The translations under genes were made by a program, and so were the position numbers. This document shows, piece after piece, positions 1 through 64,000 of a stretch of DNA of 64,000 nt. Under the pieces are notes generated by a model, which was not told the DNA's origin, did not search any database, and saw nothing but the letters and a program-made list of their open reading frames with translations. How positions within the stretch are numbered: the first letter of the stretch is position 1; each line of letters begins with the position of its first letter. The stretch is taken from the sequence record MN850597.1; one strand, 5' to 3'. The DNA is from Escherichia phage isim.

Positions 1-242
1 TAAACCTGAATTATTTATAGAAAATACCACAACACCCATTAAGTCTTTGATTTTACACACAAATCCTACAGATATTCAACCTCCATATTTAACATACTTG
101 TAACATATTCCATACTCTACCTGTCTGATCAACTCACCCAACTACATCCTCCATATTTCCCCTGTCTGTACTACTCCTGCCCCGCCGGGAGTCCCGTCAT
201 ATCTGGCTTTCCAGCAAATATCACACCCACAAATATCATTGC

Positions 243-399
243 CTGAAGAGGGTTTCATCCCATAATACATGCCTTACCTGAAGAGCGCTTCATATACCAC
301 GTAAATTTTTTAATTGCCCCCTCCCCGCCGCCGGAGAGGTTGGCTTTTCCCACACAGACCTGAAGAGTCAGCCAGAAATATCTGAAGAGGGTCTAGTTC
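243..399. repeat. Four spaced copies of CTGAAGAG (243, 278, 359, 392) in non-coding DNA
   Basis: Direct reading: cctgaagaggg / acctgaagagcg / acctgaagagtc / atctgaagaggg; no ORF. Confidence 0.6.
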
Positions 400-945
400 T
401 GCCCTGTCATGAGCGGTAGCGACTGGAGTGCTGCCAGGCGGACGAAATGGGAATACTTCTCATTCTTATAACAATTCTCAAATATCGAGGCAGTGAGGCA
501 AATTAATAGGTGAGGCCGTTCACACAATGGCACAACATTTGCAACCTATTTTGTGGGGCTGAATGAGAATACCTATCATTGTGAGAATAGTTATCATTAC
601 GGGCAATTTAACATAATACCCATTATGCGCACCACTGGCGATACATACAGGGATTGATAACATGAGTTACCGTTTACGCACATAACAATTATATTTCTTA
701 CTATTTGTGTGGGATATAGTTAGCAGCCAATAGATTAGATATTAACCTGCGGACTTCTGACCGTCCAGACGTCTAAACGCCCACACAACAAGGGTTATAC
801 ATACACAACTGAATGTAAACAGGGCCGCAAAAATGCTACCATACCAGTTTGTAAATTTTCATGCAGCACTTGACAAAGAGGAGAAAAACTTGTCTGACAC
901 CTTATACACTTTCGACACAATAACGACTGTTATTATTTCATGTTT

Positions 946-1015
946 CACTGTTCACGTATAGATTGTTCCCGCATAGACTGTTTACGCCTGGATAGTTTAC
1001 ACCTTGACTGTTTAC
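946..1015. repeat. Iteron-like direct repeats GACTGTTTAC (976-985, 1006-1015) plus degenerate copies (946-955, 993-1000)
   Basis: Direct reading of three to four copies within 70 bp; non-coding. Confidence 0.6.
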
Positions 1016-1090
1016 ACAGATAGGATAAGCCATGACATTCGTTTGCATGAAAACAATTAGCAAGTTAACAATTAACAAGTTAATAATATA

Positions 1091-1155
1091 TGACATAATA
1101 TAAAAGCAGGGCAACTATTAGCAGATCTATAGTTGCCTTGCTTATTATGTCATGA
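1091..1155. repeat. Large imperfect inverted repeat (about 27-bp arms, 10-bp spacer) with extra GGCAACTAT and CCATTCGTTTGCAT copies nearby
   Basis: Left arm tgacataatataaaagcagggcaactat, spacer tagcagatct, right arm atagttgccttgcttattatgtcatga; CCATTCGTTTGCAT recurs near 1030 and 1262. Confidence 0.6.
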
Positions 1156-1937
1156 TTAACTGAATACAAGGCAACTATGATCTGATTAATAGATTGCAGA
1201 CAAACTATCACGGGGGTGATGGTTACTGCTTTTATATTATGTCGCGACTCCGTCGCGCCATGCCATTCGTTTGCATAGTTGCCTTATTGTTACAGATAAA
1301 ATAATTGTATTGTTAATTATTTCTTATCTTTCTCTTAGTCATCTAATGATTCCAGTCAGTATAGTAATGTACAGTAAACATTAGACGACTAAATATTTCT
1401 CTGTTTATGATAACTCACCGTGACAATTCCAGACTGTTTACGAAAAATGTTGACACCTGGGCCGATTTATGTTATGCAATTTAAACGAATAATTATTTTA
1501 TGCAGGTATTGACTATTCCATTATTCTATGGTTGGAATAAATGCTTAGCAGACTATAGAATGGTGAGCGTACGTAAATTCTGAGATCTGGCGGCTATAGT
1601 TATACTCGATTTTTCACGTAGAACACGCTTTTGTGAGTGTGTAAGTGTATGACTTATAAAGATTTTTAGTTGTTGACAAGATATTGAAGATGTGCATCAG
1701 GTTAAATTTTGTGCAATAGCGGCATTACGTGCAATTTTGAGAGAGAAAACGGGTAAAAATGGACCTGCTACCACACAATGAAAAATTATGCAATAGTTAT
1801 TTTACATGTATGTTTGTACAGTGTGTGGGATTGATGGCTAGACAATTATTCCACTTGCCAGGCTGGGCCGTTTGTGGTAGGAGGAAGAGCAGACAAAAAG
1901 AAAGGGGCCTAAGCCCCTTGATAATTCAGTTAAAAAA

Positions 1938-2357
1938 TTATAATGATTCGTATATTTCAAAAATCCGATTTGCCAGGTCGTTACGGTAGCGGAATTTTTC
2001 CTCACGTTTGATCATCAGATCTTTAAAGCCATATTCTTTAAGCACTTCATTAACTTTATGGCGGCATACCTTCATATTATCCTGTGCGTCACCAATAAAC
2101 CTGTTGCTATGGTGCATGGCTTTAATTTCTTCTTCCAGGACCAGGGCAACTATGCGGACCGGATCAAGCTGATAGGCGGTAACATCAATGCGGCATTGTA
2201 AACGGCTTTTTACGTCTGCCACCGGATATACTGCAACCTCTTCCCCGTCAACATTGACAATAATTAGTTTACCATCGATTTCGAATCCTTTCGCCGCCGG
2301 ACCGTGACAAAAAGCGTTATCAAAGCTATATGCCGGATTATTAGATTTAATGTTCAT
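1938..2357 (-). CDS. hypothetical early protein (139 aa)
   Basis: ORF with RBS AAGAGG upstream (minus sense); tandem minus-strand packing. Confidence 0.6.
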   Translation of the reverse strand: MNIKSNNPAYSFDNAFCHGPAAKGFEIDGKLIIVNVDGEEVAVYPVADVKSRLQCRIDVTAYQLDPVRIVALVLEEEIKAMHHSNRFIGDAQDNMKVCRHKVNEVLKEYGFKDLMIKREEKFRYRNDLANRIFEIYESL

Positions 2358-2500
2358 GGTGTTTTTACCTCTTAGTTAATTTTCTTACAACTTCCCTTCA
2401 AAAAGAATATAGCAAAACTGCCGATCCTTGTCAACCAAGGATAGCATAATTTTTATGTGATCAAGGGGCTTTATTGCCCCTGATCGTGCAACTTGTTGTA

Positions 2501-2764
2501 TTATTTGTTGCTCATCCAGTTTTCCCAGGCTGCCTGATAATCTGCCTCACTGCGGCGGATCTCTTCTTGCTCTTCAAGTCGGATCTCTTCTTCCAGGTAC
2601 CCCAAGATATCGGCTTTTTTGGTCTGGCGTAACATCCAATCATCTTTTTTACGGGTAAAGATCTTGTACGCTTTCTCGCAAACCTCTTTTTTGCTACCTT
2701 TTTGGACTTCAAGAACTTTGTAGGCCATGTACTGAACTAGTTTAAGCTGATCAAGACGTTTCAT
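2501..2764 (-). CDS. hypothetical early protein (87 aa)
   Basis: ORF; RBS AGAGG 7 nt before ATG. Confidence 0.6.
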   Translation of the reverse strand: MKRLDQLKLVQYMAYKVLEVQKGSKKEVCEKAYKIFTRKKDDWMLRQTKKADILGYLEEEIRLEEQEEIRRSEADYQAAWENWMSNK

Positions 2765-2824
2765 GATGTTTACCTCTTTGTGTGGTTCTGATTAGTGGGC
2801 CTCCCGGCCCGTGTCATTATCTTA

Positions 2825-3097
2825 TTACTTACGGCGGCAGAATTCAAGCGTTTTTAATTGATAATCTTCCTCAGCCTGGAGTACAACCGCCTCGATCATT
2901 TCGTTGGCATTGTTGAAGCCATACCCTTTAGCGAACTCGTCCGCACCACCTTCGTGATCATGTTCTGCGTTCATCGCTTCCACAAAATGGAATTCCAAAT
3001 TGTTGAGGTAGGGGCTTGATGTGCCGTCTTCTTTTTCGATGAGATCCCAAATAGCATTAAAACGTGATTCGACTTCTTGATTAATCCAGCTTGACAT
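2825..3097 (-). CDS. hypothetical acidic early protein (90 aa)
   Basis: ORF; RBS GAGAGGA upstream. Confidence 0.6.
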   Translation of the reverse strand: MSSWINQEVESRFNAIWDLIEKEDGTSSPYLNNLEFHFVEAMNAEHDHEGGADEFAKGYGFNNANEMIEAVVLQAEEDYQLKTLEFCRRK

Positions 3098-3315
3098 AGT
3101 GTTTTCCTCTCTTCTGGTTGTTGTGTGGGCACCTTTGCCCCTTCAAGATAAATGTTACCCCACCCCCTGGCAGATGTCAACGGTTTTTATAGTTCTTATA
3201 TGACAGGCAGGCCTGGTGATTGTCTCCACCTGTTCCCAAGTGCCGCCCGTTTAATAAGAATAGCAAAAGGGGCCGAACAAGTCAACCCCAAAATCAGTAC
3301 CAAAACACTTTTTAT

Positions 3316-3627
3316 TTATACTGTCCGGTCATTGGCCTTTGTCCAGGACCTGGCGATCCGTTTCCCAGTCACCTGGAACGGAGACTGCATTGTGTGTAAT
3401 GAATCCAGCGTAAGGGAGGACCGTTTACGGCGTATCTTCAGGATCGCCAATGTATTGTCCATCTCACGGCCAGGTCCTGGGCGGTATGGTGTGCCTCCAG
3501 CGTTAAGGTTGATGATCTCATGTATTGAGATCCGGCGTTGTTTTGCTTCCGCATCTTTGAAGATAGCCAGCGGAGGCGCTATGCGTTGCCGATACCAATC
3601 TAAAACGGTTGGCGTAATAGCGATCAT
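3316..3627 (-). CDS. hypothetical protein (103 aa)
   Basis: ORF co-oriented with neighbours; overlaps a likely spurious plus-strand ORF. Confidence 0.4.
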   Translation of the reverse strand: MIAITPTVLDWYRQRIAPPLAIFKDAEAKQRRISIHEIINLNAGGTPYRPGPGREMDNTLAILKIRRKRSSLTLDSLHTMQSPFQVTGKRIARSWTKANDRTV

Positions 3628-3815
3628 ATTTTACCCCCTATGTAGTCCGGTCGGTTTTTCTCTGTCATGCGCTTTAGCAATTCTTGCATGTTACTTATGG
3701 CTTGTAGTGTATCCTCTTCCAGGCTTGAATCGACATAATCAGGATCGTCTATGACCTTTCTATGATTATGATAACGCAGTACCGCCAATACCTTTCTAAC
3801 TTGTTCAGTATTCAT
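3624..3815 (-). CDS. hypothetical protein (63 aa)
   Basis: ORF; stop overlaps next start. Confidence 0.45.
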   Translation of the reverse strand: MNTEQVRKVLAVLRYHNHRKVIDDPDYVDSSLEEDTLQAISNMQELLKRMTEKNRPDYIGGKI

Positions 3816-3831
3816 TTTACATCGCCCTTAC

Positions 3832-4122
3832 TTATTGTTGGCGGTTTACGTAAGCTTTACCGTTTACCGTCATCGGCAAATCTTCCAGGTCTGGATCTTC
3901 CTTAAGGTCGCGAGCAAGTTCACCGCACCGGATACCCTCGAATCCGTAGTACTCTGTTGTACCGTCATTAAAAGTTTTAGTGGCAAGGCATAAGCGATAA
4001 GTAACCCCGATTCGATTGACGGCATGAATATCCGTTAGATTAACCTCTTTTGCCAGCTCATTAGCCATTGCAGGCGCACTAAGTCCAACAACCAGGGCAA
4101 CCACTGCGATCATCTTTTTCAT
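3832..4122 (-). CDS. small secreted/periplasmic protein with N-terminal signal peptide (96 aa)
   Basis: N-terminus MKKMIAVVALVVGLSAPAMA is signal-peptide-like; RBS AAGAGGA. Confidence 0.6.
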   Translation of the reverse strand: MKKMIAVVALVVGLSAPAMANELAKEVNLTDIHAVNRIGVTYRLCLATKTFNDGTTEYYGFEGIRCGELARDLKEDPDLEDLPMTVNGKAYVNRQQ

Positions 4123-4213
4123 TGTGTCTATCCTCTTTCTGCTACGTTTAAGGCGGCGGTAACCGCCTGTTTATGATTTGTTGGTTAATTTTCGGGTATC
4201 GGTATAAATTAAA

Positions 4214-4429
4214 CTATGCTGTACGCTCAACTATAACAACGGTTTGGGGGATCTCCCCTTCCACCACTAGTAAGGCCTTTTTCTGCGTGATAGATATCTT
4301 TACCCGTTGCAGCGTGGCGGTGAAGTCTTTCATTTCGTCACGCGGTGTTTTAGTGCAGTACCAGATCTCAGGCTTGCCGATCTGTAAGTTGCGTAAAAAT
4401 TCTGTTTTGCCTGTTTTGTTAGTGATCAT
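4214..4429 (-). CDS. hypothetical protein (71 aa)
   Basis: ORF in the minus-strand series. Confidence 0.4.
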   Translation of the reverse strand: MITNKTGKTEFLRNLQIGKPEIWYCTKTPRDEMKDFTATLQRVKISITQKKALLVVEGEIPQTVVIVERTA

Positions 4430-4438
4430 TTGCCAACC

Positions 4439-4543
4439 TCACCCGATACCGTTGGAAGACAAGATCATATTAGACATGGTTGCAATCAGGCCAATACCCA
4501 TGACAATAACCAAGATCACTGCATCGATTAATTTCTGTTTCAT
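4439..4543 (-). CDS. small hydrophobic peptide (34 aa, MKQKLIDAVILVIVMGIGLIATMSNMILSSNGIG), below ORF-track cutoff
   Basis: Hand translation; RBS AAGAGA upstream; one predicted TM helix. Confidence 0.4.
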   Translation of the reverse strand: MKQKLIDAVILVIVMGIGLIATMSNMILSSNGIG

Positions 4544-4620
4544 GGTGTTTATTCTCTTCTGTTAGTAACCTTATTCATGGGGCCGCTACCACAGCCCCAG
4601 GGTAAGGCAGCTATGTGCTT

Positions 4621-4866
4621 TTAGTGTTTCATTCCAACCATCGCGGCACGGATCGCCGTAGTGCTGTACTTGAAGCCGTCCGGGGTCTTATCTTGTCCGG
4701 TTAGCTCCAGAAAAAGCATCATATCCCGCGCCGCATCATTACGATTAGCATTGGCGTTAATAAAGCCTTGGGCCAACCGGTACAATGACTCATCGTTATT
4801 AATCCAAAGGCTTACATTCCAATGAGTTTTGTTTTTGTAACCGTTATAACCTTTATTGCTTTTCAT
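4621..4866 (-). CDS. hypothetical protein (81 aa; start moved to internal ATG)
   Basis: Strong RBS AAGAGGTAAACACC directly before ATG at 4866; the longer ORF start at 4947 lacks one. Confidence 0.5.
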   Translation of the reverse strand: MKSNKGYNGYKNKTHWNVSLWINNDESLYRLAQGFINANANRNDAARDMMLFLELTGQDKTPDGFKYSTTAIRAAMVGMKH

Positions 4867-4953
4867 GGTGTTTACCTCTTCTTTGTTCCAGGTGGCGGAC
4901 CATTCCACCGCCTTATGTATTATGCTTTGTAAGATGGCTGTTGTCAAACTATT

Positions 4954-5133
4954 TTAACGATAATCATCGTACGCTTTATTAACCTGGCGGATATAACATT
5001 CAAAAGCCAGATCAATAGATTTATATTCACGGATATACTTACCATAGGAAACCACATACATTTCTATAGCTTCCTCATATGCGAGGAGAATAGAATCTAA
5101 GCCTACGATCTCAGTCTTTGCAATAATAGCCAT
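4954..5133 (-). CDS. small protein (59 aa, MAIIAKTEIVGLDSILLAYEEAIEMYVVSYGKYIREYKSIDLAFECYIRQVNKAYDDYR)
   Basis: Hand translation; RBS AAGAGGA upstream; fills an otherwise empty gap. Confidence 0.4.
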   Translation of the reverse strand: MAIIAKTEIVGLDSILLAYEEAIEMYVVSYGKYIREYKSIDLAFECYIRQVNKAYDDYR

Positions 5134-5208
5134 GATTTTTATCCTCTTTGTAGTTGGTGGGGTTCGTTGCCCCCTTTGATTTATATATTACAGTCTTATA
5201 GGGTCATG

Positions 5209-5442
5209 TCAACTATTTTCAAAAAATTTTTCTGCTGTGATATTCTTCCCGGTAGGGTTCGCTACTTTCAAAATTTTATCATGCACTGGACGCCCAAAAG
5301 AATAAGCGCCGTACACAGTAAACCAATAATCGCCGTCAGGTTGTACTATTACTGCCGCATATGGTACGCCTTTTTCGTTTTTGCTGACAAAATAGATCAC
5401 GTTGCCATTAATAGCCTCGGCGCGTTTAATTTGTTCCATCAT
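5209..5442 (-). CDS. hypothetical protein (77 aa)
   Basis: ORF; RBS AGAGAGG. Confidence 0.55.
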   Translation of the reverse strand: MMEQIKRAEAINGNVIYFVSKNEKGVPYAAVIVQPDGDYWFTVYGAYSFGRPVHDKILKVANPTGKNITAEKFFENS

Positions 5443-5497
5443 GATGATTTGCCTCTCTTTATTTTCATAATTGGGGGCCTTTTCGGCCCCGCCAGGT

Positions 5498-5782
5498 TTA
5501 TTTATTGATAGCGTGCAGCGGGAAAGCTACGCCAGGTTGATAAATAACCTTTACAACCTCATCAGGACAAAAGAAGTTGCAGAACTCACCGCAATAGGCC
5601 TCATCCTCTTTCAACTCTTCATCAACATACTCAAAAAAGTAGTCGATGCTTGGATAATCCTGGCCGTGATTATAGTCAACCATCGTTAATAATAACTCTT
5701 GATCATTCCGTAGGATGTGCATACCCGCTTTTAAGTATTTTGCTTCCATTTCTACTACATCGCCAGCGGTAACAATAGCCAT
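5498..5782 (-). CDS. hypothetical acidic protein (94 aa)
   Basis: ORF; RBS AGGAG. Confidence 0.6.
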   Translation of the reverse strand: MAIVTAGDVVEMEAKYLKAGMHILRNDQELLLTMVDYNHGQDYPSIDYFFEYVDEELKEDEAYCGEFCNFFCPDEVVKVIYQPGVAFPLHAINK

Positions 5783-5984
5783 GATTTTAACTCCTATCTA
5801 TCTGGTCAACGATTGGGGGCCTCCCCCTCGACAACTCTTATTATCCATATTGTCGGGAATGATGCAAGTACTTCTTTAAAAATTTTTTAAGCGCCCCGTA
5901 TGCCGTTGTAACGCCAAAATAATAAAGGCCATGCAACCGCATGGCCTTTATGTGATTATATTGCTGCAGGCCCTGCTAGGGGCC

Positions 5985-6335
5985 TTATTTTACATTCTTG
6001 CCTGTATTGCCGCCACGGTACCAGCGTTTGCGGTGAAAATGGTAATAATCACCCTCGGCATTAAACATCAGATGATTTTCAATAACCAGCTTACGAAGGT
6101 GGGCCGGATCTTGTTCCATTCTTGCCAGATTCCGGCGGCTGTTACGTAAGCGTATAAATTCCATATTCAGGCCGTTGATTGCAGCATGGATGTCAAAGTA
6201 ACCACCTTTGAGACGTTCACGCATGGCGTTAAGCTCAACACAATATACAGATTTCTCACAAATCAAGGTATTAGCTAGGGCGCGGACCTGGGCAAGGGGG
6301 TTAAGCTCATTAAGGTAATATAGTTTGACTTTCAT
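5985..6335 (-). CDS. hypothetical protein (116 aa)
   Basis: ORF in series; weak RBS. Confidence 0.5.
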   Translation of the reverse strand: MKVKLYYLNELNPLAQVRALANTLICEKSVYCVELNAMRERLKGGYFDIHAAINGLNMEFIRLRNSRRNLARMEQDPAHLRKLVIENHLMFNAEGDYYHFHRKRWYRGGNTGKNVK

Positions 6336-6352
6336 AAAATCGCCTGCTGAAA

Positions 6353-6661
6353 TTAGTTTGAGAAAACATCGTTCACAATAGCGATCACAATGCCGCCCAC
6401 CTTGTCACGGTCAACAGTGCACAAATCACCATGGATCATGTGGTAGTCTGGATGATCTTTCACAGAATAGTCAATAAGTGTTTTCTTGTCATCCAGCTTC
6501 GTAACTTCCATTCTCATAACGATATGAGAATCATCAAAGGCATTATTCCGAAAAGTCATAGCCTGACCGCCAGGGCACCCGGTGATCTCCACTTCCACAC
6601 CATCTACGATCTGACCATCAAAGAAATAAAGATTATTAGCCTGGATAAACATGTCTATCAC
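6353..6661 (-). CDS. hypothetical protein (102 aa)
   Basis: ORF; RBS AAGGAG; preceded by palindromic promoter module copy 1. Confidence 0.6.
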   Translation of the reverse strand: MIDMFIQANNLYFFDGQIVDGVEVEITGCPGGQAMTFRNNAFDDSHIVMRMEVTKLDDKKTLIDYSVKDHPDYHMIHGDLCTVDRDKVGGIVIAIVNDVFSN

Positions 6662-6696
6662 TCCTTGTTAACTGCGTGGTATTTTAACAGGGTTTA

Positions 6697-6745
6697 AATT
6701 TACTTTATCGATGGCCCTGAAGTCAAGGCCATCTAAAAATAAATT
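6697..6745 (-). promoter_or_regulatory. Conserved promoter/operator module copy 1: palindrome GATGGCC-N10-GGCCATC overlapping a -35 TTGACT, N18, -10 TAAATT
   Basis: About 48-bp near-identical sequence at three sites; sigma70-like hexamers on minus strand about 36 nt upstream of the 6661 start. Confidence 0.55.
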
Positions 6746-6946
6746 TTACAGGCCTACAATCTCTTTGATTCGTTTAACTGCTGCCTCAGCGCCTTGGGGG
6801 TAGAAATTATGATAACCAATCACGCGAGTGATACTAATCGCCGTTTGATGATCTTCATAGTCGCCCTTGAAGATTTCTTGACCGTCAATCAGCACGGCAA
6901 TTTTTTCTTCTTTTTTGAAGTTAATAACGCGGATATTGTTGCTCAT
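6746..6946 (-). CDS. hypothetical protein (66 aa)
   Basis: ORF; RBS AAAGGAG. Confidence 0.55.
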   Translation of the reverse strand: MSNNIRVINFKKEEKIAVLIDGQEIFKGDYEDHQTAISITRVIGYHNFYPQGAEAAVKRIKEIVGL

Positions 6947-7084
6947 TTTGTTTCTCCTTTCTGGTTTTTGTGGTGGTGGGGATTAGCTCCCCGTTGATTG
7001 TTATTATCCACATTCCGGACCGGATTGCAACACCCCGGAAGAAAAATTTTTTAAAAGATAGGCCCCCATGATCGGGGGCCGCTC

Positions 7085-7204
7085 TTAGTTACTTACAGCG
7101 ATAAAGTACATCCCTACGCCTAACAATATTTCAAGGGCGATAATCTCAAGCCATACCATAACACGGCGCACCTTATCAGCGCATGGCTTATCCTTGGTTG
7201 TCAT
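7085..7204 (-). CDS. small membrane peptide (39 aa, MTTKDKPCADKVRRVMVWLEIIALEILLGVGMYFIAVSN)
   Basis: Hand translation checked codon by codon; RBS GGAGGG upstream; hydrophobic C-terminal half. Confidence 0.4.
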   Translation of the reverse strand: MTTKDKPCADKVRRVMVWLEIIALEILLGVGMYFIAVSN

Positions 7205-7224
7205 CGTCTCCCCCTTCCCTCCTG

Positions 7225-7464
7225 TTAGTAGTGACGTGGTTTACAATGGCCCCCAGGAGTCCTATCACCACGCACACCACAAGAAAAATTATCTCCGCTG
7301 TTGTTCGATCCATTGTTATAAAATTCCTCAAGATCAGGCCTGAAAATAAAGCGTTCGTTATTGAATCCGTCACGCCAGGCGGCTGGCTTCAAATCTTCAC
7401 TAAAGGGATTAATTAACGTGGCGTTATTTAAACGGCTGGTCCACATATTTTCTATTCCTCTCAA
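7225..7464 (-). CDS. hypothetical protein (79 aa; frame and start uncertain)
   Basis: ORF with RBS GAGAGGAA; competes with an overlapping alternative-frame ORF (7188..7373). Confidence 0.3.
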   Translation of the reverse strand: MRGIENMWTSRLNNATLINPFSEDLKPAAWRDGFNNERFIFRPDLEEFYNNGSNNSGDNFSCGVRGDRTPGGHCKPRHY

Positions 7465-7795
7465 ATAGGCGATCCGCTTCAGTTAAACATATCTCATGGG
7501 CTTGGTCTCTGGTTTTAGCCTCATCAAAAACCTGTTGTGCCAGGCTGCAGCGTAGGGAGACTGGAAGATCACTATAATAGGCGTTGACAAACGTTTGTGC
7601 GTCATACAGGTCGGAAAACACTTTACCCTTTCTATTATCGCCCTTGTCAACAATTGCAAGGATAACCAATACAATAGTTGCAACCACTCCCAGGAAAATA
7701 GATATAACAAACCATAGAAAAGCGGATCTACCTATCTTGCCAGCGATCCAGGCGTTGAACAAGGCAACTACTACAGCCAAAATAATAAATTCCAT
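7424..7795 (-). CDS. membrane protein, two predicted TM helices (123 aa; start moved to MEFIIL)
   Basis: RBS AAGAGG before internal ATG at 7795; the longer ORF would overlap the upstream gene by 70 nt. Confidence 0.55.
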   Translation of the reverse strand: MEFIILAVVVALFNAWIAGKIGRSAFLWFVISIFLGVVATIVLVILAIVDKGDNRKGKVFSDLYDAQTFVNAYYSDLPVSLRCSLAQQVFDEAKTRDQAHEICLTEADRLFERNRKYVDQPFK

Positions 7796-7859
7796 TCTAT
7801 GTACCTCTTTTGCAGTTCTGTTTAACAATAAGGCGGCAAATATGCCGCCTGTTACCTGA

Positions 7860-8240
7860 TTAAAAATTATCGCCGTAAATCTTTCCGCTTTCTGCCCACA
7901 CCACCACGCGGGGCATGTTATCCCATACATCTTGTTTCAGATTTAACGCGTGCAATTCTTCGGTGGTGCTCATACCAGGCACGGGCTGATTGTATACTGC
8001 AAAACGACCACCTGCATAATCATAGGCCAGAGTTAAATCACACTGAATCATCTTTTTGATCATGGCGTTAAGCATAGCGTTAGCCGCATACTGGTCACGT
8101 TTTAAAGGCAACTCTTTGATTAGTTTGCGATAGTTTTCAATGTGATCGCACACTGTTTCACGTGGAAGATCTTTCATATCTTCACGGAATGTAACCAGGT
8201 TAAACATAACGGTGTCAATAGCTTTAGTAGTGTTTTTCAT
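7860..8240 (-). CDS. hypothetical protein (126 aa)
   Basis: ORF; RBS AAGAGGAA. Confidence 0.6.
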   Translation of the reverse strand: MKNTTKAIDTVMFNLVTFREDMKDLPRETVCDHIENYRKLIKELPLKRDQYAANAMLNAMIKKMIQCDLTLAYDYAGGRFAVYNQPVPGMSTTEELHALNLKQDVWDNMPRVVVWAESGKIYGDNF

Positions 8241-8294
8241 GATGTTTTCCTCTTTGTTTTGTGTGGGGGCAAACGTCTTGCCCCCTTGAGTTTT

Positions 8295-8322
8295 AATATA
8301 GCAGGTTTTTAGGTTATTGCAA
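8295..8322 (-). promoter_or_regulatory. sigma70-like promoter (-35 TTGCAA, N16, -10 TATATT) followed by 5' hairpin GGGGGCAAGACGTTTGCCCCC
   Basis: Hexamers read on minus strand; hairpin sits between the -10 and the RBS of the 7860..8240 gene. Confidence 0.5.
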
Positions 8323-8330
8323 CACTTTAT

Positions 8331-8954
8331 TTATGAAAAAGTCATCTCACCATATTCATCGACATCAAACCGCCAATCATTGGCCTCGATAAGGCCGATC
8401 AGGTTTTCTGCGGCGAACTGTTCTAGATAGGCCTCCTCCAGGTCTACGTAAACCTTGCGGGATAGCTCCCGTACCGTCTCGGTGATCAGTTCTTCCAGGT
8501 CTTCCACTTTGTTTTCTTGTTTGGCGGTCAGGTCTAGCCATGTAGTATCGATGTACCCGCTTACAGTGTTTTCGTGACTATAACGGCTATATGGATCACG
8601 CTCAACACTTGCGGATAGCTCGCCATCGTGCATTGTGCCGAACAAGTGACGAATTGAGCGGAATTTAGTCAGAGACTTGACTTTACGCAAGAATTTTTCT
8701 AAATCCACGTTTTCCGCACTGATTGATGCGCCGTCGCCCTGGCACCAAAAGCCGGACCAATGTACTTCGGTATCTTCAAGGCCATACTCTGGAAAGATAT
8801 ATTCTTTATAGTCTTCAATTACACTTTCTGCAAAAAAGTTATCCCCGCTGTGTTCTTCTCTTTCGCGGACCATTTCAACGGCTTTTTCTTTTTGTTCGTC
8901 GGTCAGCACGTCGAAAGCTAAATTGTAACCTGTGGTAATGTTAACGGTGGTCAT
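8331..8954 (-). CDS. hypothetical acidic protein (207 aa)
   Basis: ORF with RBS GGAGAA; preceded by consensus promoter. Confidence 0.65.
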   Translation of the reverse strand: MTTVNITTGYNLAFDVLTDEQKEKAVEMVREREEHSGDNFFAESVIEDYKEYIFPEYGLEDTEVHWSGFWCQGDGASISAENVDLEKFLRKVKSLTKFRSIRHLFGTMHDGELSASVERDPYSRYSHENTVSGYIDTTWLDLTAKQENKVEDLEELITETVRELSRKVYVDLEEAYLEQFAAENLIGLIEANDWRFDVDEYGEMTFS

Positions 8955-9011
8955 GATATTTTCTCCTGTTTTCTTTGTTAGTGGCGGGAAGTTTTCCCGC
9001 CTGTGTGTTTA

Positions 9012-9039
9012 ATTATACTTATTGAGATTTACTTGTCAA
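9012..9039 (-). promoter_or_regulatory. Near-consensus sigma70 promoter (-35 TTGACA, N16, -10 TATAAT) followed by 5' hairpin GGCGGGAAAACTTCCCGCC
   Basis: Plus 9034-9039 tgtcaa and 9012-9017 attata read TTGACA/TATAAT on minus; hairpin at 8985-9003 lies before the RBS of the 8954 start. Confidence 0.6.
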
Positions 9040-9289
9040 CACTATTTTTTAAATTATTGTGGCGCAAAATGTTTAAAATCTCCTCAACGTCATCAACACG
9101 GCGGCAATTTTTAAACGCTACCAATTGCCCCATGATTTTAATCACTGGGCGGCCTTGCCAGTGCCCCTGAAGAAAGCGCGCTTTGACTTTATCGGTGGAA
9201 CTATCACGCCACCAAATAGCCTTGTTGTTGCAGTAGTAAAAATTATTCAGGATAACATCAACTTTATCAAAATTTTTTAATTTACGCAT
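9029..9289 (-). CDS. hypothetical protein (86 aa)
   Basis: ORF; RBS AAAGGAG. Confidence 0.55.
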   Translation of the reverse strand: MRKLKNFDKVDVILNNFYYCNNKAIWWRDSSTDKVKARFLQGHWQGRPVIKIMGQLVAFKNCRRVDDVEEILNILRHNNLKNSVDK

Positions 9290-9506
9290 GGCGTTTACTC
9301 CTTTCTCTCTTTGATGTGGTTAGTATAGCTAACCTGTTGACGATGTCAATGATATTTTTAACGCCATAAAACGGCCCTGGGCGATGTTTTCAGGTTAAAG
9401 GGGCGATTGCATAGGTGGGGGCCTTTTTGGCGCTTACAGGGCCAACCAGGGGCGCTATTCGTAGGATAGAAATAAAAAGCCCCGCACAATGGCGGGGCGT
9501 TGGTTG

Positions 9507-9704
9507 CTATTTGTCTTTGTGGCGGTATCGTTCCGCTTGTCGTTCACGTTCCAAAAGTAGGCCCGGCAATTTACGATCATAATGATTCCGCCAGATCTTC
9601 CCAAACCTTTTTGGCTTATTCAGTTTATTGTTACGCTGGCGGCGTTCTGGCAGCTCTTCGGAATCATGAGGGCGCTTTACAATTTTCTCGAAATTAATTT
9701 TCAT
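9507..9704 (-). CDS. small basic protein (about 65 aa; start uncertain)
   Basis: Lys/Arg-rich ORF; internal ATG at 9704 preferred. Confidence 0.4.
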   Translation of the reverse strand: MKINFEKIVKRPHDSEELPERRQRNNKLNKPKRFGKIWRNHYDRKLPGLLLERERQAERYRHKDK

Positions 9705-10047
9705 ATATTCCCCCCTTGCTAACTTCAATATTGGCCTGAATAGCCCGGATACGGCGCTTTATAACTTCCTGATCTGTGTGGTCGTATCCCCAAAAGTCTA
9801 CAATTTTTGCGCCCCCCGCCTCCAGGCGGTATAGTGTTTCCTGCATTTTGTAAGCCGGGATCGGTCGCGGTGTTACTTGGTCACCTTCTTTATTTTTATA
9901 CTTTATAATATAATCTTCGTTATCGTTGAATGCCCAAAATGGATATTCTGCAAGGGCGGTACTTCCTCTTTCCTTTTTATCCTGGATCTTATTTACAATT
10001 AAAGCCGTAGCAATAGCGCCAATGATAAAACTAGCCCCGCTGATCAT
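9694..10047 (-). CDS. N-terminally membrane-anchored protein (117 aa)
   Basis: N-terminal hydrophobic helix MISGASFIIGAIATALIV; RBS AAAGGAG. Confidence 0.55.
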   Translation of the reverse strand: MISGASFIIGAIATALIVNKIQDKKERGSTALAEYPFWAFNDNEDYIIKYKNKEGDQVTPRPIPAYKMQETLYRLEAGGAKIVDFWGYDHTDQEVIKRRIRAIQANIEVSKGGIYEN

Positions 10048-10121
10048 GTACTTTCTCCTTTCATGGTGTTAATAAATTATCTTTATAGATGGCCCTGCAG
10101 CCAGGACCACCGAAAAAATAA

Positions 10122-10367
10122 CTATTTCACAATGCCTACAAAACAGATCCCGCCTTCACCTATATAAGCAATATCGGTCACTTTATAACTTGTCAAGATC
10201 TGTTTATTCAGTTCATTAATAAAATCGGTCATTGCGTTGGTGTAGTTGTCTTCCGTGTCTAAGGCATAATCCCAGGTGTACACCTTTTTACGTCCGAAGC
10301 CTTTTACCATGATACGGGCGCTTTTGGTGTTGGTAGGGGCATAATATTTGGTGATTAGTGCTGCCAT
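10122..10367 (-). CDS. hypothetical protein (81 aa)
   Basis: ORF; RBS AGAGGAG; preceded by palindromic promoter module copy 2. Confidence 0.55.
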   Translation of the reverse strand: MAALITKYYAPTNTKSARIMVKGFGRKKVYTWDYALDTEDNYTNAMTDFINELNKQILTSYKVTDIAYIGEGGICFVGIVK

Positions 10368-10407
10368 GGTTTTAACTCCTCTGTATTGGTTAAGTGTTAA
10401 CAGTCTA

Positions 10408-10456
10408 AAGTTTACTTTATTGATGGCCCTGAAGTCAAGGCCATCTAAAAATAAAT
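10408..10456 (-). promoter_or_regulatory. Conserved promoter/operator module copy 2 (-35 TTGACT, N18, -10 TAAACT inside the GATGGCC/GGCCATC palindrome)
   Basis: Same 48-bp element as 6697-6745; about 40 nt upstream of the 10367 start. Confidence 0.55.
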
Positions 10457-10798
10457 TTACTCGTTTTCTTCCAGTTCTGCAAGCTCTTCTTTCACTTCTT
10501 CCAGCTCTGTCTGCAATTCTTGGTACTCTTCATCGTCCTCAATATCCAGGCTGTCGATGTAGTCGCTAAATCCGCAGCGGTAAGCGATAGGATCTAGCTC
10601 CTTGAGGATACGCGACGGAAGAAAAGAAATGTTTCCGATCATAATTTCGCCGTAGATCTCGTCTAACCATTCATCATAGTTTTCGTCGTACTTGTCCTCG
10701 TCGATTTCAAAGTTATCGATCTTATTCTCAAGGTCTGCGATCTGTTTTTTCAGGGCAGCGATCTGAATAGCTTTTTCTGCGGCGGTCATAGTGGTCAT
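10457..10798 (-). CDS. acidic coiled-coil protein (113 aa)
   Basis: ORF rich in E/D with heptad-like segments; RBS present. Confidence 0.55.
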   Translation of the reverse strand: MTTMTAAEKAIQIAALKKQIADLENKIDNFEIDEDKYDENYDEWLDEIYGEIMIGNISFLPSRILKELDPIAYRCGFSDYIDSLDIEDDEEYQELQTELEEVKEELAELEENE

Positions 10799-11027
10799 GG
10801 TGTTTTCTCCTTTTGTGTGTTCTGGGAAGTTTTCCCGTTGATGTGTTTAGTATACCGATCTAAGTTAGCTTGTCAATTAAAAGTTTAAGAAAAATTTTGC
10901 GACACCGTTGGCGCTACCCATCAACATTTGCGCCAGGATATAACCAATGATGCAAACGATAATAGTTACCTTTGTGTGCTGGCGTGTAGTGCTCATCTTC
11001 AAGCCTCCTTTTAGCTTAACTGGGATT

Positions 11028-11076
11028 AGTTTACTTTATTGATGGCCCTGGCGTCAAGGCCATCTAAAAATAAACT
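11028..11076 (-). promoter_or_regulatory. Conserved promoter/operator module copy 3 (-35 TTGACG, N18, -10 TAAACT)
   Basis: Third copy with one substitution in the palindrome (ctggcgtc vs ctgaagtc). Confidence 0.5.
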
Positions 11077-11471
11077 CAGTAAGTTTTCAGTACTTTCCCG
11101 TCCAACCTGTCTAACTGAATCTCAATAGCTGCAGAAAACCTATTGTAAACCACATCGCCCAGGGAGTCCAGCCAATCTATGACGTTATACACCTGCTCTT
11201 TATTCTTGCAAGTCCGGATCCGTTTCATTACGTAAGACGGATCAATATTAGTACTCCCGTTGTTGTGGTCATGCGCCTGGCCTGCTGCACTGGTTATAGA
11301 TTTTACAACCACCTGAAAGGGCTTTAAGGTGCCTTTTGCGTTCATCTCACGCGCTTTTGCGGCGCGGTTGTTATATGTTACACAACGGCGGCAAATGTTG
11401 AATAAATGCATGTCAATAATTTTTTCATCGTTTGCCAGTTCGTTCATGATGCGGCGTACGTTCTTATTCAT
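11076..11471 (-). CDS. hypothetical protein (131 aa)
   Basis: ORF with RBS; upstream 5' hairpin GGCGGGAAACATCCCGCC. Confidence 0.6.
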   Translation of the reverse strand: MNKNVRRIMNELANDEKIIDMHLFNICRRCVTYNNRAAKAREMNAKGTLKPFQVVVKSITSAAGQAHDHNNGSTNIDPSYVMKRIRTCKNKEQVYNVIDWLDSLGDVVYNRFSAAIEIQLDRLDGKVLKTY

Positions 11472-11516
11472 AGCTTTTCCTCTGTGTTGGCGGGATGTTT
11501 CCCGCCTTTTGTGTCT

Positions 11517-11544
11517 AGTTTACTTGAATTTTGCAGCGTGTCAA
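11517..11544 (-). promoter_or_regulatory. sigma70-like promoter (-35 TTGACA, N16, -10 TAAACT)
   Basis: Hexamers read on minus strand upstream of the 11471 start. Confidence 0.45.
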
Positions 11545-11551
11545 CAATTTT

Positions 11552-11950
11552 TTATTCGTGGGCACATGTTACAATGTGCTTTTTATAGCCCAGGTGGGCA
11601 GCAAGTGCCGCCAAAAACTCATCTTCATAGATCCAGCCGTTGGCAGTGATCCCCATAGCATTTAATGCGCTCTCAAGTGCTGCGTTAGCTTTATCATAAC
11701 CGTGACCGCTCGCCTTGCCGCCAGTATAACCGTACTTATTGTTCTTGTTGTCGTGTATCCAAAAAACGCAGTAGTTAGTGTTACCGCTGGCGGCGGCATA
11801 GTACCGGATCTCCGCTACTTCGTGCAAATTATTATCATCGTCCAGGCCAACCAGATTATAAGCCTTGTAAAATCCACGATCACGGCGGCAATTCTTAACA
11901 TCAGAAAAAGAGAAGTCGGCATTGTCAAAATTAAAGGTTGTAGTTTTCAT
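11552..11950 (-). CDS. hypothetical protein (132 aa)
   Basis: ORF with RBS; consensus promoter upstream. Confidence 0.6.
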   Translation of the reverse strand: MKTTTFNFDNADFSFSDVKNCRRDRGFYKAYNLVGLDDDNNLHEVAEIRYYAAASGNTNYCVFWIHDNKNNKYGYTGGKASGHGYDKANAALESALNAMGITANGWIYEDEFLAALAAHLGYKKHIVTCAHE

Positions 11951-11982
11951 GATTTTATCCTCTTAGTGTCTTTTGTGATTTA

Positions 11983-12011
11983 AGTATATTTTGTGTCAGA
12001 CTACGTGTCAA
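11983..12011 (-). promoter_or_regulatory. sigma70-like promoter (-35 TTGACA, N17, -10 TATACT)
   Basis: Plus 12006-12011 tgtcaa and 11983-11988 agtata read TTGACA/TATACT on minus. Confidence 0.5.
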
Positions 12012-12014
12012 TAT

Positions 12015-12212
12015 TTATTTTTTATTAAACCAGTGGTTGATCTGACCTTTTGTCAGGGCGCAACGGTTAAGCTGTTGCAGGGTATAGCTATGACCGCGAC
12101 GAAATTTATAAAGGCCTTGCCCGTTGTTGATGGTTACATCCACCCGGCAAATCACTTGGTCGGTGACCACCTGGCGAGTGTTGCGACGTACTTTGATTCC
12201 GTATGCGTTCAT
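12015..12212 (-). CDS. hypothetical basic protein (65 aa)
   Basis: ORF; RBS AGAGAGGA. Confidence 0.5.
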   Translation of the reverse strand: MNAYGIKVRRNTRQVVTDQVICRVDVTINNGQGLYKFRRGHSYTLQQLNRCALTKGQINHWFNKK

Positions 12213-12296
12213 GATTTTTATCCTCTCTGTTAATTGGTGTGGTGTTGTTCACCTTGCGAGGATAAGAATAACAAGAACTGTCCGAGCTGTCAACCA

Positions 12297-12473
12297 TTAG
12301 TTAAAATTATTTTTTGGGTAGAATTCTCCAGCCGCCGCCCCTGCCAGGTTAACCATCATTTTTTCGTACTCTTCTTTATGTTCCAACGCTCCCACCATAG
12401 CCTTTTCAACCAGGGCGATAGCCTCAGCGTCATTAATAGCTACATTTTCCAGGGGGATCATATTACCTTCCAT
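12297..12473 (-). CDS. small protein (58 aa, MEGNMIPLENVAINDAEAIALVEKAMVGALEHKEEYEKMMVNLAGAAAGEFYPKNNFN), first gene of the early block
   Basis: Hand translation checked; strong RBS GAGGAGG 8 nt upstream; overlaps a likely spurious plus ORF. Confidence 0.45.
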   Translation of the reverse strand: MEGNMIPLENVAINDAEAIALVEKAMVGALEHKEEYEKMMVNLAGAAAGEFYPKNNFN

Positions 12474-12656
12474 TTTTGTACCTCCTCTTCAATTGTTACC
12501 TATCCTATAGCATAGGCCCACCAGGTTTGCAAGCCTTCATTATCTCCTACCTGGTCAGTTAGGCCCTGCCAGGCTGGCCCCGCCAGGTTGCAGCGGTCAG
12601 CGCATCAGGTTAGAAATTTTTTTTTTGAAAAGTGTTGACAGCGGCCCCGCCAGGTG
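12337..12656. repeat. Cluster of GGCCC(C/T/A)(G/A)CCAGG repeats (12337, 12515, 12562, 12576, 12643; one more at 5485)
   Basis: Direct reading of a 12-13-mer recurring five times within 320 bp. Confidence 0.55.
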
Positions 12657-12900
12657 GCAAAATACACCTATCGAAAGGACGGCAGGCACCGGTGACGGGG
12701 GAGACAACCACCGGGGATGGGCGCTGCATGAAATGAGAACGATTATCATTATCGTCTAAAAATTTATGCAAAAACTTCTTGCTTTCTTTGTCCTGTGTGT
12801 TACTATAATAACAAGCCGGGGCAGTAGGGGCCGGGAGACAATCACCGGGCCTGCCCGTTATTCTGCAAACGAGAATGATTATCATTCAAAATTCTAAATG
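12635..12900. repeat. Two tandem copies of a structured non-coding unit (core GGGAGACAAYCACCGGG ... CTGCA-AAA-GAGAAYGATTATCATT), each with a Fur-box-like palindrome
   Basis: Units at about 12647-12760 and 12812-12900; plus-strand TTGACA at 12635 and TATAAT near 12809 precede them; GAGAACGATTATCATTATC at 12735-12753 matches 16/19 of the classical Fur-box consensus. Confidence 0.5.
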
Positions 12901-13059
12901 AGAACTCCTCGCATTTAATAAATTTAATTAGCACGCTAATTACCCTCCGTAACAATTTCCTATAAAATAGTCTCCACTAAAATATTCCCATATAGAAATT
13001 TTAAAAATCCATTTCTGAAAACGAAAAATCGATTTCGTCCCCAAAAATTTCAGGTCGAG

Positions 13060-13200
13060 AGCCGGAACGATTTCCAGAAAATCCGATTCAGAAAACGAAA
13101 AACAGATCGAGTACTGAGAAATTTATCGAGAAAAATTTTCAGAAAATCCAAGCCATGAAATGAAAAGTAGATCGAGTACTGGAAAAATTGTACCGCAACT
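13060..13200. repeat. AT-rich tandem direct repeats (about 52-bp unit: CAGAAAATCC ... GAAAA ... AGATCGAGTACTG ... GAAA)
   Basis: Two near-complete copies plus a partial copy; no ORF. Confidence 0.5.
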
Positions 13201-13419
13201 CACTGATAGTGATGGGTTTTCCGTCATAAATCAATAAGGGTGAGTGGAGAAAGGTATGGTGGAGAGGTGTGTATGTGTAGGAAATCTGGAACGGTGATCT
13301 CGAATATGGTGCAAACGGCTAGATAGGTTGGCACAATTTTCCGCGCCTGTGTTGAAAAAATCCATTTTAGTTTTCGATCCATTTTCTGATTTTCTAAGGA
13401 TTTTAAAATATCCTGGTAG

Positions 13420-13485
13420 GTAAAATATCAAAAGGAGGAAATCCATTTTAGAAATCCTCCTGATCTCTGGCAACCTGATAACTTA
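13420..13485 (-). terminator. Intrinsic terminator(s) ending the minus-strand middle block: hairpin GGAGGA-N15-UCCUCC followed by a U-rich tract, and an adjacent CCTGATA/TATCAGG hairpin
   Basis: Inverted repeats read directly; the U-run follows the first hairpin on the minus strand after the 13491 stop. Confidence 0.45.
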
Positions 13486-13490
13486 AAATA

Positions 13491-13823
13491 TCAGGCTCCC
13501 AGTGTGTTCTTTCCTTTATACAACCGTAAGGGTATAGTTTTTGTAACAGTCCATCTCCCCAGCCCTTCCCAGTTCCAGTTGTAGGCATGGTACCCGGTTA
13601 CGCATGCACTGCTGGAGTGATCATAGGCATAAGAGAACGCTATACGCACCAAATGAAACCAGTCTTTCCACGGTTGTGGTCCGTAAGCTTTTCTCCAACA
13701 CCGACACAAGCTAAATGTCTCAAGAATAGGCAGGATAACAAATCCATACACCGCCACCAGAATAGCCAACGCAATGATTGTCAGGAATACATACCCTGCA
13801 GTTGAAACGATGATCTCTGTCAT
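13491..13823 (-). CDS. membrane protein (110 aa)
   Basis: N-terminal hydrophobic segment VFLTIIALAILVAVYGFVILPIL. Confidence 0.5.
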   Translation of the reverse strand: MTEIIVSTAGYVFLTIIALAILVAVYGFVILPILETFSLCRCWRKAYGPQPWKDWFHLVRIAFSYAYDHSSSACVTGYHAYNWNWEGLGRWTVTKTIPLRLYKGKNTLGA

Positions 13824-14023
13824 TTGTCGTCCCCTTTCTTATGGATATAGATGTGAGAGCCTGCCTGTATATAAATTTCTCGACCATCTTCTGCAAAGAT
13901 ATGAAATACACGATCACCTTCATACTCGATACGTGATATCTTCATAATGGTCTTTCCACCTGGGATGCGGATCTCGTCCCCCACAGCGATGTTCCATGCA
14001 GATTTAAGCTTAAACATCTGCAC
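13820..14023 (-). CDS. hypothetical protein (67 aa)
   Basis: ORF; start overlaps upstream stop. Confidence 0.45.
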   Translation of the reverse strand: MQMFKLKSAWNIAVGDEIRIPGGKTIMKISRIEYEGDRVFHIFAEDGREIYIQAGSHIYIHKKGDDK

Positions 14024-14255
14024 CCTCCTTTGGGAGCTCTAACTCTGGCATAGCCATATACGCCACAACAGGGTTGTAATCAAAGTAGAAATGACCGTTA
14101 ATTATCCCAGTTTTGTGCACATAGTCGCCAGATCCTGCAAGAACAACCTCGCAAACTCCGAAATCCACCTTGCCATTCTCATCTGCCATGGCTACAATAT
14201 ACTTTCCAAGAGGCATGTTTTTAACGCCGTCTACGAATGTCCACCCTTTGTTCAT
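14010..14255 (-). CDS. hypothetical protein (81 aa)
   Basis: ORF in series. Confidence 0.45.
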   Translation of the reverse strand: MNKGWTFVDGVKNMPLGKYIVAMADENGKVDFGVCEVVLAGSGDYVHKTGIINGHFYFDYNPVVAYMAMPELELPKEGADV

Positions 14256-14275
14256 ACTTTATCTCCTGCACGTTC

Positions 14276-14608
14276 TTAAGGCAACCAGTAAACAATCTCG
14301 CCTTTCAGCTTCATGTCGTTTCCAACATAAATTTCCCAGCCATCCATCTTAGCACTTGCAGGCCCAAAGTCAACCGCACCCCTTACCTCTTTCCAGGCTC
14401 TGTAGTCAGGTTGCCAGATATAGAATCCACCTTCTTTGTCCCATGCTCCGTACACTACGTTTAACAGGTTTCCCATTGCAACAATGGTGGGCCGTGGGAA
14501 TAATACATCTACAGATGCGCCACAATTTCTGGTATCTTTTAAGTTGCAATCCCAAAAGATGTCTGCCAGTGTGGCGGCGATAGCTTTACGTCTTTCTAAT
14601 GTTACCAT
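14276..14608 (-). CDS. hypothetical protein (110 aa)
   Basis: ORF in series. Confidence 0.5.
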   Translation of the reverse strand: MVTLERRKAIAATLADIFWDCNLKDTRNCGASVDVLFPRPTIVAMGNLLNVVYGAWDKEGGFYIWQPDYRAWKEVRGAVDFGPASAKMDGWEIYVGNDMKLKGEIVYWLP

Positions 14609-14617
14609 ATATCATAC

Positions 14618-14809
14618 TCACTTGTTGTTAATAAGTTCTAAAACTTTCTGTCTTACTTTGTCAAGGTCTGTTGATTCAAAAACTGTACGATATCCCCAAC
14701 TTTGCCCATAGGAGTGACTGCAATCCCCGTAGCACCATTGCTCAATTTGATAGTATTCAAGGAACGGGTGCTGTCTAACTATGATACCATCCCGGTTAAA
14801 AATTACCAT
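14618..14809 (-). CDS. hypothetical protein (63 aa)
   Basis: ORF in series. Confidence 0.4.
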   Translation of the reverse strand: MVIFNRDGIIVRQHPFLEYYQIEQWCYGDCSHSYGQSWGYRTVFESTDLDKVRQKVLELINNK

Positions 14810-14872
14810 AATACATCGCTCTCTGTTAGTTTATGCGTATACTATACACTGCAGTTTTCAGATGTCAACCTC

Positions 14873-15067
14873 TTATAGATTGCTCCAGTACAATCGGCAT
14901 TTACATTTTGGGCAATGAGGTTCTTTTATGTAATAACCGTCAGTCTTTGGAACACTTTTTGGTGCAGTTTTAAGATTGTACCGAGTAAAACACCTGAAGC
15001 AGGTTACCTCTCCGACCTGTTGATCGTTGATCCACTCGCCAGAGTAAAGCTCTTTCTTGTTTCTCAT
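14873..15067 (-). CDS. small zinc-ribbon-like protein (CxxC ... CxxC; start moved to internal ATG)
   Basis: Cys pairs CFRCF and CPKCKC; RBS before the MRNKK start. Confidence 0.4.
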   Translation of the reverse strand: MRNKKELYSGEWINDQQVGEVTCFRCFTRYNLKTAPKSVPKTDGYYIKEPHCPKCKCRLYWSNL

Positions 15068-15264
15068 AATTCTCTCCCCAATCCTCTGCAATCTTCTACC
15101 AGAATCTCCAGCCAGAAAGCACAAGGGAACACTTTAAGGATTGAATCTTTACTCGGTTCGGAAGTTATTTTTCCGTAGGGCAGGTAGAAATACCCTCCTG
15201 CAGATTCGAACACGGCCCCTTCGGTCGTATCTATCACAGCCAGAATTAAGATTTTAGTCTCCAT
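15064..15264 (-). CDS. hypothetical protein (66 aa)
   Basis: ORF in series. Confidence 0.4.
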   Translation of the reverse strand: METKILILAVIDTTEGAVFESAGGYFYLPYGKITSEPSKDSILKVFPCAFWLEILVEDCRGLGREL

Positions 15265-15320
15265 AGTGGTGCTCCCTCTCTCAATCGTTGTGGTGACTAT
15301 ACCATCTCAAAAGTCAGCTG

Positions 15321-15779
15321 TCAACACTCTTTGTACTCCACCACGATAATATCTATATCAAAAGTGGCGAGGTTAATAACGTCCTCTACGTGCTCCCACT
15401 TCAAACCGCCTATGCCGCACCCTATCTTAGGGATGTAGAATGGTAAAGTCGATCCCTCGAATACCTCATTGACTAGCTCAAAGCCTTTCAGGATTGAGAA
15501 ATATTCAGCATTAGGCCCTGGGTAGAACTGAGTATACAGATTGATTCCGTAGACAATACCTCTCGGAGATAAGTGCTCCCATCGGGAGAACGCACCCAGT
15601 TTACTTAGGCAACCGTGTCTGGTCTCTTTGTCGGCTGACAATGCTTGAGGAAACTCACGGGCAATCTGTTTTGCTATGCCCTTACCCATTGTGTGGAAGC
15701 AGTTACAACCGTGGATTAGGTGACCAGCACCGCTCTTAAAAAGGGAGATTAAATCTCCCTTTACAGTATCAATAATCAC
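15321..15779 (-). CDS. macro-domain (ADP-ribose binding/processing) protein (152 aa)
   Basis: N-terminal VKGDLISLF...HLIHGCNCFHTMGKGIAKQI and C-terminal PKIGCGIGGL resemble macro-domain signatures (GDIT...AIVNAAN...GGGV and ISTGIYGYP). Confidence 0.55.
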   Translation of the reverse strand: MIIDTVKGDLISLFKSGAGHLIHGCNCFHTMGKGIAKQIAREFPQALSADKETRHGCLSKLGAFSRWEHLSPRGIVYGINLYTQFYPGPNAEYFSILKGFELVNEVFEGSTLPFYIPKIGCGIGGLKWEHVEDVINLATFDIDIIVVEYKEC

Positions 15780-16194
15780 GGTATGCCAGCTCCTCTTCTA
15801 CGATACTGAAAAATTCTTCCCAGCTTTGAGGCATGTTGGTGTTTCCGAAGTGACTCTCATAGTAAAGGTTCTCACCACTCGGGAGATAGAAATCTGTTAC
15901 CTCATAGAATCCACAATCGTCGCACTCACCTTCTTCAAACTTGGCCTCAACCTTAATACCGAGGAAGGTGAAAAGTTTATGGATATCTTCAGTTTCGAAC
16001 TCCCAGTGAATGTTGTTTTCCGCATCGGTGTAGAACTGGATCAGCAGACCATTGTCCAGTTTACCAAAATATTCTGTGAAGTAACTTCCTCCCCAGAAAT
16101 CTTTATGACAAATAATATCCATGCGTTTGCCCATAATAATGGTGTGAGCGTTTTGGGCATCGTCACGAATCAGTTTTGGCATTTCATAGATCAT
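15769..16194 (-). CDS. hypothetical protein (141 aa)
   Basis: ORF; start overlaps the macro-domain gene. Confidence 0.5.
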   Translation of the reverse strand: MIYEMPKLIRDDAQNAHTIIMGKRMDIICHKDFWGGSYFTEYFGKLDNGLLIQFYTDAENNIHWEFETEDIHKLFTFLGIKVEAKFEEGECDDCGFYEVTDFYLPSGENLYYESHFGNTNMPQSWEEFFSIVEEELAYRDY

Positions 16195-16262
16195 CTTAGT
16201 TCTCCGGGTTCAACAGGTGGTGGTGCTACAGGAAGATCATAAAACATGGCTATCACAGTCTC

Positions 16263-16460
16263 TTACACAGGAATTGCTTCAAATAGACCGTTATCTATAC
16301 CGTCCTTCAGATAGAGATTATATTCTATGTCGGTATCTGTATAAAGGGCAGCATCCAGCATTCTATCTGTGAGTCCATCCATCGGGTGGAGAAACCACCA
16401 CCCACGCCAGTCAAAGTAACAGCCTGGTGCATCTTCTCTTACACGGATTCGATAAATCAT
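16263..16460 (-). CDS. hypothetical protein (65 aa)
   Basis: ORF in series. Confidence 0.4.
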   Translation of the reverse strand: MIYRIRVREDAPGCYFDWRGWWFLHPMDGLTDRMLDAALYTDTDIEYNLYLKDGIDNGLFEAIPV

Positions 16461-16555
16461 GGGCAGTGGCCTCCTGTTAGTTATACATCCCAGTTTTCTT
16501 CGTTCATCACGTCCTCCCGTCTATGAAGTTATAATTGCACACCTTTCAACCTGTG

Positions 16556-16972
16556 TCAACAGAAAACTTCAACAAACTCTTCCACAGTTTTAATGTCGTG
16601 GGAAAAAGGTTTACGGCTATAACGGGCAATAGCACTATCAACCACCGCTCGGTACTCAAGATCTTCAGAGTATTTCATGAAGCATTGCAGTGTTTCTGGA
16701 CAGATAGCTAGATAGCTCCACCACCCTTCATCAGATTGATAGTCAAAGCCCATGCTCTCCAACCATGAAGCATATACGCCTGCACCTTCCAGCCAGTGAG
16801 TATTTTCATCCAGAAACTTGTTAACAGACATGTGAGCTTCTAAGCACTTGTCCAGCTCTTTTCCGTTAACCAGCCACGCACTAACTGTGGCGCATCCAAG
16901 GTCTACAGATTGAGTTGACAGGTTGTATTGGTCATAGTTCTCAGGTTTAACAATGATATCTTCTAATGTCAT
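16556..16972 (-). CDS. hypothetical protein (138 aa)
   Basis: ORF; RBS AAGGAGA; preceded by a terminator-like hairpin. Confidence 0.55.
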   Translation of the reverse strand: MTLEDIIVKPENYDQYNLSTQSVDLGCATVSAWLVNGKELDKCLEAHMSVNKFLDENTHWLEGAGVYASWLESMGFDYQSDEGWWSYLAICPETLQCFMKYSEDLEYRAVVDSAIARYSRKPFSHDIKTVEEFVEVFC

Positions 16973-16998
16973 TTTTCAGATCTCCTTATACAAAAATG

Positions 16999-17024
16999 CC
17001 CCACCCTTTCGGGCAGGGCTATGT
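16999..17024 (-). terminator. GAAA-tetraloop hairpin (CCCUGCCC-GAAA-GGGUGGGG) followed by a U-run; identical copy at 27975
   Basis: 20-nt sequence identical at the two sites; on the minus strand a UUUUU tract follows, directly after the 17035 stop. Confidence 0.55.
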
Positions 17025-17034
17025 TAACTAGATG

Positions 17035-18261
17035 TTAGAATGGGATGTCATCATCAAAGGCGTACTGTGCTGGATTCTGATCCATCGGGTCATCTTCCCC
17101 ATCATTTACAGGAGGAGCGTCTACAGTGTTTTGCTGTGGAGCTGCTTCCTGTTTGGCAGCCTGAGGTTCTTGATGGTCAGTTGACCCAGCACCGTTCTTG
17201 ATCCAATCGTACAACGGCTCAGCCAGATTAGTCAAGACATCTTTTGCTTCTGCAGTAATTGCCGCTGCAAAATCATCAACTTTCGTTTTCTTGTCAATAC
17301 GGCGACAAGCGTTCAACACCGCATTACCGACACTGGCACCTACTTCATCTTCAGTTCGGTTGGTGGCTTGAGCATACTCTTTCTTAAGCTCAATAGTGAC
17401 TACGTGTAGTGTTTTAGCCACTCCTAGTGGGTCGTCTACCTTAAACCCGCGATCCAGGATGATTTGCAACGCATTGATGCTATGCCCCGTTTCCACACCG
17501 ATAGGGTCGTAAGAGGATTTACGCTTGCCACCAGAGCCTTGAGTACCGTTCTCTGCCTTAGGAGGATAGGCTTTGAAACCACTGATAATGTTTCCGGTGT
17601 CTTTGTCAACAATGGCTGCAACACGACCACCTACCACCAGGTCTTTAAGCTGCTCATCAGTTACAACCATAGCACCTTCGCCAATCTTGTGGTCATTAAC
17701 AGTAACCACGTTGCCAACAATCTGAGTCACATCACCATAGATGCGTAAAACGTCCTGATTGGCATTCTGCTGAGGTTTCTGCTTCTGGCCTTGTGATTGT
17801 GCACCTTGTTGCTGTTTTTGCTGCTGAGTCGCTGCTGGAGCCTCTCCTGCACCCAGCTTAACCATCTTAGCCAGTGAGCCTTTGTAGTAGGTCTTACCGT
17901 TATGCTCGTTTGCCTTCAAAGGGATATTTACGATCCATCCTGGCGTTACGGTTTCCCACTTGTCATCAATTTTAACAGAGACAGAGTCTTGATGACCCGG
18001 TTTAAGCAGCTTATCGCCCATACTGATCCAAATTTCTTCACCACCTTGAAGTAGGTTATCAGAGGAATCCAGTTCAGAAATCAGTAAAGAGATGGTGTGG
18101 CTGGACTCAATTTTCTTACCTTGCCACACAGTGGTTTTAATACCTGTTGTAGGATCAGCACCTTTGATAGGCTTGATGCTGACGCGTTTAATCATGCCGT
18201 GAGCCAGTAAAACAGTTTCACGCGGATTCATCGGGTTAGCGAATTGTTGAATAACGCTCAT
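17035..18261 (-). CDS. putative ssDNA-binding protein with an E. coli SSB-like C-terminal tip (...AFDDDIPF) and a Gln-rich linker (408 aa)
   Basis: C-terminus DDDIPF is identical to the E. coli SSB tip; sits in the replication module. Confidence 0.5.
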   Translation of the reverse strand: MSVIQQFANPMNPRETVLLAHGMIKRVSIKPIKGADPTTGIKTTVWQGKKIESSHTISLLISELDSSDNLLQGGEEIWISMGDKLLKPGHQDSVSVKIDDKWETVTPGWIVNIPLKANEHNGKTYYKGSLAKMVKLGAGEAPAATQQQKQQQGAQSQGQKQKPQQNANQDVLRIYGDVTQIVGNVVTVNDHKIGEGAMVVTDEQLKDLVVGGRVAAIVDKDTGNIISGFKAYPPKAENGTQGSGGKRKSSYDPIGVETGHSINALQIILDRGFKVDDPLGVAKTLHVVTIELKKEYAQATNRTEDEVGASVGNAVLNACRRIDKKTKVDDFAAAITAEAKDVLTNLAEPLYDWIKNGAGSTDHQEPQAAKQEAAPQQNTVDAPPVNDGEDDPMDQNPAQYAFDDDIPF

Positions 18262-18626
18262 TATTTGTCTCCTTGTTCTTCGTTAGTGTTTGCCGTGTGT
18301 GCAAACCCTGCTTGAATTAATTTGTCCTGAACTTGAGCCAACAGGCCCATTGCAAAACTTGTGGTCCCAGAGAGGGCCATCAACATATCTCGTTGTTGAG
18401 CTACCCAACCTAAGGCATAGTCCAAACGACGATATTTTTCTTCTTCACGCAGAGCCTGAAATAATTGTTCAGCCTCCGGTTGTTGTGTGAGCTCCTGAAG
18501 TCTTCCCATGAAAGAAGAAAGCACTAGCAAAAGAGACACTTGATCTTTACTTAACCCTAAGAAAAATTCTTGAGGTTGTTCTTGCTCGTTCATCGCAACC
18601 GACTCTTGATCGTTCATTTGTTCCAT
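18261..18626 (-). CDS. hypothetical protein (121 aa)
   Basis: ORF; stop/start overlap with the SSB-like gene. Confidence 0.5.
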   Translation of the reverse strand: MEQMNDQESVAMNEQEQPQEFFLGLSKDQVSLLLVLSSFMGRLQELTQQPEAEQLFQALREEEKYRRLDYALGWVAQQRDMLMALSGTTSFAMGLLAQVQDKLIQAGFAHTANTNEEQGDK

Positions 18627-18709
18627 TATGGAATCTCCGATTTTATTTGAACAACATAGAAGGAGACACTATTTTAGCATCCCCTTCTGTAAATTACAAT
18701 AGGTATTTG

Positions 18710-18955
18710 TTAGCCAATCACTTCGAAAGTTCCCCAATTCCCGTCCAGCAGGCAGGTGATCGGATCCCCATCGTCGTCAAAGATTTCAAAGTTTTCAGCA
18801 TCCAGGATGTGGCCCTCGAACACAATACTTTCGTCGCCACCACCAGAGATAACAGCGTATTCCTTACCTTGAGTCAAGTTTTGACACCCTTTGCCACCAA
18901 AACCTACTTCAACACAACGTACTTTCTGTCCTGCGCGAGCAACTACTTCAGTCAT
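18710..18955 (-). CDS. hypothetical protein (81 aa)
   Basis: ORF in series. Confidence 0.45.
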   Translation of the reverse strand: MTEVVARAGQKVRCVEVGFGGKGCQNLTQGKEYAVISGGGDESIVFEGHILDAENFEIFDDDGDPITCLLDGNWGTFEVIG

Positions 18956-18972
18956 CTTAAGGTCTCCTGATA

Positions 18973-19293
18973 TTAATCGTCAAGTTCAAAATAGATTTTA
19001 ACAGCTTCATCAAAGATTGGAATCCCAATGTTGTTGATAAGCTGCCAAACTACCATATCTTTACCTGGATCTGGGAGAATGTCAACCTTTCTCCATGCGC
19101 TGTATATCCAGTTCGGACCACCTTCTGCACTAACTGGCAGATTTTCACCAGCCTCCTGCAGATACTTATACAGCAAAAGATATTCTGGATACTCTAGAAC
19201 ACTGTCCCCTGTAGTATATAGCAGTTCACGGTATACTTTTAAGAACCCTGCTGGGGTAATGTTTTCAGTCTTCATTTGCCGCTTCTCCTGCAT
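18973..19293 (-). CDS. hypothetical protein (106 aa)
   Basis: ORF in series. Confidence 0.5.
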   Translation of the reverse strand: MQEKRQMKTENITPAGFLKVYRELLYTTGDSVLEYPEYLLLYKYLQEAGENLPVSAEGGPNWIYSAWRKVDILPDPGKDMVVWQLINNIGIPIFDEAVKIYFELDD

Positions 19294-19657
19294 TCATCAG
19301 GTCTGCCATAGCGTCACCTACGAAGAGAACAACCACATCGTTGACAGCGTCAGCATCATCTTTATTGACGTTGCTGAATTTAGGACACACCGCAATGATC
19401 ATATAGACACCGTTACCAACCTGAACTGTCCGTGTGGTGCACATCATGGCGGTATTTGTGCCTTCTTTGAAGGCGAAGCCTTGAAGACGCTCCTCTAAAG
19501 TGTTACCGGTAGATTTCAGAAGCGCCAGCTCGTCCAAGGCATAGATGATATCTCCGGAAGTTAGTGTTGCCTTGCCATCAGACACCATAATAACTCCATC
19601 AGCACCGTCAAGCTTAGAGGCTTCAAAGATATCAATATCCCAAATATTTTTCATCAC
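19265..19657 (-). CDS. hypothetical protein (130 aa)
   Basis: ORF in series. Confidence 0.5.
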   Translation of the reverse strand: MMKNIWDIDIFEASKLDGADGVIMVSDGKATLTSGDIIYALDELALLKSTGNTLEERLQGFAFKEGTNTAMMCTTRTVQVGNGVYMIIAVCPKFSNVNKDDADAVNDVVVLFVGDAMADLMNAGEAANED

Positions 19658-19974
19658 GCTTCCTCGTCGTCTAAAGAGTTGAAGATTTCACCGAAGTATT
19701 CTAAGACTTCTAGCTCCCGTGTGGTGCAGAAAACACAGTCACCGTTGTCATCCTCGATAACGGCCTCTTTACCCAGCACATCTACTTCAAGTTTATCGTT
19801 CAACAGGACAGCCCCTGTGTAAACTTTGTCGGCTGTGCAGTCCCGAAAAGCAGAGTCTTTCTCCAGATAGTCTGGCTTAACCTTGGCTTTAATTCGTTGG
19901 TATTGTTTGGTCATTGCTGTGGTCCCCTTTCGTTTTGATAGGGCCATTATATTAGGCCCCATCACTGTTGTCAA
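19654..19974 (-). CDS. hypothetical protein, paralog of 19978..20232 (106 aa)
   Basis: Shared pattern AF(R/K)DCT...Y...DD(N/E)GD(C/S)V(F/W)CT with its neighbour. Confidence 0.5.
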   Translation of the reverse strand: MTTVMGPNIMALSKRKGTTAMTKQYQRIKAKVKPDYLEKDSAFRDCTADKVYTGAVLLNDKLEVDVLGKEAVIEDDNGDCVFCTTRELEVLEYFGEIFNSLDDEEA

Positions 19975-19977
19975 GTA

Positions 19978-20232
19978 TTAATGTTCAGGTTTTACAAAAA
20001 CTACTTCATTAACAGTGCACCATACAGAGTCTCCTTCATCATCTTTAAAGGTAAGGCACTGTGCTGAGTTTTCCAGCTCATCGATCTCTTCTTGTGATAA
20101 AGGGGCCCCTTCTTCCAGGAGGGCTTTTACCAGAGGGTTCTCACAAAACTCTGCTTCATAAATTGCACCGACTGTGCAATCTTTAAAAGCTCGGTCATTT
20201 GCAACGCATTCTGACTTCAAAGTAATTTTCAT
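19978..20232 (-). CDS. hypothetical protein, paralog of 19654..19974 (84 aa)
   Basis: See neighbour. Confidence 0.5.
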   Translation of the reverse strand: MKITLKSECVANDRAFKDCTVGAIYEAEFCENPLVKALLEEGAPLSQEEIDELENSAQCLTFKDDEGDSVWCTVNEVVFVKPEH

Positions 20233-20308
20233 CTTAACAGTCTCCTTAGTTATTTAAAAATCAACACTCTGTTTGTGCGAAGCATCTTATATCTAATCTT
20301 ACTTCTTG

Positions 20309-20707
20309 TCAATGGCTATTTTCAATCAGCCACACAGGGTCTAGGTAAATTTGTTGGCGTGTTGCCCAATGACAAACTTCATTGTACATCTGAATCTCTT
20401 TGTCAGTCAGTTCACGAATAGGCTCATCTATACCCTCATTTTTGTGGTAATCCCAGTCGGCATCGATTTCCCACAACCATGACTTGTTGTCACCACGCTT
20501 ACGCACACAGAAGTCACCGGGACGGCCTGCCAATGCATTTAAGAACTCGTTCTCCGCTCGCTCCTGAAGAATACTAAGGAGCAAAACGTTAGAGCATGAC
20601 CGTAAAATATGCTTCAGCTCACAATCATCAATCTCAACTTCAATACGTTGTTTGACTGTGTGGGTACCTTTTACTAACATCCTACCTCCTCTAAACGAAC
20701 TCTGCAA
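20309..20707 (-). CDS. hypothetical protein (132 aa)
   Basis: ORF in series. Confidence 0.5.
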   Translation of the reverse strand: MQSSFRGGRMLVKGTHTVKQRIEVEIDDCELKHILRSCSNVLLLSILQERAENEFLNALAGRPGDFCVRKRGDNKSWLWEIDADWDYHKNEGIDEPIRELTDKEIQMYNEVCHWATRQQIYLDPVWLIENSH

Positions 20708-20885
20708 GAGTTGTGTTGTTCACTGCACCGCAGTAAATGGAGTATCCCAGCCCATTAGAGTGCAGAAACCACGGCGTGCCGAAATTATCTTTCACGTAGA
20801 CATCACCGTTGTTTGTAAAGGGCCAATATTCTTCCCCAAGGGTAAAATACCTATTCATACCTTCAGCAAGATACTTTACTTTCAT
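20691..20885 (-). CDS. small protein, member of a three-gene paralog set (64 aa)
   Basis: Shares F..G..Y......(I/V)KD..G..W(Y/F) with the next two ORFs. Confidence 0.45.
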   Translation of the reverse strand: MKVKYLAEGMNRYFTLGEEYWPFTNNGDVYVKDNFGTPWFLHSNGLGYSIYCGAVNNTTLAEFV

Positions 20886-21109
20886 AGGTCCTCTTCAACA
20901 ACTACAAACTTGGCAAGCAAAGTGGTTCCGTAGATATGATACTCACCGTTTGCCAGGTGAGAGATATACCAGGCAACCCCTTCCTCATCTTTAATCATTT
21001 TGTTTGCACGGGCTTTATCGTAATAAACCTCGTAGGTCTTTCCTTCTTTAAAGAATGACAGGTCTGTCATCTTTTCTTCTACAAAGGTAGCTTTAACCAA
21101 AGTCGTCAT
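20882..21109 (-). CDS. small protein, paralog family member (75 aa)
   Basis: FKEGKTYEVYY...IKDEEGVAWYI pattern. Confidence 0.5.
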   Translation of the reverse strand: MTTLVKATFVEEKMTDLSFFKEGKTYEVYYDKARANKMIKDEEGVAWYISHLANGEYHIYGTTLLAKFVVVEEDL

Positions 21110-21480
21110 TGATCGGTCTCCTTCTTGTTAAGTCTGAATACTGCAATAATAGTATTCCCAAGGTGCAGTGTCAAGTCATTTCCAAGATACCACAGCATCC
21201 CACGGTCATCTTTAATGAAAGGGTAACAATCTGGTGCCTTCCAGACATTGTACACTTTCCCAACCTGAAAGAAATCAGGCCCTGTTGGTATTTTGGTGCC
21301 AGGCCACACTTGAGATACCTGAACACACTCCACCTGCATAATAACAGGAATGGTCATGGATGTAAATGTTTTTGTTGACTCTACTACCATAAAAGTCTCC
21401 TCTTTGCTCAACAGCACCTCCCTGTGCTGATAGTTTACATTAGTGACAATCACCCCAATTACGACCACACAAGTATTCAC
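21106..21480 (-). CDS. protein with C-terminal paralog-family domain (124 aa)
   Basis: C-terminal FQVGKVYNVWK...IKDDRGMLWYL pattern. Confidence 0.45.
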   Translation of the reverse strand: MNTCVVVIGVIVTNVNYQHREVLLSKEETFMVVESTKTFTSMTIPVIMQVECVQVSQVWPGTKIPTGPDFFQVGKVYNVWKAPDCYPFIKDDRGMLWYLGNDLTLHLGNTIIAVFRLNKKETDQ

Positions 21481-21793
21481 CTGTGATCTGGAACGGGACT
21501 CCCATCATTTTAGAAGCTTGCCAGAAGCAATGCACCACCATTTCACCCACAGGGCTCCAGATAAGTTCAAGCTTTCCGTCATCGTTCAGGATAGGATCGT
21601 ACACCGTGTTTCCGTCTCTGTCAACCACTTCGTTTCCGTTTTCATCCTTGCGTGCCTTTTTGTACTTATGACCGTCAAACACATGAAGTTTGGCCTCCTG
21701 CTCTGCCTTAAATGCTTCCAATTCTTCAATTGTGTCGAAGGTGTACACAGTCTTATACTTAGGCGTGTCAGGGACCTGAAGTTGGTACTCATC
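21440..21793 (-). CDS. DNA polymerase C-terminal exon (begins DEYQLQV = motif C, ends ...GRNWGDCH)
   Basis: C-terminus resembles the T7 gp5 end (...GPNWAICH); the frame is open upstream of the listed TTG; no RBS for independent initiation. Confidence 0.55.
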   Translation of the reverse strand, partial: DEYQLQVPDTPKYKTVYTFDTIEELEAFKAEQEAKLHVFDGHKYKKARKDENGNEVVDRDGNTVYDPILNDDGKLELIWSPVGEMVVHCFWQASKMMGVPFQITGEYLCGRNWGDCH

Positions 21794-22635
21794 CAATAGT
21801 TCAGGTAGGTCGTTAAGCTACCCCGCACCATTACGTGCACAGCCATACGGTTTCCTGTATGGATCGGACTATCTCACTACCTTGTTACCAAGGCACCTCT
21901 CATTTCGACCGCACTTGCTGGCCTACTCTACTCGCTTCTTCACACCAAACTATGTTGGAGCTATGCTTTCGATAGTCTCTGAACGTTACTACCAGGTGTA
22001 GTTTTTAGAGATATGTTTCCACTGTCTTCTTTGCTTTATGGCTCTGACCGTCTCATAAGGATACCCAAGATCCCTAATCTCACATTGTCGTAGACCACTC
22101 TGCAACAGTTCACAAATCTCCATTACCTCATCCTCGGTCAGCACAGCGTTGGCATTATACTCACCGACTGGCCTTACTCTGAGCTCATTATCGTAGGCGT
22201 GTTTGATATTTTCACCGGGGGTAGTCCATTCCAGGTTCCAGTATGCATTGTTGTACTTATTTCCATCCTTATGGTTCACCCATGTGAGCTTTTCAGGATC
22301 AGGGTTCGGTACAAAGCATTCAGCAACCAAGTGGTGGACACCTTTTGTGCACTGCCTTCCATCGATGAGCATGGTTACGCAAAGGTAACCTCTACCATTA
22401 TCAAAACAAAACATTGTTGTATGATCACGTTTCGATAAAGGTATTGTTCCATCATCAAACACGATATACCCGTGATAATCAGCTGATCTAGCCATTTTAA
22501 CTACACCCCTTTAGTCTTCGCTGCGGATTAGCATATTGAGTTTTTACCATGTTTAGGTGTAAAAGTCAACTTAGCCTTCCCGTCAATTAAAGAGGTTTTC
22601 GACGTGCATCACTGCACGAAGCCACAATGTTATTT
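21794..22635 (-). mobile_element. putative group I intron (about 842 nt) interrupting the DNA polymerase gene inside motif C and carrying an HNH endonuclease ORF
   Basis: Exon 1 ends ...IIYYH then stops 2 codons later; exon 2 begins DEYQ; proposed 5' junction follows a U and the 3' junction follows a G. Confidence 0.5.
21989..22495 (-). CDS. HNH homing endonuclease (168 aa)
   Basis: VHHLVAECFVPNP...VNHKDGNKYNN...NLEWTTPGEN matches the HNH homing-endonuclease signature. Confidence 0.8.
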   Translation of the reverse strand: MARSADYHGYIVFDDGTIPLSKRDHTTMFCFDNGRGYLCVTMLIDGRQCTKGVHHLVAECFVPNPDPEKLTWVNHKDGNKYNNAYWNLEWTTPGENIKHAYDNELRVRPVGEYNANAVLTEDEVMEICELLQSGLRQCEIRDLGYPYETVRAIKQRRQWKHISKNYTW

Positions 22636-25059
22636 ATGGTAATAGATAATACGACGAACACCTTCATCGTACCACCCACGCTTCACCATTTGGTGGTGCA
22701 TAAGTATCCCAACTAAGTCACACAGCGATGCACCACCATTCTGTTGGTATGCATTAAGTAAAGAGTGTTTAGATCGGGTCCAGATGGCATGACCATCAAA
22801 AGAGTAGATAAACTTCTTACCCGTTGCTTCCCAGAATTTCTCCAGATCCTCTTTACGCCCCTTAAGACCAGGGTTGGCATCCCAAAGTGCATCGATCACC
22901 CTTTGTCCCAACTCTGGAGAGATGTCCAGCATATCTGCAACTTTATCTTTTTGTGCCCCGTACATAACCCCATACGTGATAGGTTTACCGTCGTTACGAG
23001 ACACCTCTCTGCCTGCTACTTTTGTATATGCCTCAGCATTGTTTTGGTGTGCGTCCCCGTTACTTACAACATCATAATACAAGCCGTTGTCGAACTCAAA
23101 GGCACCCCAAGCCCCGATAAGCTGCTCTAAGTTGGACCCGTCAATACCGATCTCAAAGTATCCTGGAGGAACACCCCACAGACTACGCATCTCTTTACCC
23201 ATAACCACTTTAGGAGATGGTTTAGGCATGTTTGCACAAATACTGTGTTTCTGTCTGGAAGTGTTTGTTAATCCAGAGCTTTTAGCAGGAAGCTTATGGT
23301 CAATCTTCAAACGTGGGTGATTAAGAAGACCAGTATCAACCTTATCCTCCTTAATTGGATCAAGGACCGATCTGCGGTTTCGCAATGATAACCACAAGAC
23401 GATATCTTTAGCCATCTCTCCGTTCAATTTTTCAAGATTCGGACATAGGTGTCCAAACGTATCTTTCAGTTGCGGAGAAGTAATAAGTGCTCTGGCTTTT
23501 CTACGTATTTTCCCGAATACTTCCTTTTTAATCCTTTCGGAGTTAGGAAAGCTTCGGAACTTGTGCACGGTTGTCTGGAACTTAGCATCAGTTTTGTTCC
23601 AGAAGTTGATAATCAGGTCACAATACTCTGACTCTAAAAGCTCGTCCATATATGCATATACTCGTGCATCAACATCTGCATCAGGTAGAGCTTTCTTCTT
23701 GCTGTCTTTAGTTACATCCTTAGTTCTCCACATTGTCGGAAGCCAACCAGCACTGATCAGGTATCGCTTAATATCGTCCTGATTGCTGATTTTCATAGGT
23801 ATCTTGCAGTCAGGCATTCGCTTCTGCTGCAGATCGCTTATTGCCTGATCCATCAGCTCTTTAGGTAAAGGTTGTGGTGTGGAGGTGCCCTTAATATAAC
23901 CTCTCAAGAAATCAGCCATCTTGTCTGGGTCTTTGCAGCCCATCTCTTCACACCATTTTATCCCCATTTTACTGACATCTCCTGTGGAGGTAAATGCTCG
24001 CTTAGGTGGGGCTTTGAACTCTAAAGCGCTCATGTCTACAGGATAGCCAAGCTTATCTTTTAACCATTTCCAACCATTATTGGAGATTGTCCCATCTTGG
24101 TTAAACGGCTTTTCAGGGAACTTGGGCCGCTGAGACATTGACAGCTCTTTTAAAGGTAGTTGTGGTTCAACACGATCAGCTATTTCTTTCATCCACGCAT
24201 CGCAACGGTCACGTAAAGCAATAGCCCCGTCTATGTCGAAATACACACCCTGACGGGCCTGCAGCTCCATCAGGAAGTGCTGCAGCATGCCTCGGCGTAA
24301 TGCGTTCTTCCAGGTGATCTTCTTGAACCCTTTTGGCTTCTCTTTGGCAGGATCGTACATAAAGTTCTGCATGTCAGATTTGCCGTAGAATACACCTTTT
24401 GATTCCGCTACCAGCTCTTTCCAGAGCAGCTCCTGGATGATAACGTCCTCGAATACACGATCCACATACTTCCACAGCGGAAGATCGCGCCAGTCATCAA
24501 TTTGAACTTTCTGGTTACCAAGAGCGTAGCCCCATGCCATAAGGCCGTGAGGACCAACAGGCTGCATTTTCTTAGTAACCGGGTTGAATACAGAGTCCGG
24601 GCAACCTTTTGGTAAAGGGCGATCAGGCCACAAGATTCGGCTCATCGCCAACGTATCGAACAGGTTAACCTGGTGGTCGTTGATAGTCCCCATACATTTA
24701 GGATCACGGAACATATCAAAATGAATACCGGATAATCTCTCCATCAGCATAAAGTCATAACTGTAGCAGTTATGGCAGTTCAAAGCTGTTGGTGACCAGT
24801 CGGAATTTCCTGTAAGCCAACCTTCCAACTCCGAAAAATCTGCTATGCGAACTTCAAAATCTTTATAAAGAGTTTTCTTTGCCAGAATAAAGTTCTTAGC
24901 CTTCTCTATATCCTCCTCGGAGTAGTGTGTGCGGTCATTTAGAGGAAGGAACAGCATAAAACGGTTCTTATTCAGCTCTTTAAACAGGCCGCAATGATAA
25001 TAAAGATCTGGGTCTTCCAGCAAACCGGATGACTCAAAATCGAACGACCACATGCTCAT
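22636..25059 (-). CDS. DNA polymerase, family A (T7 gp5-like), N-terminal exon with 3'-5' exonuclease and polymerase motifs A and B; ORF stop at 22630
   Basis: Exo I FDFESSGLLE...HCG (T7 DIEANALLE...HCG), motif A GIDGSNLEQ, motif B RNDGKPITYGVMYGA, then FDGHAIWTRSKHSLLNAY; the HDE motif is missing from this ORF. Confidence 0.85.
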
Positions 25060-25117
25060 ATACAGTTCTCCTTAAAGGGGAGGCGGTTGTACTACCCCTC
25101 CCACTCTTTGTTAAACA

Positions 25118-27196
25118 TTAAAAAGGTGTTTCATCATCCTCAAAACCAGGAACATGGTCAGAGGACGGATCATCGTACTGGAGGTCTTCCTGCGTGTCAA
25201 CAGGCTTAACAGTAGGAGTTACAACCTTATCAGCCACAACCTTACCCATAGGTGTTTCTACAACTGCATGCTCCTGATCCTCAAACATAGCCTGAGGTCT
25301 CCAAACAACCTCCCCACCTTCTCCATCTGTAAACATTTGCATTTCTTTGTCCCAGTACCAATTACTGGCATCATGGAACTTACCTGTATGTGGGTCCATA
25401 ACCAAAGTGTCTGCAATACCTAAAGTTTTTGCTGGACGGTTTTTAAGACCTACCAGTCGGACACGCCCACGAGAACGATCCACCATTTCTTCGGCCTCGA
25501 CACCTATGACTACCCAACTCAACTGTTCAAGCCCAGCCGATCCTCGCAAATTCTCTTTTCGCACAGGATACCAGAAAGGTAACGGGTTACCATCCTTGTC
25601 CTTAGGAGGCACAATCTCTGTACGTTTGAGGTGAGCGATCACCAAGATAAACACATTGAACTGCTTACAAAACGCAGCCAGCTGGGTCATAGCCATGTCC
25701 AGTTCTTTTCGCTCATCCTTAACATTAAGCCCCGAAATTACCATGGACAGGTGATCCAGCACAATATAACGGCAATGGTACAGGCAAACCATTTGCTTAA
25801 GCTTGGTAATCAACTCGTCCACCGGAATAGACCCGAAATGTTTGAACACTTTGATTTTTCCAGCTTTTGCCCATGATTGGTGAATCTCTGCGTGTTCTTG
25901 ATCAGTTAAAAACTGGCTAGGATCTTCAACAAACTCTTTAACATCAAACCCTAGCTGGTTTGCATACAAGGAGTTAATTGCTTCCTCTGGGTCCTCCTCA
26001 AGATGGATCATGCATAGACGATCATCCTCTTCATAGTCATCGGCCTTCGGGCATGTCGGGTCCATCAAGTATCTTGCAATACAATGTTCCAGTTTTTTAG
26101 CTACAGTTGTTTTACCGCCCCCTGATGGCCCTGTAAGCATTACGAGTGTCCCTTTGTGCAAGCCTTTTAGCATTTTTTGCAGTTTTGGAAACTCTGCGCT
26201 GATATCTACCCCGTTGGAAGTCTTTTTCCGCAAAGATTCGATAGAGAAGTCTTCTAAATCCGACACAGCATCAGGCACATACTTAACAGGATGCCGGAAC
26301 ATGTTTACAATATCTTCCAGCTTTTTAGCCTTTAGCATGTCACGGATATCTTTTACACCGTCAGGATCGTTTACCTCACCGGGGTATTCTACGTGGTAAA
26401 CGTTATCAGCCATCAAAAATGCTGCGATATTGTGCGTTGCCTCAACACCTTTAATGACGTGTTTTTGCTTCTCTACCTCGTTAGCTGCATCGTTATCCAT
26501 TGCCAGCACAACTGTTCCATAGCTACGGATAAACTTCTCATTGTTTGCAAAAGTATCTACTGCGTTTGCACATCCACAGTTAATTCCAACAAAAGGCAGG
26601 CATGGTTTTCCTGCCAGATCGCCACCGTTGATAACTGCATCGATCCCGTCCTGGACCTCTTTAGCCCACTGTTTCACCTTTGCCGGGGCTTTAGCGTTGG
26701 TGAGAATCCCTTTTACTTGTATCTGATATGCAGCCTGCCATGCTGCAATAACATCACCTTCTCCCTCACAAACGTTAATCTGCTTACGGTTGTTGGAAGA
26801 TGCACACAGCTTTTGACCAAACATCTGAGAGTTAGCCTTTACTATGCCAACAACGGAGAAATGGCCTCTTTGCTCTTTAGGAATCGTCCAGTCACGCTTT
26901 TTGAAACCGGACAGATTTCCGTAGCGGTCGTAATATGGGAAATATGTTGCAGTGACTGTCACACCATCTTCTTGGGATAATGCTGATCGCACACCAAAAT
27001 ATTGTGCAGCCATCAGACCGATATTTTGTTGTGGGACAGGGACAATTTTAGTATTTTCTAAAACAGTCTCTACAGTTTCAACTTCTTTTTCATCACGATA
27101 GTCTCGTTTCACACTTCCCCCACTTTTATACTTAGTTGCTTTCGGGTTTGGCTCACCGAAACGGTTGTATGCAGATGCCATAAATTTACTTCCCAT
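25118..27196 (-). CDS. DNA primase/helicase (TOPRIM primase plus DnaB-like helicase, T7 gp4-like) with acidic C-terminal tail ending ...EDDETPF (692 aa)
   Basis: TOPRIM EGEGD and MDNDAAN; Walker A GPSGGGKTT; acidic tail ending in Phe. Confidence 0.8.
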   Translation of the reverse strand: MGSKFMASAYNRFGEPNPKATKYKSGGSVKRDYRDEKEVETVETVLENTKIVPVPQQNIGLMAAQYFGVRSALSQEDGVTVTATYFPYYDRYGNLSGFKKRDWTIPKEQRGHFSVVGIVKANSQMFGQKLCASSNNRKQINVCEGEGDVIAAWQAAYQIQVKGILTNAKAPAKVKQWAKEVQDGIDAVINGGDLAGKPCLPFVGINCGCANAVDTFANNEKFIRSYGTVVLAMDNDAANEVEKQKHVIKGVEATHNIAAFLMADNVYHVEYPGEVNDPDGVKDIRDMLKAKKLEDIVNMFRHPVKYVPDAVSDLEDFSIESLRKKTSNGVDISAEFPKLQKMLKGLHKGTLVMLTGPSGGGKTTVAKKLEHCIARYLMDPTCPKADDYEEDDRLCMIHLEEDPEEAINSLYANQLGFDVKEFVEDPSQFLTDQEHAEIHQSWAKAGKIKVFKHFGSIPVDELITKLKQMVCLYHCRYIVLDHLSMVISGLNVKDERKELDMAMTQLAAFCKQFNVFILVIAHLKRTEIVPPKDKDGNPLPFWYPVRKENLRGSAGLEQLSWVVIGVEAEEMVDRSRGRVRLVGLKNRPAKTLGIADTLVMDPHTGKFHDASNWYWDKEMQMFTDGEGGEVVWRPQAMFEDQEHAVVETPMGKVVADKVVTPTVKPVDTQEDLQYDDPSSDHVPGFEDDETPF

Positions 27197-27950
27197 TAAT
27201 TCTGCTCCTTACTACAGGCTCGTTTGCTAAGAATACGGCTTTTGCCCAGCCACGTGGTGTGAGGCTTCGAATCATCTTCGTTCTTGCACTCTTTCCACCC
27301 AGCTTGGCGTGTTGCATGGAATACCCGCTAACCACGTCAACTATTTGCGGGACAGGTTTTGTGGCCGGGATTATAAATCCATTACCTATCCAGCCGCAAG
27401 TTATTTTTGGATAGGCATCACGTGGAGCTATAAATTCAGGAAACCATGGGTTTACATCATCTTCCGGTAAATACCCGCCATAGTCAGAAGGATGAAAACG
27501 GTAATCAGGTTTGCGCCACAGTGTGGACATAACACCTACAGGATTCTCTACATGCCACGGGCAATCGTAAATCTCTCCCAGCTCTTCCGCAACCCGAGCA
27601 TCCCTTACAGCATTAATTTGGATCATGGGATCCTTAGCCAGCTTTTTCTTAAAATGTGCAGCACCTGATACCGCTAAATGCGTGCACGGAGGAAATGCAA
27701 GAATAAAGTCTGGAGCTGGGTACATGCAAAAAGTTTCCTGAGGGAACCATGGGTCAATCCAATAATCCACATAGTGAATGTTGGGATGATCGGTTATCAC
27801 CTCTGCATAACTGCCGTGATCAGCACCTTCTGCATTAAAGCACAGGCACAGATACCCAGCTTTTGCCCAGTCAATGACTGCACCACCAGATCCGTCAAAT
27901 AGGCTCCACACAACACCTTTGTGGTAGTGTTCTTTGTAGATAAATTTCAA
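27186..27950 (-). CDS. DNA (cytosine-5)-methyltransferase-like protein, short form (about 254 aa from TTG; ORF track starts at 27980)
   Basis: Motif I LFDGSGG, motif IV FPPCTH (PC), motif VI HVENPVG (ENV); RBS AGGAGA 7 nt before TTG at 27950; too short for a full target-recognition domain. Confidence 0.55.
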   Translation of the reverse strand: MKFIYKEHYHKGVVWSLFDGSGGAVIDWAKAGYLCLCFNAEGADHGSYAEVITDHPNIHYVDYWIDPWFPQETFCMYPAPDFILAFPPCTHLAVSGAAHFKKKLAKDPMIQINAVRDARVAEELGEIYDCPWHVENPVGVMSTLWRKPDYRFHPSDYGGYLPEDDVNPWFPEFIAPRDAYPKITCGWIGNGFIIPATKPVPQIVDVVSGYSMQHAKLGGKSARTKMIRSLTPRGWAKAVFLANEPVVRSRINGK

Positions 27951-27974
27951 TTTGCTGTCTCCTAATGCAAAAAG

Positions 27975-28000
27975 CCCCACCCTTTCGGGCAGGGCCTAGT
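27975..28000 (-). terminator. GAAA-tetraloop hairpin plus U-run, second identical copy
   Basis: Same 20-nt sequence as 16999-17018; lies between the 28002 stop and the methyltransferase RBS. Confidence 0.55.
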
Positions 28001-28001
28001 G

Positions 28002-28484
28002 TTAAACCCGGATACCTATTGTATACTCGGTGGATACCAATGTCAAATCTAAATTTAAAATTTCTTGCATCTCATAATATGCGTCCAGGGTGAGATACAT
28101 TTCCCCATCCTTTTCTACATACTTGTCCAAGTGCTTGAGGCATTTCGGATAACTATCGAGTGCAGCTTTCAGACACTCAAACTCTGTGCTGTTGATGAGT
28201 CCTTCCATCTTGGCTACCCGTTCTGGGGTAACGATAGCACTGTAGTGAGATTTAGCTTCCTGAATGCAATGGGTCCAAGCATCAACTTTCTCTTCGAAAA
28301 GCCCGAAGAATTTCTTTTTGGTGAGCTTCAGATTCTTTAAGTGCTTAAGCACTCGGTTGCCGATCACAGCCACATCACGAAACTTAAGGATCACTTTGTC
28401 GATATCCTCGCGGCCTATTTTCACAAAGCAAGCCTCACACATTTCAGGAGCTGCGTAACCTACTTTCCACATAAAATCTGACAT
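28002..28484 (-). CDS. hypothetical protein (160 aa)
   Basis: ORF in series. Confidence 0.55.
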   Translation of the reverse strand: MSDFMWKVGYAAPEMCEACFVKIGREDIDKVILKFRDVAVIGNRVLKHLKNLKLTKKKFFGLFEEKVDAWTHCIQEAKSHYSAIVTPERVAKMEGLINSTEFECLKAALDSYPKCLKHLDKYVEKDGEMYLTLDAYYEMQEILNLDLTLVSTEYTIGIRV

Positions 28485-28496
28485 AACACTATCTCC

Positions 28497-28895
28497 TTAT
28501 TCTTCCTGAAAAGCAACGATATCATATGAACTTGCAGACGATCCTGGTGAAGAATGACTCCAGTCTAGGTCATCAGAGTAGTCAGCGTACTGTGCACCAC
28601 TACGTAGTTTATATTTTACCCACTTACCTGGTGCAGGGTTTTCACCACCTTCCCATACTTCCCAGCCTTCTGGCAGGCCGTCCTGGGAATAGTCATCCAC
28701 CTCACTAATAATCTTAGGGTTTGGCACCAAGATCCCTGCAGGCTCTTCCTTCCGGATAAGTGTCCACACAACGTAGGTGTCTGAGCAGGCGCATGATAGC
28801 AAAGTATATCCACTATTCAGAACTTCTGCAAGCTCTTTTTCAGCATCTTCCAATTTGGTTAAGTGGTATTGGAGAATCTTCACACCTGTAATCAT
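28497..28895 (-). CDS. hypothetical protein (132 aa)
   Basis: ORF in series. Confidence 0.55.
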   Translation of the reverse strand: MITGVKILQYHLTKLEDAEKELAEVLNSGYTLLSCACSDTYVVWTLIRKEEPAGILVPNPKIISEVDDYSQDGLPEGWEVWEGGENPAPGKWVKYKLRSGAQYADYSDDLDWSHSSPGSSASSYDIVAFQEE

Positions 28896-29239
28896 CAGAA
28901 ACCTCCCACTTCTTCAGCAAATGCAGCTGCTGTCGTCGCTGCATCCAGATAGGACTCTAGTTCACGGGCTGCACGTTTGTAAATTGAGTGTCGCAAATCG
29001 TTTGGCAGTTGGTGGAAGTCCACCTCTTCACCGTTGTGGTAAACATACACATCGGTAATTTGTCTAAATCCGTAATAGTCAACATCAGAATCACGGCACT
29101 CTGGGTCTGGCAACTGGACAACTGCCTGAGCTTCCACAGTGAACATATCGTCAAGTTCGAAATCGATTTCAAAAGTGTATGGTTTATAACATTTCATCAT
29201 TTGATTGTACTCTTTATTGATCAGACTTATCTTTCGCAA
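28895..29239 (-). CDS. hypothetical protein (114 aa)
   Basis: ORF; start overlaps the methyltransferase stop. Confidence 0.55.
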   Translation of the reverse strand: MRKISLINKEYNQMMKCYKPYTFEIDFELDDMFTVEAQAVVQLPDPECRDSDVDYYGFRQITDVYVYHNGEEVDFHQLPNDLRHSIYKRAARELESYLDAATTAAAFAEEVGGF

Positions 29240-30539
29240 TTAAGGTCGGGGCAAGTTTGTAATAACGGAAGCCACCACCACCTTGCCAGTTTACAGACTT
29301 AGAAATACCACCTTGATCTTCACCATCGATCACTTTTTCCAAGCGCGGAATAATATGGGTATGACAATGATCACCTAGCTCGATTGAGATCCAACGTCTT
29401 TTCATCTTGTGAGCTACAGCAGCAGTAGTTCCCGAACCACCGAATGAATCCAATACCAAATCGCCTTCTCGCGTACACATTTCGAAAATTCGCTTCAAAA
29501 GCGCTTCTGGTTTTTTCCCATTTTTGAAACTAACGCCGCCTTCATTTGCTATTCCATTCCAACTAATGTCTGTCCAAACATCAGTTATTAGTTCCGCAGG
29601 TTGCATATCACCGTCAATTTCCAAAAGCCTGTTGGAGTAAAAGACCATTTGCCTACCATTTACGATATAAAATCCTTCAACATCTTCATTTGGATGTACA
29701 TAAACCTTATCCCTATCTTTCTTTGACTTCTCGATAGTTTCTTTTCTCTTTATTTTAGCACCACCGCCGATTGCAACAGATTGAAATACACGTTCTGCAT
29801 TATCAATTGCGAATTGTGCTAATTCATCATCGAATGTATCAGGCAGTTTTTTCTTGGCCTCTTTTGCATCTTTATAGCCATTGGCCTTTGCAAACGCATC
29901 GGCAATACCGCACCACGTCCAATTTTTATAATGGTCATCCGGGTTTAATAGGTATTTGTTATATCCTGTATCATACCCTTTAGGTATATAGATTTTGTTA
30001 AGCGGTTTCTGGGTGCGATCTTTTGCATATACAAGCAAAAAGTTTGCTGTGGAGAAAACTGTGGCTCCTGTTGCCTTAAATCCCGAAGGGGAATTTGTGG
30101 TCATCGATATGGTATTTAACTGATTTGCACGACCAAAAATCTCGTCCATCAAAACTTTTAAATACGCCATTTCGCAATCATCTAAGTGAACGAATATTAC
30201 CCCATCATCACTTAGAAGATTACGAATTATTTCTAACCTATCCCTCATTAAGCCCAGCCAAATGGAATGCTCAAGGCTATCATCGTAGTGCTCAAAAGCC
30301 CTTCCAGTATTGAATGGTGGGTCTATGTAAACACACTTCACTTTGCCTGCATACTCTTGCTCTAGCGCCTTCAATGCTAATAAGTTATCTCCAAAAATCA
30401 GTTTATTATCAAAAATATCGTTTTCGGTCACTTTCTGGCTGTGGTAAGACTTGCTAGAATCTTCTAACAAAATGTGCGGCTCTAACTTTTTGCGCTCGTT
30501 TTTACCTATCCAGGTTAGTTCTAATTTGGTTTTGCTCAT
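29214..30539 (-). CDS. N6-adenine (or N4-cytosine) DNA methyltransferase, beta-class, type III Mod-like, orphan (441 aa)
   Basis: Motif IV VYIDPPFNTG precedes motif I LVLDSFGGSGTT; no adjacent restriction gene. Confidence 0.8.
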   Translation of the reverse strand: MSKTKLELTWIGKNERKKLEPHILLEDSSKSYHSQKVTENDIFDNKLIFGDNLLALKALEQEYAGKVKCVYIDPPFNTGRAFEHYDDSLEHSIWLGLMRDRLEIIRNLLSDDGVIFVHLDDCEMAYLKVLMDEIFGRANQLNTISMTTNSPSGFKATGATVFSTANFLLVYAKDRTQKPLNKIYIPKGYDTGYNKYLLNPDDHYKNWTWCGIADAFAKANGYKDAKEAKKKLPDTFDDELAQFAIDNAERVFQSVAIGGGAKIKRKETIEKSKKDRDKVYVHPNEDVEGFYIVNGRQMVFYSNRLLEIDGDMQPAELITDVWTDISWNGIANEGGVSFKNGKKPEALLKRIFEMCTREGDLVLDSFGGSGTTAAVAHKMKRRWISIELGDHCHTHIIPRLEKVIDGEDQGGISKSVNWQGGGGFRYYKLAPTLIAKDKSDQ

Positions 30540-30600
30540 CGTTTGGTGCTCTCCTTAGTTTTTTGTGGGGAGGAGGCCTCCCCTTTATACTCACATCTTA

Positions 30601-30942
30601 CTACTCAAGGTCTTCAGAGTCAAGCTCAAAAAGAATCAAACTGTGCATGCCTGCAGAGAGATCAACACACCCTGCAACAATAAGGGTCTGATAGTAAGGT
30701 TCAGCACCCTCGATGTCTTCGTTAAAATCCACAACAAGGTAGTCACCTTTGTTAAAGGTGTATTTGTCCGATGTGAATGCAAAACCTGCCCAGTCCCCTA
30801 CTGCAGGATCTTTATCAGTCACCTTTGTTAGCAGTAGATCTTTTTCACGAGATCTTTTAGTAAAATCGTGAATCACAACATCCTTCTCTTCAGGAGTTGG
30901 ATTGCCACACACGTAGTTAACGATATTTCTCCACAAACTCAT
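30601..30942 (-). CDS. hypothetical protein (113 aa)
   Basis: ORF in series. Confidence 0.5.
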   Translation of the reverse strand: MSLWRNIVNYVCGNPTPEEKDVVIHDFTKRSREKDLLLTKVTDKDPAVGDWAGFAFTSDKYTFNKGDYLVVDFNEDIEGAEPYYQTLIVAGCVDLSAGMHSLILFELDSEDLE

Positions 30943-32309
30943 ACGTCCCCCTCTTCGGCTCTGGTTTCAAAATCTTTCCTGACAATTTTGTCTAAGTCAG
31001 GGAATGTTGTATTGTAAAACTCTACGACTCGCGGGTCAACAATAATGTCAACTTCTCTTAGTGGACGCAACAAGTTTATTCCTTGTATTGTCTTAACTCT
31101 GCTCAAAGCGACATACGTCATCCCAGGAGAGAAAGCTCCGTTCTTTCCAAGGTCTAGGTTGTAACAATCTAGCGTAAGTCCTTGACTTTTATGAGATGTT
31201 ACGGCGTACCCAGATTTCAGAGGAAGTTGCTTGTATGACCCAATCACTACCCTCTCTATAAACTTCTCCATCTTCCTTTCTGCAATGTTGTATCTCTGAG
31301 ATGGCTTATACTCGTTATTCTCCCACAACCTCTGCTCTATGTCAACCTGTGTTCCATCTTCAAGCTCTACCACCACCGCCTTGTTCTTAAATTTAACAAT
31401 TGTGGCACGTGTTCCGTTAACATAATAAGGTACTTTGTGCGTCGGGTCAACATCGTTGGCGGTTATCATAACTTTCATGCCAATTTTCAACTTCATCTCC
31501 TGCTCAACTGGCAGGGTGGAGGGAAACTTACCCTTCATTTCCCCAGTGTATACCTTCTCCGGGGCGTTGATGGCATCATAGAACCTTCTGTTCACTTCCT
31601 CTGCTTGTTTGTTGGTGGCGCAAATTGTGAGAGCGTCTGTTGGTACACCGCCTTTGTAACAGCGAGCATTAAGTTCTGCTACAACCTCTTTTATGCGACG
31701 ACCCTCACGAACACAGTTGAGCATTGTGGCAAATCGAATAGACTCCTGTCGGAACTGATCTATTAGGGCTATGTTGTGGAGGTCAAGCTCTTTCCAAGAT
31801 TCGGTATAGCAACACAGGTCTGTATGGTAGAAGTTGAAGTAGGCTTCCTTCTCCATAGAAGAGACAACAGGAGGTGCCTGGTAAAAATCGCCAAACAATA
31901 TGACCTGTATGCCTCCGAAAGGTTTGTCATTTTTTCGAAGGAAGCGAAGTTTCCTATCCATCTCTATAAACTTATCAGCACGGATCATAGAGATTTCATC
32001 GATAATCAGGATGGTAAATGCCTTGCTTTTCAAAGGCTTTGCTGTTTTTGCCCTTATTGCGGTCCAGTCTGACTCCATGCTCACACCTGCTGCAAGATCG
32101 AAGGTTCGGTGTGCTGTTGCTCCATTAACGTTTAAAGCGGCTACCCCTGTCGGGGCAACCGTTATGCAAGAGTCTCCATACATTGACTGGATCATGTTGA
32201 TGAGGTACGTCTTCCCACAACCTGCGGGTCCTGAAACGAAGACATTCTCACCGCTCATGATTGCAACGAGGGCAGCATCTGTGCCTACATCATACTGCCC
32301 TTTTTCCAT
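30939..32309 (-). CDS. SF1 helicase, PIF1/RecD/Dda-like (456 aa)
   Basis: Walker A VSGPAGCGKTY; Walker B-like IIDEISM; C-terminal ...YVALSRV... typical of RecD/Dda-type helicases. Confidence 0.8.
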   Translation of the reverse strand: MEKGQYDVGTDAALVAIMSGENVFVSGPAGCGKTYLINMIQSMYGDSCITVAPTGVAALNVNGATAHRTFDLAAGVSMESDWTAIRAKTAKPLKSKAFTILIIDEISMIRADKFIEMDRKLRFLRKNDKPFGGIQVILFGDFYQAPPVVSSMEKEAYFNFYHTDLCCYTESWKELDLHNIALIDQFRQESIRFATMLNCVREGRRIKEVVAELNARCYKGGVPTDALTICATNKQAEEVNRRFYDAINAPEKVYTGEMKGKFPSTLPVEQEMKLKIGMKVMITANDVDPTHKVPYYVNGTRATIVKFKNKAVVVELEDGTQVDIEQRLWENNEYKPSQRYNIAERKMEKFIERVVIGSYKQLPLKSGYAVTSHKSQGLTLDCYNLDLGKNGAFSPGMTYVALSRVKTIQGINLLRPLREVDIIVDPRVVEFYNTTFPDLDKIVRKDFETRAEEGDV

Positions 32310-33514
32310 TACGCCTCCTCGTAAAGAATGTCGATAGTGTTACCGTCTCGGTCAACCACGTATTCAATCGGGTCTCCGTCCTTGCGTGCTTCCGGAGCTA
32401 CCACAATCTCATAGCGGCATGCACGGCACTTAGCGCTATTGTGTTGGTATGGCACACTAACCACATCTGCAGGGTCAACCATGACAGTCATTACAGTGCC
32501 GTAGCTCTTCGCATACTCTTTGCTGGCGCAGTGTAAGCCATAGGAGCACGCAGCTTCAGGATCATCCTCTACAAAGTTACGAGGCATGGATACAAAAGCA
32601 CCTTGGTATTGTGGGACTTTACCACTGTGCCAATCCACCCACTTGCTACCGTTAAACTGAACCCCTTTGTAGCAAATGATTCGACCATCTTCTGCAATCT
32701 GAATATCATTGGCCTGCATAAAATCGTAGAGCATGTTTACAGATTTTGCAGAAGGATTGCGTAGCAGGCGAACGAGGAATTTCACATAGCGGTCATCCAG
32801 CGTTCCGTCTGCATAATCTTTCTCAATTTTCTTTGCAATGGTGGATCGCATCTCTACACCGTAGTAGTAGAGCTTACCATCTTTCATGATCAGGTTGTCT
32901 GCAAGTGTGGTGAACTCATTCTTGCGTTCCAGCCAGACAAGGATTTCACCAATTGCCTCGTCATATTCCTGAACAGAGATATGGTCGAAGACTTTCTGGT
33001 AAACTTCCTCACTTTCGCTGCGGCGAATTTCAAAAATGCCTTCGTTGCAGGTGATCTGGAGGAGTTCCCCACAAATAACTACCAAAGGCTCGATGCTTCG
33101 AGTTTGTTGCTGAGACACACTGCTCACCACCTCCAGCACCGGATCTTTGACTTCTACTAAAGGTTCTTCTGACTTGATTGCCACCCCAGTGAACCCCACA
33201 CCGTGAACAACACACAGTGGGTATACCACGCCCCAACGTTTAACGGAACCTTCGCCTAAGTCTAAGATCATGGCGTACTTACCATTATCTTCCAATCCAT
33301 AGCGGAATAAACGGGCCTCTTCGCGGGTTTCAAAATCCTCACGGGTGTAGCAGACGCTGTCACGGTCAGGATCGAACAACTCTGGGGCACCCACTGCCAG
33401 TGTCCAGGTTGTGTCGCCTTTCTCAATGGCACATGTGAAACCCTTCTTCTCAAGTTCTGCACGGCGGTCTCGTGCTTCTTTACGGGTTTTGAAATGTTCG
33501 TAGATGAAAATCAT
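32309..33514 (-). CDS. hypothetical protein, possible rIIB-like partner of the upstream GHKL ATPase (401 aa)
   Basis: No motif recognised; assignment rests on adjacency and same orientation. Confidence 0.5.
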   Translation of the reverse strand: MIFIYEHFKTRKEARDRRAELEKKGFTCAIEKGDTTWTLAVGAPELFDPDRDSVCYTREDFETREEARLFRYGLEDNGKYAMILDLGEGSVKRWGVVYPLCVVHGVGFTGVAIKSEEPLVEVKDPVLEVVSSVSQQQTRSIEPLVVICGELLQITCNEGIFEIRRSESEEVYQKVFDHISVQEYDEAIGEILVWLERKNEFTTLADNLIMKDGKLYYYGVEMRSTIAKKIEKDYADGTLDDRYVKFLVRLLRNPSAKSVNMLYDFMQANDIQIAEDGRIICYKGVQFNGSKWVDWHSGKVPQYQGAFVSMPRNFVEDDPEAACSYGLHCASKEYAKSYGTVMTVMVDPADVVSVPYQHNSAKCRACRYEIVVAPEARKDGDPIEYVVDRDGNTIDILYEEA

Positions 33515-33524
33515 CTTGGTCTCC

Positions 33525-35507
33525 TTATTTGATGTTATTCTTTGTATCGATCAGTTCACGGTATTCAATCATAGCAGGAGTGTCCCAATATTTCAAGCCC
33601 ACATGCTTCAAAAGTGGATATTTCTTTTCCAATCTTGCAATATAGGCCTTCCCGCACTTAACCCGGTTGGCGATTAAGATTTTGGCACGATGATTTAGCT
33701 CACTGTGCTTCCACGCGGTGTTACCTTCCCACTTGTGGAAATGTGGCCGATAATTTCCAAAATCCTGCATGGGGATAATTTTCCCTAATTGTCTATACAG
33801 GCTGTCATATGAAGTTTCATTTGCTGCGCGAGTCAGTAAGAATTTCCAGGCGTCCTCTTTCAACAAATGTTCCACATTTTTCTCTGTAACATACTGGCAA
33901 TCAGGATCAGTCCAAAGCAGACGGGATTCTGATACCAGGTACAGGTCTTCCCCTTCAGGAATCTGGAGTGCCGCACGCACACGGTCATAATTTTGCTGGT
34001 AGATGTTACTCAGCTGTCCCAGCCAACAACTTCCACGTTGGATATCACCCTCATAAGGAATGCAGTGCTTAATCTTCTTGAACTCTGCCTTAGTAATACG
34101 TTCACGACGGAAGTAACCATCCTTCTCAAGCTTTTTAACCCAATAACCTGGCTCGTAATGAGTTTTTGTTTCACCTTTCTTCGCAGGTCGGCGAGGGAGC
34201 TCTGATAACAATTTGACAGTATCTGCAAAGAACGGATGGTGTGCCGCCTCTTTAAACTCTTTCACTAGATCCGTGTTCCGGCAATAGAAAACGTTGCGTC
34301 CGGTGATTTCGCTTAAATAGTTACACTTATTTCGGTTATATTTGCCATCTCCGTCGTTAAATACAAGGTATACACCTCGTAAGAACTCCGACTTTCCGTA
34401 ACGAGCATAGCCTATGCGGCCTTTATTTAAGCCTCCAGCGAAAATTTCACAATCGCCTAAGTCGCCAAGCCCTGTTTCTTCCCATCTGTCCCACATAAAA
34501 TTCTTACCGAAGATGTGCCCGAACACTCCACTGTTCTTCATCATCTCACGTGCTTCTGAGGATGTTTTTGCTGTCTCCAATTCCGCAACAACTTCTGCCC
34601 CACGAAGACGGATACCCTCTTTGACAAAAGCCTCCAGACGCTCTTGGAATCCACCATCGTCGTGCCCCTCTATGGTCCATTCGCGCCCAGGGTTAATATT
34701 GCAATCCCCGATAGGGATCTCTACACAGATTGCAGGGTAGTCTGTCAATGTTTCCAGAAACTTAGAGCGGTAAGGTTGGTGACCCATCACAACACGGCTC
34801 TCATCAGAACTGGTATAACCTTTCAGGATGGTCATTTTCCAACCATCCTTCTCGTAGTGATACTGCGCCTCAACCTTGTCACCTTCCAGCATCTTACTGG
34901 TCATAGGGTCGGTAACGGTAAACGGAAACTTTGCATAGCGTAGGCATGACGCAATAGCAGTGCGATATTTCAGGACATGCTCTTTCTTAACATGGAACTG
35001 AACTTTTACCCCGTTGTGCTCTTCAGTCTTCCGCTCGCGGATCTTGGTAACGTTTGGGATACCCTGATCCAAGAACAATAGATATGTGCTTTCAACACCA
35101 TTGTGCACACTGATAACATCGAAAGTGTCCACCATGCTGAACGGAGCCTTTGAACCAACACCTTTATTACCTACCAGAGCGTTGCTGTTGCGCTTGGTTG
35201 ACTCCCCGAGGTTCATGAAAGTGTTGCGGACCATCTCTTCTGACATGCCCAATCCAACGTCCTGCACAAAGAAGTATGGTTCAAGGTCTGTAGGGGAGTG
35301 AATGATGATCGGTACATCACCCCGTCCAGACTCAACATGAGAGTCCACAGCATTGAAGATTGGTTCACGGCAGCTTGCCAGCACCTTATCTTCGTAAATC
35401 CCTTTAATGATTAGCCCAAAAGTCTCTTTGTTCAGAGAAATTGAGCCCCTGGTGACCTCCATATTTCCGGTTAGTACTGCTTTAGTTTCATTACTGTTTA
35501 CAATCAT
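33525..35507 (-). CDS. GHKL-family (HATPase_c) ATPase, possibly rIIA-like (660 aa)
   Basis: N-box-like FNAVDSH and G1-box-like VQDVGLGMS near the N-terminus. Confidence 0.55.
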   Translation of the reverse strand: MIVNSNETKAVLTGNMEVTRGSISLNKETFGLIIKGIYEDKVLASCREPIFNAVDSHVESGRGDVPIIIHSPTDLEPYFFVQDVGLGMSEEMVRNTFMNLGESTKRNSNALVGNKGVGSKAPFSMVDTFDVISVHNGVESTYLLFLDQGIPNVTKIRERKTEEHNGVKVQFHVKKEHVLKYRTAIASCLRYAKFPFTVTDPMTSKMLEGDKVEAQYHYEKDGWKMTILKGYTSSDESRVVMGHQPYRSKFLETLTDYPAICVEIPIGDCNINPGREWTIEGHDDGGFQERLEAFVKEGIRLRGAEVVAELETAKTSSEAREMMKNSGVFGHIFGKNFMWDRWEETGLGDLGDCEIFAGGLNKGRIGYARYGKSEFLRGVYLVFNDGDGKYNRNKCNYLSEITGRNVFYCRNTDLVKEFKEAAHHPFFADTVKLLSELPRRPAKKGETKTHYEPGYWVKKLEKDGYFRRERITKAEFKKIKHCIPYEGDIQRGSCWLGQLSNIYQQNYDRVRAALQIPEGEDLYLVSESRLLWTDPDCQYVTEKNVEHLLKEDAWKFLLTRAANETSYDSLYRQLGKIIPMQDFGNYRPHFHKWEGNTAWKHSELNHRAKILIANRVKCGKAYIARLEKKYPLLKHVGLKYWDTPAMIEYRELIDTKNNIK

Positions 35508-36004
35508 TTATTGCGCTCCTTGTAGTAGATATGACTCCCGAACTGAGCTGTCCTCTGCATCTTTTTTGCCCATTTCGGTCGTACTTTGGTTGTATGGTAG
35601 TGTGTTGCTCCACCTGTTATGTCCATAGCCATGTATGCAACATGGTTGTTATTATAGACCTTTAGAAGCATCTTTGCAAGACTTTTAGCGTGATCCCATG
35701 AATCTTTTTCTGTCACCTTAAAAGTTTTGCCGTGGTTTGTCCACGAAAACTGGTTAGGTTGGTAGACAATCTTTCTTATGGTGTCTGGGTATTTGGGGTG
35801 AGATTTCCTGTTTAGGGTGGCAAACCCAGATGCCAGCATACCCATCGTGCCATCCCCTCTAGCTTCCCTGTAGATATTGCATGCTAGAATGTTTTCCTTA
35901 GTATCTGATGGCTTGCAAGTATGGTATACTTTTTGTTTTGGTGCTGCAACAACAGGCAGCGATAAAAATGCGCTCAAAATAATAGCAAAGATCTTAATTT
36001 TCAC
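35504..36004 (-). CDS. secreted SleB-like cell-wall hydrolase (166 aa; GTG start)
   Basis: Signal peptide MKIKIFAIILSAFLSLPVVAA; NIYREARGDG...ATLNR...YPDTI...VYQPNQFSW matches the SleB-type motif pattern. Confidence 0.7.
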   Translation of the reverse strand: MKIKIFAIILSAFLSLPVVAAPKQKVYHTCKPSDTKENILACNIYREARGDGTMGMLASGFATLNRKSHPKYPDTIRKIVYQPNQFSWTNHGKTFKVTEKDSWDHAKSLAKMLLKVYNNNHVAYMAMDITGGATHYHTTKVRPKWAKKMQRTAQFGSHIYYKERNK

Positions 36005-36024
36005 AATAACTCCAAATAGAAAAT

Positions 36025-36045
36025 CCCCGCCGAAGCGGGGGAGGT
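36025..36045 (-). terminator. UUCG-tetraloop hairpin (CCCCCGC-UUCG-GCGGGG) plus U-rich tract; near-identical copy at 62436
   Basis: Read directly; follows the 36054 stop on the minus strand. Confidence 0.55.
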
Positions 36046-36053
36046 CTTAGAAA

Positions 36054-36434
36054 TTAATCGTAGTGTGCCAAAATCTCTCCATCGTTGCAAGTTCCCTCTA
36101 CAAAGTTATGAAGATTCATGCACTCATCTTGATAGAAGAATTTACCGCTTTTCAGCCGTAAGCCAAACAACTCCGCATCTCCACGATGGCAAGCCTCTAC
36201 AAGTTCATAGATTTCATACGGCAACTCTCCGTCGTCATGGAAGAACCCAGCCTTATCGTTGACATAGATGAAGAAATAATCACTGCTGTCGCAAGCGTCC
36301 AATATTTTAAACCAGATTTCATCTACATCTTTTTCTCGGATATCGATCACGCAAGTGGAGCTGCATTCGTACTCCTTCTCCGGCTCCTCGGTCAATACCA
36401 CCAGGTAGTTTCCCCGCTTACCTACTTTAGCCAT
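36054..36434 (-). CDS. hypothetical acidic protein (126 aa)
   Basis: ORF in series. Confidence 0.55.
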   Translation of the reverse strand: MAKVGKRGNYLVVLTEEPEKEYECSSTCVIDIREKDVDEIWFKILDACDSSDYFFIYVNDKAGFFHDDGELPYEIYELVEACHRGDAELFGLRLKSGKFFYQDECMNLHNFVEGTCNDGEILAHYD

Positions 36435-36443
36435 ACAACCTCC

Positions 36444-37628
36444 TTAAGCTTTAGCCAAAATGGCGCTAAACTCTTCACCAAACTCTTTTACAATCTTCAT
36501 CAGGTTTGGGTATGCTTTGATCAGCTGAGCAACGATCTTGTCACGACCTTTACCGATAAGCAAGGCATTTCCTAAGGCATTAGGTTTCATCATCGCCATA
36601 AAGACTGAAAATACAAAATCTCGGTTCTCGTCCTTGAAGTTTTCCCAAAGGAAATCGAGAAAGTTTGCCACACAGCTAACAAGATCTTCGTCGGAGATAC
36701 TTGCATTTTCCATCATATTACGAATAGCGATGCAACCTTCAGATCCAAGAATCCACAAGATGTCTGGCTGTTTAGGACCTACGTATTCTTTGCAACCTCC
36801 TGCCATAATCCGACCGATTTCCGGTAAGTTGCGTTTCTTGGTGTGGTAAGTCCAGATCTCTACCGCTGCAGTGTGACCAATAGCACCTTGCAGAAGAACA
36901 CGGGCCATAGCGTCAGAAATAATACCGCTGTCAAAATCGTGCAAGATATCAGATGCAGCAACCCAAGATCGCGGTGTGGCAAAAGATGGACAATTAATCT
37001 CAGCCATGGCCTCATAATTATCGATAGCTGATGGAACTCTTTTCAGATATCCAATTACAGAGGAGTGCACCCCATTAAGGAATGCGTAGTCCTCAATAAA
37101 CACCTCTGCATTGCTTGTAACCTCTACAATGATAAAACGGTTAGCCAGAGGGGCTTCGAGCGCCGAAAGAACCGCACCATCTGTAGAACGGTTACCAGCA
37201 GCCACAAAAACAGACCCCTTAGGGAATGCATAAGTACCGCACTTGTGGTCAAGCATAATTTGCATTGCAACCTTTTGTAGGTAGTTATCTGCATGAGTGA
37301 GCTCATCCAGAAAGATAATTCCGCTCCAGTCAGGATCCGCAGGCCAAAATTCTGGAATTGCAAACACTGTACGTGTAGTTCCATCCGCTTCTACAGGGAT
37401 AGGTAGCCCAGATAAGTCGGCAGGATCTTTATCTGACAGTCGCACGTCAACAAGGTTGTCATCTCGCTCACCGAACATATTATCAGCGATCTGCTTCATC
37501 ACCTGGCTTTTACCCACACCCATTGGTCCCAAAATTAGGACAGATCGGCTATGACGTTGGGCAAACTGAATAATAGCTGGCAACTCACGGACAGTGATTT
37601 GACCACTTTCGAATACGTTTCTTGACAT
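36444..37628 (-). CDS. MoxR-like AAA+ ATPase (CobS-like) (394 aa)
   Basis: Walker A LILGPMGVGKSQ; Walker B-like IIFLDELTH. Confidence 0.8.
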   Translation of the reverse strand: MSRNVFESGQITVRELPAIIQFAQRHSRSVLILGPMGVGKSQVMKQIADNMFGERDDNLVDVRLSDKDPADLSGLPIPVEADGTTRTVFAIPEFWPADPDWSGIIFLDELTHADNYLQKVAMQIMLDHKCGTYAFPKGSVFVAAGNRSTDGAVLSALEAPLANRFIIVEVTSNAEVFIEDYAFLNGVHSSVIGYLKRVPSAIDNYEAMAEINCPSFATPRSWVAASDILHDFDSGIISDAMARVLLQGAIGHTAAVEIWTYHTKKRNLPEIGRIMAGGCKEYVGPKQPDILWILGSEGCIAIRNMMENASISDEDLVSCVANFLDFLWENFKDENRDFVFSVFMAMMKPNALGNALLIGKGRDKIVAQLIKAYPNLMKIVKEFGEEFSAILAKA

Positions 37629-37897
37629 TAGTAAAAGTCCTCTACTTGTGTGTAAGTGTTTTCAAAGTTTTCCAAAACAGATATCACATCGAATCTGTCA
37701 ATATCATACGTGACTCTCCAGTTGTACGCAACCCTTTCTGCTGTTGCCTCTTCTGGCGCTAGTCGTCTGCTGGCATAAAAGAGTGTTGGAGTACACTTTC
37801 TTGCTTGCCCTCTAACTTTCCCATAATAATATCTGTGAATATCTTTGTCAAAATTTAACTCTTTTTCTGCACGAAGTTCATATTGCTGGTATAACAT
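37628..37897 (-). CDS. hypothetical protein (89 aa)
   Basis: ORF in series. Confidence 0.5.
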   Translation of the reverse strand: MLYQQYELRAEKELNFDKDIHRYYYGKVRGQARKCTPTLFYASRRLAPEEATAERVAYNWRVTYDIDRFDVISVLENFENTYTQVEDFY

Positions 37898-37941
37898 CTC
37901 TACTACTCCTTAAGCGGCATCCTTGCCGCCATTCCTGCCCA

Positions 37942-38322
37942 CTAAAATGCAGTCCGAATCCAGACAAGGTTCTTATCTGCCCAATCATAGAGGCAAGTCA
38001 TTGCGCTATTGAATTGCTCACACGGAGGATAATCTTCTTCCATCTGGCGCATAGCAGAGCCTTGTGGGTAAAGCTCCCGTGCTGCAAGCCACGCATCGTA
38101 GTCATCCACGGTATCGAAGTAGTATACAACATCCTCCAACTCAGGATCGAACTTTGAATTATCAGGATCCAGTTGTTCAGGGAACTTGGAGCGTAACTTG
38201 CCAGCCACAATGCTTGCCAACTCGCTAACATGCTTATTGTCCCACTCTACTAGTTTCCCGTCTTCAGCGATGCGTCCTAACCACTGATCATGAAGGTCAA
38301 CTGTTGTCTTCCACCGGGCCAT
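37942..38322 (-). CDS. hypothetical protein (126 aa)
   Basis: ORF in series. Confidence 0.55.
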   Translation of the reverse strand: MARWKTTVDLHDQWLGRIAEDGKLVEWDNKHVSELASIVAGKLRSKFPEQLDPDNSKFDPELEDVVYYFDTVDDYDAWLAARELYPQGSAMRQMEEDYPPCEQFNSAMTCLYDWADKNLVWIRTAF

Positions 38323-38324
38323 TA

Positions 38325-38582
38325 TCAGTCCACCTCTTCTTCTCGTTGCAGTTCAAGATACCCGTAGGTCTGGATATCTTCAAGGGTGTGGAAATCCCCA
38401 TCTGCCGCTAAGGCACGAACAACTTGGCACAAAACTTTATGAGGGACTTCATCCAGACCCAGATTCAGTGCAGGGAACACCTTATCTAAGTCAACAAAAT
38501 AAACGAACTGTAGCTCACCAGCTTCAAAAGGTGTATCTTCAATAAACATCTTCTCGGCATTAGTCAAGATCTGCACTTTCAT
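38325..38582 (-). CDS. hypothetical protein (85 aa)
   Basis: ORF in series. Confidence 0.5.
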   Translation of the reverse strand: MKVQILTNAEKMFIEDTPFEAGELQFVYFVDLDKVFPALNLGLDEVPHKVLCQVVRALAADGDFHTLEDIQTYGYLELQREEEVD

Positions 38583-38959
38583 TATTCTGCCTCCTCTTCT
38601 TTTTCTTCGGCGTTAGTTTCAGTGCTACCCCACTCTGGAGTTTCCACCTCGATAGTAAACTCACGCACTACACGGTAATTGCCCATGAAGCGCTCCACCT
38701 CGTCAAGGCTTATGGCGAGGCCATTGGAAACCAGGTCTGCAGCACCCTCTTCTACCAGATAGTCCAGATTGGCTTCCAAAGCTTCAGGCTCGAACCCTGT
38801 CAATGCAATCAGATAACCTTTCCCTTCATCAGGTAGGACAATACAGCCCAACTGATTTTCTTTAAAAAGGCAGTGACCATCATTATTGATGGGGTGTTCA
38901 TTGCAGTAAATAGCTGCACGATAAGTAGCTTTAGACATCGGTAAGGCCTCCTTAGGCAA
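38582..38959 (-). CDS. hypothetical protein (125 aa)
   Basis: ORF in series. Confidence 0.55.
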   Translation of the reverse strand: MPKEALPMSKATYRAAIYCNEHPINNDGHCLFKENQLGCIVLPDEGKGYLIALTGFEPEALEANLDYLVEEGAADLVSNGLAISLDEVERFMGNYRVVREFTIEVETPEWGSTETNAEEKEEEAE

Positions 38960-39230
38960 TTGTCATTTTACATTCTTGAAATTTTAACACAAGACGGTGA
39001 TTGTGTCTAGTGTCTAAAAAGATTTTTTCAACCATCAGGCACACGGTATAACCGTCCATCTTGTTAACAACAAAATCTCCAGGGTGAGGGAGGATGTCCC
39101 CTGGATTGGGGAAACATAACCCGCTCAAGAAGGCATCATCGGTGGTGGACTTAATGGATTTCCACACACTATCTGCCTGAACATTCTCACCAACATAATA
39201 TACATTACCACATGCCTTCATCATAGTCAA
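38952..39230 (-). CDS. hypothetical protein (92 aa)
   Basis: ORF in series. Confidence 0.5.
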   Translation of the reverse strand: MTMMKACGNVYYVGENVQADSVWKSIKSTTDDAFLSGLCFPNPGDILPHPGDFVVNKMDGYTVCLMVEKIFLDTRHNHRLVLKFQECKMTIA

Positions 39231-40126
39231 ACCCTCGCATAAATTAAACTTGTATCAGTATACTTTTTTAATGGGTAAATATCCTGTCCATAGATGCAAT
39301 CATTAAACACCTCATCTACCCAAAGGCTACACTTATATCCCATCATTTCTAAAACACCCATCTCTTCTTCGGTAAACTTATCACCGCTCTTGCAAGATGT
39401 CAATACCTCATTCTGAACTCTTGCTACCTCGAAGCGGTTATTGGCAATATCGCTATTGGCGATCAAATACTCACCTAGAGGGTGTGCGGCATTAAAGATG
39501 CACAGTGGACGGCTGACGTAATAGTCTCCAGGTGTATAAAAATTATTGAGGTCTTTCACTAGAACATTCTTATCAGTCACTTCATTTATAACATCATGCA
39601 TATCGCACATCTTTATATGTTTGAGGATTCCATCCCCCATCACAAAATAAAAACTTGCTGAAACACTTTCGGCATAGATCTTACTAGATCCGTTGTAGTT
39701 GTATTTTACTCGGATGCTAACGGGGGTTTTTCCTGTCGCGTTAGCCATCATCCAAAGAAATGGCAGCTCATACTTCTCCTCTGAGGAAACAAAAGGTGAA
39801 GTAGCCAGAGATCGAAAACCTCCAGAGAAGTTGAAAGTTACAGAACCGCTCCGGCGGTATGATACTGCGTATTCTACTTTTATATCAACGTATCCGTTGG
39901 AGTAAGTATGCCCTCCATTATCAAGGTATGTCCACTTATCAGACCCGGATACCAACCTCCGCTCAATTACCTTCATCACCATAGGAATTAGCGGATTAGT
40001 ACAAACCGATCTTGAAGTAGCTTTATCATCCAAAGCCTCGTAAATTGCAGAAAGGATGTCCCCAGCTGAAAGATTGGTTGTTATGTCCTGTTTCCACCGC
40101 GTACTAAAACTGTTAAGATTTGCCAT
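39227..40126 (-). CDS. hypothetical protein (299 aa), first gene of the minus block at the strand switch
   Basis: ORF with RBS; promoter TTGACT-N17-TATAGT upstream. Confidence 0.6.
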   Translation of the reverse strand: MANLNSFSTRWKQDITTNLSAGDILSAIYEALDDKATSRSVCTNPLIPMVMKVIERRLVSGSDKWTYLDNGGHTYSNGYVDIKVEYAVSYRRSGSVTFNFSGGFRSLATSPFVSSEEKYELPFLWMMANATGKTPVSIRVKYNYNGSSKIYAESVSASFYFVMGDGILKHIKMCDMHDVINEVTDKNVLVKDLNNFYTPGDYYVSRPLCIFNAAHPLGEYLIANSDIANNRFEVARVQNEVLTSCKSGDKFTEEEMGVLEMMGYKCSLWVDEVFNDCIYGQDIYPLKKYTDTSLIYARV

Positions 40127-40166
40127 AAGTAAGTGCTCCTATGTTAGTTTTCTTTCGAATGGGTGC

Positions 40167-40237
40167 ACTATATCGGAGATTTAGAGTAAAGTCAACACGT
40201 TTTTGATGTTGACATCTATTGAAACAATTGATACGAT
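40167..40237. promoter_or_regulatory. Divergent sigma70-like promoter pair at the strand switch (minus: TTGACT-N17-TATAGT at 40167-40195; plus: TTGACA-N17-TACGAT at 40209-40237)
   Basis: Hexamers read directly on both strands between divergently oriented gene blocks. Confidence 0.5.
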
Positions 40238-40268
40238 TTCTTCACTTACAGGGCACGAGAGACAACTC

Positions 40269-41246
40269 ATGAATCTTGAAAAATATTATACACCAGAAGA
40301 GTTAGAGCGCCTGCTCAAAAAATATAGACGCAAACAGAATAATGCACGGAAACGAGATATAGAGTTCAACCTGTCATGGGAAGAATACCTCCTATTTGGT
40401 AAAAAACTTTTAGGAGATGGAGTATGCGACTATACCCTTATACCTTTTGACATGCACACAGATGAAAACGGGCTGGGAAATCCTTTCTACCCATCTTTGG
40501 AGCGTATAGATGATGAAGGTCCTTACGCAATTGACAATTGTTGTGTGGTAGGGTTGAGGTGCAATGCTCTGAAAGACTGTTTGGTAGATAAAAAGACTGC
40601 AATCCTGATTAAAGACAAAACTGATCGAAAAATTGTCCAGCAGATGATGCTCCACCTGAGCGAAGAGCGTATGGAGAAATTGAAAGGTGATTATACTTTT
40701 GAAGATTTCATCTTGCAATACGGGACAGAAGAAGATAAACTAGCACTATTTGACGAAGAGGAAGAAGATATGTCACCAATGCAGGACTTTAAAAATTTCA
40801 TGGCTGATCGTGCAGCCAACAAACACATTTCAGACATCGTGAACGAGACTGTGACAGAAGAAGTTGAAGAACAGAACTCTGAAGAGGAAAAAGAGCCTCA
40901 GGAGGTCGAAGAGGGGATTGCAGAAGAGGTTCCTGCACTGCCTGATGATGTTGAGATTGCTAAGGCTTACACTTTCTATTGTCAAACGTTCTACGATGCA
41001 GGTATGAAAGTTGATCTGTCGTTCAGCCAATTTAAGAGTTCGTATATTCGCAAATGCTGTGCTTTAACTGGTGAACGTCTCGGAGCTGGACTTAAACCAC
41101 TGTTGGTGACCGACTGGAATAAAGGTTTCACTAAAGGAAACTTTATGGTAGTATCTCCAATTATGGAGAAAGCTATGACAGATCTTATGAAGACCACCCG
41201 CATGACAATGACCGAGTTGGCAGGTATTTTCAAACACGTTAAATAA
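40269..41246 (+). CDS. hypothetical protein with acidic central region (about 325 aa; start moved to MNLEKYY because the plus promoter overlaps the ORF-track start at 40203)
   Basis: ORF; predicted promoter lies inside the first 35 nt of the longer ORF. Confidence 0.55.
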   Translation: MNLEKYYTPEELERLLKKYRRKQNNARKRDIEFNLSWEEYLLFGKKLLGDGVCDYTLIPFDMHTDENGLGNPFYPSLERIDDEGPYAIDNCCVVGLRCNALKDCLVDKKTAILIKDKTDRKIVQQMMLHLSEERMEKLKGDYTFEDFILQYGTEEDKLALFDEEEEDMSPMQDFKNFMADRAANKHISDIVNETVTEEVEEQNSEEEKEPQEVEEGIAEEVPALPDDVEIAKAYTFYCQTFYDAGMKVDLSFSQFKSSYIRKCCALTGERLGAGLKPLLVTDWNKGFTKGNFMVVSPIMEKAMTDLMKTTRMTMTELAGIFKHVK

Positions 41247-41258
41247 TGACAGGGGCCA

Positions 41259-42740
41259 ATGGCCCCTTCTGGAGTTTTAATGGATAGCAGAAGTTCAGAA
41301 ATCATTACCTCACAGAAAGATGATGCCCTGAGAATGTTGCAGGCTGCACGTATGTATCTCCTTGAAAAGCTGCCGTTTTATGGCACACTACTGTCAGGGT
41401 TGCAGTTCGTAGAAAACCACACATGGTGCTCCACCATGGCAACCGACCATAAACGCATCTATTACAGTCCTGAGTTCATTATGGGATTGGCTGATGAACG
41501 CAAGGCTATTCTTAAGGCTTCTCTAACTGACGAGCAGTTTGAGATGGCTGAAGTTTTCTATTCCCCAAAATCTGTGAAAGAGGTGGCCTTCCTTCTGTCA
41601 CATGAGGTGGGGCATATTATCTGTGATCACCTGGTCCGTGGTAAAAGCTTTGAGCCGGAACTGTTCAATATTGCTTGTGATCACGTTATCAACACAGGCC
41701 TTGTGGTTGACTTTAGCAAACCTCCTTGTGTTTTCTTCCCGAAGGGGAAAAGCACTACGTTCGTGAAAGGTAAGCCTTTTGGCTTCTTAGCCAGCTGCTA
41801 CTGCGACATGAAGTTTCATGGATGGATTGCTGAGAACGTTTATGCAGTTCTTGATAAGCAAAGAGATCAGAATAACGGTAAAAGTAAGAGCGGTAAAGGT
41901 GAGAACTCTCAAGGTGATAAGCGACAAACCGATGATCACATGAGTGGGAATGGTGGCACCAGTGATAATCTTGGAAAGGCTATGGGGTATGATCAGCCAC
42001 AACCTGTAATCAGCCAATCTGATAAAGATCAGGCCATGCAGGACTCTGGCGATATGCTGGAGGCAGCAATGCAAGCGTCCGGAGGCCGTTGCCCTGAGGC
42101 GGTGCGTGAGTTTGTCAAGAACAGAGGTAAGCCTGTAATCAACTATATAGACATCATTAAGCAACGCATGTTGTCTAAAAGAAAGGCCGAACTGACCTAC
42201 AGAAAACCTGGTCGCCGATCTGGGTCTTTGACCAGCACAATGCGAAAAGTTGGGGCTATAAACAAGAACCAGCACGTTATTGTTCCTGGTCGTAATCCGG
42301 AAAACACTATAGATATTGTGGTGGCTTTAGACGTTTCTGGCTCGATCTCTCAGAGAACTTTAAAGAAAATGTTCAATGAAATCACCGGATTGTGCAATCT
42401 GTATAAAGAGTTTAAGGTTACAATGTTCTGTTGGTCAACTGAGGTTGGAGAGGTTAAAGTATACACTCGCGGCAACATAGACGAGATGATCAACTATGAG
42501 GTCCACTCAACATGGGGCACAACAGCTGCTTGCGTGTTCGAGTATCTGGATGCCAACATACCGAATGCAAAAGATGTCATCGTCCTGACCGACCTATACT
42601 TTGAGCATAACTTTGAACAAAAGGCTGTTGACAACAAGTGGAAAAAGTACGATACTCTATGGGTCCTCACTGAAGGGTATAATAAAAATTATATCCCGAG
42701 CTTTGGGAAAACTGTGGAATTAATCGAGTACGCTAAGTAA
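41259..42740 (+). CDS. HExxH plus VWA-domain protein (CobT/DUF2201-like; usual partner of MoxR-type ATPases) (493 aa)
   Basis: HEVGHIICDH zinc-binding-like motif; VWA MIDAS-like VVALDVSGSIS. Confidence 0.7.
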   Translation: MAPSGVLMDSRSSEIITSQKDDALRMLQAARMYLLEKLPFYGTLLSGLQFVENHTWCSTMATDHKRIYYSPEFIMGLADERKAILKASLTDEQFEMAEVFYSPKSVKEVAFLLSHEVGHIICDHLVRGKSFEPELFNIACDHVINTGLVVDFSKPPCVFFPKGKSTTFVKGKPFGFLASCYCDMKFHGWIAENVYAVLDKQRDQNNGKSKSGKGENSQGDKRQTDDHMSGNGGTSDNLGKAMGYDQPQPVISQSDKDQAMQDSGDMLEAAMQASGGRCPEAVREFVKNRGKPVINYIDIIKQRMLSKRKAELTYRKPGRRSGSLTSTMRKVGAINKNQHVIVPGRNPENTIDIVVALDVSGSISQRTLKKMFNEITGLCNLYKEFKVTMFCWSTEVGEVKVYTRGNIDEMINYEVHSTWGTTAACVFEYLDANIPNAKDVIVLTDLYFEHNFEQKAVDNKWKKYDTLWVLTEGYNKNYIPSFGKTVELIEYAK

Positions 42741-42755
42741 GAGAGGAGGTTATTT

Positions 42756-43019
42756 ATGGCAACAGAGTTAAAATTTGCATCAAACCGTAAAACTAAGAAG
42801 TATCTGTCCTCAGTAGCTCCAGGCGCTGTGGTGATGTTTGTTGATGAACTTGGGGATGTGAATACAGCACTTGTTGTAAAATCACATCCTGCAAACATAT
42901 ATGTTGGGGTATTTGACCTGTTCAGAAAGGTGTTTGTAGAACTACCTCACAGTTTGGTTGTTACAGAAATGGATGCCTGCATAGAAATTCTTGGCGAAGT
43001 TATGGTGGAGGAACAATAA
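42756..43019 (+). CDS. tandem-paralog family member 1 (87 aa)
   Basis: MATELKFASNRKTKK...GAVV...LPHSLVVTEMDACIEILGE aligns with the next ORF; overlapping ATGA junctions. Confidence 0.6.
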   Translation: MATELKFASNRKTKKYLSSVAPGAVVMFVDELGDVNTALVVKSHPANIYVGVFDLFRKVFVELPHSLVVTEMDACIEILGEVMVEEQ

Positions 43020-43282
43020 TGGCTACTAGCATTGTATTCAATTCTAAGGTGAAGAACAAAAAGCGTGCAGACAGTTTTCCGTGTGGGACCGTGGTAAGTT
43101 GCGACGGAGACGGTATTCAAAACATAGTTATGATTGTCAAAACAGGAGAACATTGTGTGTGGGGGTTCGATTTAGAAAATAATGAGTTGTACGATCTGCC
43201 GCCAAACATGAAAGTTACAGAGCTTGACACCAAAATTACCATCCTTGGAGAGACAAGCTATTCAAAAGAAGGAGGAGAATAA
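43019..43282 (+). CDS. tandem-paralog family member 2 (87 aa)
   Basis: MATSIVFNSKVKNKK...GTVV...LPPNMKVTELDTKITILGE. Confidence 0.6.
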   Translation: MATSIVFNSKVKNKKRADSFPCGTVVSCDGDGIQNIVMIVKTGEHCVWGFDLENNELYDLPPNMKVTELDTKITILGETSYSKEGGE

Positions 43283-43545
43283 TGACCACAAAAATCACTA
43301 TCGCAGAACCGAAAGCTAACACTCAGCCTATCGAAAAGTTTAAGTGCGGTGAGGTGGTAACATTCACACCAGATAATGAAGATGCTAAGATTTTCGCAAT
43401 GGTCACAGCTGAGTGGATGTGTGACAACACCACACAGGTTCTGCGTTTTGACACCTATCTTACCGATGAAATCAGGAACGACAAGATTGTGACTGGTGTG
43501 GATACTGAGATTGTTTTCTACAAGAGCTTTTTAGAGGGTTTCTGA
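43282..43545 (+). CDS. tandem-paralog family member 3, more divergent (87 aa)
   Basis: Same length; KFKCGEVVTF vs SFPCGTVVSC; ATGA junction. Confidence 0.55.
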   Translation: MTTKITIAEPKANTQPIEKFKCGEVVTFTPDNEDAKIFAMVTAEWMCDNTTQVLRFDTYLTDEIRNDKIVTGVDTEIVFYKSFLEGF

Positions 43546-43546
43546 T

Positions 43547-43780
43547 ATGGCAAAAATTCGAAAATTATCTAGCAATCAGGTTGTGAAAGACTTCGAATCT
43601 GGAGAGATTCTTTATGTTCGTGATGCAGATGACGAAGGTGAAGATCTCGTTATGTTGGTGGGGCACGCTGAGGACGGATGCATCCAAGCTGTTTTTCTTG
43701 AAACAGCTATGGTGCACTGGATAGAGCTGGACTTGAAAGCACGAAAACCTAAAGCAGAAATCCTGATTTACGAAGATTAA
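43547..43780 (+). CDS. tandem-paralog family member 4, divergent (77 aa)
   Basis: FESGEILYV ... acidic patch; similar size and position. Confidence 0.5.
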   Translation: MAKIRKLSSNQVVKDFESGEILYVRDADDEGEDLVMLVGHAEDGCIQAVFLETAMVHWIELDLKARKPKAEILIYED

Positions 43781-43796
43781 CAAAAAGGAGATAGCC

Positions 43797-44246
43797 GTGT
43801 TGAGCAAGCGTGAATGCGACAGCATTAGCCTGAATTCTTATAAGAAACAATGGTTTGGGGTAGAAGTTTGCCGACTGCGGCTAGGCTCCTACCTGAACTT
43901 CGTTTATTATGAGAGCGATAGTCGTATCGTTTCTTATGAAGTGTTCTACACTAAGAACACCTTCGAACTGCGCCGTAAAGTGGATGGCGGGAGAACCACC
44001 CCCCAGAATAATTGGGAAACTATCCTACCTACAGATGTTATAGGAAGTCCTCTGAATGTATCTGAAGATGAAAATCTTATGGTTCATGCTATGATGGGAC
44101 TTGACAGCTTAGAGCTGGCGATCTATGATATGTCCATCGAAGCAGTTAAGCTGGACTACATCGAAAACACTTTAGAGGAAGGTATCAAGAAGTTTCTCAG
44201 TGAGAAATTAAAAGACCACTTTCATAAGGAGCTATATCTGTTATGA
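43797..44246 (+). CDS. hypothetical protein (149 aa)
   Basis: ORF; RBS AAAGGAG. Confidence 0.55.
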   Translation: MLSKRECDSISLNSYKKQWFGVEVCRLRLGSYLNFVYYESDSRIVSYEVFYTKNTFELRRKVDGGRTTPQNNWETILPTDVIGSPLNVSEDENLMVHAMMGLDSLELAIYDMSIEAVKLDYIENTLEEGIKKFLSEKLKDHFHKELYLL

Positions 44247-44488
44247 AGACCCGTAAAGAACGTAACAAAATTTTACCTGGAGCTCTCGAACACCTGATGA
44301 AGTGCAGATCTATTTGGCACTCTGCCAAGGAAGGGCAGAAGGTGGTTGTGGTTAGTGACAATACCAACCCGTTTGGAGATTATGCCACCATGATGGCCCC
44401 GTATGTCCGTGATGGCGTTGTGGAAGTGGTCCCTTACAACGGTCTGCATGAACGGCACTTTGAAAGCACTTTGCTAGTGGAGCTATAG
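44243..44488 (+). CDS. hypothetical protein (81 aa)
   Basis: ORF; start overlaps upstream stop. Confidence 0.5.
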   Translation: MKTRKERNKILPGALEHLMKCRSIWHSAKEGQKVVVVSDNTNPFGDYATMMAPYVRDGVVEVVPYNGLHERHFESTLLVEL

Positions 44489-44490
44489 TC

Positions 44491-45057
44491 ATGGCGGTCA
44501 ATGTGGCTTACAACACAGGAAAGCTTGACAGAGACATTGGGTGTCTTGTCCTTTCAGATACAGAAGAGTATTGGGGTTATGGGTTGCTGTCAGACCCACA
44601 CCCGAGCAACCTTGTATCAACAGTGCTATACCGCTACGACCCTGTGCCAACGGTACACGACAAAGACATTCACGACCTTCGGATCAAGTGTCTGGAAGAT
44701 CTGCTGAACAATGGTTGCAACGATCTGCGGGTAGCCAAAGAGAAGCTTACAAACATTCACAAAGAGGAAGTGATGAGCACCCTCAGTAAGAGATCAGTGC
44801 ACAAAAAGATGATGCTGAACTTTGCAATGGGTATCTACATGGGCGGGTATAAGGGAGGTGATCCGGTCCTCAAGCTTCGCTGCCCGACACTGTGGGAAAG
44901 AGTGGTTGACAGTAAGGACGGCACTGCCCTGCTCGAACTCCACACCGCAGGTTGGATTTGGCGGTATGTAGACGGATACCCTCTGTGGGCATGTGGACCT
45001 GGGGAATTTGTTGACAGACCTAGCGCGGTGGTGGACTTACTATTGCAGTTTGAATAA
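44491..45057 (+). CDS. hypothetical protein (188 aa)
   Basis: ORF in series. Confidence 0.55.
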   Translation: MAVNVAYNTGKLDRDIGCLVLSDTEEYWGYGLLSDPHPSNLVSTVLYRYDPVPTVHDKDIHDLRIKCLEDLLNNGCNDLRVAKEKLTNIHKEEVMSTLSKRSVHKKMMLNFAMGIYMGGYKGGDPVLKLRCPTLWERVVDSKDGTALLELHTAGWIWRYVDGYPLWACGPGEFVDRPSAVVDLLLQFE

Positions 45058-45115
45058 AAAAGGTGAGTTATAAGGTATTCATACACCTACCAACAATACA
45101 ACAGGAGAGACTGAG

Positions 45116-45391
45116 ATGACGAAAGAAGAGGCCGACGTATTAGATTTTGCACTAGAGGCTACGCAGGAGGCTTTGGTGTTAGCTTGGAAAATGAACCAGC
45201 GTGCTGCAGAATGCAACCGTCGCATCAATGAGATTCTGGGCATGTCTATGTATGATTTCACTATGCATGCCGGAGAGATTCCTGAACTAACTGCAGAGAT
45301 GAATGATCTTGACAATAAAATTAATATCATTCTGAAGACAGCAGAAACAACCCACCAAACCGCCCGTAAATTTATCAACGAGAAGGTGTGA
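45116..45391 (+). CDS. hypothetical protein (91 aa)
   Basis: ORF; RBS GGAGAG. Confidence 0.5.
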   Translation: MTKEEADVLDFALEATQEALVLAWKMNQRAAECNRRINEILGMSMYDFTMHAGEIPELTAEMNDLDNKINIILKTAETTHQTARKFINEKV

Positions 45392-45867
45392 ATATGGACT
45401 ACAGCTACTGCGGGGAAGAAGTTCCTTTTAACTACAGTAATCTTACCACAAGCAATCCATACGAGACTCGCCACGGCACACACATCATTGCCATTGACTT
45501 TGATGGAACGTTTAATGCGAGCCCTTTCATCTTCTCCCGCCTAATCAGGGACCTGAAGAAGGAGGGGTGGACAGTATACCTTGTGACTTTCCGATTCATT
45601 ACTCAAGACAATGTGGACATTGAGTATTGGCGCAAGGAGCTCGATGTTGGTGTGTTTTATACTGGCGGTGTTCAGAAGGCAGCCTACCTAGCGCAGTTTG
45701 ATATCTACCCAGATATCTGGGTTGATGATTCTCCGGCATGTATTCCGGCTAAAAATCAGTTAGAGTTTGCAATGAAGGAGATTGAGTACAAGTCTGAGGC
45801 TAAGCGGAACGGATGGCCCTTTATTATTGAAGATTACCCAGATCCTGAACCGGAGAAAGAGCCATGA
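45388..45867 (+). CDS. HAD-superfamily phosphatase, possible 5'-(deoxy)nucleotidase (159 aa)
   Basis: HAD motif I IAIDFDGT and motif IV-like IWVDDSP. Confidence 0.55.
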   Translation: MNMDYSYCGEEVPFNYSNLTTSNPYETRHGTHIIAIDFDGTFNASPFIFSRLIRDLKKEGWTVYLVTFRFITQDNVDIEYWRKELDVGVFYTGGVQKAAYLAQFDIYPDIWVDDSPACIPAKNQLEFAMKEIEYKSEAKRNGWPFIIEDYPDPEPEKEP

Positions 45868-46064
45868 GGCGAAGATATCATTACCTGATGTGGAAGTTAT
45901 ATCATGGTGCTGCTAAAGCTTACCGCACCGTGTTTGGTAATGACAATCACTGCATTATGTTACACCTTACCGCCATTGAACATCACAATGAGTGGATTCG
46001 TGCAATCGTAATAGGTGACAAAGATTTTAAGTAAAGTATTGCTTTCTAGATGGAGACTGATTAA

Positions 46065-46445
46065 ATGTGCAAGTGTAAATCCTATAATTGGAAAGTGAAA
46101 GGTGCCAAGCATCAAAATGTTATCGTTGATGTGCCTAAAAATCTTCGTGACGGCAAAAAACGTGTGTGCCTTGATAAGTGTATGGCTAAGCCTATCATGA
46201 GTTTGTGGGCAGCAGGTTTGAAAACGCTAAACTGCTGCTGTGGTCATAACAAAGATATTCCAAGCATCATTATCCCAGAAGATGCAGATCCTAAAGCTTA
46301 TGCCAAAATACTGACCCGCTATCCCAGCACCTTCCTGATCGGAAAATGGTGTCACGATGAACTCCAATGGTGGATAGCCTATGGTAGTATAGGCACTACT
46401 TTTGGCTTCCCAGCTTTGTCAGAGCGCTATGTCAAAGTGTCATAA
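46065..46445 (+). CDS. Cys-rich protein (126 aa)
   Basis: CKCKSY...CLDKC...CCCGHN cysteine cluster. Confidence 0.5.
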   Translation: MCKCKSYNWKVKGAKHQNVIVDVPKNLRDGKKRVCLDKCMAKPIMSLWAAGLKTLNCCCGHNKDIPSIIIPEDADPKAYAKILTRYPSTFLIGKWCHDELQWWIAYGSIGTTFGFPALSERYVKVS

Positions 46446-46606
46446 TAGAATTTAAGGCCTCAAACGAGGCCTGTGCCTTCATAAATTTCTCCACCCTGTG
46501 CGATTGCCTTCCTGAATAAAATACCCTCTCAGATCTCTTAAAATTAAGCTTGACACCACCACCAGATCTATATATAATTCTCACCAACCAAACAGAGGAG
46601 ATCGTC

Positions 46607-47014
46607 ATGGATAATCTTGCAGATGTAAATGTCGAAATTGTTAAACTAAAGTTCTTGGGCTTTCGAGACCCTTATTCTTTAACAGCCATACTAATGGATA
46701 CTCACTTCACACCAGGTAAAGAGTACACTGCCTTCCGTTATATTTGCGGAGATCACGAATCAGCTTACAGTGTGAATACAAACCTCGGCGAGGGATATTT
46801 CATCAGAGATATCACAGATCACTTGTGGGGTATGTGGGAGTTGGTGGAGGAAGAGAATAAATCCCTTCCTAAAGAGATTTGGGTGCACACCTTCCACACA
46901 GGTAAGTTTGGAGGTACGGAACATAAGTCTATCCACTATGATGAAGAAAGTGCCATCAAACAACAAGCTGTGCTTGGTGGATCTATAGAAAAATTTGTTA
47001 AATGCGAGGACTGA
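46607..47014 (+). CDS. hypothetical protein (about 135 aa; start moved to MDNLAD)
   Basis: RBS GAGGAG 6 nt before ATG at 46607. Confidence 0.5.
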   Translation: MDNLADVNVEIVKLKFLGFRDPYSLTAILMDTHFTPGKEYTAFRYICGDHESAYSVNTNLGEGYFIRDITDHLWGMWELVEEENKSLPKEIWVHTFHTGKFGGTEHKSIHYDEESAIKQQAVLGGSIEKFVKCED

Positions 47015-47017
47015 GAA

Positions 47018-47218
47018 ATGGCTGATTTTTGTAAAGATTGCTCTGAAGAGTTGTTTGGCTTTGACTGCAAAGATTTGGAAGGTCTGATCACTGAGGATCA
47101 GTGGAAGGAAGGCTATGCAGCACCTGTTATTTGTGAAGGTTGTGGCTATACCTATGTTGACCATAAAGGTAAGCGCGTCAAGCCGTCTGAAGATGGGGCA
47201 TGTTGGGAGTATTACTAA
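47018..47218 (+). CDS. small zinc-ribbon-like protein (66 aa)
   Basis: CKDC ... CEGCGY cysteine pairs. Confidence 0.5.
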   Translation: MADFCKDCSEELFGFDCKDLEGLITEDQWKEGYAAPVICEGCGYTYVDHKGKRVKPSEDGACWEYY

Positions 47219-47225
47219 CTATAAA

Positions 47226-47256
47226 AAGAAAGGGGCCGTTTGGCCCCTTTTTATTT
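47226..47256. terminator. Bidirectional intrinsic terminator between convergent blocks (AAAAAGAAAGGGGCC-GTTT-GGCCCCTTTTTATTT)
   Basis: GC stem flanked by an A-run and a T-run between the plus gene ending 47218 and the minus gene ending 47266. Confidence 0.7.
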
Positions 47257-47265
47257 ACCCCCTTG

Positions 47266-50200
47266 TTAACGAGAAAAGGTTGCGTAGGCTTCTAGACGAT
47301 ACTGCTGGTCACCAGGGAACATAACACCTATAGAGGCTGTCCCTAGAATCCTGCCTTCCTTTCCAGACTCCATTCTGAACCCTACCCATCCTGAACTCCT
47401 TGCAGCCTCGATGTTGTCGCTATACCCGAAAGTGGCAAGATCGTCAACACCAGCCCCAAACAGCAACTGAAGCTGACTTCTCGGAAGCCCTATAATTTCA
47501 GGAATATACGCACCAAAGTACACCATCTGCCCTACCTTAGGACCACTGCCGTACTCCATCGGTTTGCTTGTAGAGAAAGTCTTCATACCAGAAGTACCTG
47601 CCGGATTAGGGTATGCCCCGTTTGTTGCTGTACCTATCCACATTCTCCACTGTGGTGCCATCTGTTTGACAGTAAAAGATGTTGAAGACGTTTTGCGCCC
47701 TGCATCATCTGTAACTACAAACTTTATGGTGACATTCCCAGTAGCTTTAAATGTTACCAGTCCTGTGGTGGCATCCACTGTTGCAATGTTGGTATTACTA
47801 CTTTCCCAAGTCTTTCTAATCCCGGATACGTTGGAAGGGGTAATAGAAGGTTCCTGCATCTGCAGTTTACCACCAACAATCCCTATGCCGTTGCCAGGAT
47901 TATACAGCGCACCAACCTCGTCTATAATGTTCCCTGCTTTGAGACTATACTTCCTTGAGAAGTTGTAGGTTCCGTTATAAGTGTGTGTCCCTGAGAAGGC
48001 GACATCTGCCTTCCCGTAAGAGATGCAAACCAAAGCATACTTCCTGTCAGGCAACGTTTCTCCAGTCTCTGGGTGAGTTTTACCTACCTGGAACACACTC
48101 GGGTCAGTAGAGTCGTGACTATCACTAACGGAGCTTGGACCGCCCATCAACTGTGACAAACAATTCCTTACCCATGTCCAGTTATTATCGCTGGAGAAGT
48201 CCACAGTCAAATCAAACACAACCCACTCATTTGGCTTCCACACAGGTGTTGTAATGGACTTGCCTACACCACCTCCTTGGAGTGTTGCCGACTGTTCGGT
48301 GATCAGGGCCGCATAGGCCAGAGTTCCTAAACTCAGAGTCTGGCTTGCTGTCCTCACTACCTTAGAATCAGCATCTGTGAAGTTGTTGATGATTTGGAAT
48401 GTGCCATAAGTGTTTTTACAGGTAATTCTGGCGTTCAGCGTGTCAATCTTCCTCACATCTGCCATAGCAGTGTTAGACACAGAGAAGTCAGAAGCTTTAG
48501 CTGAGTTTGCCGCAACAGCAGGATCAACGTTAAGAGTTGCGTTGAACTGACAGGCAGGGGTAACCAGCAGCTTGTTATCACCTATTTGCTTCCATGAAAT
48601 ACTTTGGACAGGTAGATTCCATTTAATACCTGAGAAAACTTTAGCAACCCTTGGCCCCAAAGCTCCAGTCCTGTTGTCTTTACAGCACATAGACATGGTG
48701 ATCGTTGACGGAGTTGCCTGACCAAATAATTGCTGTGCTTTTGCAGAGGACATAGTGTAGAAATTGTCCTTAACAAACTCATCAGCGGCTAAAGATCCGT
48801 CAGCCCTCCACCATTGAACCTGATACCCTGTTTTGTCCCAACCACCGACCTGCTTCAGGTCTTCCCAGGAGATTTCCAGATCCCCAGTGGTAGGGTTGAT
48901 TGCAGCAGTTCCCGGTGTTCCGGGTGACCACAATGGAATATCGAACCACGCTGGTTTAACCGACTGCACTGCGCTGGGACCTATTGCGGCAGCAAGTTGC
49001 TGGCCCATCAATACGCGAGCATCTTTCACCAGACCCCGCTCGATCATAGACCCAGAGTAACCTTCTTTCTTGTAGGCTGAGGATCCGTTCAAATGGATGA
49101 GTCGGCTTGTGCCAAAGTTATGTGCTCCACCACCGTTGTCGTCTGCAAAATTGGTTATGATTCTATCCCTGATATTTTTCCATGCCCTGCCCCCAATCTC
49201 ATAGTCATGGTCATAACATCTTTGCAGTGTTGTCCAGCAAATGATCGCCATCCTTCTACCATCGCTGAATCCAAAGGCCTGATCGTTAAGCTCTCTCCAC
49301 AAGTAGCAGTTAGTGGTCCACATGGCCCTATGAATGTTAAACCAGTTTATAGATTTGGCTGAGTTGTCCCACTGAGTCCCAGGTAATTCAGGCCATACTG
49401 CATTAACCAGCATGTCTTCTGTTCCTGCATCAACCAAGAACCCTCTTACCTTCTTACCCATGCCTACCCTATCTTTTGCAATCCAGCTGCCAAACAATCT
49501 CAGTTTTGGACCGTAGACAACATCTTCCGGATGCTCAAAAGAAACATATTTTAGGTATATTGTAGGGTCACCATAGGTGCCATCACAAACAGCTTTGTGC
49601 ATGTTCTCGCCAAGGTCTAGACGAAGTCCTGTTACAACTTTAGACGTGTCGGTGAATTTGTCTGTTAAATCAAACTCATACCACCACCAACCTGCACCCA
49701 ACAATACTTTCTTACAACGCTGTGCGTCTGTATCAGATATTCTCTTATCCCCTGCAAAAGGTGAGTCAGCAAACTGATAGTGCAGAGCGATCTCAAAAGG
49801 ATGTGTGGATGTCCCGTTTTCTGCAAGAACTTGTTTACCTATCAGGTCGCACTTAATGATCATCACAACACGTCTGTACCCATTGGCAACTGGAACGTCG
49901 AACGGATACCTTGCACCATCCATATTCGCATGCAAAGCTGCGAAATTTATGTATGGGTCAACAGCGTTACCTAAAGTTTCAGGCCCTGGGATCATCTTGT
50001 ACTTCTTGACCTGTCCCATGATATAGTCGCTGCCGTAGGTTGCAGCCTCGAAGCAAGAACCGCTGTCAGGCAGTTCAGCAGGCCCCCAAAAGTATGCCCC
50101 GTAACAATTATAGAACCACTTGTTAGGGTCATAGTTATTCTTGAAGGTCTGAACCTCGTTTGCCTGTTTTGTCAAGAAAACCTGAGTATCTGTAAAGATT

Positions 50201-52902
50201 GCAGGATTTACCCTTGCCTGACGCGGAGGGTAACCTGTAGTTTGGTTAAACCACAAATTACAAGAGTAATCCCTCATATAGTCATAATCAGAGTATTTGT
50301 TTACATCTTCGTTCCAACACATGTTTAGGTTGGTACCGCCCATGCATACAATATATTCTGCGACATACTTATCACTTCTGGTAGGAATACCTATGAACCA
50401 TCTGTTAACAGGCTCATCCCAAGCTGTGCGCTCATCTTTAACGCAGATAGCAATCCAGTCATGTGTTCCTGTTTTCTTGCACACATCTCGCTTCATACCG
50501 TAGTAGAACTCTTTAGTATTCGGCTCAGGTGCATTTATCAGATAACTCCATGCCTGATTTGCATAAGTCCCATTGGTGCGCGGATCATGATCAAAGGCAT
50601 ACATGATGATCCTTTCCCCACCAAGATGTTCGCCAAGAGTAACTTTGACATTCACATCGCCGTAACCATTGCGAACAACATCCATATTATCAATAGAGAT
50701 ACCTCTGGGCGTGTAGGCAATTTTCAGCGAGCTATCTTCACTAGTGCCGCCAAGTGTAATCCCTATGTTGTTTGTTGTCCCGTCGACATATCTTACTGTA
50801 GCTTCCCAGCGTATTCCGAAATATCCTGCATCATGGCTGACAATTTTCAGTGTACGAGCTCCCGGGTGAGGTTTTCCAGGATCAGGCCAAGGGTCTGGGT
50901 GTTCGTGAACAGTCAACGACGTTCCGTTCTGCTCATTAACCTGCAACATTTTACCACCCTTGCCATTAGGATTGAACTCCCACAAGGCTTGTGTTTTCAC
51001 AATATTGTCATACGTGGCGCGTCTTTGATCGTAGATCTCTTGGGTCACATCATAAGTGACTGATCCAGCATCCATTCTGTGGAGTCTGACCATATACGAT
51101 GTATCCCCTTCTACTGCAGGCTGGGTCCCATTCAGCCCAAAGTATACAGTATCGTTAACATGGAACTGCTTGTTTCTACCGACAGTATGCCACTTGCCGT
51201 TGGACGGATACGCAGGAACTATGGTGTTCCAGTTCAAAGTTCTTGTCGTATGGGTTCTGCCTGTGCCATGCTTGTCATGATAGGTTATTTTTACAGAGTA
51301 CAGGCCACGTCTGTTAACATTTCTGTTATACTGGGTAACAACAACTTCGTTGGCCCCACCGTGGTTCCAGTTGGTGGAGAATTGGTAATTTGCATCTGTA
51401 ACAACCGTACCTGCAGCATTTACCAACTCAATCTTGTCAATAATGAACGTAGCCCCCTCTGGCTGAGGCTTCAATTTCATCTTGACCGTGTCACCAATGT
51501 AGATATTGCTAACACTACTAACACCATTAACGTCGAAAATATCATCAACGCCCCAACTGTCTACTGGGACATTTTTATACCAATTCTCAGGAACCTCTGT
51601 GAACCCCTGACTATTAAGTCTGCCGCCAAACAGGTTATTAGAGCCTGCAAAACTTCCCCTTGGGATGCCTGACCACCAAAGTTTGCCATTAACAACAGTA
51701 AAGGTCCCTAAGAAACCTTCTCTGTGGATACCCTGGAAATAAACACTTTCTGTCCAGCTTACTGGCATCCGTTGCTCGACGTATTTAGCCGTAGCCAGAG
51801 CCTGATAGTGAATAAAATTAGCCCTAGGACTGTTGTTTGCAGATTGTGCACCAATATCATTGCACAGATTGCGAGAGAAGCCACGATACTGTTTGGTGCC
51901 ATTATTGAAGAAAATGCCACTTGTGCCGTATCCACGAGCCATTATCACCTCATGGGTGTAGGTGATATTTAAGGAACGCCATGTGTCATCTCCCCAGACG
52001 TCTTGCCCGTAGAATACGTTAACAAGCTGTTGGTCATCAGGTTTGTGCATCCTTTCTGTGGCTATAATTGCACCATTAGGTCCACACATGAACCCTTTCC
52101 ATGTCTCGCCCACCGGGATGCCTTTAAACTGGTCAAGAGTCACATGCTCGGCTGGATAAACTAGTGTGTTTTTGCTGTTATTTCTTAAGAAATCGTAACC
52201 TGCAATCCAGAATCCGTTAGGACCACCAAAAATAACCGAGTTGTCATGAACTTCACAATTAATTCTTGGATTTTTCCAAGGACCTGTCTCTGGACTTTCA
52301 GATGTTTCACCGATCTTAACTGGAGTAGCGTGTTGACTTTTGTCAACATGAAGAGAGCCGTAAGTATTATTGCCAGAGCCGTACAGGTGAAGCATACCAT
52401 CAGCCTCTGGTGCAGCAATTACCCACACTGTATTGTTTACGCCACCCATTACTTCAACAAGTCTCTCAGGATGGGTGTCCAAATGCAACCCTGTTACGAT
52501 CTGTTCCGGCAAAGGTGTCCACTCTCTGACACAAACATCGTTTCCACCTGCTGCCTCCGATCCGATAAGACCAGCTGTGCAACCAATATAGAAAAATTTA
52601 TTATCGAATGTGCGGATTACAAATGCACGGTCAGCTCTCCAAACATGGTCTACGTTCCAAGCTGCCTCATTAGGATAGTTTATTGTATCAAGATCTCCAG
52701 TCCGACACTCTCCGAACCTATTATAGCCAGTAATATTAAGCTGACCATCATCAAAAAGTATAGCTAAGCTATTTACATAGGATACTGTGTTGCTTGTACC
52801 ATCACTGTTGTCTATTGGGTATGACAGAACAGCAAGTTCCTTAATTCCACCCCTCTTATCGAGGAAATGACGACCAAGTTTTAGCAAAGGGATTGGAAGC
52901 AT
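47266..52902 (-). CDS. very large virion protein, probable tail fibre/adhesin with Ig-like (Big_2-type) domain (1878 aa)
   Basis: Ig-like segment SGIRKTWESSNTNIATVDATTGLVTFKATGNVTIKFVVTDDAG; first gene of the tail module; RBS GGAGAA. Confidence 0.6.
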   Translation of the reverse strand: MLPIPLLKLGRHFLDKRGGIKELAVLSYPIDNSDGTSNTVSYVNSLAILFDDGQLNITGYNRFGECRTGDLDTINYPNEAAWNVDHVWRADRAFVIRTFDNKFFYIGCTAGLIGSEAAGGNDVCVREWTPLPEQIVTGLHLDTHPERLVEVMGGVNNTVWVIAAPEADGMLHLYGSGNNTYGSLHVDKSQHATPVKIGETSESPETGPWKNPRINCEVHDNSVIFGGPNGFWIAGYDFLRNNSKNTLVYPAEHVTLDQFKGIPVGETWKGFMCGPNGAIIATERMHKPDDQQLVNVFYGQDVWGDDTWRSLNITYTHEVIMARGYGTSGIFFNNGTKQYRGFSRNLCNDIGAQSANNSPRANFIHYQALATAKYVEQRMPVSWTESVYFQGIHREGFLGTFTVVNGKLWWSGIPRGSFAGSNNLFGGRLNSQGFTEVPENWYKNVPVDSWGVDDIFDVNGVSSVSNIYIGDTVKMKLKPQPEGATFIIDKIELVNAAGTVVTDANYQFSTNWNHGGANEVVVTQYNRNVNRRGLYSVKITYHDKHGTGRTHTTRTLNWNTIVPAYPSNGKWHTVGRNKQFHVNDTVYFGLNGTQPAVEGDTSYMVRLHRMDAGSVTYDVTQEIYDQRRATYDNIVKTQALWEFNPNGKGGKMLQVNEQNGTSLTVHEHPDPWPDPGKPHPGARTLKIVSHDAGYFGIRWEATVRYVDGTTNNIGITLGGTSEDSSLKIAYTPRGISIDNMDVVRNGYGDVNVKVTLGEHLGGERIIMYAFDHDPRTNGTYANQAWSYLINAPEPNTKEFYYGMKRDVCKKTGTHDWIAICVKDERTAWDEPVNRWFIGIPTRSDKYVAEYIVCMGGTNLNMCWNEDVNKYSDYDYMRDYSCNLWFNQTTGYPPRQARVNPAIFTDTQVFLTKQANEVQTFKNNYDPNKWFYNCYGAYFWGPAELPDSGSCFEAATYGSDYIMGQVKKYKMIPGPETLGNAVDPYINFAALHANMDGARYPFDVPVANGYRRVVMIIKCDLIGKQVLAENGTSTHPFEIALHYQFADSPFAGDKRISDTDAQRCKKVLLGAGWWWYEFDLTDKFTDTSKVVTGLRLDLGENMHKAVCDGTYGDPTIYLKYVSFEHPEDVVYGPKLRLFGSWIAKDRVGMGKKVRGFLVDAGTEDMLVNAVWPELPGTQWDNSAKSINWFNIHRAMWTTNCYLWRELNDQAFGFSDGRRMAIICWTTLQRCYDHDYEIGGRAWKNIRDRIITNFADDNGGGAHNFGTSRLIHLNGSSAYKKEGYSGSMIERGLVKDARVLMGQQLAAAIGPSAVQSVKPAWFDIPLWSPGTPGTAAINPTTGDLEISWEDLKQVGGWDKTGYQVQWWRADGSLAADEFVKDNFYTMSSAKAQQLFGQATPSTITMSMCCKDNRTGALGPRVAKVFSGIKWNLPVQSISWKQIGDNKLLVTPACQFNATLNVDPAVAANSAKASDFSVSNTAMADVRKIDTLNARITCKNTYGTFQIINNFTDADSKVVRTASQTLSLGTLAYAALITEQSATLQGGGVGKSITTPVWKPNEWVVFDLTVDFSSDNNWTWVRNCLSQLMGGPSSVSDSHDSTDPSVFQVGKTHPETGETLPDRKYALVCISYGKADVAFSGTHTYNGTYNFSRKYSLKAGNIIDEVGALYNPGNGIGIVGGKLQMQEPSITPSNVSGIRKTWESSNTNIATVDATTGLVTFKATGNVTIKFVVTDDAGRKTSSTSFTVKQMAPQWRMWIGTATNGAYPNPAGTSGMKTFSTSKPMEYGSGPKVGQMVYFGAYIPEIIGLPRSQLQLLFGAGVDDLATFGYSDNIEAARSSGWVGFRMESGKEGRILGTASIGVMFPGDQQYRLEAYATFSR

Positions 52903-52921
52903 TGTGTTCTCCAGATAAGAA

Positions 52922-52945
52922 AACCGCCCCGTCAGGAGCGGTTAG
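52922..52945 (-). terminator. Hairpin plus U-run after the 52951 stop (CCGCUCC-UGAC-GGGGCGG-UUUUCUUAU)
   Basis: Read directly on minus strand. Confidence 0.4.
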
Positions 52946-52950
52946 ATATA

Positions 52951-54696
52951 TTAACGTTGTGCAATTACTACGTCTACAATATCACCAACACCACAATACG
53001 TTAATTGCAGCAAGGTAACACTGTTAGCCTTGTTGTTAATAACAGGTGTTGCCGACAGGATAGCATACTTATCGTGCAAAGTCACGTTGTGACCTACAGC
53101 ATCCTGAATGACATAGATAACTGCAGTGAATGGATAAGGTTTATCTTCCGCTGATGTCCCAGGCCACTGTCCTATTGTAAAATCCCCTTTCGCGTGGACA
53201 ACATACATGCTGGCCTGCCCGTTAGGTGTCCATGTCCCACTGGACGCGTCAACCTCCTCTAAGTCAAAATCTACCTTTCCTGCGTGGAAAGTAGGGGCAG
53301 TAATGGTTTTACCCGCCTCAATTTCTTGAGAGGTGGTTATCTTACCACTGGAGTTAATGCCATTACAGACAAAGTTGACATTAGAGAAGTCTGGCAGCCA
53401 CCCGGTCACTGTGCCGGATATTTCAAGGTTGTGAAGGTGGGTGGTGCCAGTCCCTGCGGCGTTTAAACTAACATCTCCATTTACCTGCAAGTTTCTGGTA
53501 ATGTTGCAGTTTTCAGAGTTTGCAGTTGTTGCAGTTAAAGTGGTGGTGGTTAGCTCGGTAATTGTACCTTTATTGGCTGTAAGCCCTTCTCCTTCAAAAG
53601 TTGCACGCTCATTGACTCTTAGAGTATTCAGAGCTATATTTTGGATAGAGGCTGTACCTCGAATAACTACAGACCCGCCAACCTCCAAATCGCCATTTAT
53701 CAATGCATCACCCGTGCTTTCAATATAGCTAGGGTAGATCATGGTGCCATCGACAGAGTATGTTATCCCTGTAACGGTACCTGTCACCTCAAGGTTCTTA
53801 ACCCTGGTGGTCCCATCGACCTGCAATGTCGGTTCGGTTGCTGCCTTCATGGCATTACCACGAATGTACACGTAGTCAAAAAAGTTATTACCCAGACCAT
53901 CAAAATGCACATCGTTATTATTAGCCACTGGTTTCCCAGAAGTTATAGTGTCAGCTATAACCCTGTGGGTGGACACTTCATGAGGTTGCAGCTCTGTACT
54001 TCTCCAGTCTGCATGCTTAGGATCGCTCCACGCAAAAGTAAGTGTAGAAGTATTTGCCGTGAGGATTAGATTCCTAAAGCGTGCAGTAGAATCTGCCCCA
54101 TTAACAGGTCCATGTAAGGTAAGGGTGCCACCAACTATAGTGTTAGCGAGTTCTGTAAGACCTTTTACCACCAAAGACCCTACAGTAACTTTCATCCCCT
54201 CCATGGCTTTAAATATGCTATCAACATAGTCAACAACAAACTCTGTGTTTGCTATGGACTCTGACTTATCGTCCATTGGAGGTGTAGGTACTCGTGGGTC
54301 ACCTTCGAACCTCGGGCTGTTAAGTTTTGCGTAGTATTTTGCCATTACTGCAGAGTCGGTATATAATCTCCAGTTTGGAGATTGTGAAGGATCTGCTGGC
54401 ATTCTAACCGGGTTAGATTTTGATGCTGCGGGAGCGTACCACCACTGAGGGCCTGTGTCCCCTTTAAACTCGTACAGCTGGTTAAAAACTGTTGTGGATG
54501 CACCATACGCCCAAGGGATCGGTGGCGTTTTAAAATAAAGGGTGTCAAGCATGGCTTTTCGTACCGTAGGGATAGTGGTCCCATCCTCTACGACAACTTC
54601 ATCCACAGCGTTACCGTTGACAATCAAGTGCAAACGTTCAGAATCAACAATTACTTGATCTACCGCCTGCTCGAAGCTTGTCATGTCTTGCGCCAT
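52951..54696 (-). CDS. tail fibre protein (581 aa)
   Basis: Gly/Thr/Asn-rich beta-repeat segments (GTVTGITYSVDG ...) in the tail gene cluster. Confidence 0.55.
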   Translation of the reverse strand: MAQDMTSFEQAVDQVIVDSERLHLIVNGNAVDEVVVEDGTTIPTVRKAMLDTLYFKTPPIPWAYGASTTVFNQLYEFKGDTGPQWWYAPAASKSNPVRMPADPSQSPNWRLYTDSAVMAKYYAKLNSPRFEGDPRVPTPPMDDKSESIANTEFVVDYVDSIFKAMEGMKVTVGSLVVKGLTELANTIVGGTLTLHGPVNGADSTARFRNLILTANTSTLTFAWSDPKHADWRSTELQPHEVSTHRVIADTITSGKPVANNNDVHFDGLGNNFFDYVYIRGNAMKAATEPTLQVDGTTRVKNLEVTGTVTGITYSVDGTMIYPSYIESTGDALINGDLEVGGSVVIRGTASIQNIALNTLRVNERATFEGEGLTANKGTITELTTTTLTATTANSENCNITRNLQVNGDVSLNAAGTGTTHLHNLEISGTVTGWLPDFSNVNFVCNGINSSGKITTSQEIEAGKTITAPTFHAGKVDFDLEEVDASSGTWTPNGQASMYVVHAKGDFTIGQWPGTSAEDKPYPFTAVIYVIQDAVGHNVTLHDKYAILSATPVINNKANSVTLLQLTYCGVGDIVDVVIAQR

Positions 54697-54705
54697 GATT
54701 TCTCC

Positions 54706-54972
54706 TTAAGCTTTTTGCTCTTCGTTTTTAACGTGGTCAGGGTGCTGGCAACCCCACCGGAGCGAGATGAATTTGCTAATAAGCTGGGGGCAGGCTACTG
54801 AAGGTGCATATATCCACGCATACCATTCAGGAAGCGTATCATTATACCCCATATGAATAAACACCCCAGTCATCACCGCCATGCCTATGTTCGACCATAG
54901 CTTAGATTGGGATACTTTCGTAGGGTCATCAGATGCCGCAACCAGTCCCCATAAAAACTGAGTTAGTTTCAT
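54706..54972 (-). CDS. small membrane-associated protein in the tail-fibre cluster (88 aa)
   Basis: Two hydrophobic segments; function not assignable. Confidence 0.4.
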   Translation of the reverse strand: MKLTQFLWGLVAASDDPTKVSQSKLWSNIGMAVMTGVFIHMGYNDTLPEWYAWIYAPSVACPQLISKFISLRWGCQHPDHVKNEEQKA

Positions 54973-54983
54973 TTACCCTCTTT

Positions 54984-56030
54984 TTAAGCATAAGATATAG
55001 TGATCCATTGACCGTTTACAAGTTTTTGGATAGCACCTGTCCAGTAATCACCTTGATAAGGGTGTTTATAAGCGTAGTTACCAGAGCACATCACATGTCC
55101 AGGGTAGACTCTTGACTCTCTGTAGGTGGTTTTGAAACGGTTCGCTATCCTTACATCGTCAACCCCTCTACTGGGCATAGGGACAGTAAGGTTACCACTA
55201 CCGTCTGCGCTGTTACCGTTTACCCTGCGGACCACGTTTCTTCCACCAACGGTTGCATATTGGCCTCTAACGGTTTCATCGTTACAATCAACTCTTCCAC
55301 CTATTTGAGCGCTTCCGCAGGATTGTTGTCCGTTAACAGTGGCTCTTGGTATCGTGACCGCATTGGCATTTGCAGAGGAACTTTTTACATCGTTGCATTC
55401 AAGATTTCCTTGGATAGCCAGTCTTGCACGGTTGGCAGTTATAGCATTGAGCTTCATAGCCGAAAACACAGGCTGCCCACCAGAAGGTTGAAATCTCCAA
55501 CGGAACCCGTCTATTTGGTGAGAAGGATCATCAAGGTCTGTGCCGTCAGCACCACCGATGTTGTCCATAATCCAGAAGTCCATCGTCGTCTTGTCTGGAG
55601 TTATGGTGGTATATATTGCCGCATTGTCTGTTGACGCAGATGCAAACTCGATTCTTTGAAGGCCTAAAGTTTGAGTCTGAGTCATTATGTCTCCAGACTT
55701 GTCAACATACAGATCGTCCATTTCTTCAGGCGAGTATACATTGAGAACTTGACGTGCAGCAGCTTTGTCTGGAACGTCTGCTAGATTATTAGTGACCCTT
55801 AAGAATCTATTATCCCATCCTGGGACAACATCTTCTGTTAAATGCTTTAACCACGCAGAAAGCATGTGAAGTTCAAAGTTAACAACTTCACATGCCACTC
55901 TTTGTGTCATATCCCAACCTTTCAATCTCTCTTCTTTTTTTGGTTGAGACTTATTCAACTCTCCCGTATTTTCAAGCACAACATCCTGATTGGCCCAAAT
56001 ATCAAGAGGGATAACTGGTTTAGTCATCAC
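54984..56030 (-). CDS. receptor-binding tail fibre protein, paralog B (348 aa)
   Basis: Shares TPDKTTMDF, DGFRWRFQP, LNAITANRA and C-terminal KLVNGQWITISYA with 57042..58082. Confidence 0.6.
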   Translation of the reverse strand: MMTKPVIPLDIWANQDVVLENTGELNKSQPKKEERLKGWDMTQRVACEVVNFELHMLSAWLKHLTEDVVPGWDNRFLRVTNNLADVPDKAAARQVLNVYSPEEMDDLYVDKSGDIMTQTQTLGLQRIEFASASTDNAAIYTTITPDKTTMDFWIMDNIGGADGTDLDDPSHQIDGFRWRFQPSGGQPVFSAMKLNAITANRARLAIQGNLECNDVKSSSANANAVTIPRATVNGQQSCGSAQIGGRVDCNDETVRGQYATVGGRNVVRRVNGNSADGSGNLTVPMPSRGVDDVRIANRFKTTYRESRVYPGHVMCSGNYAYKHPYQGDYWTGAIQKLVNGQWITISYA

Positions 56031-56116
56031 GTTCTCCTGAGAAAATTCCTTAGGACTATTTTAACACTTTAGGGAACAAAATGCAAGAACGGAGTCCTTT
56101 CCGTTCTGACCTTTGT

Positions 56117-56431
56117 TTACCTTTTACTATGCTCTACGAGCATGTGCAAAATCTTTTGTACATCGGCTCTGATGCCGGAGACATCTGTCCTGACATCCTG
56201 CTTAAGGTCGTTAATATCGGCCTCTAGCTTGCTTAACCGGGTCTCTATAACGGAATCAAGTTTATCTTTTGTAACCATACTGTTTTTCACTAAGATGAGG
56301 TCTTTCTCCAGCTCTTCCAACCTCTTGGAAATGCCTTTCCATTTGGTGTGCCACTGGTTGAAAGCCCATACACAGATCGGGACAACGGTACCCATGCAGA
56401 TACCGTACAATGCCGCCAAATCCAACTCCAC
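56117..56431 (-). CDS. small coiled-coil protein with N-terminal TM segment (104 aa)
   Basis: Hydrophobic N-terminus then heptad-like ELEKDLILVKN...LEADINDLKQD. Confidence 0.45.
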   Translation of the reverse strand: MELDLAALYGICMGTVVPICVWAFNQWHTKWKGISKRLEELEKDLILVKNSMVTKDKLDSVIETRLSKLEADINDLKQDVRTDVSGIRADVQKILHMLVEHSKR

Positions 56432-56442
56432 AACACCTCCTC

Positions 56443-57027
56443 TTAGAGGGTAGGTCGCTCCGGGAAGAAAATGTCAGGGGCTTTAGATGTATCTATTTCA
56501 AGAAGTTTTACCCTGTACATTTTCAAATCTCTGATGTTACGTTTCTGGTCATCAGTAAGATCATATTCAAGGTCAATCATGTCTTGATAGGCACCAATTC
56601 TAGCAGTAGCCCAAGCAAGTTCTGTCTCTATGACACCCTCTGCCTGTTGAACAAAGAATTCATTGTCTGTGACAAATTCATCACCAACTAAACGCAAAGC
56701 GTCGTGGTGAAGCATAATGTTTTCTGGTACCTCTTCTTTTTTGGCGATAACCACACGAAGACCTGGAGCAGGCCATAAGGCATCAGGTTCTTCTGTAGAT
56801 GTCTTAAGAATTCCCTTCTCGTCAACAAGTAGGAAGATACACCCTGGATTTTCTTGTCGTAATGTTCGTGACTGCACATACCAATCACCATCATCATTAC
56901 GTAAAAAATACCCAGTGTATGCGGTGTAATCCTCGACCTCTTGAGGGGTCAGCTCCTTGGTTTCCTTGTTGGAGTGGTATTCGCCAGATCCCGGTTGGTA
57001 AAGTTTAAACTCTTGAAGTATTTTCAT
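56443..57027 (-). CDS. tail fibre assembly protein (Tfa-type chaperone) (194 aa)
   Basis: C-terminal LKMYRVKLLEIDTSKAPDIFFPERP matches the Tfa-type signature W..YR..L..(V/I)D.S.APDI.WP..P; immediately downstream of a fibre gene. Confidence 0.7.
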   Translation of the reverse strand: MKILQEFKLYQPGSGEYHSNKETKELTPQEVEDYTAYTGYFLRNDDGDWYVQSRTLRQENPGCIFLLVDEKGILKTSTEEPDALWPAPGLRVVIAKKEEVPENIMLHHDALRLVGDEFVTDNEFFVQQAEGVIETELAWATARIGAYQDMIDLEYDLTDDQKRNIRDLKMYRVKLLEIDTSKAPDIFFPERPTL

Positions 57028-57041
57028 GCTAGTCCTCCGAT

Positions 57042-58082
57042 CTATGCATAATTAACAGTGATCCATTGACCATTTACAAGTTTTTGTAAAGGTCCTGCCC
57101 AGTAGGTTGAACCACGCATCTCTTTTTTGTCACCGAAATGCCAGCCTGTGACAACGTATCCGTTGCGGATTGGAGATTCAGAAACGCCGTCCACAAGTCT
57201 TGCACCGATTCTGATGTCTTGCACACCTGTCTGCGGGATAGTGATCGTTACATCACCGTTACCGTTAGCCGTCACTCCATTCACGGAGCGCACCACATTT
57301 CTGTTACCGACAACACAGTGCTGGCTTCTTACAACCATACTGTCACAACTTGCACCACCATTAACATATACTGACCCAGCCGTCAACTGACTGGCCACAT
57401 TACAGTTGGTGAATGTTGCTGTATTGCTGATAGTAAGGTTATTGCACCTCATGTTATCGACAACTTCAACATTGCCTACCACTTTCAACAGCGCACGATT
57501 AGCCGTGATCGCGTTAAGGTACATCAAAGTGAACTCTGGATTAATATCCGGCTGAGTTGGCTGGAATCTCCAACGAAACGCATCTACTGTAGATGTACCA
57601 CCATCATCAAACGACCCGGTATTATCACTTAACCCAAAGTCGAGGGTTGTCTTATCTGGGCCAATAGTTGTCTCTATCCAAGCCTTATCTGTCTCGGCAG
57701 CTTTAAAGTTGATACGTTGCAACCCCAAGGGGCCTGTCATTGTATCACCTGTAACTTTTACATACCTGGCGTCTGCCTCTTCCTTAGTGATAATCCCAAG
57801 GTTTCTACGGGCAACAGGAATGTTCAAAAGATCGCTCAAGTTATTATCACGTACCAGATAACGGCCTTCTTGAGCTGGGATCTGCTCGTCAGCAATGTAT
57901 TTTGCCCAAGTCCCGAGCATATTGAAAATATAGTTAAGTTCTTCACATGAGGGCTTTTGACCAAGATCCCAACCTTTTCTCCACAAATCATCAATCGGGC
58001 GTAGCCTGTTCTGTCTGTGGGTGTTAGGCAGAACCTGATCCTCCTCTGCCCAAATCTCTAATGGAAAACTAGGTTTTGACAT
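57042..58082 (-). CDS. receptor-binding tail fibre protein, paralog A (346 aa)
   Basis: Paralog of 54984..56030 (GPDKTTLDF, DAFRWRFQP, LNAITANRA, KLVNGQWITVNYA); followed by the Tfa gene. Confidence 0.6.
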   Translation of the reverse strand: MSKPSFPLEIWAEEDQVLPNTHRQNRLRPIDDLWRKGWDLGQKPSCEELNYIFNMLGTWAKYIADEQIPAQEGRYLVRDNNLSDLLNIPVARRNLGIITKEEADARYVKVTGDTMTGPLGLQRINFKAAETDKAWIETTIGPDKTTLDFGLSDNTGSFDDGGTSTVDAFRWRFQPTQPDINPEFTLMYLNAITANRALLKVVGNVEVVDNMRCNNLTISNTATFTNCNVASQLTAGSVYVNGGASCDSMVVRSQHCVVGNRNVVRSVNGVTANGNGDVTITIPQTGVQDIRIGARLVDGVSESPIRNGYVVTGWHFGDKKEMRGSTYWAGPLQKLVNGQWITVNYA

Positions 58083-58094
58083 TTTATCTCCTGA

Positions 58095-60167
58095 TTATGA
58101 GAAGTCTGGCGGGACAACATCTTCTACATACCCTTTCAGAGCAACCTGCCCCATATGAAGCACGGTAGAATCTCTAGCGGTAACAGTGATGCTGTCAGAC
58201 ATTACTTGCGGGTATGCCCACACATACTGTTTTACCTCAGGATATCTATACTCTATAGTTGCCATGTTTCCGCAGATACATCTCCATAAAAATTCTTGGT
58301 AATTCCTGGTTGGGTCGTAACCATATACCGGAGCAAGCTCTTTACTAGGAACGAACCCTGCAAGGTATTGTATTTCAGACGGTTGCCAACCTAACTTAAC
58401 GATAGGTATGTTTACAGACTCTTTTGCCTTTTCAATACCTCCCTGCATCACCCAATCGTAGCACTCGGTGCAGAAGAAATCAAGAGCACCTGCTTCCTTT
58501 TTATATTGGTCAGCAAGGTTAAGCTTTTGCGTAAGCTCGGTTTCCATAATGGTTGGGAAAAACAGCAGAGCTGTCATCTGAGCTGATGCAGCGTGTGCCT
58601 TTATTGCCTTTGAAATAGCCGCAATACGAGCGCCAAGCTTACCACGACAAAATGCTACATACTTATCGTAAACACCGCCAGTTTTAGGATCGTCAATAGT
58701 CCCAATATCTAATGCATACTCGCCTGTCTCATCATAAAACGCCTGTTTTGTAGGGTAATCATAAATACAAGGTCTACGAGTATCGGTATTGTACCACCAC
58801 CACGGTTCACCAACCTGCATAATCACTGGCAGGTTGTTTCTCATAGCGGCTGATGCAAAATTCTTAAATACTGCAGTAAGGAAATTCATACCCTCTTCAA
58901 TGGTTGGAGACAGGAGGTAGCTACAAGGTGTATACCCTGTTTTAGCGTAGTTATCGTTCCAGTCTCTTTGGGTCCATTCCAACGGGCAGGCATCGCTGAA
59001 AAGCTCAAAACTTACAGATTGCATAACGTCGAAGTTATGTCGTTTGGCATTGTACATAAAATCATCATGCCATTTATAAGCTGCAGCGTTTAGCGCTCCT
59101 GTTCTGTTTATAGACCATTGGGTTCCTGACCATGTGTAGTCATAATAATGACTCATACCAACATAATGGTTTATGGTTCCGGTATAGCCCAGACGCTTGA
59201 TATTGTTCAACACCCTTAAAGGAGACACGTTCCACATATCGTCATATGCGGTGCAGATCCCAACATCGTGCTCTCTCACCTGGATATTGTTAAGTTGCAT
59301 CATTTTCCAGCCTGTGTCTGGCTGAAGCAGATCTAGGCGCAACTCACACTCTACATTTTCCGTTCTCGGGTCTGTGCTATTACTTACCCAGTCTTTAGGC
59401 ATAAGCGGTATTAAAATCCTTCTCACCTGCCGAGGATCAACACCCATCATGTTGTTGTTCTGGTCCATCCCGACGCAGTCCTCAAAATCAATATGAATTT
59501 CTGCAACATTCTTATCCTCTGAGATGCTGACAGCATATTGAGCTAAAGGAACATAGATGATTGTGCCATCAACAAGGTCTACAGTCATAATCATCTTTTC
59601 AGGAGTGGAGAAGTTGCTGGCGTTGGTTATTGACATTCTGAACCAAAGCTTGGTGTTTCTCATCTCATAGTGATCATCAAACCCAATACCGAAATGGTCA
59701 TACTTGTCAACTGTTTCCCAAATGCACCCAGCCATACCTCCATATGTTCTTGACACTAAACGGTTAATACAACAGTTGTTATCTGCAACAATACAGGTAC
59801 TTTCAGTCTGCTGAGTGGTTGTAACCCAATATCTTGGGTGAAACATTCTCTCCTCAACAGTATCCCAAGATATCCTGTCAAGATTCTCATCTGAAACTAT
59901 TGTACATTTCGCCCTTTGTGTTCCAATCATCACCCCTTGAGATTTTGATGAAAACTCCATAAAGAAGCTTCTTGGCAACCTGTTGGGTAATTTGTCAACA
60001 ATTTCCACGGGGATCTCAATACTGGTTGCCCCAACTGGGATAGTTACATCGCCCTCAACATGATCATAATCCCTACCAGGAACGGCAGTATCCTGAACTG
60101 TTCGGTAATGAAACCGTGCAGCCATTGTAGAGTAATCACGGTAAGGTTTAAAAACAGCTGTTGCCAT
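58095..60167 (-). CDS. virion structural protein, tail/baseplate-associated (690 aa)
   Basis: Large ORF inside the tail module; no motif recognised. Confidence 0.5.
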   Translation of the reverse strand: MATAVFKPYRDYSTMAARFHYRTVQDTAVPGRDYDHVEGDVTIPVGATSIEIPVEIVDKLPNRLPRSFFMEFSSKSQGVMIGTQRAKCTIVSDENLDRISWDTVEERMFHPRYWVTTTQQTESTCIVADNNCCINRLVSRTYGGMAGCIWETVDKYDHFGIGFDDHYEMRNTKLWFRMSITNASNFSTPEKMIMTVDLVDGTIIYVPLAQYAVSISEDKNVAEIHIDFEDCVGMDQNNNMMGVDPRQVRRILIPLMPKDWVSNSTDPRTENVECELRLDLLQPDTGWKMMQLNNIQVREHDVGICTAYDDMWNVSPLRVLNNIKRLGYTGTINHYVGMSHYYDYTWSGTQWSINRTGALNAAAYKWHDDFMYNAKRHNFDVMQSVSFELFSDACPLEWTQRDWNDNYAKTGYTPCSYLLSPTIEEGMNFLTAVFKNFASAAMRNNLPVIMQVGEPWWWYNTDTRRPCIYDYPTKQAFYDETGEYALDIGTIDDPKTGGVYDKYVAFCRGKLGARIAAISKAIKAHAASAQMTALLFFPTIMETELTQKLNLADQYKKEAGALDFFCTECYDWVMQGGIEKAKESVNIPIVKLGWQPSEIQYLAGFVPSKELAPVYGYDPTRNYQEFLWRCICGNMATIEYRYPEVKQYVWAYPQVMSDSITVTARDSTVLHMGQVALKGYVEDVVPPDFS

Positions 60168-60853
60168 TAACCCTCCTGTCTAGTTGCGTTTACTGTAATA
60201 CTTTCACAATAAATGGTTGTGGTGTCCCAATCAGGTCTTACGTCAGGAACATACAGCAAGGTAGCCAGCCCACCAACTCCAAACTGGTTTTCTTCCCATA
60301 CTGATCCGAAGCCAAGAGCTGTAGAGTCCCCTTCAAAACCAAAAGCTTGCCCTTGCGATTCTGTAAGACGCAAATGACAAGGCAATGGTAGCATATCTAA
60401 GATCTGATCGATAGACTGCAATATGTCAAAGCAAGTTTTTCTAATATTTATGTCAAACCTGAAGTTGTCTCCTTTCCACGTATCGAAATTGTCTCTTCCG
60501 AACAATTGTCGCAAGGTGGAGATGACATCTTCGCGAGTCCCGCCCCTTGATGCTGCGGCCTGCTGAATAATTAGTGTGGCACGAAAATCAGCATCTGAAA
60601 GTCCATTCCTAAGAATACCAAGTTGATTACCAACTTCGTCAAGGTATCTTCCGCTGGCATTGTTAAGCAATCTTCCTTCAGCCAAACCTACCAGCATCTT
60701 ATCAACATCCTCCAACCTTTTAAGGTATACGGTTAAGAATGTGACTAAATTAACCTTCTCAGCCAGAAAATCTCCAGGCAGGTAGTCAAGACCTCCCTGA
60801 ACAAAATCTGGCAGAGTGTGGATGTGGTTAACATCCGACTTAATCTCTGCCAT
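60167..60853 (-). CDS. baseplate/tail protein (228 aa)
   Basis: Position next to the baseplate J-like gene; overlapping junction. Confidence 0.45.
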   Translation of the reverse strand: MAEIKSDVNHIHTLPDFVQGGLDYLPGDFLAEKVNLVTFLTVYLKRLEDVDKMLVGLAEGRLLNNASGRYLDEVGNQLGILRNGLSDADFRATLIIQQAAASRGGTREDVISTLRQLFGRDNFDTWKGDNFRFDINIRKTCFDILQSIDQILDMLPLPCHLRLTESQGQAFGFEGDSTALGFGSVWEENQFGVGGLATLLYVPDVRPDWDTTTIYCESITVNATRQEG

Positions 60854-60864
60854 ATCTCGCCGCC

Positions 60865-62355
60865 TTAAATAGTTTGTTGGAAAGTTATATTACTTTCGTC
60901 GAGGTCAAACACCTCGGTCATGTTCGCAACAATATCGTTTGTAGTGTAAGCTTCATCAGAAGCTCCTACGGATTTAACTTGAATTACCAGCCTATTAAAT
61001 CTGCCTATTGACACAGCAGCAGATGCAGCACCTACCAATTGGATATTATACAACGTATCTGCAACATCCAGTCCGTTAACAACCTGCAAAAGAGCCTCTA
61101 TAATGGCATCTTTTTCGGTTGTAGAAAGCGCAGCACCGGAGTAGGTAATTCTTACATCTAGGCGGTAGGTGTTTGCCTTGGAGTAATAAATTCTTTCAGT
61201 TTGACCGTCAGATGTAGTGACATCGTAGAAAATATTACCATAAGTCCTGTTCGTACAGGCTATAGTTTGGTAAAGTGCTTGGCAAATGTCTTCCGTTGCA
61301 CCACCAAACACAACCACTTGGAACTTGTAAGGAGGTATACCTTTAGCATCAGTTTTATCGGTGTTGTTGGAGAACACTCTCACTTTCTCAACACCTTTCA
61401 CCTCGCTTACAGCGCTAAGGATTGCAGGACGGGTAGCCTTAGATGTTAACTGTTTTGTGCTGGAAGCTCTTAAGCGATACTCTGAGTCTTTCTCAACATC
61501 CCTGCCCTCATTGAATCTTTCTCGGTTGGTAAGCTTGATAAATCCACTAGGAGTAGGTGACATTGTTGTCACGGTTTCTGCTTCTCTTGACAGCTCACCA
61601 GCCTCGTTAGCGATAACATCCAGTGTGATAGTTCTTTCCCCTACAATCGGGGATACTCTGAAATCTACCCTACTGTTAAGTCCAACTTGATCAAGATTCG
61701 AATTGTACCCTATCCACAACGTTCCTGTCAACATATCGATCTGAATCAAATCGTCGTTCAACAGGGTTGTATTATCGACAATGAATTGCTTAATCTCTCC
61801 GTAAAAGCTTGGCAAATCAGAAGAGTCCAGAGATTTATCTGTTAAAACCAGGCTTTTTGTTTTGATACTTCCATCTGTCTGGTTGGTAATTTGGAAGTTG
61901 TATTTCCCAATCCTTAGGTCTGGAGCATTTATTCTGTGAGCAATAAGATTCCCTGCTACTTGCACATCGTTGCTAAGAACAAAGTTGCCACTGTCCAGCG
62001 TATAAGTTTTGGAATCATAAATCATATTGTACGGCACAGTTGTGTTGATTGTCAACTGGCAGGTACCTGATGATTTAGAACGGCCTCTTCGGTAAATACC
62101 CTGTCTTCCAAGAAGCTCATCTAGGTAGATACCTTCTGCCCCATACAGCGTCTGTGATGCGTATACAGATGCTGCCATAAGAATAAGTTGATACTCTCGC
62201 TCGTTGAAGATAGTGGTCAGCTTATCTGCAACGGAGTTACTCTGTACGTTGAAGTTTTCGCCAAAAGCACGGATCAGGCTTTGCTTAGTTTCAACGATTA
62301 GGTCATTTAGGGTTGGTATAACGAAACCAGCCTCTGTCAATCCATACTTAGCCAC
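60865..62355 (-). CDS. baseplate J-like protein (496 aa)
   Basis: N-terminal region follows the baseplate-J pattern (hydrophobic/acidic alternation, ...LYGAEGIYLDELLGRQGIYRRG...). Confidence 0.55.
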   Translation of the reverse strand: MAKYGLTEAGFVIPTLNDLIVETKQSLIRAFGENFNVQSNSVADKLTTIFNEREYQLILMAASVYASQTLYGAEGIYLDELLGRQGIYRRGRSKSSGTCQLTINTTVPYNMIYDSKTYTLDSGNFVLSNDVQVAGNLIAHRINAPDLRIGKYNFQITNQTDGSIKTKSLVLTDKSLDSSDLPSFYGEIKQFIVDNTTLLNDDLIQIDMLTGTLWIGYNSNLDQVGLNSRVDFRVSPIVGERTITLDVIANEAGELSREAETVTTMSPTPSGFIKLTNRERFNEGRDVEKDSEYRLRASSTKQLTSKATRPAILSAVSEVKGVEKVRVFSNNTDKTDAKGIPPYKFQVVVFGGATEDICQALYQTIACTNRTYGNIFYDVTTSDGQTERIYYSKANTYRLDVRITYSGAALSTTEKDAIIEALLQVVNGLDVADTLYNIQLVGAASAAVSIGRFNRLVIQVKSVGASDEAYTTNDIVANMTEVFDLDESNITFQQTI

Positions 62356-62435
62356 GTCACTCCTCCGGTATGAAAATCTCTACAAGGTATTTTACCAAAT
62401 TTTGTAACAATAGTCAATCTGAGCATAAAAATAAA

Positions 62436-62460
62436 CCCCGCCGAAGCGGGGCTTTAAAGG
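62436..62460 (-). terminator. UUCG-tetraloop hairpin (GCCCCGC-UUCG-GCGGGG) followed by UUUAUUUUUAU
   Basis: Read directly; follows the 62461 stop on the minus strand. Confidence 0.6.
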
Positions 62461-64000
62461 TTAGTCGTGAGACTCGTTCCAAGGTCCCTGGAAGCTTGAG
62501 TTAGAACGACTAACGATCACAGTGGGACAGGAGATTGTGACACCTGTCACGCTAGACGTTGACCACGGTGTGTAAATCTCGACAATAATGTCTATAGTTT
62601 GTTCACCTAGACCAGTTATCCCTACCGCACACATGCCGTTGTTGTCGTTTCCGTACTTCTTACCTGCAAGGATTTGATGTCCGGCTATCCAAACGTTAAG
62701 CTGGGAGCCAGACAATGTCCCGTTTAGTTTAAAGAAGAATGTTACGTTCTTACCTTGTCCTGAAACGTTGTCCACATATCTCCACCTCCAACGGCAAACC
62801 CTCTGCTGCGAGTTGTATACTGGAGGACAGTCACCGTAGGTTCTGTGTGCAACTATTGCACCTTCGAACTGGTTAGCACGGATAACAGAAGCTTCTACAC
62901 GCCCACGGAAGGTACCTCCAGTTGCATCTATGGTACCCCTAAAGTTACCATTATTGGCATAAACATCTCCACGGAAGGTACCACTGGTGGCGTTAACTGC
63001 CCCTGTGAAGTTACCAGAACTGGCGTTGATGTTGCCTTTCACCCACACATCCATAAATTGGGCGTGCCCGTTCTTGTTAATGTACCAACCGTATTTATGG
63101 TACCCGTTGCCATCGTAGTTGTTTGACGAAATTTCTTGTGCGATCTTGGCAGAGGAGATCGTGCCATTCTCTATAAAAGCGTCTTTCAAGAACGCTTGGT
63201 TGTTCTTGATTGCGAAAGCAAGGGTTGCTGTTCCATTTCCAGGGTTGTATACCGCAAAATTGTTTGCACTAACCATGAAGTAGGATTGAACTTGTCCTCC
63301 AGACCCCTCCATGCCTAGCTGGATACCTGCAACATACTTATTCCCTGCAGAGTCTACCTGAATCTTAGCTCCCCACTGAGCATTTATTTTACCCTCAAGT
63401 GTTGTTACAGCTTTAGAGGTATTAGATACTGTAGCCCTGAGCTCATCAATATTACCCATTTCGTCAACAATTTCTTGTTTTGCAGAGGTAAGTTCTTGAC
63501 GGATCGCTGTGGCTGTATTATTAACAAGATCAACTGTTGTACTATTAGTTTCTTGAATAGATGCTTGCAGATTGGCAACCTCTTTCTGCACATCATCTTC
63601 CAGCTTGGTGATCTTCCCTGTAGCTGCCACCAGATCCTGCTTAATAGCTTCCGTTGTCTTATTTAGCAGATCTGTTGTTGCCTTGTTGGTTTCTTGAATA
63701 GAGGAGTTAAGTTTACTCTCAGTGTTCTTCAACTCTTCCCGCAGAGTACCTTGAGTTGCAGTTATTTGCTCACTCAATGCTTGAGTTTTACGATTAACAA
63801 GATCAACGGTTGATCTATTTGTTGTCTCGATTAGTGACCCAAGCCTACCAGACTCTGCTGCAAGTTTATCGTCAAATGATTGCTGAGCTGCTACCAGCTT
63901 ACTGTTAAGGGCAGAAATTTCTCCATTAACCCCTGTAAATTTTTCTGTCGTCTCTCTGACAACACCCTCTATTGTATCCCCAAGCTCTTCAAAAATGCTA
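62461..64000 (-). CDS. tail fibre protein with coiled-coil shaft and Gly/Asn/Thr-rich distal repeats; partial, N-terminus beyond the window
   Basis: Repeats GNFTGAVNATSGTFRGDVYANNGNFRGTIDATGGTFRG; the frame stays open and repetitive upstream of the listed ATG (63777) to the window edge. Confidence 0.6.
   Translation of the reverse strand, partial: SIFEELGDTIEGVVRETTEKFTGVNGEISALNSKLVAAQQSFDDKLAAESGRLGSLIETTNRSTVDLVNRKTQALSEQITATQGTLREELKNTESKLNSSIQETNKATTDLLNKTTEAIKQDLVAATGKITKLEDDVQKEVANLQASIQETNSTTVDLVNNTATAIRQELTSAKQEIVDEMGNIDELRATVSNTSKAVTTLEGKINAQWGAKIQVDSAGNKYVAGIQLGMEGSGGQVQSYFMVSANNFAVYNPGNGTATLAFAIKNNQAFLKDAFIENGTISSAKIAQEISSNNYDGNGYHKYGWYINKNGHAQFMDVWVKGNINASSGNFTGAVNATSGTFRGDVYANNGNFRGTIDATGGTFRGRVEASVIRANQFEGAIVAHRTYGDCPPVYNSQQRVCRWRWRYVDNVSGQGKNVTFFFKLNGTLSGSQLNVWIAGHQILAGKKYGNDNNGMCAVGITGLGEQTIDIIVEIYTPWSTSSVTGVTISCPTVIVSRSNSSFQGPWNESHD

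Follow-up and report, generated by a model that had tools for sequence, protein, structure and literature searches.

The polymerase gene of Escherichia phage isim (MN850597.1), the insert that interrupts it and an HNH gene within that insert are all encoded on the minus strand of the 64-kb window, the window being the whole stretch of DNA that was analysed. The layout of the locus is as follows.

22636..25059, minus strand: DNA polymerase exon 1, 808 codons, with the exonuclease domain and motifs A and B; terminus ...RRIIYYH
21794..22635, minus strand: group I intron (IA2-like), 842 nt, AAAUAACAUUGUGG...CUAUUG, recognised from RF00028, covariation and its boundaries
21988..22515, minus strand: endonuclease cassette in the P6a loop, 528 nt, replacing the 14-nt P6a hairpin CAUCCGAGAGGAUG of the ORF-less form
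21989..22495, minus strand: HNH homing endonuclease gene, I-HmuI-like, intact ORF of 168 aa
21794..21794, minus strand: terminal guanosine (omega-G) at the 3′ splice site, a G before GAUGA in 13/13 orthologues
21440..21793, minus strand: DNA polymerase exon 2, 117 codons and TAA, DEYQLQV...GDCH and stop; its first residues are the catalytic D809 and E810 (motif C)

Exon 1 was assigned from the ORF list, the Pfam family DNA_pol_A and an alignment with T7 gp5. It lies in an 809-aa ORF (25059..22630, minus strand) with the tail ...RRIIYYH-K-stop. The first-pass annotation had put the stop of this ORF two codons after ...IIYYH; the stop is present, and its position is refined here to one sense codon, AAA, followed by UAA. 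An intein was ruled out by this stop codon, two codons into the insert. Exon 2 was found in a 118-codon ORF (21796..21440, minus strand) that reads GAT GAG TAC..., or DEYQLQV...GRNWGDCH and stop, after a "TTG start", and this TTG is the last three bases of the intron. Exon 1 and exon 2 joined give 2778 nt and 925 aa, and in the alignment with T7 gp5 the spliced H808/D809/E810 fall on T7 H653/D654/E655, so that joining the exons rebuilds motif C as had been claimed. The tryptic peptide spanning the exon junction of the spliced polymerase is IIYYHDEYQLQVPDTPK.

The boundaries were derived from intron-free alleles. In the intron-free sister phage PMBT16 the polymerase CDS measures 2778 nt, the summed length of the two exons, and the DNA across the junction reads tattaccat followed directly by gatgagtaccaa. 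This allele sets the 5′ splice site directly after position 22636, the U of CAU; the 3′ splice site lies behind G 21794. A 245-aa probe spanning the junction was recovered in one piece, with 99.6-100% identity, from the intron-free Vequintaviruses PMBT16, V18, EdH4 and inoa. Since the exons are fused at exactly the same point in intron-free relatives, the split arrangement is not a matter of chance. In the BASEL GenBank records, likewise, the polymerase is entered as a join of two pieces, and subtracting the intron from its span leaves 2778 nt. The bounds in the first-pass annotation, 21794-22635, are identical to those derived independently here, and the protein of the concatenated exons, which it had put forward for a search, equals the uninterrupted polymerase of the sister phages.

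The region is entered as two or three separate CDSs in most GenBank records, and gene splits by HNH genes without splicing are documented in other phages (cited in PMC7344957). Both facts favour a reading in which the insert stays in the RNA and the polymerase is made as two separately translated polypeptides of 809 aa and about 117 aa, like the genes of Aeromonas phage Aeh1 that homing-endonuclease insertions have split. This is highly improbable, because exon 2 lacks both an ATG and a Shine-Dalgarno sequence, is preceded in frame by a TAG at a distance of 9 codons, and has as its sole candidate start the intron-terminal UUG, adjoining the P9.2 hairpin. A polymerase of this kind would moreover have the H in one chain and both catalytic residues, D and E, in its partner. 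Neither the lack of a ribozyme nor a downstream start with a ribosome-binding site, the marks of a gene split by a free-standing HNH gene, was found in the window. The structural elements located in the insert are instead those of a ribozyme.

22622..22629, minus strand: internal guide sequence CAUUGUGG; GUGG/CCAU is P1 (exon 1 end) and CAUU/GAUG is P10 (exon 2 start)
22603..22618, minus strand: P2 hairpin, both-sided change in 6/6 pairs across orthologues
22590..22596, minus strand: P3 5′ strand ACCUCUU, partner 21895..21901, both-sided change in 3/7 pairs
22522..22585, minus strand: P4-P5-P5a/b domain, from the Rfam alignment
22579..22585, minus strand: P4 5′ strand
22536..22569, minus strand: P5a/b
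22522..22527, minus strand: P4 3′ strand
21973..21977, minus strand: P7 5′ strand GACUA (guanosine-binding helix), partner UAGUC 21867..21871
21907..21926, minus strand: GUA linker and P7.2, with P7.1 the IA2 hallmark
21879..21894, minus strand: P8 hairpin, both-sided change in 5/6 pairs
21843..21862, minus strand: P9, 4 pairs change on both sides
21825..21838, minus strand: P9.1, 1 pair changes on both sides
21803..21823, minus strand: P9.2, 3 pairs change on both sides

The Rfam model RF00028 matched the window intron over its full length with 33 bits (E=3e-6), which is below the gathering score of 50 bits; a scan of the whole window at the gathering threshold gave no match, and the intron surfaced only with an E-value threshold. 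The low score is due to the 528-nt cassette in P6a, which is penalised. ORF-less orthologues at the same site scored 72.5, 91.2, 77.3, 69.8 and 64.7 bits, all above the gathering score. The earlier proposal of a group I intron with an HNH gene splitting H from DE is thereby upheld, at 33 bits in the window and 65-91 bits in the ORF-less orthologues, and every check on sequence that it had named gave a positive result.

Thirteen orthologues, drawn from seven phage groups, were scored for covariation at 60 pairs. When the complete introns, minus their ORFs, were aligned with MAFFT, the variable P5/P6 periphery came out scrambled, and the pair counts were made on sequences trimmed to the conserved modules, so that P5, P6 and P7.1 were judged by eye only; P7.1 was seen by inspection and left unscored because its columns were not alignable. 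Across the 13 orthologues 97.5% of cells were paired, against 35-40% with the partner columns slid, and both-sided changes occurred in 26/60 pairs, against 0-8. None of 500 shuffles matched the observed percentage of paired cells, the number of pairs or of cells with both-sided change, or the covariation score, and the count of further pair types in the same 13 sequences was no better than shuffled (252/500). P1 (CCAU/GUGG), including the U•G at the splice site, was invariant in 13/13 sequences, and the U and G that the first-pass annotation had noted before the two junctions prove to be this P1 wobble and the terminal G, neither of which varies among the 13 orthologues. In P10 (GAUG/CAUU) three of the four pairs were invariant and the fourth varied one-sidedly, with 98% of cells paired. 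One pair of P4 switched from G-C to U-A; P7 was 100% paired with one U-A to C-G switch, and P7.2 was 100% paired with both-sided change in 2/4 pairs. The mark of subgroup IA2 is a pair of additional helices, P7.1 and P7.2, that lie between P7 and P3′ and are linked by G-U-A (PMC3428280). P7.1, P7.2 and the GUA linker are all found in the window intron, and the GUA(G) linker between the two helices is invariant in the ribozyme alignment. Judged by its sequence, the insert is a genuine group I intron of the IA2 type. A complete ribozyme upheld by compensatory changes, even in forms that have lost the ORF, is sensible only if splicing is under selection, and this argues against two separately translated polypeptides.

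The splicing of an orthologous intron argues in the same direction. The intron of Pectobacterium phage CB7 was spliced in vivo, as documented by RT-PCR and Sanger sequencing (Buttimer et al. 2020, PMC7344957). CB7_51 ends in RRIIYYH-K-stop, the intron begins with AAGUAACAUUGUGG and carries the HNH gene CB7_50, and CB7_49 resumes at DEYQLEV. Polymerase intron 2 of vB_PatM_CB7 and phiTE (Certrevirus, Vequintavirinae) has the same insertion site as the window intron, RRIIYYH/DEYQL, and the same 5′ end, AARUAACAUUGUGG, and its core P1-P3 and P7-P9.2 is homologous to that of the window with compensatory differences. The CB7/phiTE HNH protein is however shorter (127 aa annotated), and its resemblance to that of the window is confined to the surroundings of the HNH motif (36% over 53 aa). 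Its ORF (MGNQQ...) starts ahead of P4′ and continues through that strand, whereas the ORF in the window lies inside the P6a loop. A second CB7 intron, located in motif B, has no counterpart in the window.

It is thus very probable, on comparative sequence evidence, that a mobile, self-splicing IA2 intron of 842 nt, carrying an HNH gene, interrupts the polymerase gene of phage isim, an rV5-like Vequintavirus, within motif C, where it separates H from DE. By analogy with the CB7 orthologue, splicing would proceed in phage isim from a single pre-mRNA of the polymerase gene, on which the guide sequence CAUUGUGG would align the end of exon 1 (CCAU, with the U•G at the cleavage site) with the start of exon 2 (GAUG). 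Guanosine-initiated self-splicing would then excise the intron after its terminal G, and the spliced mRNA would yield the 925-aa polymerase with its HDE catalytic site intact. Unspliced RNA would be read to the stop after one extra codon (AAA UAA), giving an 809-aa protein without the two catalytic carboxylates. That this product is made in meaningful amounts from an intron that does splice, with splicing efficiency tuning the polymerase supply, could be argued from the in-frame stop 1-2 codons past the 5′ splice site in 13/13 orthologues (AAA/AAG UAA, AGG UGA) and from the Pf-WMP3 polymerase, whose exon 1 product alone is reported to have exonuclease activity and no synthesis (PMC3428280). 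Phage group I introns nevertheless usually contain an early stop, for which no special function need be assumed, and the intron-free sister phages do well, which makes a regulatory role of the 809-aa protein very unlikely.

The HNH ORF was present as the first-pass annotation had it, but it is not free-standing, since it sits inside the peripheral P6a loop of the intron. The bounds of the cassette were found by comparison with JLBYU08, JEP1 and SYGMH1, whose introns are ORF-less. The cassette is closed by ACUA...UAGU and has the ribosome-binding site AAAGGGG inside; the P6a closing stem of the ORF-containing form is only these 4 bp (ACUA/UAGU). The protein matched Pfam HNH_3 with E=8e-5 and 22.7 bits, slightly below the cut-off of 24.8, and PHROG 59 (HNH endonuclease) with E=7.5e-39, and I-HmuI (PDB 1U3E) was its sole significant PDB match (E=6e-5 with the single sequence, 6e-11 with the profile). 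No internal promoter of the HNH gene stood out convincingly in a scan for promoters and terminators, the counts being near shuffle expectation, and no second intron-like or HNH-like sequence was found in the 64-kb window. Another ORF of 168 aa in the window (7930..7424) encodes an unrelated, membrane-like protein. If the enzyme is active in the manner of I-HmuI, it would nick or cut the polymerase gene of co-infecting relatives that lack the intron, close to where the intron inserts, and repair would then copy the intron in. Such homing would explain the patchy distribution of the intron among near-identical phages.

The group I introns of T4 td and nrdB are arranged like that of the window, being of subgroup IA2 (P7.1 and P7.2) with the I-TevI and I-TevIII ORFs in P6a; they differ in their host genes and in their endonuclease families (I-TevI is GIY-YIG). 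In E. coli Pol I the corresponding residues are H881/D882/E883 (Klenow fragment numbering), and site 881 is the His of HDE, the same position as that of the window intron. At this site 881 the T7-like phages ΦI and W31, to whose sequences I-TslI (AAV53690) belongs, are reported to carry IA2 introns with an HNH ORF in P6a (PMC3428280). These phages are podoviruses with a much shorter T7-type polymerase, and the likeness of their introns to the window intron, drawn from a secondary citation, is one of site, subgroup and ORF position. Introns of the I-HmuI type are also of group I, interrupt a family A polymerase gene and encode a nicking HNH homing endonuclease, but they belong to phages of Gram-positive hosts and lie at a different site, Pol I position 674 in the fingers subdomain (PMC3428280).

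The intron is an ordinary, already documented kind of phage element, and its significance is chiefly for annotation. Many GenBank records, the closest (phage ime) among them, break the locus up into a "DNA polymerase" that is truncated, a gene for an HNH protein and a "hypothetical protein", and the polymerase was given as 775 aa in the original rV5 paper. The true polymerase product would be 925 aa with an intact catalytic site. Local mosaicism near the polymerase gene of the Vequintavirinae is also explained once the intron is recognised. The HDE codons in family A polymerases are a recurrent target of group I introns, to which one more documented case is added, and the current understanding of introns or polymerases is left unchanged.

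About 122 records matched, at least 44 of them with an uninterrupted junction and 30 with the same HNH gene, the rest having ORF-less introns of 276-329 nt. The presence/absence polymorphism of the intron among close relatives is that of a mobile intron. Forms that have lost the ORF occur at this H/DE site with lengths of 276-343 nt. Several states were found there: the 14-nt P6a hairpin, the I-HmuI-like cassette precisely replacing the hairpin, and, in CB7, phiTE and Aeromonas TS9, another HNH gene, which begins ahead of P4′ and continues through it. Distinct HNH arrangements on one ribozyme suggest at least two independent endonuclease invasions. In one class of intron-free alleles synonymous changes cluster within the 18 nt that open exon 2; the inoa allele is a variant with GAC GAA TAT CAG...CAA, and the flanks of the PMBT16 allele are identical to those in the window. 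Tentatively, and with considerable doubt, the intron family might be taken from these sequences as a natural before/after series for the gain of mobility, with at least two endonuclease invasions and with some intron-free alleles possibly resistant to cutting.

Partial intron matches in records of about 43 kb, considered as T7-like carriers, were not orthologues. ECO104 4-5-2 has a different intron at another polymerase site (between ...SASNP and ...QQLP). A126 is classed in the Ounavirinae (Felix O1-like). Phage 19-1-2, considered as an unrelated 77-kb phage, was instead a partial Avunavirus scaffold within the Vequintavirinae. In JEP1 a genuine intein was observed elsewhere in the same polymerase gene.

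The family A DNA polymerase gene of this rV5-like coliphage (Vequintavirus; Escherichia phage ime is 98% identical over the polymerase region) is genuinely interrupted between the H and the DE of motif C. The gene upstream encodes a T7-type primase/helicase, and the ORF list gave three features:

25059..22630, minus strand, ORF of 809 codons ending ...RRIIYYH-K-stop
22495..21989, minus strand, HNH ORF of 168 codons
21796..21440, minus strand, ORF reading (TTG)DEYQLQV...GRNWGDCH-stop

Exon 1 ends with the T of CAT (His808, 22636) and exon 2 starts with GAT (Asp, 21793), and the 842-nt intron between them begins with AAAUAACAUUGUGG, ends in ...CUAUUG and occupies 22635..21794 (minus strand), the very coordinates proposed in the first-pass annotation. 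The joined exons comprise 2778 nt and encode 925 aa. When the joined protein was searched, a 245-aa probe spanning the junction was found in one piece in the intron-free Vequintaviruses PMBT16, V18, EdH4 and inoa with 99.6-100% identity. The polymerase CDS of PMBT16 is exactly 2778 nt, and its DNA reads ...tattaccat|gatgagtaccaactt... over the junction. Alignment to T7 gp5 places H808, D809 and E810 opposite T7 H653, D654 and E655, the motif C residues that include both catalytic carboxylates; the uninterrupted sister alleles and this alignment agree on a split at YYH|DEYQLQV.

A default Rfam scan gave no match to any family at gathering score anywhere in the 64-kb window. A permissive scan gave a full-length match of 33 bits (E=3e-6) to the group I intron family RF00028 (gathering score 50), spanning 22645..21844; it was the sole hit at E<0.01 in the whole window. 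The long insertion artificially depresses this score. ORF-less orthologues, which have no endonuclease gene, scored from 64.7 to 91.2 bits: the same intron in phage JLBYU08 (329 nt) reached 72.5 bits (E=2e-18), and Avunavirus 19-1-2, Vibrio phage K470, Klebsiella phage VLCpiM5b and A13b reached 91.2, 77.3, 69.8 and 64.7 bits, respectively. The suggested covariance-model search for a group I core was therefore positive.

Covariation was scored in 13 non-identical introns, all at one H|DE codon boundary, from Vequintavirus, Avunavirus, Mydovirus, Seunavirus, Certrevirus, a Vibrio phage and an Aeromonas Plateaulakevirus. The introns were trimmed to the alignable core before scoring, and the structure was drawn by hand (helices P1, P2, P3, P4, pseudoknotted P7, P7.2, P8, P9, P9.1, P9.2 and P10). 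Paired cells made up 97.5% of 759, against 35-40% with partner columns slid 1-3 positions, and 26 of the 60 pairs were changed on both sides, against 0-8 after sliding; the observed percent paired and covariation score were matched by none of 500 shuffles. All 6 pairs of P2 covary, as do 5 of the 6 in P8. The 13 introns share an identical P1 (CCAU/GUGG, the U•G lying at the cleavage site), and in P10 (GAUG/CAUU) pairing reaches 98%, three of the four pairs being invariant, so the guide sequence CAUUGUGG (22629..22622, minus strand) pairs without break with the ligated exons CCAU|GAUG. The U and G that had been pointed out at the 5′ and 3′ junctions proved to be the U•G of P1 and the terminal G of the intron, both invariant. 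Both P7.1 and P7.2 were found with an invariant GUA linker, an arrangement that serves as a criterion for subgroup IA2 (PMC3428280).

The ORF-less introns of phages JEP1 and SYGMH1, otherwise nearly identical to that of the window, delimit a 528-nt cassette (22515..21988) that exactly substitutes for the 14-nt P6a hairpin CAUCCGAGAGGAUG. The cassette opens with ACUAAAGGGG, a ribosome-binding site, followed by ten nucleotides and AUG, and ends in ...UGG UAG U, so that ACUA/UAGU can close the loop. The encoded protein contains an HNH_3 domain (E=8e-5) and falls in PHROG 59, HNH endonuclease (E=7.5e-39). Among solved structures, the only significant match was I-HmuI, a nicking homing endonuclease from the polymerase intron of SPO1, at E=6e-5 with the single sequence and E=6e-11 with a four-sequence profile (residues 6-105). 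In Av-05, SSE121/K54 and CR9, the same intron encodes orthologous HNH proteins (57-71% identity). Ribozyme, covariation and HNH family all agree with the initial reading, and what interrupts the gene is an ordinary mobile group I intron of subgroup IA2 that carries an HNH homing endonuclease.

Transcription of the polymerase gene would run on across the intron, and the ribozyme would cut itself out, giving a spliced mRNA for the 925-aa polymerase, while unspliced RNA would stop after AAA UAA. This early stop is kept in all orthologues as AAA/AAG UAA, or AGG UGA in TS9. It is very improbable that the polymerase is instead made as two separate polypeptides: exon 2 has neither an ATG nor a Shine-Dalgarno sequence, it is preceded by an in-frame TAG at a distance of nine codons, and its sole candidate start is the terminal UUG of the intron, adjoining the P9.2 hairpin. 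Moreover, the ribozyme has been kept by compensatory changes and persists even after ORF loss, which is sensible only under selection for splicing. Alongside splicing, the ribosome-binding site of the cassette would serve translation of the HNH enzyme, which, if it acts as I-HmuI does, would nick intron-free alleles and so begin gene conversion.

About 122 phage records match the polymerase region. The junction is uninterrupted in at least 44, the HNH gene of the window is present in 30, and the remaining records have ORF-less introns of 276, 328 or 329 nt. All three states coexist among phages with identical flanking-exon protein, the patchy spread that homing followed by ORF decay would predict. 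Pectobacterium phage vB_PatM_CB7 (CB7), its fellow Certrevirus phiTE and Aeromonas TS9 have a different HNH gene within the one ribozyme (CB7 intron nt ~150-540; TS9 260-998). This ORF (MGNQQ...) starts before P4′, the P4′ strand AAUCAGCA doubling as coding sequence (Asn-Gln-Gln), and the similarity of its product to the HNH protein of the window is confined to the surroundings of the catalytic motif (36% over 53 aa). One ribozyme with two HNH genes at different positions, together with ORF-less forms, could be a natural series for endonuclease acquisition by introns. One intron-free allele class (inoa and 28 similar records) shows clustered synonymous differences from the window in the first 18 nt of exon 2 (21793..21776), GAC GAA TAT CAG CTT CAA versus GAT GAG TAC CAA CTT CAG, and the change at the third base of the Asp codon would weaken P10. 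Such an allele may resist cleavage, or it may record an earlier co-conversion event.

Introns at this site of family A polymerases have been documented before, and the kind of intron is already known. Pol I site 881 is the His of HDE. At site 881, two T7-like phages, ΦI and W31, are reported to have self-splicing IA2 introns (Bonocora & Shub 2004, as cited in PMC3428280) whose HNH ORF is in P6a; as described, they are like that of the window in site, subgroup and HNH position. In CB7, of the same subfamily, CB7_51 ends RRIIYYH|K-stop and CB7_49 resumes at DEYQLEV; the intron starts AAGUAACAUUGUGG, carries the HNH gene CB7_50, and shares its site and a homologous ribozyme with the window. Among the orthologues, splicing has been shown experimentally only for that of CB7, by RT-PCR and Sanger sequencing in infected cells (Buttimer et al., PMC7344957). 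Joined annotation is already present in GenBank: the polymerase CDS crosses the intron in the BASEL records WalterGehring (Bas51), RudolfGeigy (Bas52), HeinrichReichert and AlexBoehm, being flagged as a two-piece join in Bas51 and Bas52 (span minus intron 2778 nt) and overlapping the HNH gene in the other two; BASEL intron boundaries were annotated via comparative genomics (PMC8594841). The terminase gene was the only one for which the original rV5 paper noted introns, and the polymerase length given there is 775 aa (PMC3606486); the closest record, ime, still has three separate CDSs. The practical value of the finding is annotation correction.

With at least four selfish insertions (both introns, an intein and an upstream endonuclease gene), the polymerase gene makes a hotspot. 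The JEP1 polymerase ORF (MT740314) is 1132 aa owing to an in-frame 323-aa intein (aa 672-994) after SNGDAH, with Cys as first residue and an end in ...CGN followed by Cys; the window has no intein at that point, the empty site falling between 23047 and 23046 (minus strand, ...SNGDAH|QNN...). Motif B contains another site (TYG|VMYGAQ) for an HNH-carrying intron. Polymerases of Certrevirus, Seunavirus, Mydovirus-like and Avunavirus phages, CB7, phiTE, SSE121 and Av-05 included, have an intron there, but in the window the site is empty, between 22969 and 22968 (minus strand, ...ITYG|VMYG...). In some Vequintaviruses, namely WalterGehring (442-1176), FFH2, Mangalyan and VB-EcoM-WM, a further homing endonuclease gene (245 aa), free-standing, separates the primase/helicase from the polymerase start, where the window has an empty 58-nt gap (25060..25117). 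No second HNH-like or intron-like sequence was found in the 64-kb window, and ARAGORN found no tRNA genes in 1..64000.

Between 16 and 20 'UNVERIFIED Campylobacter phage' records, MG0656xx (A13b, C7, C12, A135 and others), are classified as Vequintavirus and share 88-97% identity with E. coli rV5-like phages; their Campylobacter host label looks unreliable. In the ORF-less polymerase intron, the stretch from P5b to P6 (nucleotides 85-157) shares ~85% identity with part of the terminase large-subunit intron of other Vequintaviruses (rV5_ev168 and MaxBurger), outside the window, which suggests that the two introns are related or that intron modules have been exchanged within Vequintavirus genomes.

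Follow-up and report, generated by a model that had tools for sequence, protein, structure and literature searches.

The question raised by this locus is what kinds of DNA methyltransferases are encoded by two neighbouring genes in a phage replication module, where the genes came from, and whether they would shield the phage from host restriction. The window, the whole 64,000-nucleotide stretch of Escherichia phage isim (MN850597.1) that was analysed, is part of an rV5-like (Vequintavirus) genome; phage JES2013 and O157 typing phage 4 share 98.8% identity with the region. The same gene pair is annotated in more than 100 public records and is already known from public genome annotation. A sequence-only reading had placed two orphan methyltransferases close together here, with no restriction gene nearby. 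Both minus-strand ORFs were found at exactly the positions it gave, and the annotated neighbours (DNA polymerase, primase/helicase, three small hypothetical proteins, a Dda/PIF1-like helicase, rIIB and rIIA) bear out the orphan status: no restriction gene is among them, and the only nucleases nearby are homing endonucleases. The genes concerned are:

27186..27950, minus strand: compact C5-cytosine-methyltransferase-like gene (ORF, phrog_757, start-codon analysis)
28002..28484, minus strand: hypothetical 160-aa protein (ORF, phrog_12900), with no Pfam or NCBIfam match
28497..28895, minus strand: hypothetical 132-aa protein (ORF, phrog_11995)
28895..29200, minus strand: hypothetical protein of ~100 aa (ORF, phrog_4240)
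29214..30539, minus strand: 441-aa beta-class N6-adenine methyltransferase, a C-terminally truncated Type III Mod (PF01555, PADLOC, PDB relatives)

As orphan methyltransferases the two are ordinary, apart from two twists of modest interest, and their histories differ. For the methyltransferase assignments as such, which are made from sequence, the HMM E-values rule out chance. We consider it likely that the pair comprises a captured, truncated Type III Mod and a compact C5 family enzyme, both acting as stand-alone DNA methyltransferases.

The 441-aa protein carries YIDPPFNTG at residues 71–79 and DSFGGSGTT at residues 364–372, which is the beta-class order, and it matched Pfam PF01555 (N6_N4_Mtase) with E = 5.9e-42 and 144.5 bits (cut-off 26.7); the proposed beta-class N6-adenine methyltransferase with DPPF ahead of FGGSGTT is thus confirmed. 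It also matched the PADLOC model MTase_III (PDLC03636; 4.8e-205, model positions 2–444 of 575), as did a full-length E. coli Mod. Its relatives in the PDB are the Mod subunits of EcoP15I (4zcf) and of an H. pylori system (6k0w), which share the succession of DPPF, recognition region and FGGSGTT, and the similarity to Type III Mods begins at residue 2. Unlike these, the phage protein is encoded by a stand-alone gene in the replication module of a phage without a Res gene. A 567/568-aa E. coli Mod is 96% identical; the phage copy retains the first ~437 codons, with both catalytic motifs (IV and I) and the recognition region in the centre, and lacks the final ~128 residues of the host protein, a portion for which no match was found in the PDB or Pfam. 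The central region differs by only 4 substitutions, all conservative, and dN/dS between the phage and host genes is 0.076 (436 codons). At the sequence level, these comparisons show that the phage protein is a copy of a Type III restriction-modification Mod subunit cut short at its C-terminus, and Mod dimerisation might suffer from the truncation.

A search of 5426 complete E. coli genomes found the host counterpart, with 95% nucleotide identity, in 24 of them (0.4%), making this a rare Type III system. Its mod gene lies directly upstream of res, encoding a 912-aa REase_III/ResIII protein, on a selC-linked defence island near tRNA-Sec that also holds a DrmD-like SNF2 helicase and AbiD; carriers include STEC O177:H-, EHEC O145:H25 and APEC O1. 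On the phage side, two features mark the junction:

29205..30552, minus strand: host-derived DNA segment (blastn boundaries; 94.2% identical to E. coli chromosomal mod, L015 8987-10349)
30567..30583, minus strand: perfect GGGGAGG/CCTCCCC hairpin with an AAGGAG Shine-Dalgarno behind it, shortly before the Mod-derived gene

The segment is flanked by the microhomology AAAYGATGA, and the phage stop codon is created by an 11-nt deletion, with homology persisting for 9 nt past the stop. The Mod-derived gene is a clean 1.3-kb insertion that is cleanly absent from phage AlexBoehm (Bas56) and carried by, for example, Bas51-55; it was found in 87 phage records against ~116 for the adjoining C5 gene, and about a quarter of related phage records are without it. 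The hairpin and AAGGAG element occurs once in the window (0 expected by chance) and precedes the next gene instead in AlexBoehm, which indicates that the insertion separated a phage ribosome-binding site from its start codon. Transfer from host to phage is supported by ~100 additional bacterial homologues (60–77% identity), as these are mostly full-length (540–640 aa, typically 570–600). A second truncated Mod copy (444 aa, 84% identity) was found at a different locus, on another myovirus contig. The phage has probably taken the host mod fragment as a disguise for its own DNA.

The captured enzyme would methylate adenine in the site of the source Type III system, most likely a short and asymmetric one, on replicating phage DNA, and loss of the C-terminal module would free it from Res; progeny would then be immune to this one host system. 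For both orphan methyltransferases, the most plausible role is to protect the phage from host restriction, and for the 441-aa enzyme this is backed by the origin as a captured Type III Mod. The self-methylation proposed earlier thus gains support for this gene, but not as broad protection: the BASEL study described Vequintavirinae as 'exceptionally susceptible' to the tested RM systems (Type I, II and III), so any protection must be narrow.

Methylation data exist for phage Bas51, in which 4 of 441 residues of the one protein and 2 of 264 of the other deviate from those in the window. Nanopore sequencing of its virion DNA detected m6A at 1405 GATC and 509 GTAC positions (source data, PMC12548924), compared with 1406 and 516 possible positions that we counted in the genome. 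The motifs reported were GATC, GTAC and an unexplained 'other' class of 349–576 sites (PMC12548924). The two genes here stand alone in a lytic phage as do those of other orphan anti-restriction methyltransferases (T4/T1 Dam-type, P1 Dmt and bas51_0176), and near-complete methylation of virion DNA is demonstrated in the near-identical Bas51. The GATC activity is due to a third gene outside the window, bas51_0176 (177 aa; residues D69, D79 and T83 correspond to published mutations), and not to either gene here.

The GTAC methylation remains after knockout of the GATC enzyme (509–511 of 516 positions); as E. coli K-12 is without a GTAC methylase, it must come from another phage enzyme. The candidates could be the 441-aa protein or a fourth gene, bas51_0200 (272 aa, gamma class). 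Although Bas51 has only two annotated adenine methyltransferases besides the GATC enzyme, the 441-aa protein among them, we find this protein unlikely to be the GTAC enzyme rather than one with an asymmetric Type III-style site, as its sequence is nearly that of a genuine Type III Mod whose Res lies next to it. Characterised Type III Mods have asymmetric recognition sites, whose orientation is central to how restriction works. M.HpyAXII, the characterised m6A enzyme for GTAC, belongs to the gamma class, resembles M.TaqI and has motif IV near residue 87 (PMC2588503), an architecture matched by the rival bas51_0200 with NPPF near residue 85. Homology and gene context gave no indication, in either direction, of a link between bas51_0200 and a GTAC system. 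Another possibility is that the truncated Mod acts chiefly as a decoy, entering mixed or non-productive complexes with host Mod or Res and poisoning Type III restriction instead of, or besides, methylating phage DNA. The near-identity to host Mod across the retained region (96%) would suit such a role, as would the loss of precisely a C-terminal module that is conserved among full-length homologues and the recurrence of ~440-aa truncated forms at several divergence levels. We nevertheless judge it improbable: a decoy would need to be expressed ahead of the cleavage of incoming DNA, and the intact DPPF and FGGSGTT motifs, together with purifying selection over all of the retained region (dN/dS 0.076), are as expected of a working enzyme.

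The C5-type gene has two candidate start codons. The longest ORF, 27186-27980, encodes 264 aa from a GTG at 27980, which is located within the following element:

27972..27997, minus strand: G+C-rich hairpin followed by a T run, terminator-like, between the 160-aa ORF and the C5 gene (sequence)

A TTG at 27950, from which a 254-aa protein (MKFIYK...) would be made, has a TAGGAG Shine-Dalgarno (27964-27959) 8 nt upstream; the shorter protein agrees with the BASEL annotation and with cluster representative P0001. Since the GTG falls inside the terminator-like hairpin and TAGGAG precedes the TTG, the ~254 aa originally assigned is the better model, and translation most likely starts at 27950, as judged from these signals. 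The stop codon overlaps the start of the primase/helicase gene by 11 nt. A promoter-like site with 11 of 12 matches (28046-28018) lies just upstream of the hairpin, according to a consensus scan only, in which such sites showed no enrichment over shuffles.

The C5-like motifs recognised earlier are present in this ORF, as SLFDGSGG (I), AFPPCTH (IV) and HVENPVG (VI), and the protein retains SAM-binding motifs I–III, the catalytic Pro-Cys of IV and the Glu-Asn-Pro of VI. It matched phrog_757 ('DNA methyltransferase') at 5.6e-87 and had no Pfam or NCBIfam match at E<=0.01, with weak PF00145 matches in 20 of 30 close relatives (best 1.3e-6). Motifs I, IV (Pro-Cys) and VI (Glu-Asn-x) are shared with canonical C5 enzymes (PF00145; M.HhaI, M.HaeIII, E. 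coli Dcm), and the conserved IRSLTPRG ahead of a terminal helix contains a motif IX-like SLTPRG that resembles the canonical LTPRx. In contrast, the phage protein has 254 aa where canonical enzymes have 327–472, a recognition region of only ~35 residues instead of 80–100, no QxRxR motif VIII, no GN(A/S)V, no recognisable motif X and no PF00145 match. The claim that it is too short for a recognition domain and motifs IX and X therefore holds for a full-size domain and a canonical motif X, but not for motif IX. Its shortness is likewise unusual only beside canonical enzymes, as the length is normal within its own family: the 3550 homologues, and the best 150 of the 2063 cluster representatives (50% identity), are ~210–260 aa long, a few fusions and fragments excepted.

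The family is found in 1504 of 50,697 phage records (~3%), and the gene is present throughout Vequintavirinae, adjoining the primase/helicase gene. The majority residues C99, G106, E145 and P147 are each kept by at least 95% of 105 distant relatives, and the recognition-like segment 200–231 is the least conserved part. A confident structural model has the complete seven-strand C5-methyltransferase fold, and every one of its best structural matches is a C5 DNA methyltransferase, DNMT3 being closest, at TM-scores of only ~0.45–0.5 to solved structures and 12–15% identity to the catalytic domains of DNMT3A/3B/3C. The protein is thereby shown to belong to a large family of compact proteins with the C5-methyltransferase fold, carried by phages. 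It would make 5-methylcytosine in phage DNA, alone or as a DNMT3-like homo-oligomer, in a short or relaxed sequence context. DNMT3 differs in having a clear motif X and in forming a tetramer with DNMT3L or another DNMT3.

Split C5 methyltransferases exist, and it had been suggested that the C5 protein may need a partner. On the models of M.AquI and M.EcoHK31I, it would be a catalytic subunit to which a second polypeptide supplies the recognition domain and motifs IX/X. Known split enzymes provide the precedent, the protein is without a canonical recognition domain or motif X, and three small ORFs adjoin its gene, one of them with a weak match to a 'DNA methyltransferase' PHROG (phrog_1573, 3.6e-5). 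This last is the phrog_4240 ORF, which is extendable to a TTG at 29239 (114 aa) and lies directly downstream of the Mod-derived insertion; tblastn found it in 119 phage records, 115 being rV5-like at >=80% identity (mislabelled records included) and the other four weak Erwinia-phage matches. With the C5 family spanning 1504 records, an ORF confined almost entirely to Vequintavirus is not its general partner. No conserved partner gene was found beside the family across Vequintavirus, T1-like phages, Certrevirus and lambdoid prophages; the neighbours in TLS, Bas02, CR8 and lambdoid prophages all differ, and none resembles the small ORFs of the window. As the motif IX-like segment and, in the model, the complete seven-strand core are already in the C5 protein, a split enzyme is highly improbable. 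It is also very unlikely that the protein installs a non-methyl group, such as a CmoX-like carboxymethyl from Cx-SAM, acts on RNA or nucleotides, or is dead. The E. coli host makes Cx-SAM, and motif X, the seat of the cofactor-selecting residue in CmoX and M.HhaI, is not recognisable here, yet nothing points to the different base modification once suggested. CmoX (PDB 8yf3), a phage DNA cytosine C5-carboxymethyltransferase, has SPPC and an Arg350 replacing Asn304 of M.HhaI, and is usually accompanied by a phage CmoA and a ligase (PMC12783734). None of these features was seen for the C5 protein: it has FPPC, the terminal-helix K/R position varies (K, R, L, A, E, Q) with no conserved Arg or Lys, and neither CmoA nor an amide ligase is annotated in Bas51. 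Conservation of the catalytic Cys and Glu in the distant relatives argues against a dead enzyme. The stand-alone 5-methylcytosine enzyme remains the preferred reading, and one relative fused to a D12 Dam DNA adenine methyltransferase gives a hint of the family's substrate. Prophage copies of the C5 gene lie in nin regions beside small Dam genes, without an endonuclease.

The two methyltransferase genes lie in a part of the genome (22.6–35.5 kb of the window) where every gene is on the minus strand, in the following order:

Gene order at 22.6–35.5 kb of the window, minus strand throughout
DNA polymerase
primase/helicase
27186–27950, minus strand: C5 gene, encoding a C5-methyltransferase-like protein of most likely 254 aa
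three small hypothetical genes
29214–30539, minus strand: Mod-derived gene, encoding a 441-aa beta-class N6-adenine methyltransferase
a further small gene
Dda/PIF1-type helicase
rIIB
rIIA

The segment at 27000–30700 shares 98.8% identity with Escherichia phages JES2013 and O157 typing phage 4, and at an identity of at least 90% it matched 117 phage records, almost all of them Vequintavirus (rV5-like myoviruses). In the near-identical phage WalterGehring (Bas51), the counterpart of the window runs in reverse orientation from ~95.8 kb down to 31.5 kb. Both methyltransferases were found with the motifs quoted for them in the sequence-only reading (DPPF before FGGSGTT in the 441-aa protein; FDGSGG, PPC and ENP in the C5 protein), and the description of the genes as orphans was upheld, as no restriction endonuclease is encoded near either; the observation is thus confirmed, and the interpretation attached to it was partly right. 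Both genes are already annotated, the pair being labelled ‘Dcm-like C5 cytosine methyltransferase’ and ‘putative N6 adenine methyltransferase’ in the BASEL records, and elsewhere the 441-aa gene carries the label ‘type III restriction-modification system methylation subunit’. Orphan methyltransferases of phages are themselves well known. What the annotation does not convey is, first, exactly which host gene the Mod-derived gene stems from and how it was truncated and, second, the membership of the C5 protein in a very large uncharacterized family of compact C5-fold proteins for which there is no curated model. Among the related sequences, 16 GenBank MG0656xx records without annotation, called ‘Campylobacter phage’ (host Campylobacter jejuni), are 97.7–98.3% identical to E. 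coli rV5-like phages over this segment and seem to be E. coli phage genomes that were mislabelled or came in as contaminants.

The 441-aa protein scored 144.5 bits against PF01555 (cut-off 26.7; E-value 5.9e-42) and has the beta-class motif order, with DPPF at residues 73–76 and FGGSG at residues 366–370 (FGGSGTT to residue 372). The nearest solved structures are Mod subunits, from H. pylori (1.3e-28) and EcoP15I (1.5e-24), and the PADLOC model MTase_III PDLC03636 was matched (4.8e-205) over positions 2–444 of 575, whereas the full-length E. coli Mod covers this model end to end. When 5.8 billion proteins were searched, a 567-aa E. coli protein was found with 96% identity over 99% of the query, along with ~100 more bacterial homologs (60–77% identity), mostly of 540–640 aa and typically 570–600. 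A chromosomal copy with 95% DNA identity is present in 24 of 5426 complete E. coli genomes (0.4%), and strains with this Type III system include bovine STEC O177:H- and EHEC O145:H25; the genome papers on the carriers state no recognition motif. In two of the 24 genomes, the host mod (568 aa) is located near tRNA-Sec in an island, where it is preceded by genes for an HTH protein, a DrmD-like SNF2 helicase, an AbiD protein and a hypothetical protein, and lies immediately upstream of a gene for a 912-aa protein matching PADLOC REase_III (8.9e-191) and Pfam ResIII. The E. coli copy thus has an adjoining Res gene, and none was found in the window or in the annotated Bas51 genome. The phage copy is moreover shorter than the host Mod (441 vs 568 aa), missing a C-terminal module for which no PDB or Pfam match was found. 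In sum, the 441-aa enzyme is a Type III Mod that has been captured and truncated.

The junctions of the captured segment are well defined. E. coli-like DNA spans positions 30552–29205 of the window, beginning 13 nt before the start codon and continuing for 9 nt beyond the stop; an 11-nt deletion near codon 437 relative to the E. coli gene shifts the frame into the stop, the remaining ~128 mod codons being absent. In phage AlexBoehm (Bas56), the genes on either side are the same but the 441-aa methyltransferase is absent; as the two flanks align to 32000–30536 and 29202–27000, what the window has in addition coincides almost exactly with the E. coli-like DNA. The short repeat AAAYGATGA borders the insert, which lies between a phage hairpin and Shine-Dalgarno sequence on one side and the start of the next gene on the other; the hairpin is not repeated elsewhere within the window. 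That the transfer went from host to phage follows from the truncation, from the homology left over beyond the stop and from the large number of bacterial relatives of full length, and with 94–95% identity, defined junctions and part of the gene discarded, this capture is a clean and datable example. A contig from another myovirus encodes a second truncated copy (444 aa, 84% identity), flanked by the PhoH and ClpP genes.

Since the Mod-derived gene was found in 87 phage records and the neighboring C5 gene (at least 90% identity) in ~116, the former counts as accessory within the genus. Between phage and E. coli, the copies differ by a dS of 0.19 and a dN of 0.015 (dN/dS 0.076, 436 codons), and only four substitutions, all conservative, separate them in the central region, which determines specificity in Mod proteins. 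The 441-aa enzyme would be expected to methylate the recognition site of its parent Type III system, and progeny phage may thereby be protected from that system.

In E. coli 2014C-3011, a selC-linked island (positions 4115–14183 of stretch L015; CP027591 5062284–5072352) holds the full-length Type III mod-res pair together with genes for a mad1-like HTH protein, a 964-aa DrmD-like SNF2 helicase (PADLOC DrmD 1.3e-208), AbiD and two hypothetical proteins. A remnant ArdA gene and degraded integrase genes are found beside it, and the island may be a composite defense island.

Methylation data have been published for Bas51, which differs from the window at four residues of the 441-aa protein and two of the C5 protein. 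Nanopore sequencing of Bas51 virion DNA accompanied the description of a phage ‘N6 adenine methyltransferase’ that methylates GATC and acts as a retron trigger (PMC12548924, 2025), and the source data of that study record m6A at 1405 GATC, 509 GTAC and 576 other positions in the wild type, and at 35 GATC, 511 GTAC and 349 other positions in a T83P mutant. The Bas51 genome contains 703 GATC and 258 GTAC sites, equal to 1406 and 516 adenines; the methylated positions approach the available adenines, and both motifs are therefore essentially fully methylated. As GTAC m6A was kept in T83P, it is independent of the GATC enzyme. The 441-aa gene was considered as the source of the GATC-methylating retron trigger and rejected, its residues 69, 79 and 83 being C, G and E; D, D and T are found at these positions in a 177-aa enzyme, bas51_0176, for which the window has no gene. 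In near-identical Vequintaviruses, the methyltransferase genes number four rather than two, the extra pair lying outside the window:

Additional methyltransferases of Bas51 (MZ501111)
L009 39092–39625: bas51_0176, 177-aa NPPY enzyme, experimentally shown to methylate GATC and trigger retrons
L011 6069–6887: bas51_0200, 272-aa gamma-class enzyme, NPPF near residue 85

E. coli K-12 is not known to have a GTAC methylase, so the GTAC m6A of Bas51 is attributed to a second phage enzyme, for which the Mod-derived gene and bas51_0200 are the candidates left. Type III Mods recognize asymmetric sites. The characterized GTAC m6A enzyme M.HpyAXII belongs to the gamma class (PMC2588503), and for these two reasons bas51_0200 is favored over the Mod-derived enzyme as the probable source of GTAC methylation. 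No Pfam or PDB match was found for bas51_0200, its neighboring ORFs are without known domains, and a homolog search pointed to no specificity. If bas51_0200 makes the GTAC m6A, the target of the Mod-derived enzyme would hide among the ‘other’ sites.

For the C5 gene, the longest ORF (264 aa) starts from a GTG at 27980, but this codon lies inside a terminator-like hairpin and a TAGGAG ribosome-binding site stands ahead of a TTG at 27950; the product of 254 aa, as proposed from the sequence, is therefore the better model. At its 3′ end, the gene shares its last 11 nt with the start of the primase/helicase gene. Upstream, a near-consensus sigma-70 promoter-like site (28018–28046, minus strand; TTGACA-17-TACAAT, 11/12) is found within the 3′ end of a 160-aa ORF, and a strong hairpin followed by a T run (27972–27997, minus strand) separates it from the C5 ribosome-binding site, giving the odd order of promoter-like site, terminator-like hairpin and C5 gene.

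The C5 protein had been described as unusually short, which holds in comparison with canonical enzymes but not within its own family, as nearly all homologs are 210–260 aa long (best 120 of 3550; likewise the representatives listed for 2063 clusters formed at 50% identity). By tblastn, the family was detected in 1504 of 50,697 phage records (~3%), carried by T1-like phages (including the TLS ‘dcm’), Klebsiella siphoviruses, Dhillonvirus, Certrevirus, Phapecoctavirus and others. Across Vequintavirinae and related genera, the gene stays near the primase/helicase gene, so it is a long-standing resident and not a recent pick-up. The protein matches phrog_757 (5.6e-87), which, like the PF01555 match of the 441-aa protein, is well outside what chance would give, while PF00145 gave no match to it at E ≤ 1, below the gathering threshold, and matched 20 of 30 relatives weakly (best 1.3e-6); the family is without a Pfam or NCBIfam model. 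A profile search of the PDB with the family returned marginal matches (E ~0.35) to DNMT3B and M.HaeIII over motifs I–IV, and in a profile-to-sequence alignment with E. coli Dcm motif IV alone was aligned (probability 0.3). An AlphaFold2 model built with 30 relatives (pLDDT 87.8, pTM 0.87) contains the seven class I methyltransferase strands, and its top 47 Foldseek matches are all DNMT3 catalytic domains (E ~1e-6, TM ~0.45–0.5); the C5 protein is thereby predicted to have the three-dimensional fold of C5 methyltransferases.

Motif conservation was assessed in alignments of 30 close and 105 distant relatives. In motif I (SLFDGSGG), G30, S31 and G32 are nearly invariant among the 30, and the family has the acidic residue after strand 2. 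Motif IV reads AFPPCT, with C99 invariant in the close relatives and the majority residue in at least 95% of the distant ones, and motif VI reads VENP, with E145, N146 and P147 invariant in the close relatives and retained in the distant ones at ≥95% (E145, P147) or ≥80% (N146). The QxRxR of motif VIII is absent; the corresponding area reads DYGGYLPEDD...PRDAYPKxT, and its conserved R187, D188, Y190 and K192 may, judging from the alignment, take over the QxRxR function. From strand 7 to a motif IX-like segment, only ~35 residues (200–235) are available for target recognition, compared to roughly 80–100 in canonical enzymes, and this is the least conserved stretch of the family. The sequence-only reading had found the protein too short for a recognition domain and motifs IX and X: a recognition domain of normal size is indeed lacking and no GN[AS]V of motif X is recognizable, with most relatives stopping 10–15 residues past motif IX, but motif IX itself is present as IRSLTPRG, where I237, R238, S239, L240, P242 and R243 are invariant and T241 is conserved at ≥90% among the 30 relatives, and the usual Glu is replaced by Gly. 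A confidently modelled terminal helix (243–263, pLDDT ~96) may stand in for motif X.

It had further been suggested that so short a protein needs a partner or catalyzes a different base modification, and neither suggestion was borne out. A split, two-subunit C5 methyltransferase is not supported, as no adjoining gene is shared in five unrelated genomic contexts: the neighbors of the C5 relatives in TLS, JeanPiccard, CR8 and two lambdoid prophages have nothing in common, and none resembles the small ORFs of the window. The 114-aa ORF beside the methyltransferases of the window was found in 119 records, 115 from the rV5-like group and four being weak Erwinia-phage matches. As for another modification, the natural carboxymethyltransferase CmoX has SPPC and an Arg replacing Asn304 of M.HhaI, and usually occurs with a phage CmoA (PMC12783734). 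The C5 protein instead has FPPC, the sole K/R position in its terminal helix is variable, so that there is no conserved Arg or Lys, and no CmoA is annotated in Bas51, where annotation alone was consulted. Consistent with DNA being the substrate, one C5 relative forms a fusion with a D12-class DNA adenine methyltransferase. In Cronobacter phage CR8 (Certrevirus), a Lar-like restriction alleviation protein (L014 4717–4908) is encoded ~1 kb downstream of the short C5 gene, which hints at a local anti-restriction cluster in Certrevirus.

Literature searches yielded no m5C or other biochemical data for the C5 family, no relevant m5C or restriction-digest data on rV5, BASEL Vequintavirinae or T1-like phages, and no relevant description of a ‘minimal’ C5 methyltransferase. 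From motifs and model, the C5 protein most likely forms 5-methylcytosine on phage DNA in a short sequence context, acting alone or as a homo-oligomer. A bolder proposal, to which we give rather low odds, is that it represents a minimal single-domain class of C5 DNA methyltransferases, confined almost entirely to phages and prophages, resembling DNMT3 more than bacterial enzymes and lacking the canonical recognition domain and motif X; such enzymes, perhaps oligomeric, would act at dinucleotide-scale or relaxed contexts in a broad-spectrum cytosine ‘painting’ linked to replication. The truncated Mod would be a parallel case, in which phages acquired the methylating core of a host Type III system and nothing else. 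The C5 family is widespread, and if active would provide the smallest working C5 DNA methyltransferase and possibly a useful enzyme scaffold.

In the BASEL work, Vequintavirinae were ‘exceptionally susceptible’ to the restriction systems tested and appeared to be without effective protection under laboratory conditions. Any protection by these enzymes is therefore narrow, consistent with a methylase whose parent host system is rare, being carried by 0.4% of complete E. coli genomes. While none of these findings overturns current understanding, rV5-like phages are in use against STEC and other E. coli, and about three quarters of them carry the methylase copied from one host Type III system. 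Presence of the Mod copy would predict which phages plate on strains with that system (O177, O145:H25, some APEC), and natural phages with the Mod-derived gene (Bas51–55) and without it (Bas56) exist.

Some further features were seen in the surrounding region. The DNA polymerase gene is interrupted (21989–25059, minus strand), with an 809-aa ORF (22630–25059) followed by a 168-aa ORF (21989–22495) that is 94% identical to a ‘putative homing endonuclease’ annotated within the two-piece DNA polymerase CDS of Bas51. A second homing endonuclease, located between primase and polymerase in Bas51 and JES2013, is absent from the window, where ~0.78 kb is missing near 25019–25065. GC skew and AT skew are positive at ~40–47 kb and negative elsewhere in the window, a sign change consistent with a plus-strand gene block inside an otherwise minus-strand region.

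Follow-up and report, generated by a model that had tools for sequence, protein, structure and literature searches.

The rIIA-rIIB gene pair of the Vequintavirus coliphage isim, a homologue of T4 rII with a likely Rex-type counter-defence role

Introduction

Do two adjacent genes of Escherichia phage isim, encoding proteins of 660 and 401 amino acids, form an rIIA/rIIB pair of the kind known from phage T4, and if they do, is the function of the T4 pair likely to have come with them? In T4 and T6, mutation of the rIIA/rIIB system gives a rapid-lysis plaque phenotype. The rIIAB locus shields T4 from RexAB and is present in N4 as well as in many of the large myoviruses (PMC8594841), and about 5% of phages are reported to carry it (PMC13434031). 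In T6, loss of rIIB makes the phage sensitive to RexAB, while RIIB itself triggers a CARD/gasdermin defence (PMC10312443).

The window, by which we mean the whole stretch of DNA analysed (64,000 nucleotides of record MN850597.1), is the genome of a Vequintavirus (rV5-like) E. coli phage, and in this part it is 99% identical to Escherichia phage MaxTheCat/Bas57. We conclude, with a probability of roughly 85%, that the two genes are the rIIA-rIIB pair of a Vequintavirus coliphage, homologous to T4 rII and likely acting in Rex-type counter-defence.

Results and Discussion

Both open reading frames start with ATG and lie on the minus strand, with rIIA (33525..35507) upstream of rIIB (32309..33514), and together they are exactly the span 32309-35507 singled out by the preliminary description. 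The two genes are tightly linked, with a 10-nt spacer between them (33515..33524, minus strand, reading ...AAATAAGGAGACCAAGATG...), and an AAGGAG resembling a Shine-Dalgarno sequence overlaps the stop codon of rIIA. Directly upstream of rIIA is the gene of a Hydrolase_2 (SleB-like) cell-wall hydrolase (35504-36004), the stop of which shares an ATGA overlap with the rIIA start; as read from the sequence, the way in which starts and stops overlap with those of the flanking genes suggests co-translation. In T4, too, rIIA lies directly upstream of rIIB and both have the same orientation, whereas rIIA.1 and gene 60 take the place that the hydrolase has in the window.

In the Vequintavirinae phages MaxTheCat/Bas57 (bas57_0065/0066), APECc02 and vB_EcoM_366V the DNA is 96-99% identical, the order hydrolase-rIIA-rIIB-helicase is shared, and the rII genes show essentially no difference from the window pair. 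Since rIIA is annotated as such in MZ501094, OR062530, NC_041869 and further records, and public Vequintavirinae records already label the pair rIIA/rIIB or "membrane integrity protector", the identity of the pair is known from public records and is not new. The adjacency of rIIA and rIIB is kept in the relatives L004 and L005, down to 35% rIIB identity, and that of the hydrolase and rIIA is seen again in L004. On its two sides the pair is flanked by a MoxR-type ATPase and by a PIF1/Dda helicase, a primase-helicase and a DNA polymerase. It had been suggested that, should the rII reading fail, a GHKL ATPase beside a Dda-like helicase and two methyltransferases would be an unusual combination, a point that is now moot, as the neighbourhood is ordinary Vequintavirus synteny: the order hydrolase/rIIA/rIIB/PIF1-helicase is conserved in relatives, and the N6/N4 methyltransferase (441 aa, downstream of rIIB with the helicase gene and a 113-aa ORF lying between) is an accessory gene, an insertion absent from MaxTheCat. 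The PADLOC defence-system models gave no meaningful match, which is expected for phage counter-defence genes.

The preliminary description had named a profile search against the rIIA and rIIB families as the comparison that could overturn its proposal of an rIIA/rIIB-like pair, and this search gave strong matches for both proteins. The 660-aa protein (75.8 kDa, pI 8.3) matches phrog_612 "RIIA lysis inhibitor" with E 1.3e-124, its residues 1-658 covering profile positions 1-724 of 725, and the 401-aa protein (45.8 kDa, pI 4.9) matches phrog_609 "RIIB lysis inhibitor" with E 1.3e-61 over residues 132-375; the same two profiles are the best PHROGs of T4 rIIA (E 9e-250) and T4 rIIB, respectively. 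Direct comparison with the T4 proteins is also significant. For rIIA, BLASTP aligns residues 1-198 at 28% identity (E 3e-21) and hhalign residues 1-310 (E 4.6e-37, probability 99.9%), and for rIIB, BLASTP gives 37% identity over approximately 200 residues (E 4e-39). In addition, PF26926 (Phage_T4_rIIB) is precomputed in Pfam on P0001, which is 100% identical to the 401-aa protein, so the earlier statement that this protein has no recognisable motif did not hold. By these sequence comparisons, the matches to rIIA and rIIB are far beyond chance. That the phrog_609 profile matches the rIIA protein as well as rIIB is explained by the natural RIIA-RIIB fusion of RB43 (Q56C47, 1049 aa), which contains the rIIB domain of the window protein (Foldseek E 3e-18); in RB43 the two are one polypeptide (BFVD), whereas in the window they are separate genes.

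The ATPase assignment of the longer protein proved correct. The two strings pointed out earlier are both present, FNAVDSH at residues 51-57 as part of GHKL motif I (E48xxxN52xxD55) and VQDVGLGMS at residues 81-89 as part of motif II (D83xGxG87), motif III (G113xxGxG118) is found as well, and Pfam HATPase_c_3 scores 34.9 bits on residues 50-147 (E 1.8e-8), above the curated cut-off of 25. These motifs, which are invariant across 30 homologues, define a GHKL (Bergerat-fold) ATP-binding domain at residues ~26-190 (34938..35432, minus strand), and its fold was confirmed on the AF2 model. It is followed by a transducer-like second domain of the ATPase module at residues ~191-310 (34578..34937, minus strand), which is conserved with T4 rIIA and holds the invariant Y246, R275 and E276. 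The N-terminal ~310 residues are thus an intact ATPase module with all catalytic motifs kept, and T4 rIIA (NP_049616, 725 aa) has the same motifs I-III and second domain. The window protein is 65 residues shorter than its T4 counterpart, and its lineage-specific C-terminal half (residues ~311-660; 33528..34577, minus strand), of mixed alpha/beta structure followed by a helical bundle, is not alignable to T4 rIIA over some 350 residues, either pairwise or by profile, and nothing among solved structures matches it. This is consistent with the description of rIIA as a counter-defence protein with a GHKL domain and a C-terminal domain that varies greatly (PMC7824862).

The module has the architecture of ATP-driven clamps that dimerise, namely Hsp90, topoisomerase II/ParE, MutL and MORC. 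GHKL and transducer domains are common to rIIA and the GHL-type ATPases (Hsp90/TRAP1, ParE/GyrB/topo II, MutL, MORC, SMCHD1), although sequence identity is just 9-16% and the profile matches are below threshold; the family-specific signatures and C-terminal domains of that group (Toprim, MutL dimerisation/endonuclease, Hsp90 M/C, CW/coiled coil) were not detected in rIIA. It resembles these enzymes in the ATPase module only and is a member of none of their families. In NCBIfam only far-sub-threshold GHKL-type matches were found for rIIA and none for rIIB, and a PDB sequence search with both proteins gave nothing significant (best E 0.07 and 0.16).

The conserved domain of rIIB, ~200-250 residues behind a lineage-specific N-terminus, lies at residues ~144-400 (32315..33085, minus strand), with residues 172-371 as the core alignable to T4, and the alignment with T4 rIIB begins only at about residue 143. 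Invariant with respect to T4 are the motifs NPSxKxV..LxDF, MPRxxVxD..CSxGLH and VxVxPxDxVSxP. A fold search of the rIIB model in BFVD matched rIIB proteins (E 1e-54 to 3e-8), and all functionally named significant matches are of rIIB type but one, labelled transposase; no relative of this domain was found among solved structures. A C-terminal extension of ~30 residues is common only to close relatives. Compared with T4 rIIB (NP_049889, 312 aa), the window protein is 89 residues longer and differs at the N-terminus, where T4 rIIB is HTH-like (sub-threshold HTH matches, HTH_7 at E 5.6e-5, and phrog_867 "DNA binding domain"), whereas the window protein has two tandem beta-alpha-beta-beta modules at residues 3-101 (3-42 and 55-101; 33212..33508, minus strand), absent from T4 rIIB, and beyond them a low-confidence linker of ~40 residues. 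Each module bears an F-x-T/S-R-x-E/D-A-R motif. No HTH-like N-terminal segment of the T4 type was detected in the 401-aa protein by profile search, and such a segment is a feature of the prototype rIIB rather than one that defines the family, in which N-terminal extensions differ greatly from member to member.

The N-terminal repeats also touch on another reading of the locus, namely that the pair directly regulates lysis timing together with the upstream cell-wall hydrolase. PHROGs and RefSeq call the family "lysis inhibitor", the hydrolase gene overlaps rIIA with an adjacency that recurs as described above, and the rIIB N-terminus has a weak match (E 0.0014) to SPOR, a peptidoglycan-binding domain (PF05036). 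The SPOR assignment was rejected, as the match is below the Pfam threshold and the fold match non-specific; the internal repeat itself is the sole part of the idea that is supported. We consider direct lysis control very unlikely.

Slightly less probable still is the reading in which the pair is an accessory of replication or repair, a GHKL topoisomerase/MutL-like DNA enzyme with the 401-aa protein as its DNA-binding partner and no role in exclusion resistance. The best structural relatives of the rIIA ATPase module (ParE, T6 topo II ATPase, MutL, MORC) act on DNA, the pair sits among the replication genes named above, T4 rIIA adjoins the topoisomerase genes 60 and 39, the T4 rIIB N-terminus is HTH-like, and rIIB was treated as a possible transcription factor in PMC7824862. 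However, Toprim, the DNA-gate and the MutL C-terminal endonuclease domain were not detected in rIIA, at family level the proteins match rIIA and rIIB and not topoisomerase or MutL (NCBIfam being far below cut-offs), and T4 and T6 rII mutants grow normally on Rex-free hosts (PMC8594841, PMC10312443). This reading overlaps with the mechanism proposed below, which also involves DNA-protein intermediates, and differs only in denying the counter-defence role.

Protection against Rex-type abortive infection is the most likely function of the pair, which we infer by homology only. On the model of T4 genetics as given in the literature, rIIA and rIIB would act jointly early in infection and would prevent abortive-infection systems of the Rex type, encoded by resident prophages, from depolarising the membrane and so killing the infected cell. 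Conserved adjacency and the natural RB43 fusion speak for a coupling of both proteins. In the least certain step, rIIA may bind and hydrolyse ATP and, jointly with rIIB, use this to clamp or remodel a partner, which could mask or remove the signal of infection to which the abortive-infection sensor responds. That partner is probably an intermediate of replication or recombination made of DNA and protein, as the relatives of the ATPase fold act on DNA, T4 rIIB has an HTH and the pair is placed among replication genes. The variable ends (the rIIA C-terminus and the rIIB N-terminus) would set lineage-specific targets, and the cost might be that rIIB itself is sensed by other defences (CARD/gasdermin systems).

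The requirement of rIIA/rIIB for growth on lambda (RexAB) lysogens is known for T4 and T6 only (PMC8594841, PMC10312443). The literature search turned up no experiments on rII genes of a Vequintavirus, so the phenotype assigned to the pair is carried over from T4/T6 at 28-37% identity. RexAB affected only two to three phages overall in the BASEL study (PMC8594841), which leaves room for a natural target other than Rex, and because the rIIA C-terminal half and the rIIB N-terminus are not homologous to those of T4, the target could differ. This leads to a rather unlikely though possible reading, in which the conserved cores are retained, the variable ends have diverged and the pair counters a defence unrelated to Rex. 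The unalignable ends, the many different extensions to which the rIIB domain is joined across 7565 cluster representatives, and the very narrow target range of RexAB (PMC8594841) fit it, but nothing positive points to any alternative target, and what is conserved are the core domains with their invariant residues.

A more specific version of this, which we put forward as doubtful, is that the Vequintavirus lineage swapped the HTH N-terminus of T4-type rIIB for SPOR/ferredoxin-half-like modules and the C-terminal half of rIIA for some 350 unrelated residues, the ends determining the specificity of a modular counter-defence machine. If the swapped ends do set specificity, the host defence that the pair neutralises, or that senses it, would be another than Rex, and a comparison between lineages could show how the two conserved cores function, the GHL-type ATPase core as well as that of rIIB. 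As rIIB both defeats RexAB and triggers CARD/gasdermin defence, the non-T4 versions in BASEL phages could be useful and tractable comparators. As a discovery the locus carries little weight, being a textbook gene pair already annotated in near-identical Vequintavirus genomes; its remaining value is descriptive, and consists of a two-domain ATPase core of ~310 residues of the Hsp90/topoII/MutL/MORC type, an rIIB domain without a solved relative, and regions outside the two cores that have been replaced wholesale from one phage lineage to another.

The module had also been proposed to be membrane-associated. In Kyte-Doolittle windows no transmembrane segment is predicted in rIIA (KD-19 maximum 0.83), and the rIIB maximum of 1.69, at residues 95-113, is borderline and falls mostly in a low-pLDDT part of the model; with nothing convincing in the transmembrane prediction of either protein, the sequence lends no support to the classical association with the inner membrane, a result that bears on membrane-spanning helices and not on peripheral association.

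In a promoter and terminator scan of 30500-40500, the counts were not above those of shuffled sequence (20 vs. 17 ± 4.3 and 10 vs. 8.1 ± 3.0, respectively). A G+C-rich hairpin with a T-run was seen at 36040-36025 on the minus strand, in the gap upstream of the hydrolase gene.

Identification of the rIIA/rIIB Pair

Two minus-strand ORFs, encoding products of 660 aa (33525..35507, the upstream member) and 401 aa (32309..33514), had been singled out in the preliminary description as a possible rIIA/rIIB-like pair, with GHKL boxes in the larger product. Both ORFs are present as described, and the boxes FNAVDSH and VQDVGLGMS occupy residues 51–57 and 81–89 of the 660-aa protein. The proposal is borne out by sensitive profile search, by BLASTP to the T4 prototypes and by profile alignment. 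In PHROGs, rIIA matches phrog_612 ("RIIA lysis inhibitor") with E = 1.3e-124, its residues 1–658 lying on profile positions 1–724 of 725, and rIIB matches phrog_609 ("RIIB lysis inhibitor") with E = 1.3e-61 over residues 132–375; the best PHROGs of the T4 rIIA and rIIB prototypes are the same two families. Pairwise BLASTP against the T4 proteins gave 28% identity for rIIA (residues 1–198, E = 3e-21) and 37% for rIIB (residues 172–371, E = 4e-39), and a profile of 30 rIIA homologues aligned with T4 rIIA over residues 1–310 (probability 99.9%, E = 4.6e-37). The local Pfam search returned no significant match for rIIB because the copy used does not contain the newer model PF26926 (Phage_T4_rIIB), which is precomputed on a protein of the large protein collection that is 100% identical to this rIIB. 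Both proteins show all testable defining features of the rIIA/rIIB families, and they depart from T4 only in parts known to be variable, rIIA in its C-terminal half and rIIB at its N-terminus.

The locus itself is already known. By megablast, the 3.2-kb rII region matches 120 phage records at 90–99% identity, nearly all of them rV5-like coliphages of the genus Vequintavirus, with Escherichia phage MaxTheCat (BASEL collection Bas57, MZ501094) as the top match at 99.0%. The MaxTheCat record labels the pair "membrane integrity protector rIIA" and "rIIB", and other matching records use "rIIA lysis inhibitor / rIIB lysis inhibitor" or "RIIA protector from prophage-induced early lysis", so the identification was in public annotation beforehand; the rII locus is also mentioned in Vequintavirus genome papers (PMC13211470).

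Domain Architecture of rIIA and rIIB

The ATP-binding part of rIIA is recognised by the Pfam model HATPase_c_3 at 34.9 bits (curated threshold 25, E = 1.8e-8), and it contains the three GHKL motifs, namely E48xxxN52xxD55 (motif I), D83xGxG87 (motif II) and G113xxGxG118 (motif III); FNAVDSH is part of the first and VQDVGLGMS of the second. Of 21 columns that are invariant among the 30 homologues, 17 fall in these motifs and the segments between them (among them R47, E48, N52, A53, D55, D83, G85, G87, S103, T104, K105, G113, G116 and G118), and three further invariant residues, Y246, R275 and E276, are in the second domain, where the "SRE" of T4 rIIA aligns with R275 and E276, two candidate gamma-phosphate sensors in this transducer-like domain. 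Invariance of both the ATP-binding motifs and the second-domain residues makes it likely that rIIA is an active ATPase. The section from about residue 311 to 660 is the least conserved of the protein and has a confident structure model, which found no match in the PDB; it could not be aligned with T4 rIIA by either BLASTP or profile.

The structure model of rIIB (mean pLDDT 73) has three regions: two small beta-alpha-beta-beta modules (residues 3–42 and 55–101), a low-confidence linker (about 102–143), and the well-predicted conserved domain (about 144–400, pLDDT mostly 80–95). The two modules are an internal repeat, each with the motif F-x-T/S-R-x-E/D-A-R, as supported by a two-sequence BLASTP search (E = 1e-4) and by hhalign of the alignment blocks (E = 1.3e-5). 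T4 rIIB has nothing equivalent to this repeat; its N-terminus instead gives sub-threshold HTH matches and a match to phrog_867 ("DNA binding domain"). When 1.84 billion cluster representatives were searched exhaustively with HMMER, 7565 proteins with the rIIB domain came out at E ≤ 0.001, of which 6054 passed E ≤ 1e-10, the domain being placed at either end of proteins of 220–690 residues; judged from these matches, the family is very large, with promiscuous extensions. One metagenomic protein (P0005, 498 aa, on a 3.3-kb contig) has an rIIB domain that is 99% identical to the rIIB studied here over 55% of the query, together with several Pfam domains of the TPR-repeat type; it is a genuine fusion or else an assembly chimera.

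rIIA and rIIB as a Probable Unit

There is hardly any space between the genes. The rIIA start shares an ATGA with the stop codon of the preceding Hydrolase_2 gene (35504..36004), only 10 nt separate the rIIA stop from the rIIB start, the spacer region carrying the Shine-Dalgarno-like sequence AAGGAG, and the rIIB stop codon and the start codon of the next gene downstream, that of the PIF1/Dda-like helicase, overlap as TAATG. In two relatives, L005 and L004, a HATPase_c_3 protein of about 660–670 aa likewise adjoins a Phage_T4_rIIB protein of about 405 aa, and this adjacency is kept even where the identity of rIIB has fallen to 49% (L005) and 35% (L004). Two proteins found naturally fused are classically taken to act together, and Q56C47 of Escherichia phage RB43, found in the BFVD fold-model database with the rIIB model, is such a fusion of rIIA and rIIB: a single polypeptide of 1049 aa described as "RIIA-RIIB membrane-associated". 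It predicts that the separate rIIA and rIIB proteins bind each other directly. The 1055-column profile phrog_609 matches both the N-terminus of rIIA (GHKL) and the C-terminus of rIIB, probably because RIIA-RIIB fusions exist.

Probable Function and Proposed Mechanism

The rIIAB locus, which occurs in N4 as well as many large myoviruses, allows T-even phages to grow despite the RexAB abortive-infection system of lambda (PMC8594841). Null mutants of T6 rIIB are RexAB-sensitive, and RIIB, expressed by itself, is toxic to E. coli and switches on CARD/gasdermin defence systems (PMC10312443). About 5% of phages have rIIB, in an operon with rIIA (PMC13434031). In the window, the two genes are homologous to their T4 namesakes and closely linked; rIIA has its GHL-type ATPase module intact, and rIIB keeps the conserved domain of its family. 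From T4 genetics and the literature we infer that the pair would serve this phage early in infection as a counter-defence against abortive infection of the Rex-like, membrane-depolarising type.

As to how this could be achieved, the step that we tentatively consider likeliest, with a probability of about 0.3–0.4, is that rIIA as an ATP-dependent clamp would join rIIB in acting on a DNA-protein intermediate formed in replication or recombination, hiding the signal to which the defence sensor responds. Hints in this direction are that relatives of the ATPase fold act on DNA, that T4 rIIB has an HTH-like segment, and that the genes are found among replication genes here and beside topoisomerase genes in T4. 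The main alternative is that the rII proteins act directly at the inner membrane on an ion-channel component, which agrees with the classical description as a "membrane integrity protector"; however, the sequences lend it no support, as no convincing transmembrane segment is predicted in rIIA or rIIB. What is novel, and only mildly so, is the swapping of lineage-specific terminal regions (the C-terminus of rIIA and the N-terminus of rIIB), and these might encode target specificity.

Gene Neighbourhood and Accessory Genes

The rII locus is inside the replication gene block, some way upstream of the primase-helicase and DNA polymerase genes. MaxTheCat and a distant relative, L004, share the conserved gene order hydrolase, rIIA, rIIB and PIF1/Dda-like helicase, and L005 keeps rIIA, rIIB and the helicase with no hydrolase beside rIIA. 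The fallback reading of the preliminary description, an unusual combination of a GHKL ATPase with a helicase and two methyltransferases, is ruled out by this synteny and by the accessory nature of the methyltransferase. The N6_N4 DNA methyltransferase (29214..30539, minus strand, 441 aa, Pfam E = 5.9e-42) is a variably present accessory gene outside any rII module: the 1.3-kb segment 29203–30535 is missing from the 99%-identical MaxTheCat and is 90–100% identical in 87 other rV5-like records. The second "methyltransferase" of the preliminary description corresponds by position to the MaxTheCat "Dcm-like C5 cytosine methyltransferase"; this 264-aa ORF (27186–27980, minus strand) had no match at E ≤ 0.001 in the local Pfam library, and its reading as a methyltransferase therefore comes from annotation only.

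The Hydrolase_2 gene upstream of rIIA (35504–36004, minus strand) encodes a SleB-like cell-wall hydrolase of 166 aa (Pfam E = 2.1e-19), whose hydrophobic N-terminus, MKIKIFAIILSAFLSLPVVAAP, is signal-peptide-like. In the 49-nt gap 5' of this gene there is a G+C-rich hairpin, CCCCGC-TTCG-GCGGGG (36025–36040, minus strand), followed by ATTTTCTATT, which may be an intrinsic terminator between the MoxR-ATPase block and the hydrolase-rIIA-rIIB-helicase block; the overall count of terminator-like sites was not above the shuffled expectation.

Sixteen unannotated GenBank records of the MG0656xx series (e.g., MG065644 and MG065690), named "Campylobacter phage" with Campylobacter jejuni as host, match the rII region 32309–35507, those listed at 96–97% identity and all at no less than 90%, and 13 of them also match the methyltransferase segment. 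Their host label looks doubtful, the genomes being evidently Vequintavirus.

Relative to MaxTheCat, there is also an insertion of about 640 bp at 21928–22570. It contains a 168-aa ORF (21989..22495, minus strand) with a sub-threshold match to HNH_3 endonucleases (E = 7.9e-5), and it follows closely, on the downstream side, the ORF of the family-A DNA polymerase (809 aa, 22630..25059). The polymerase CDS of MaxTheCat is annotated as two joined pieces, and the insertion looks like a homing-endonuclease-bearing intron or a split in the polymerase gene.
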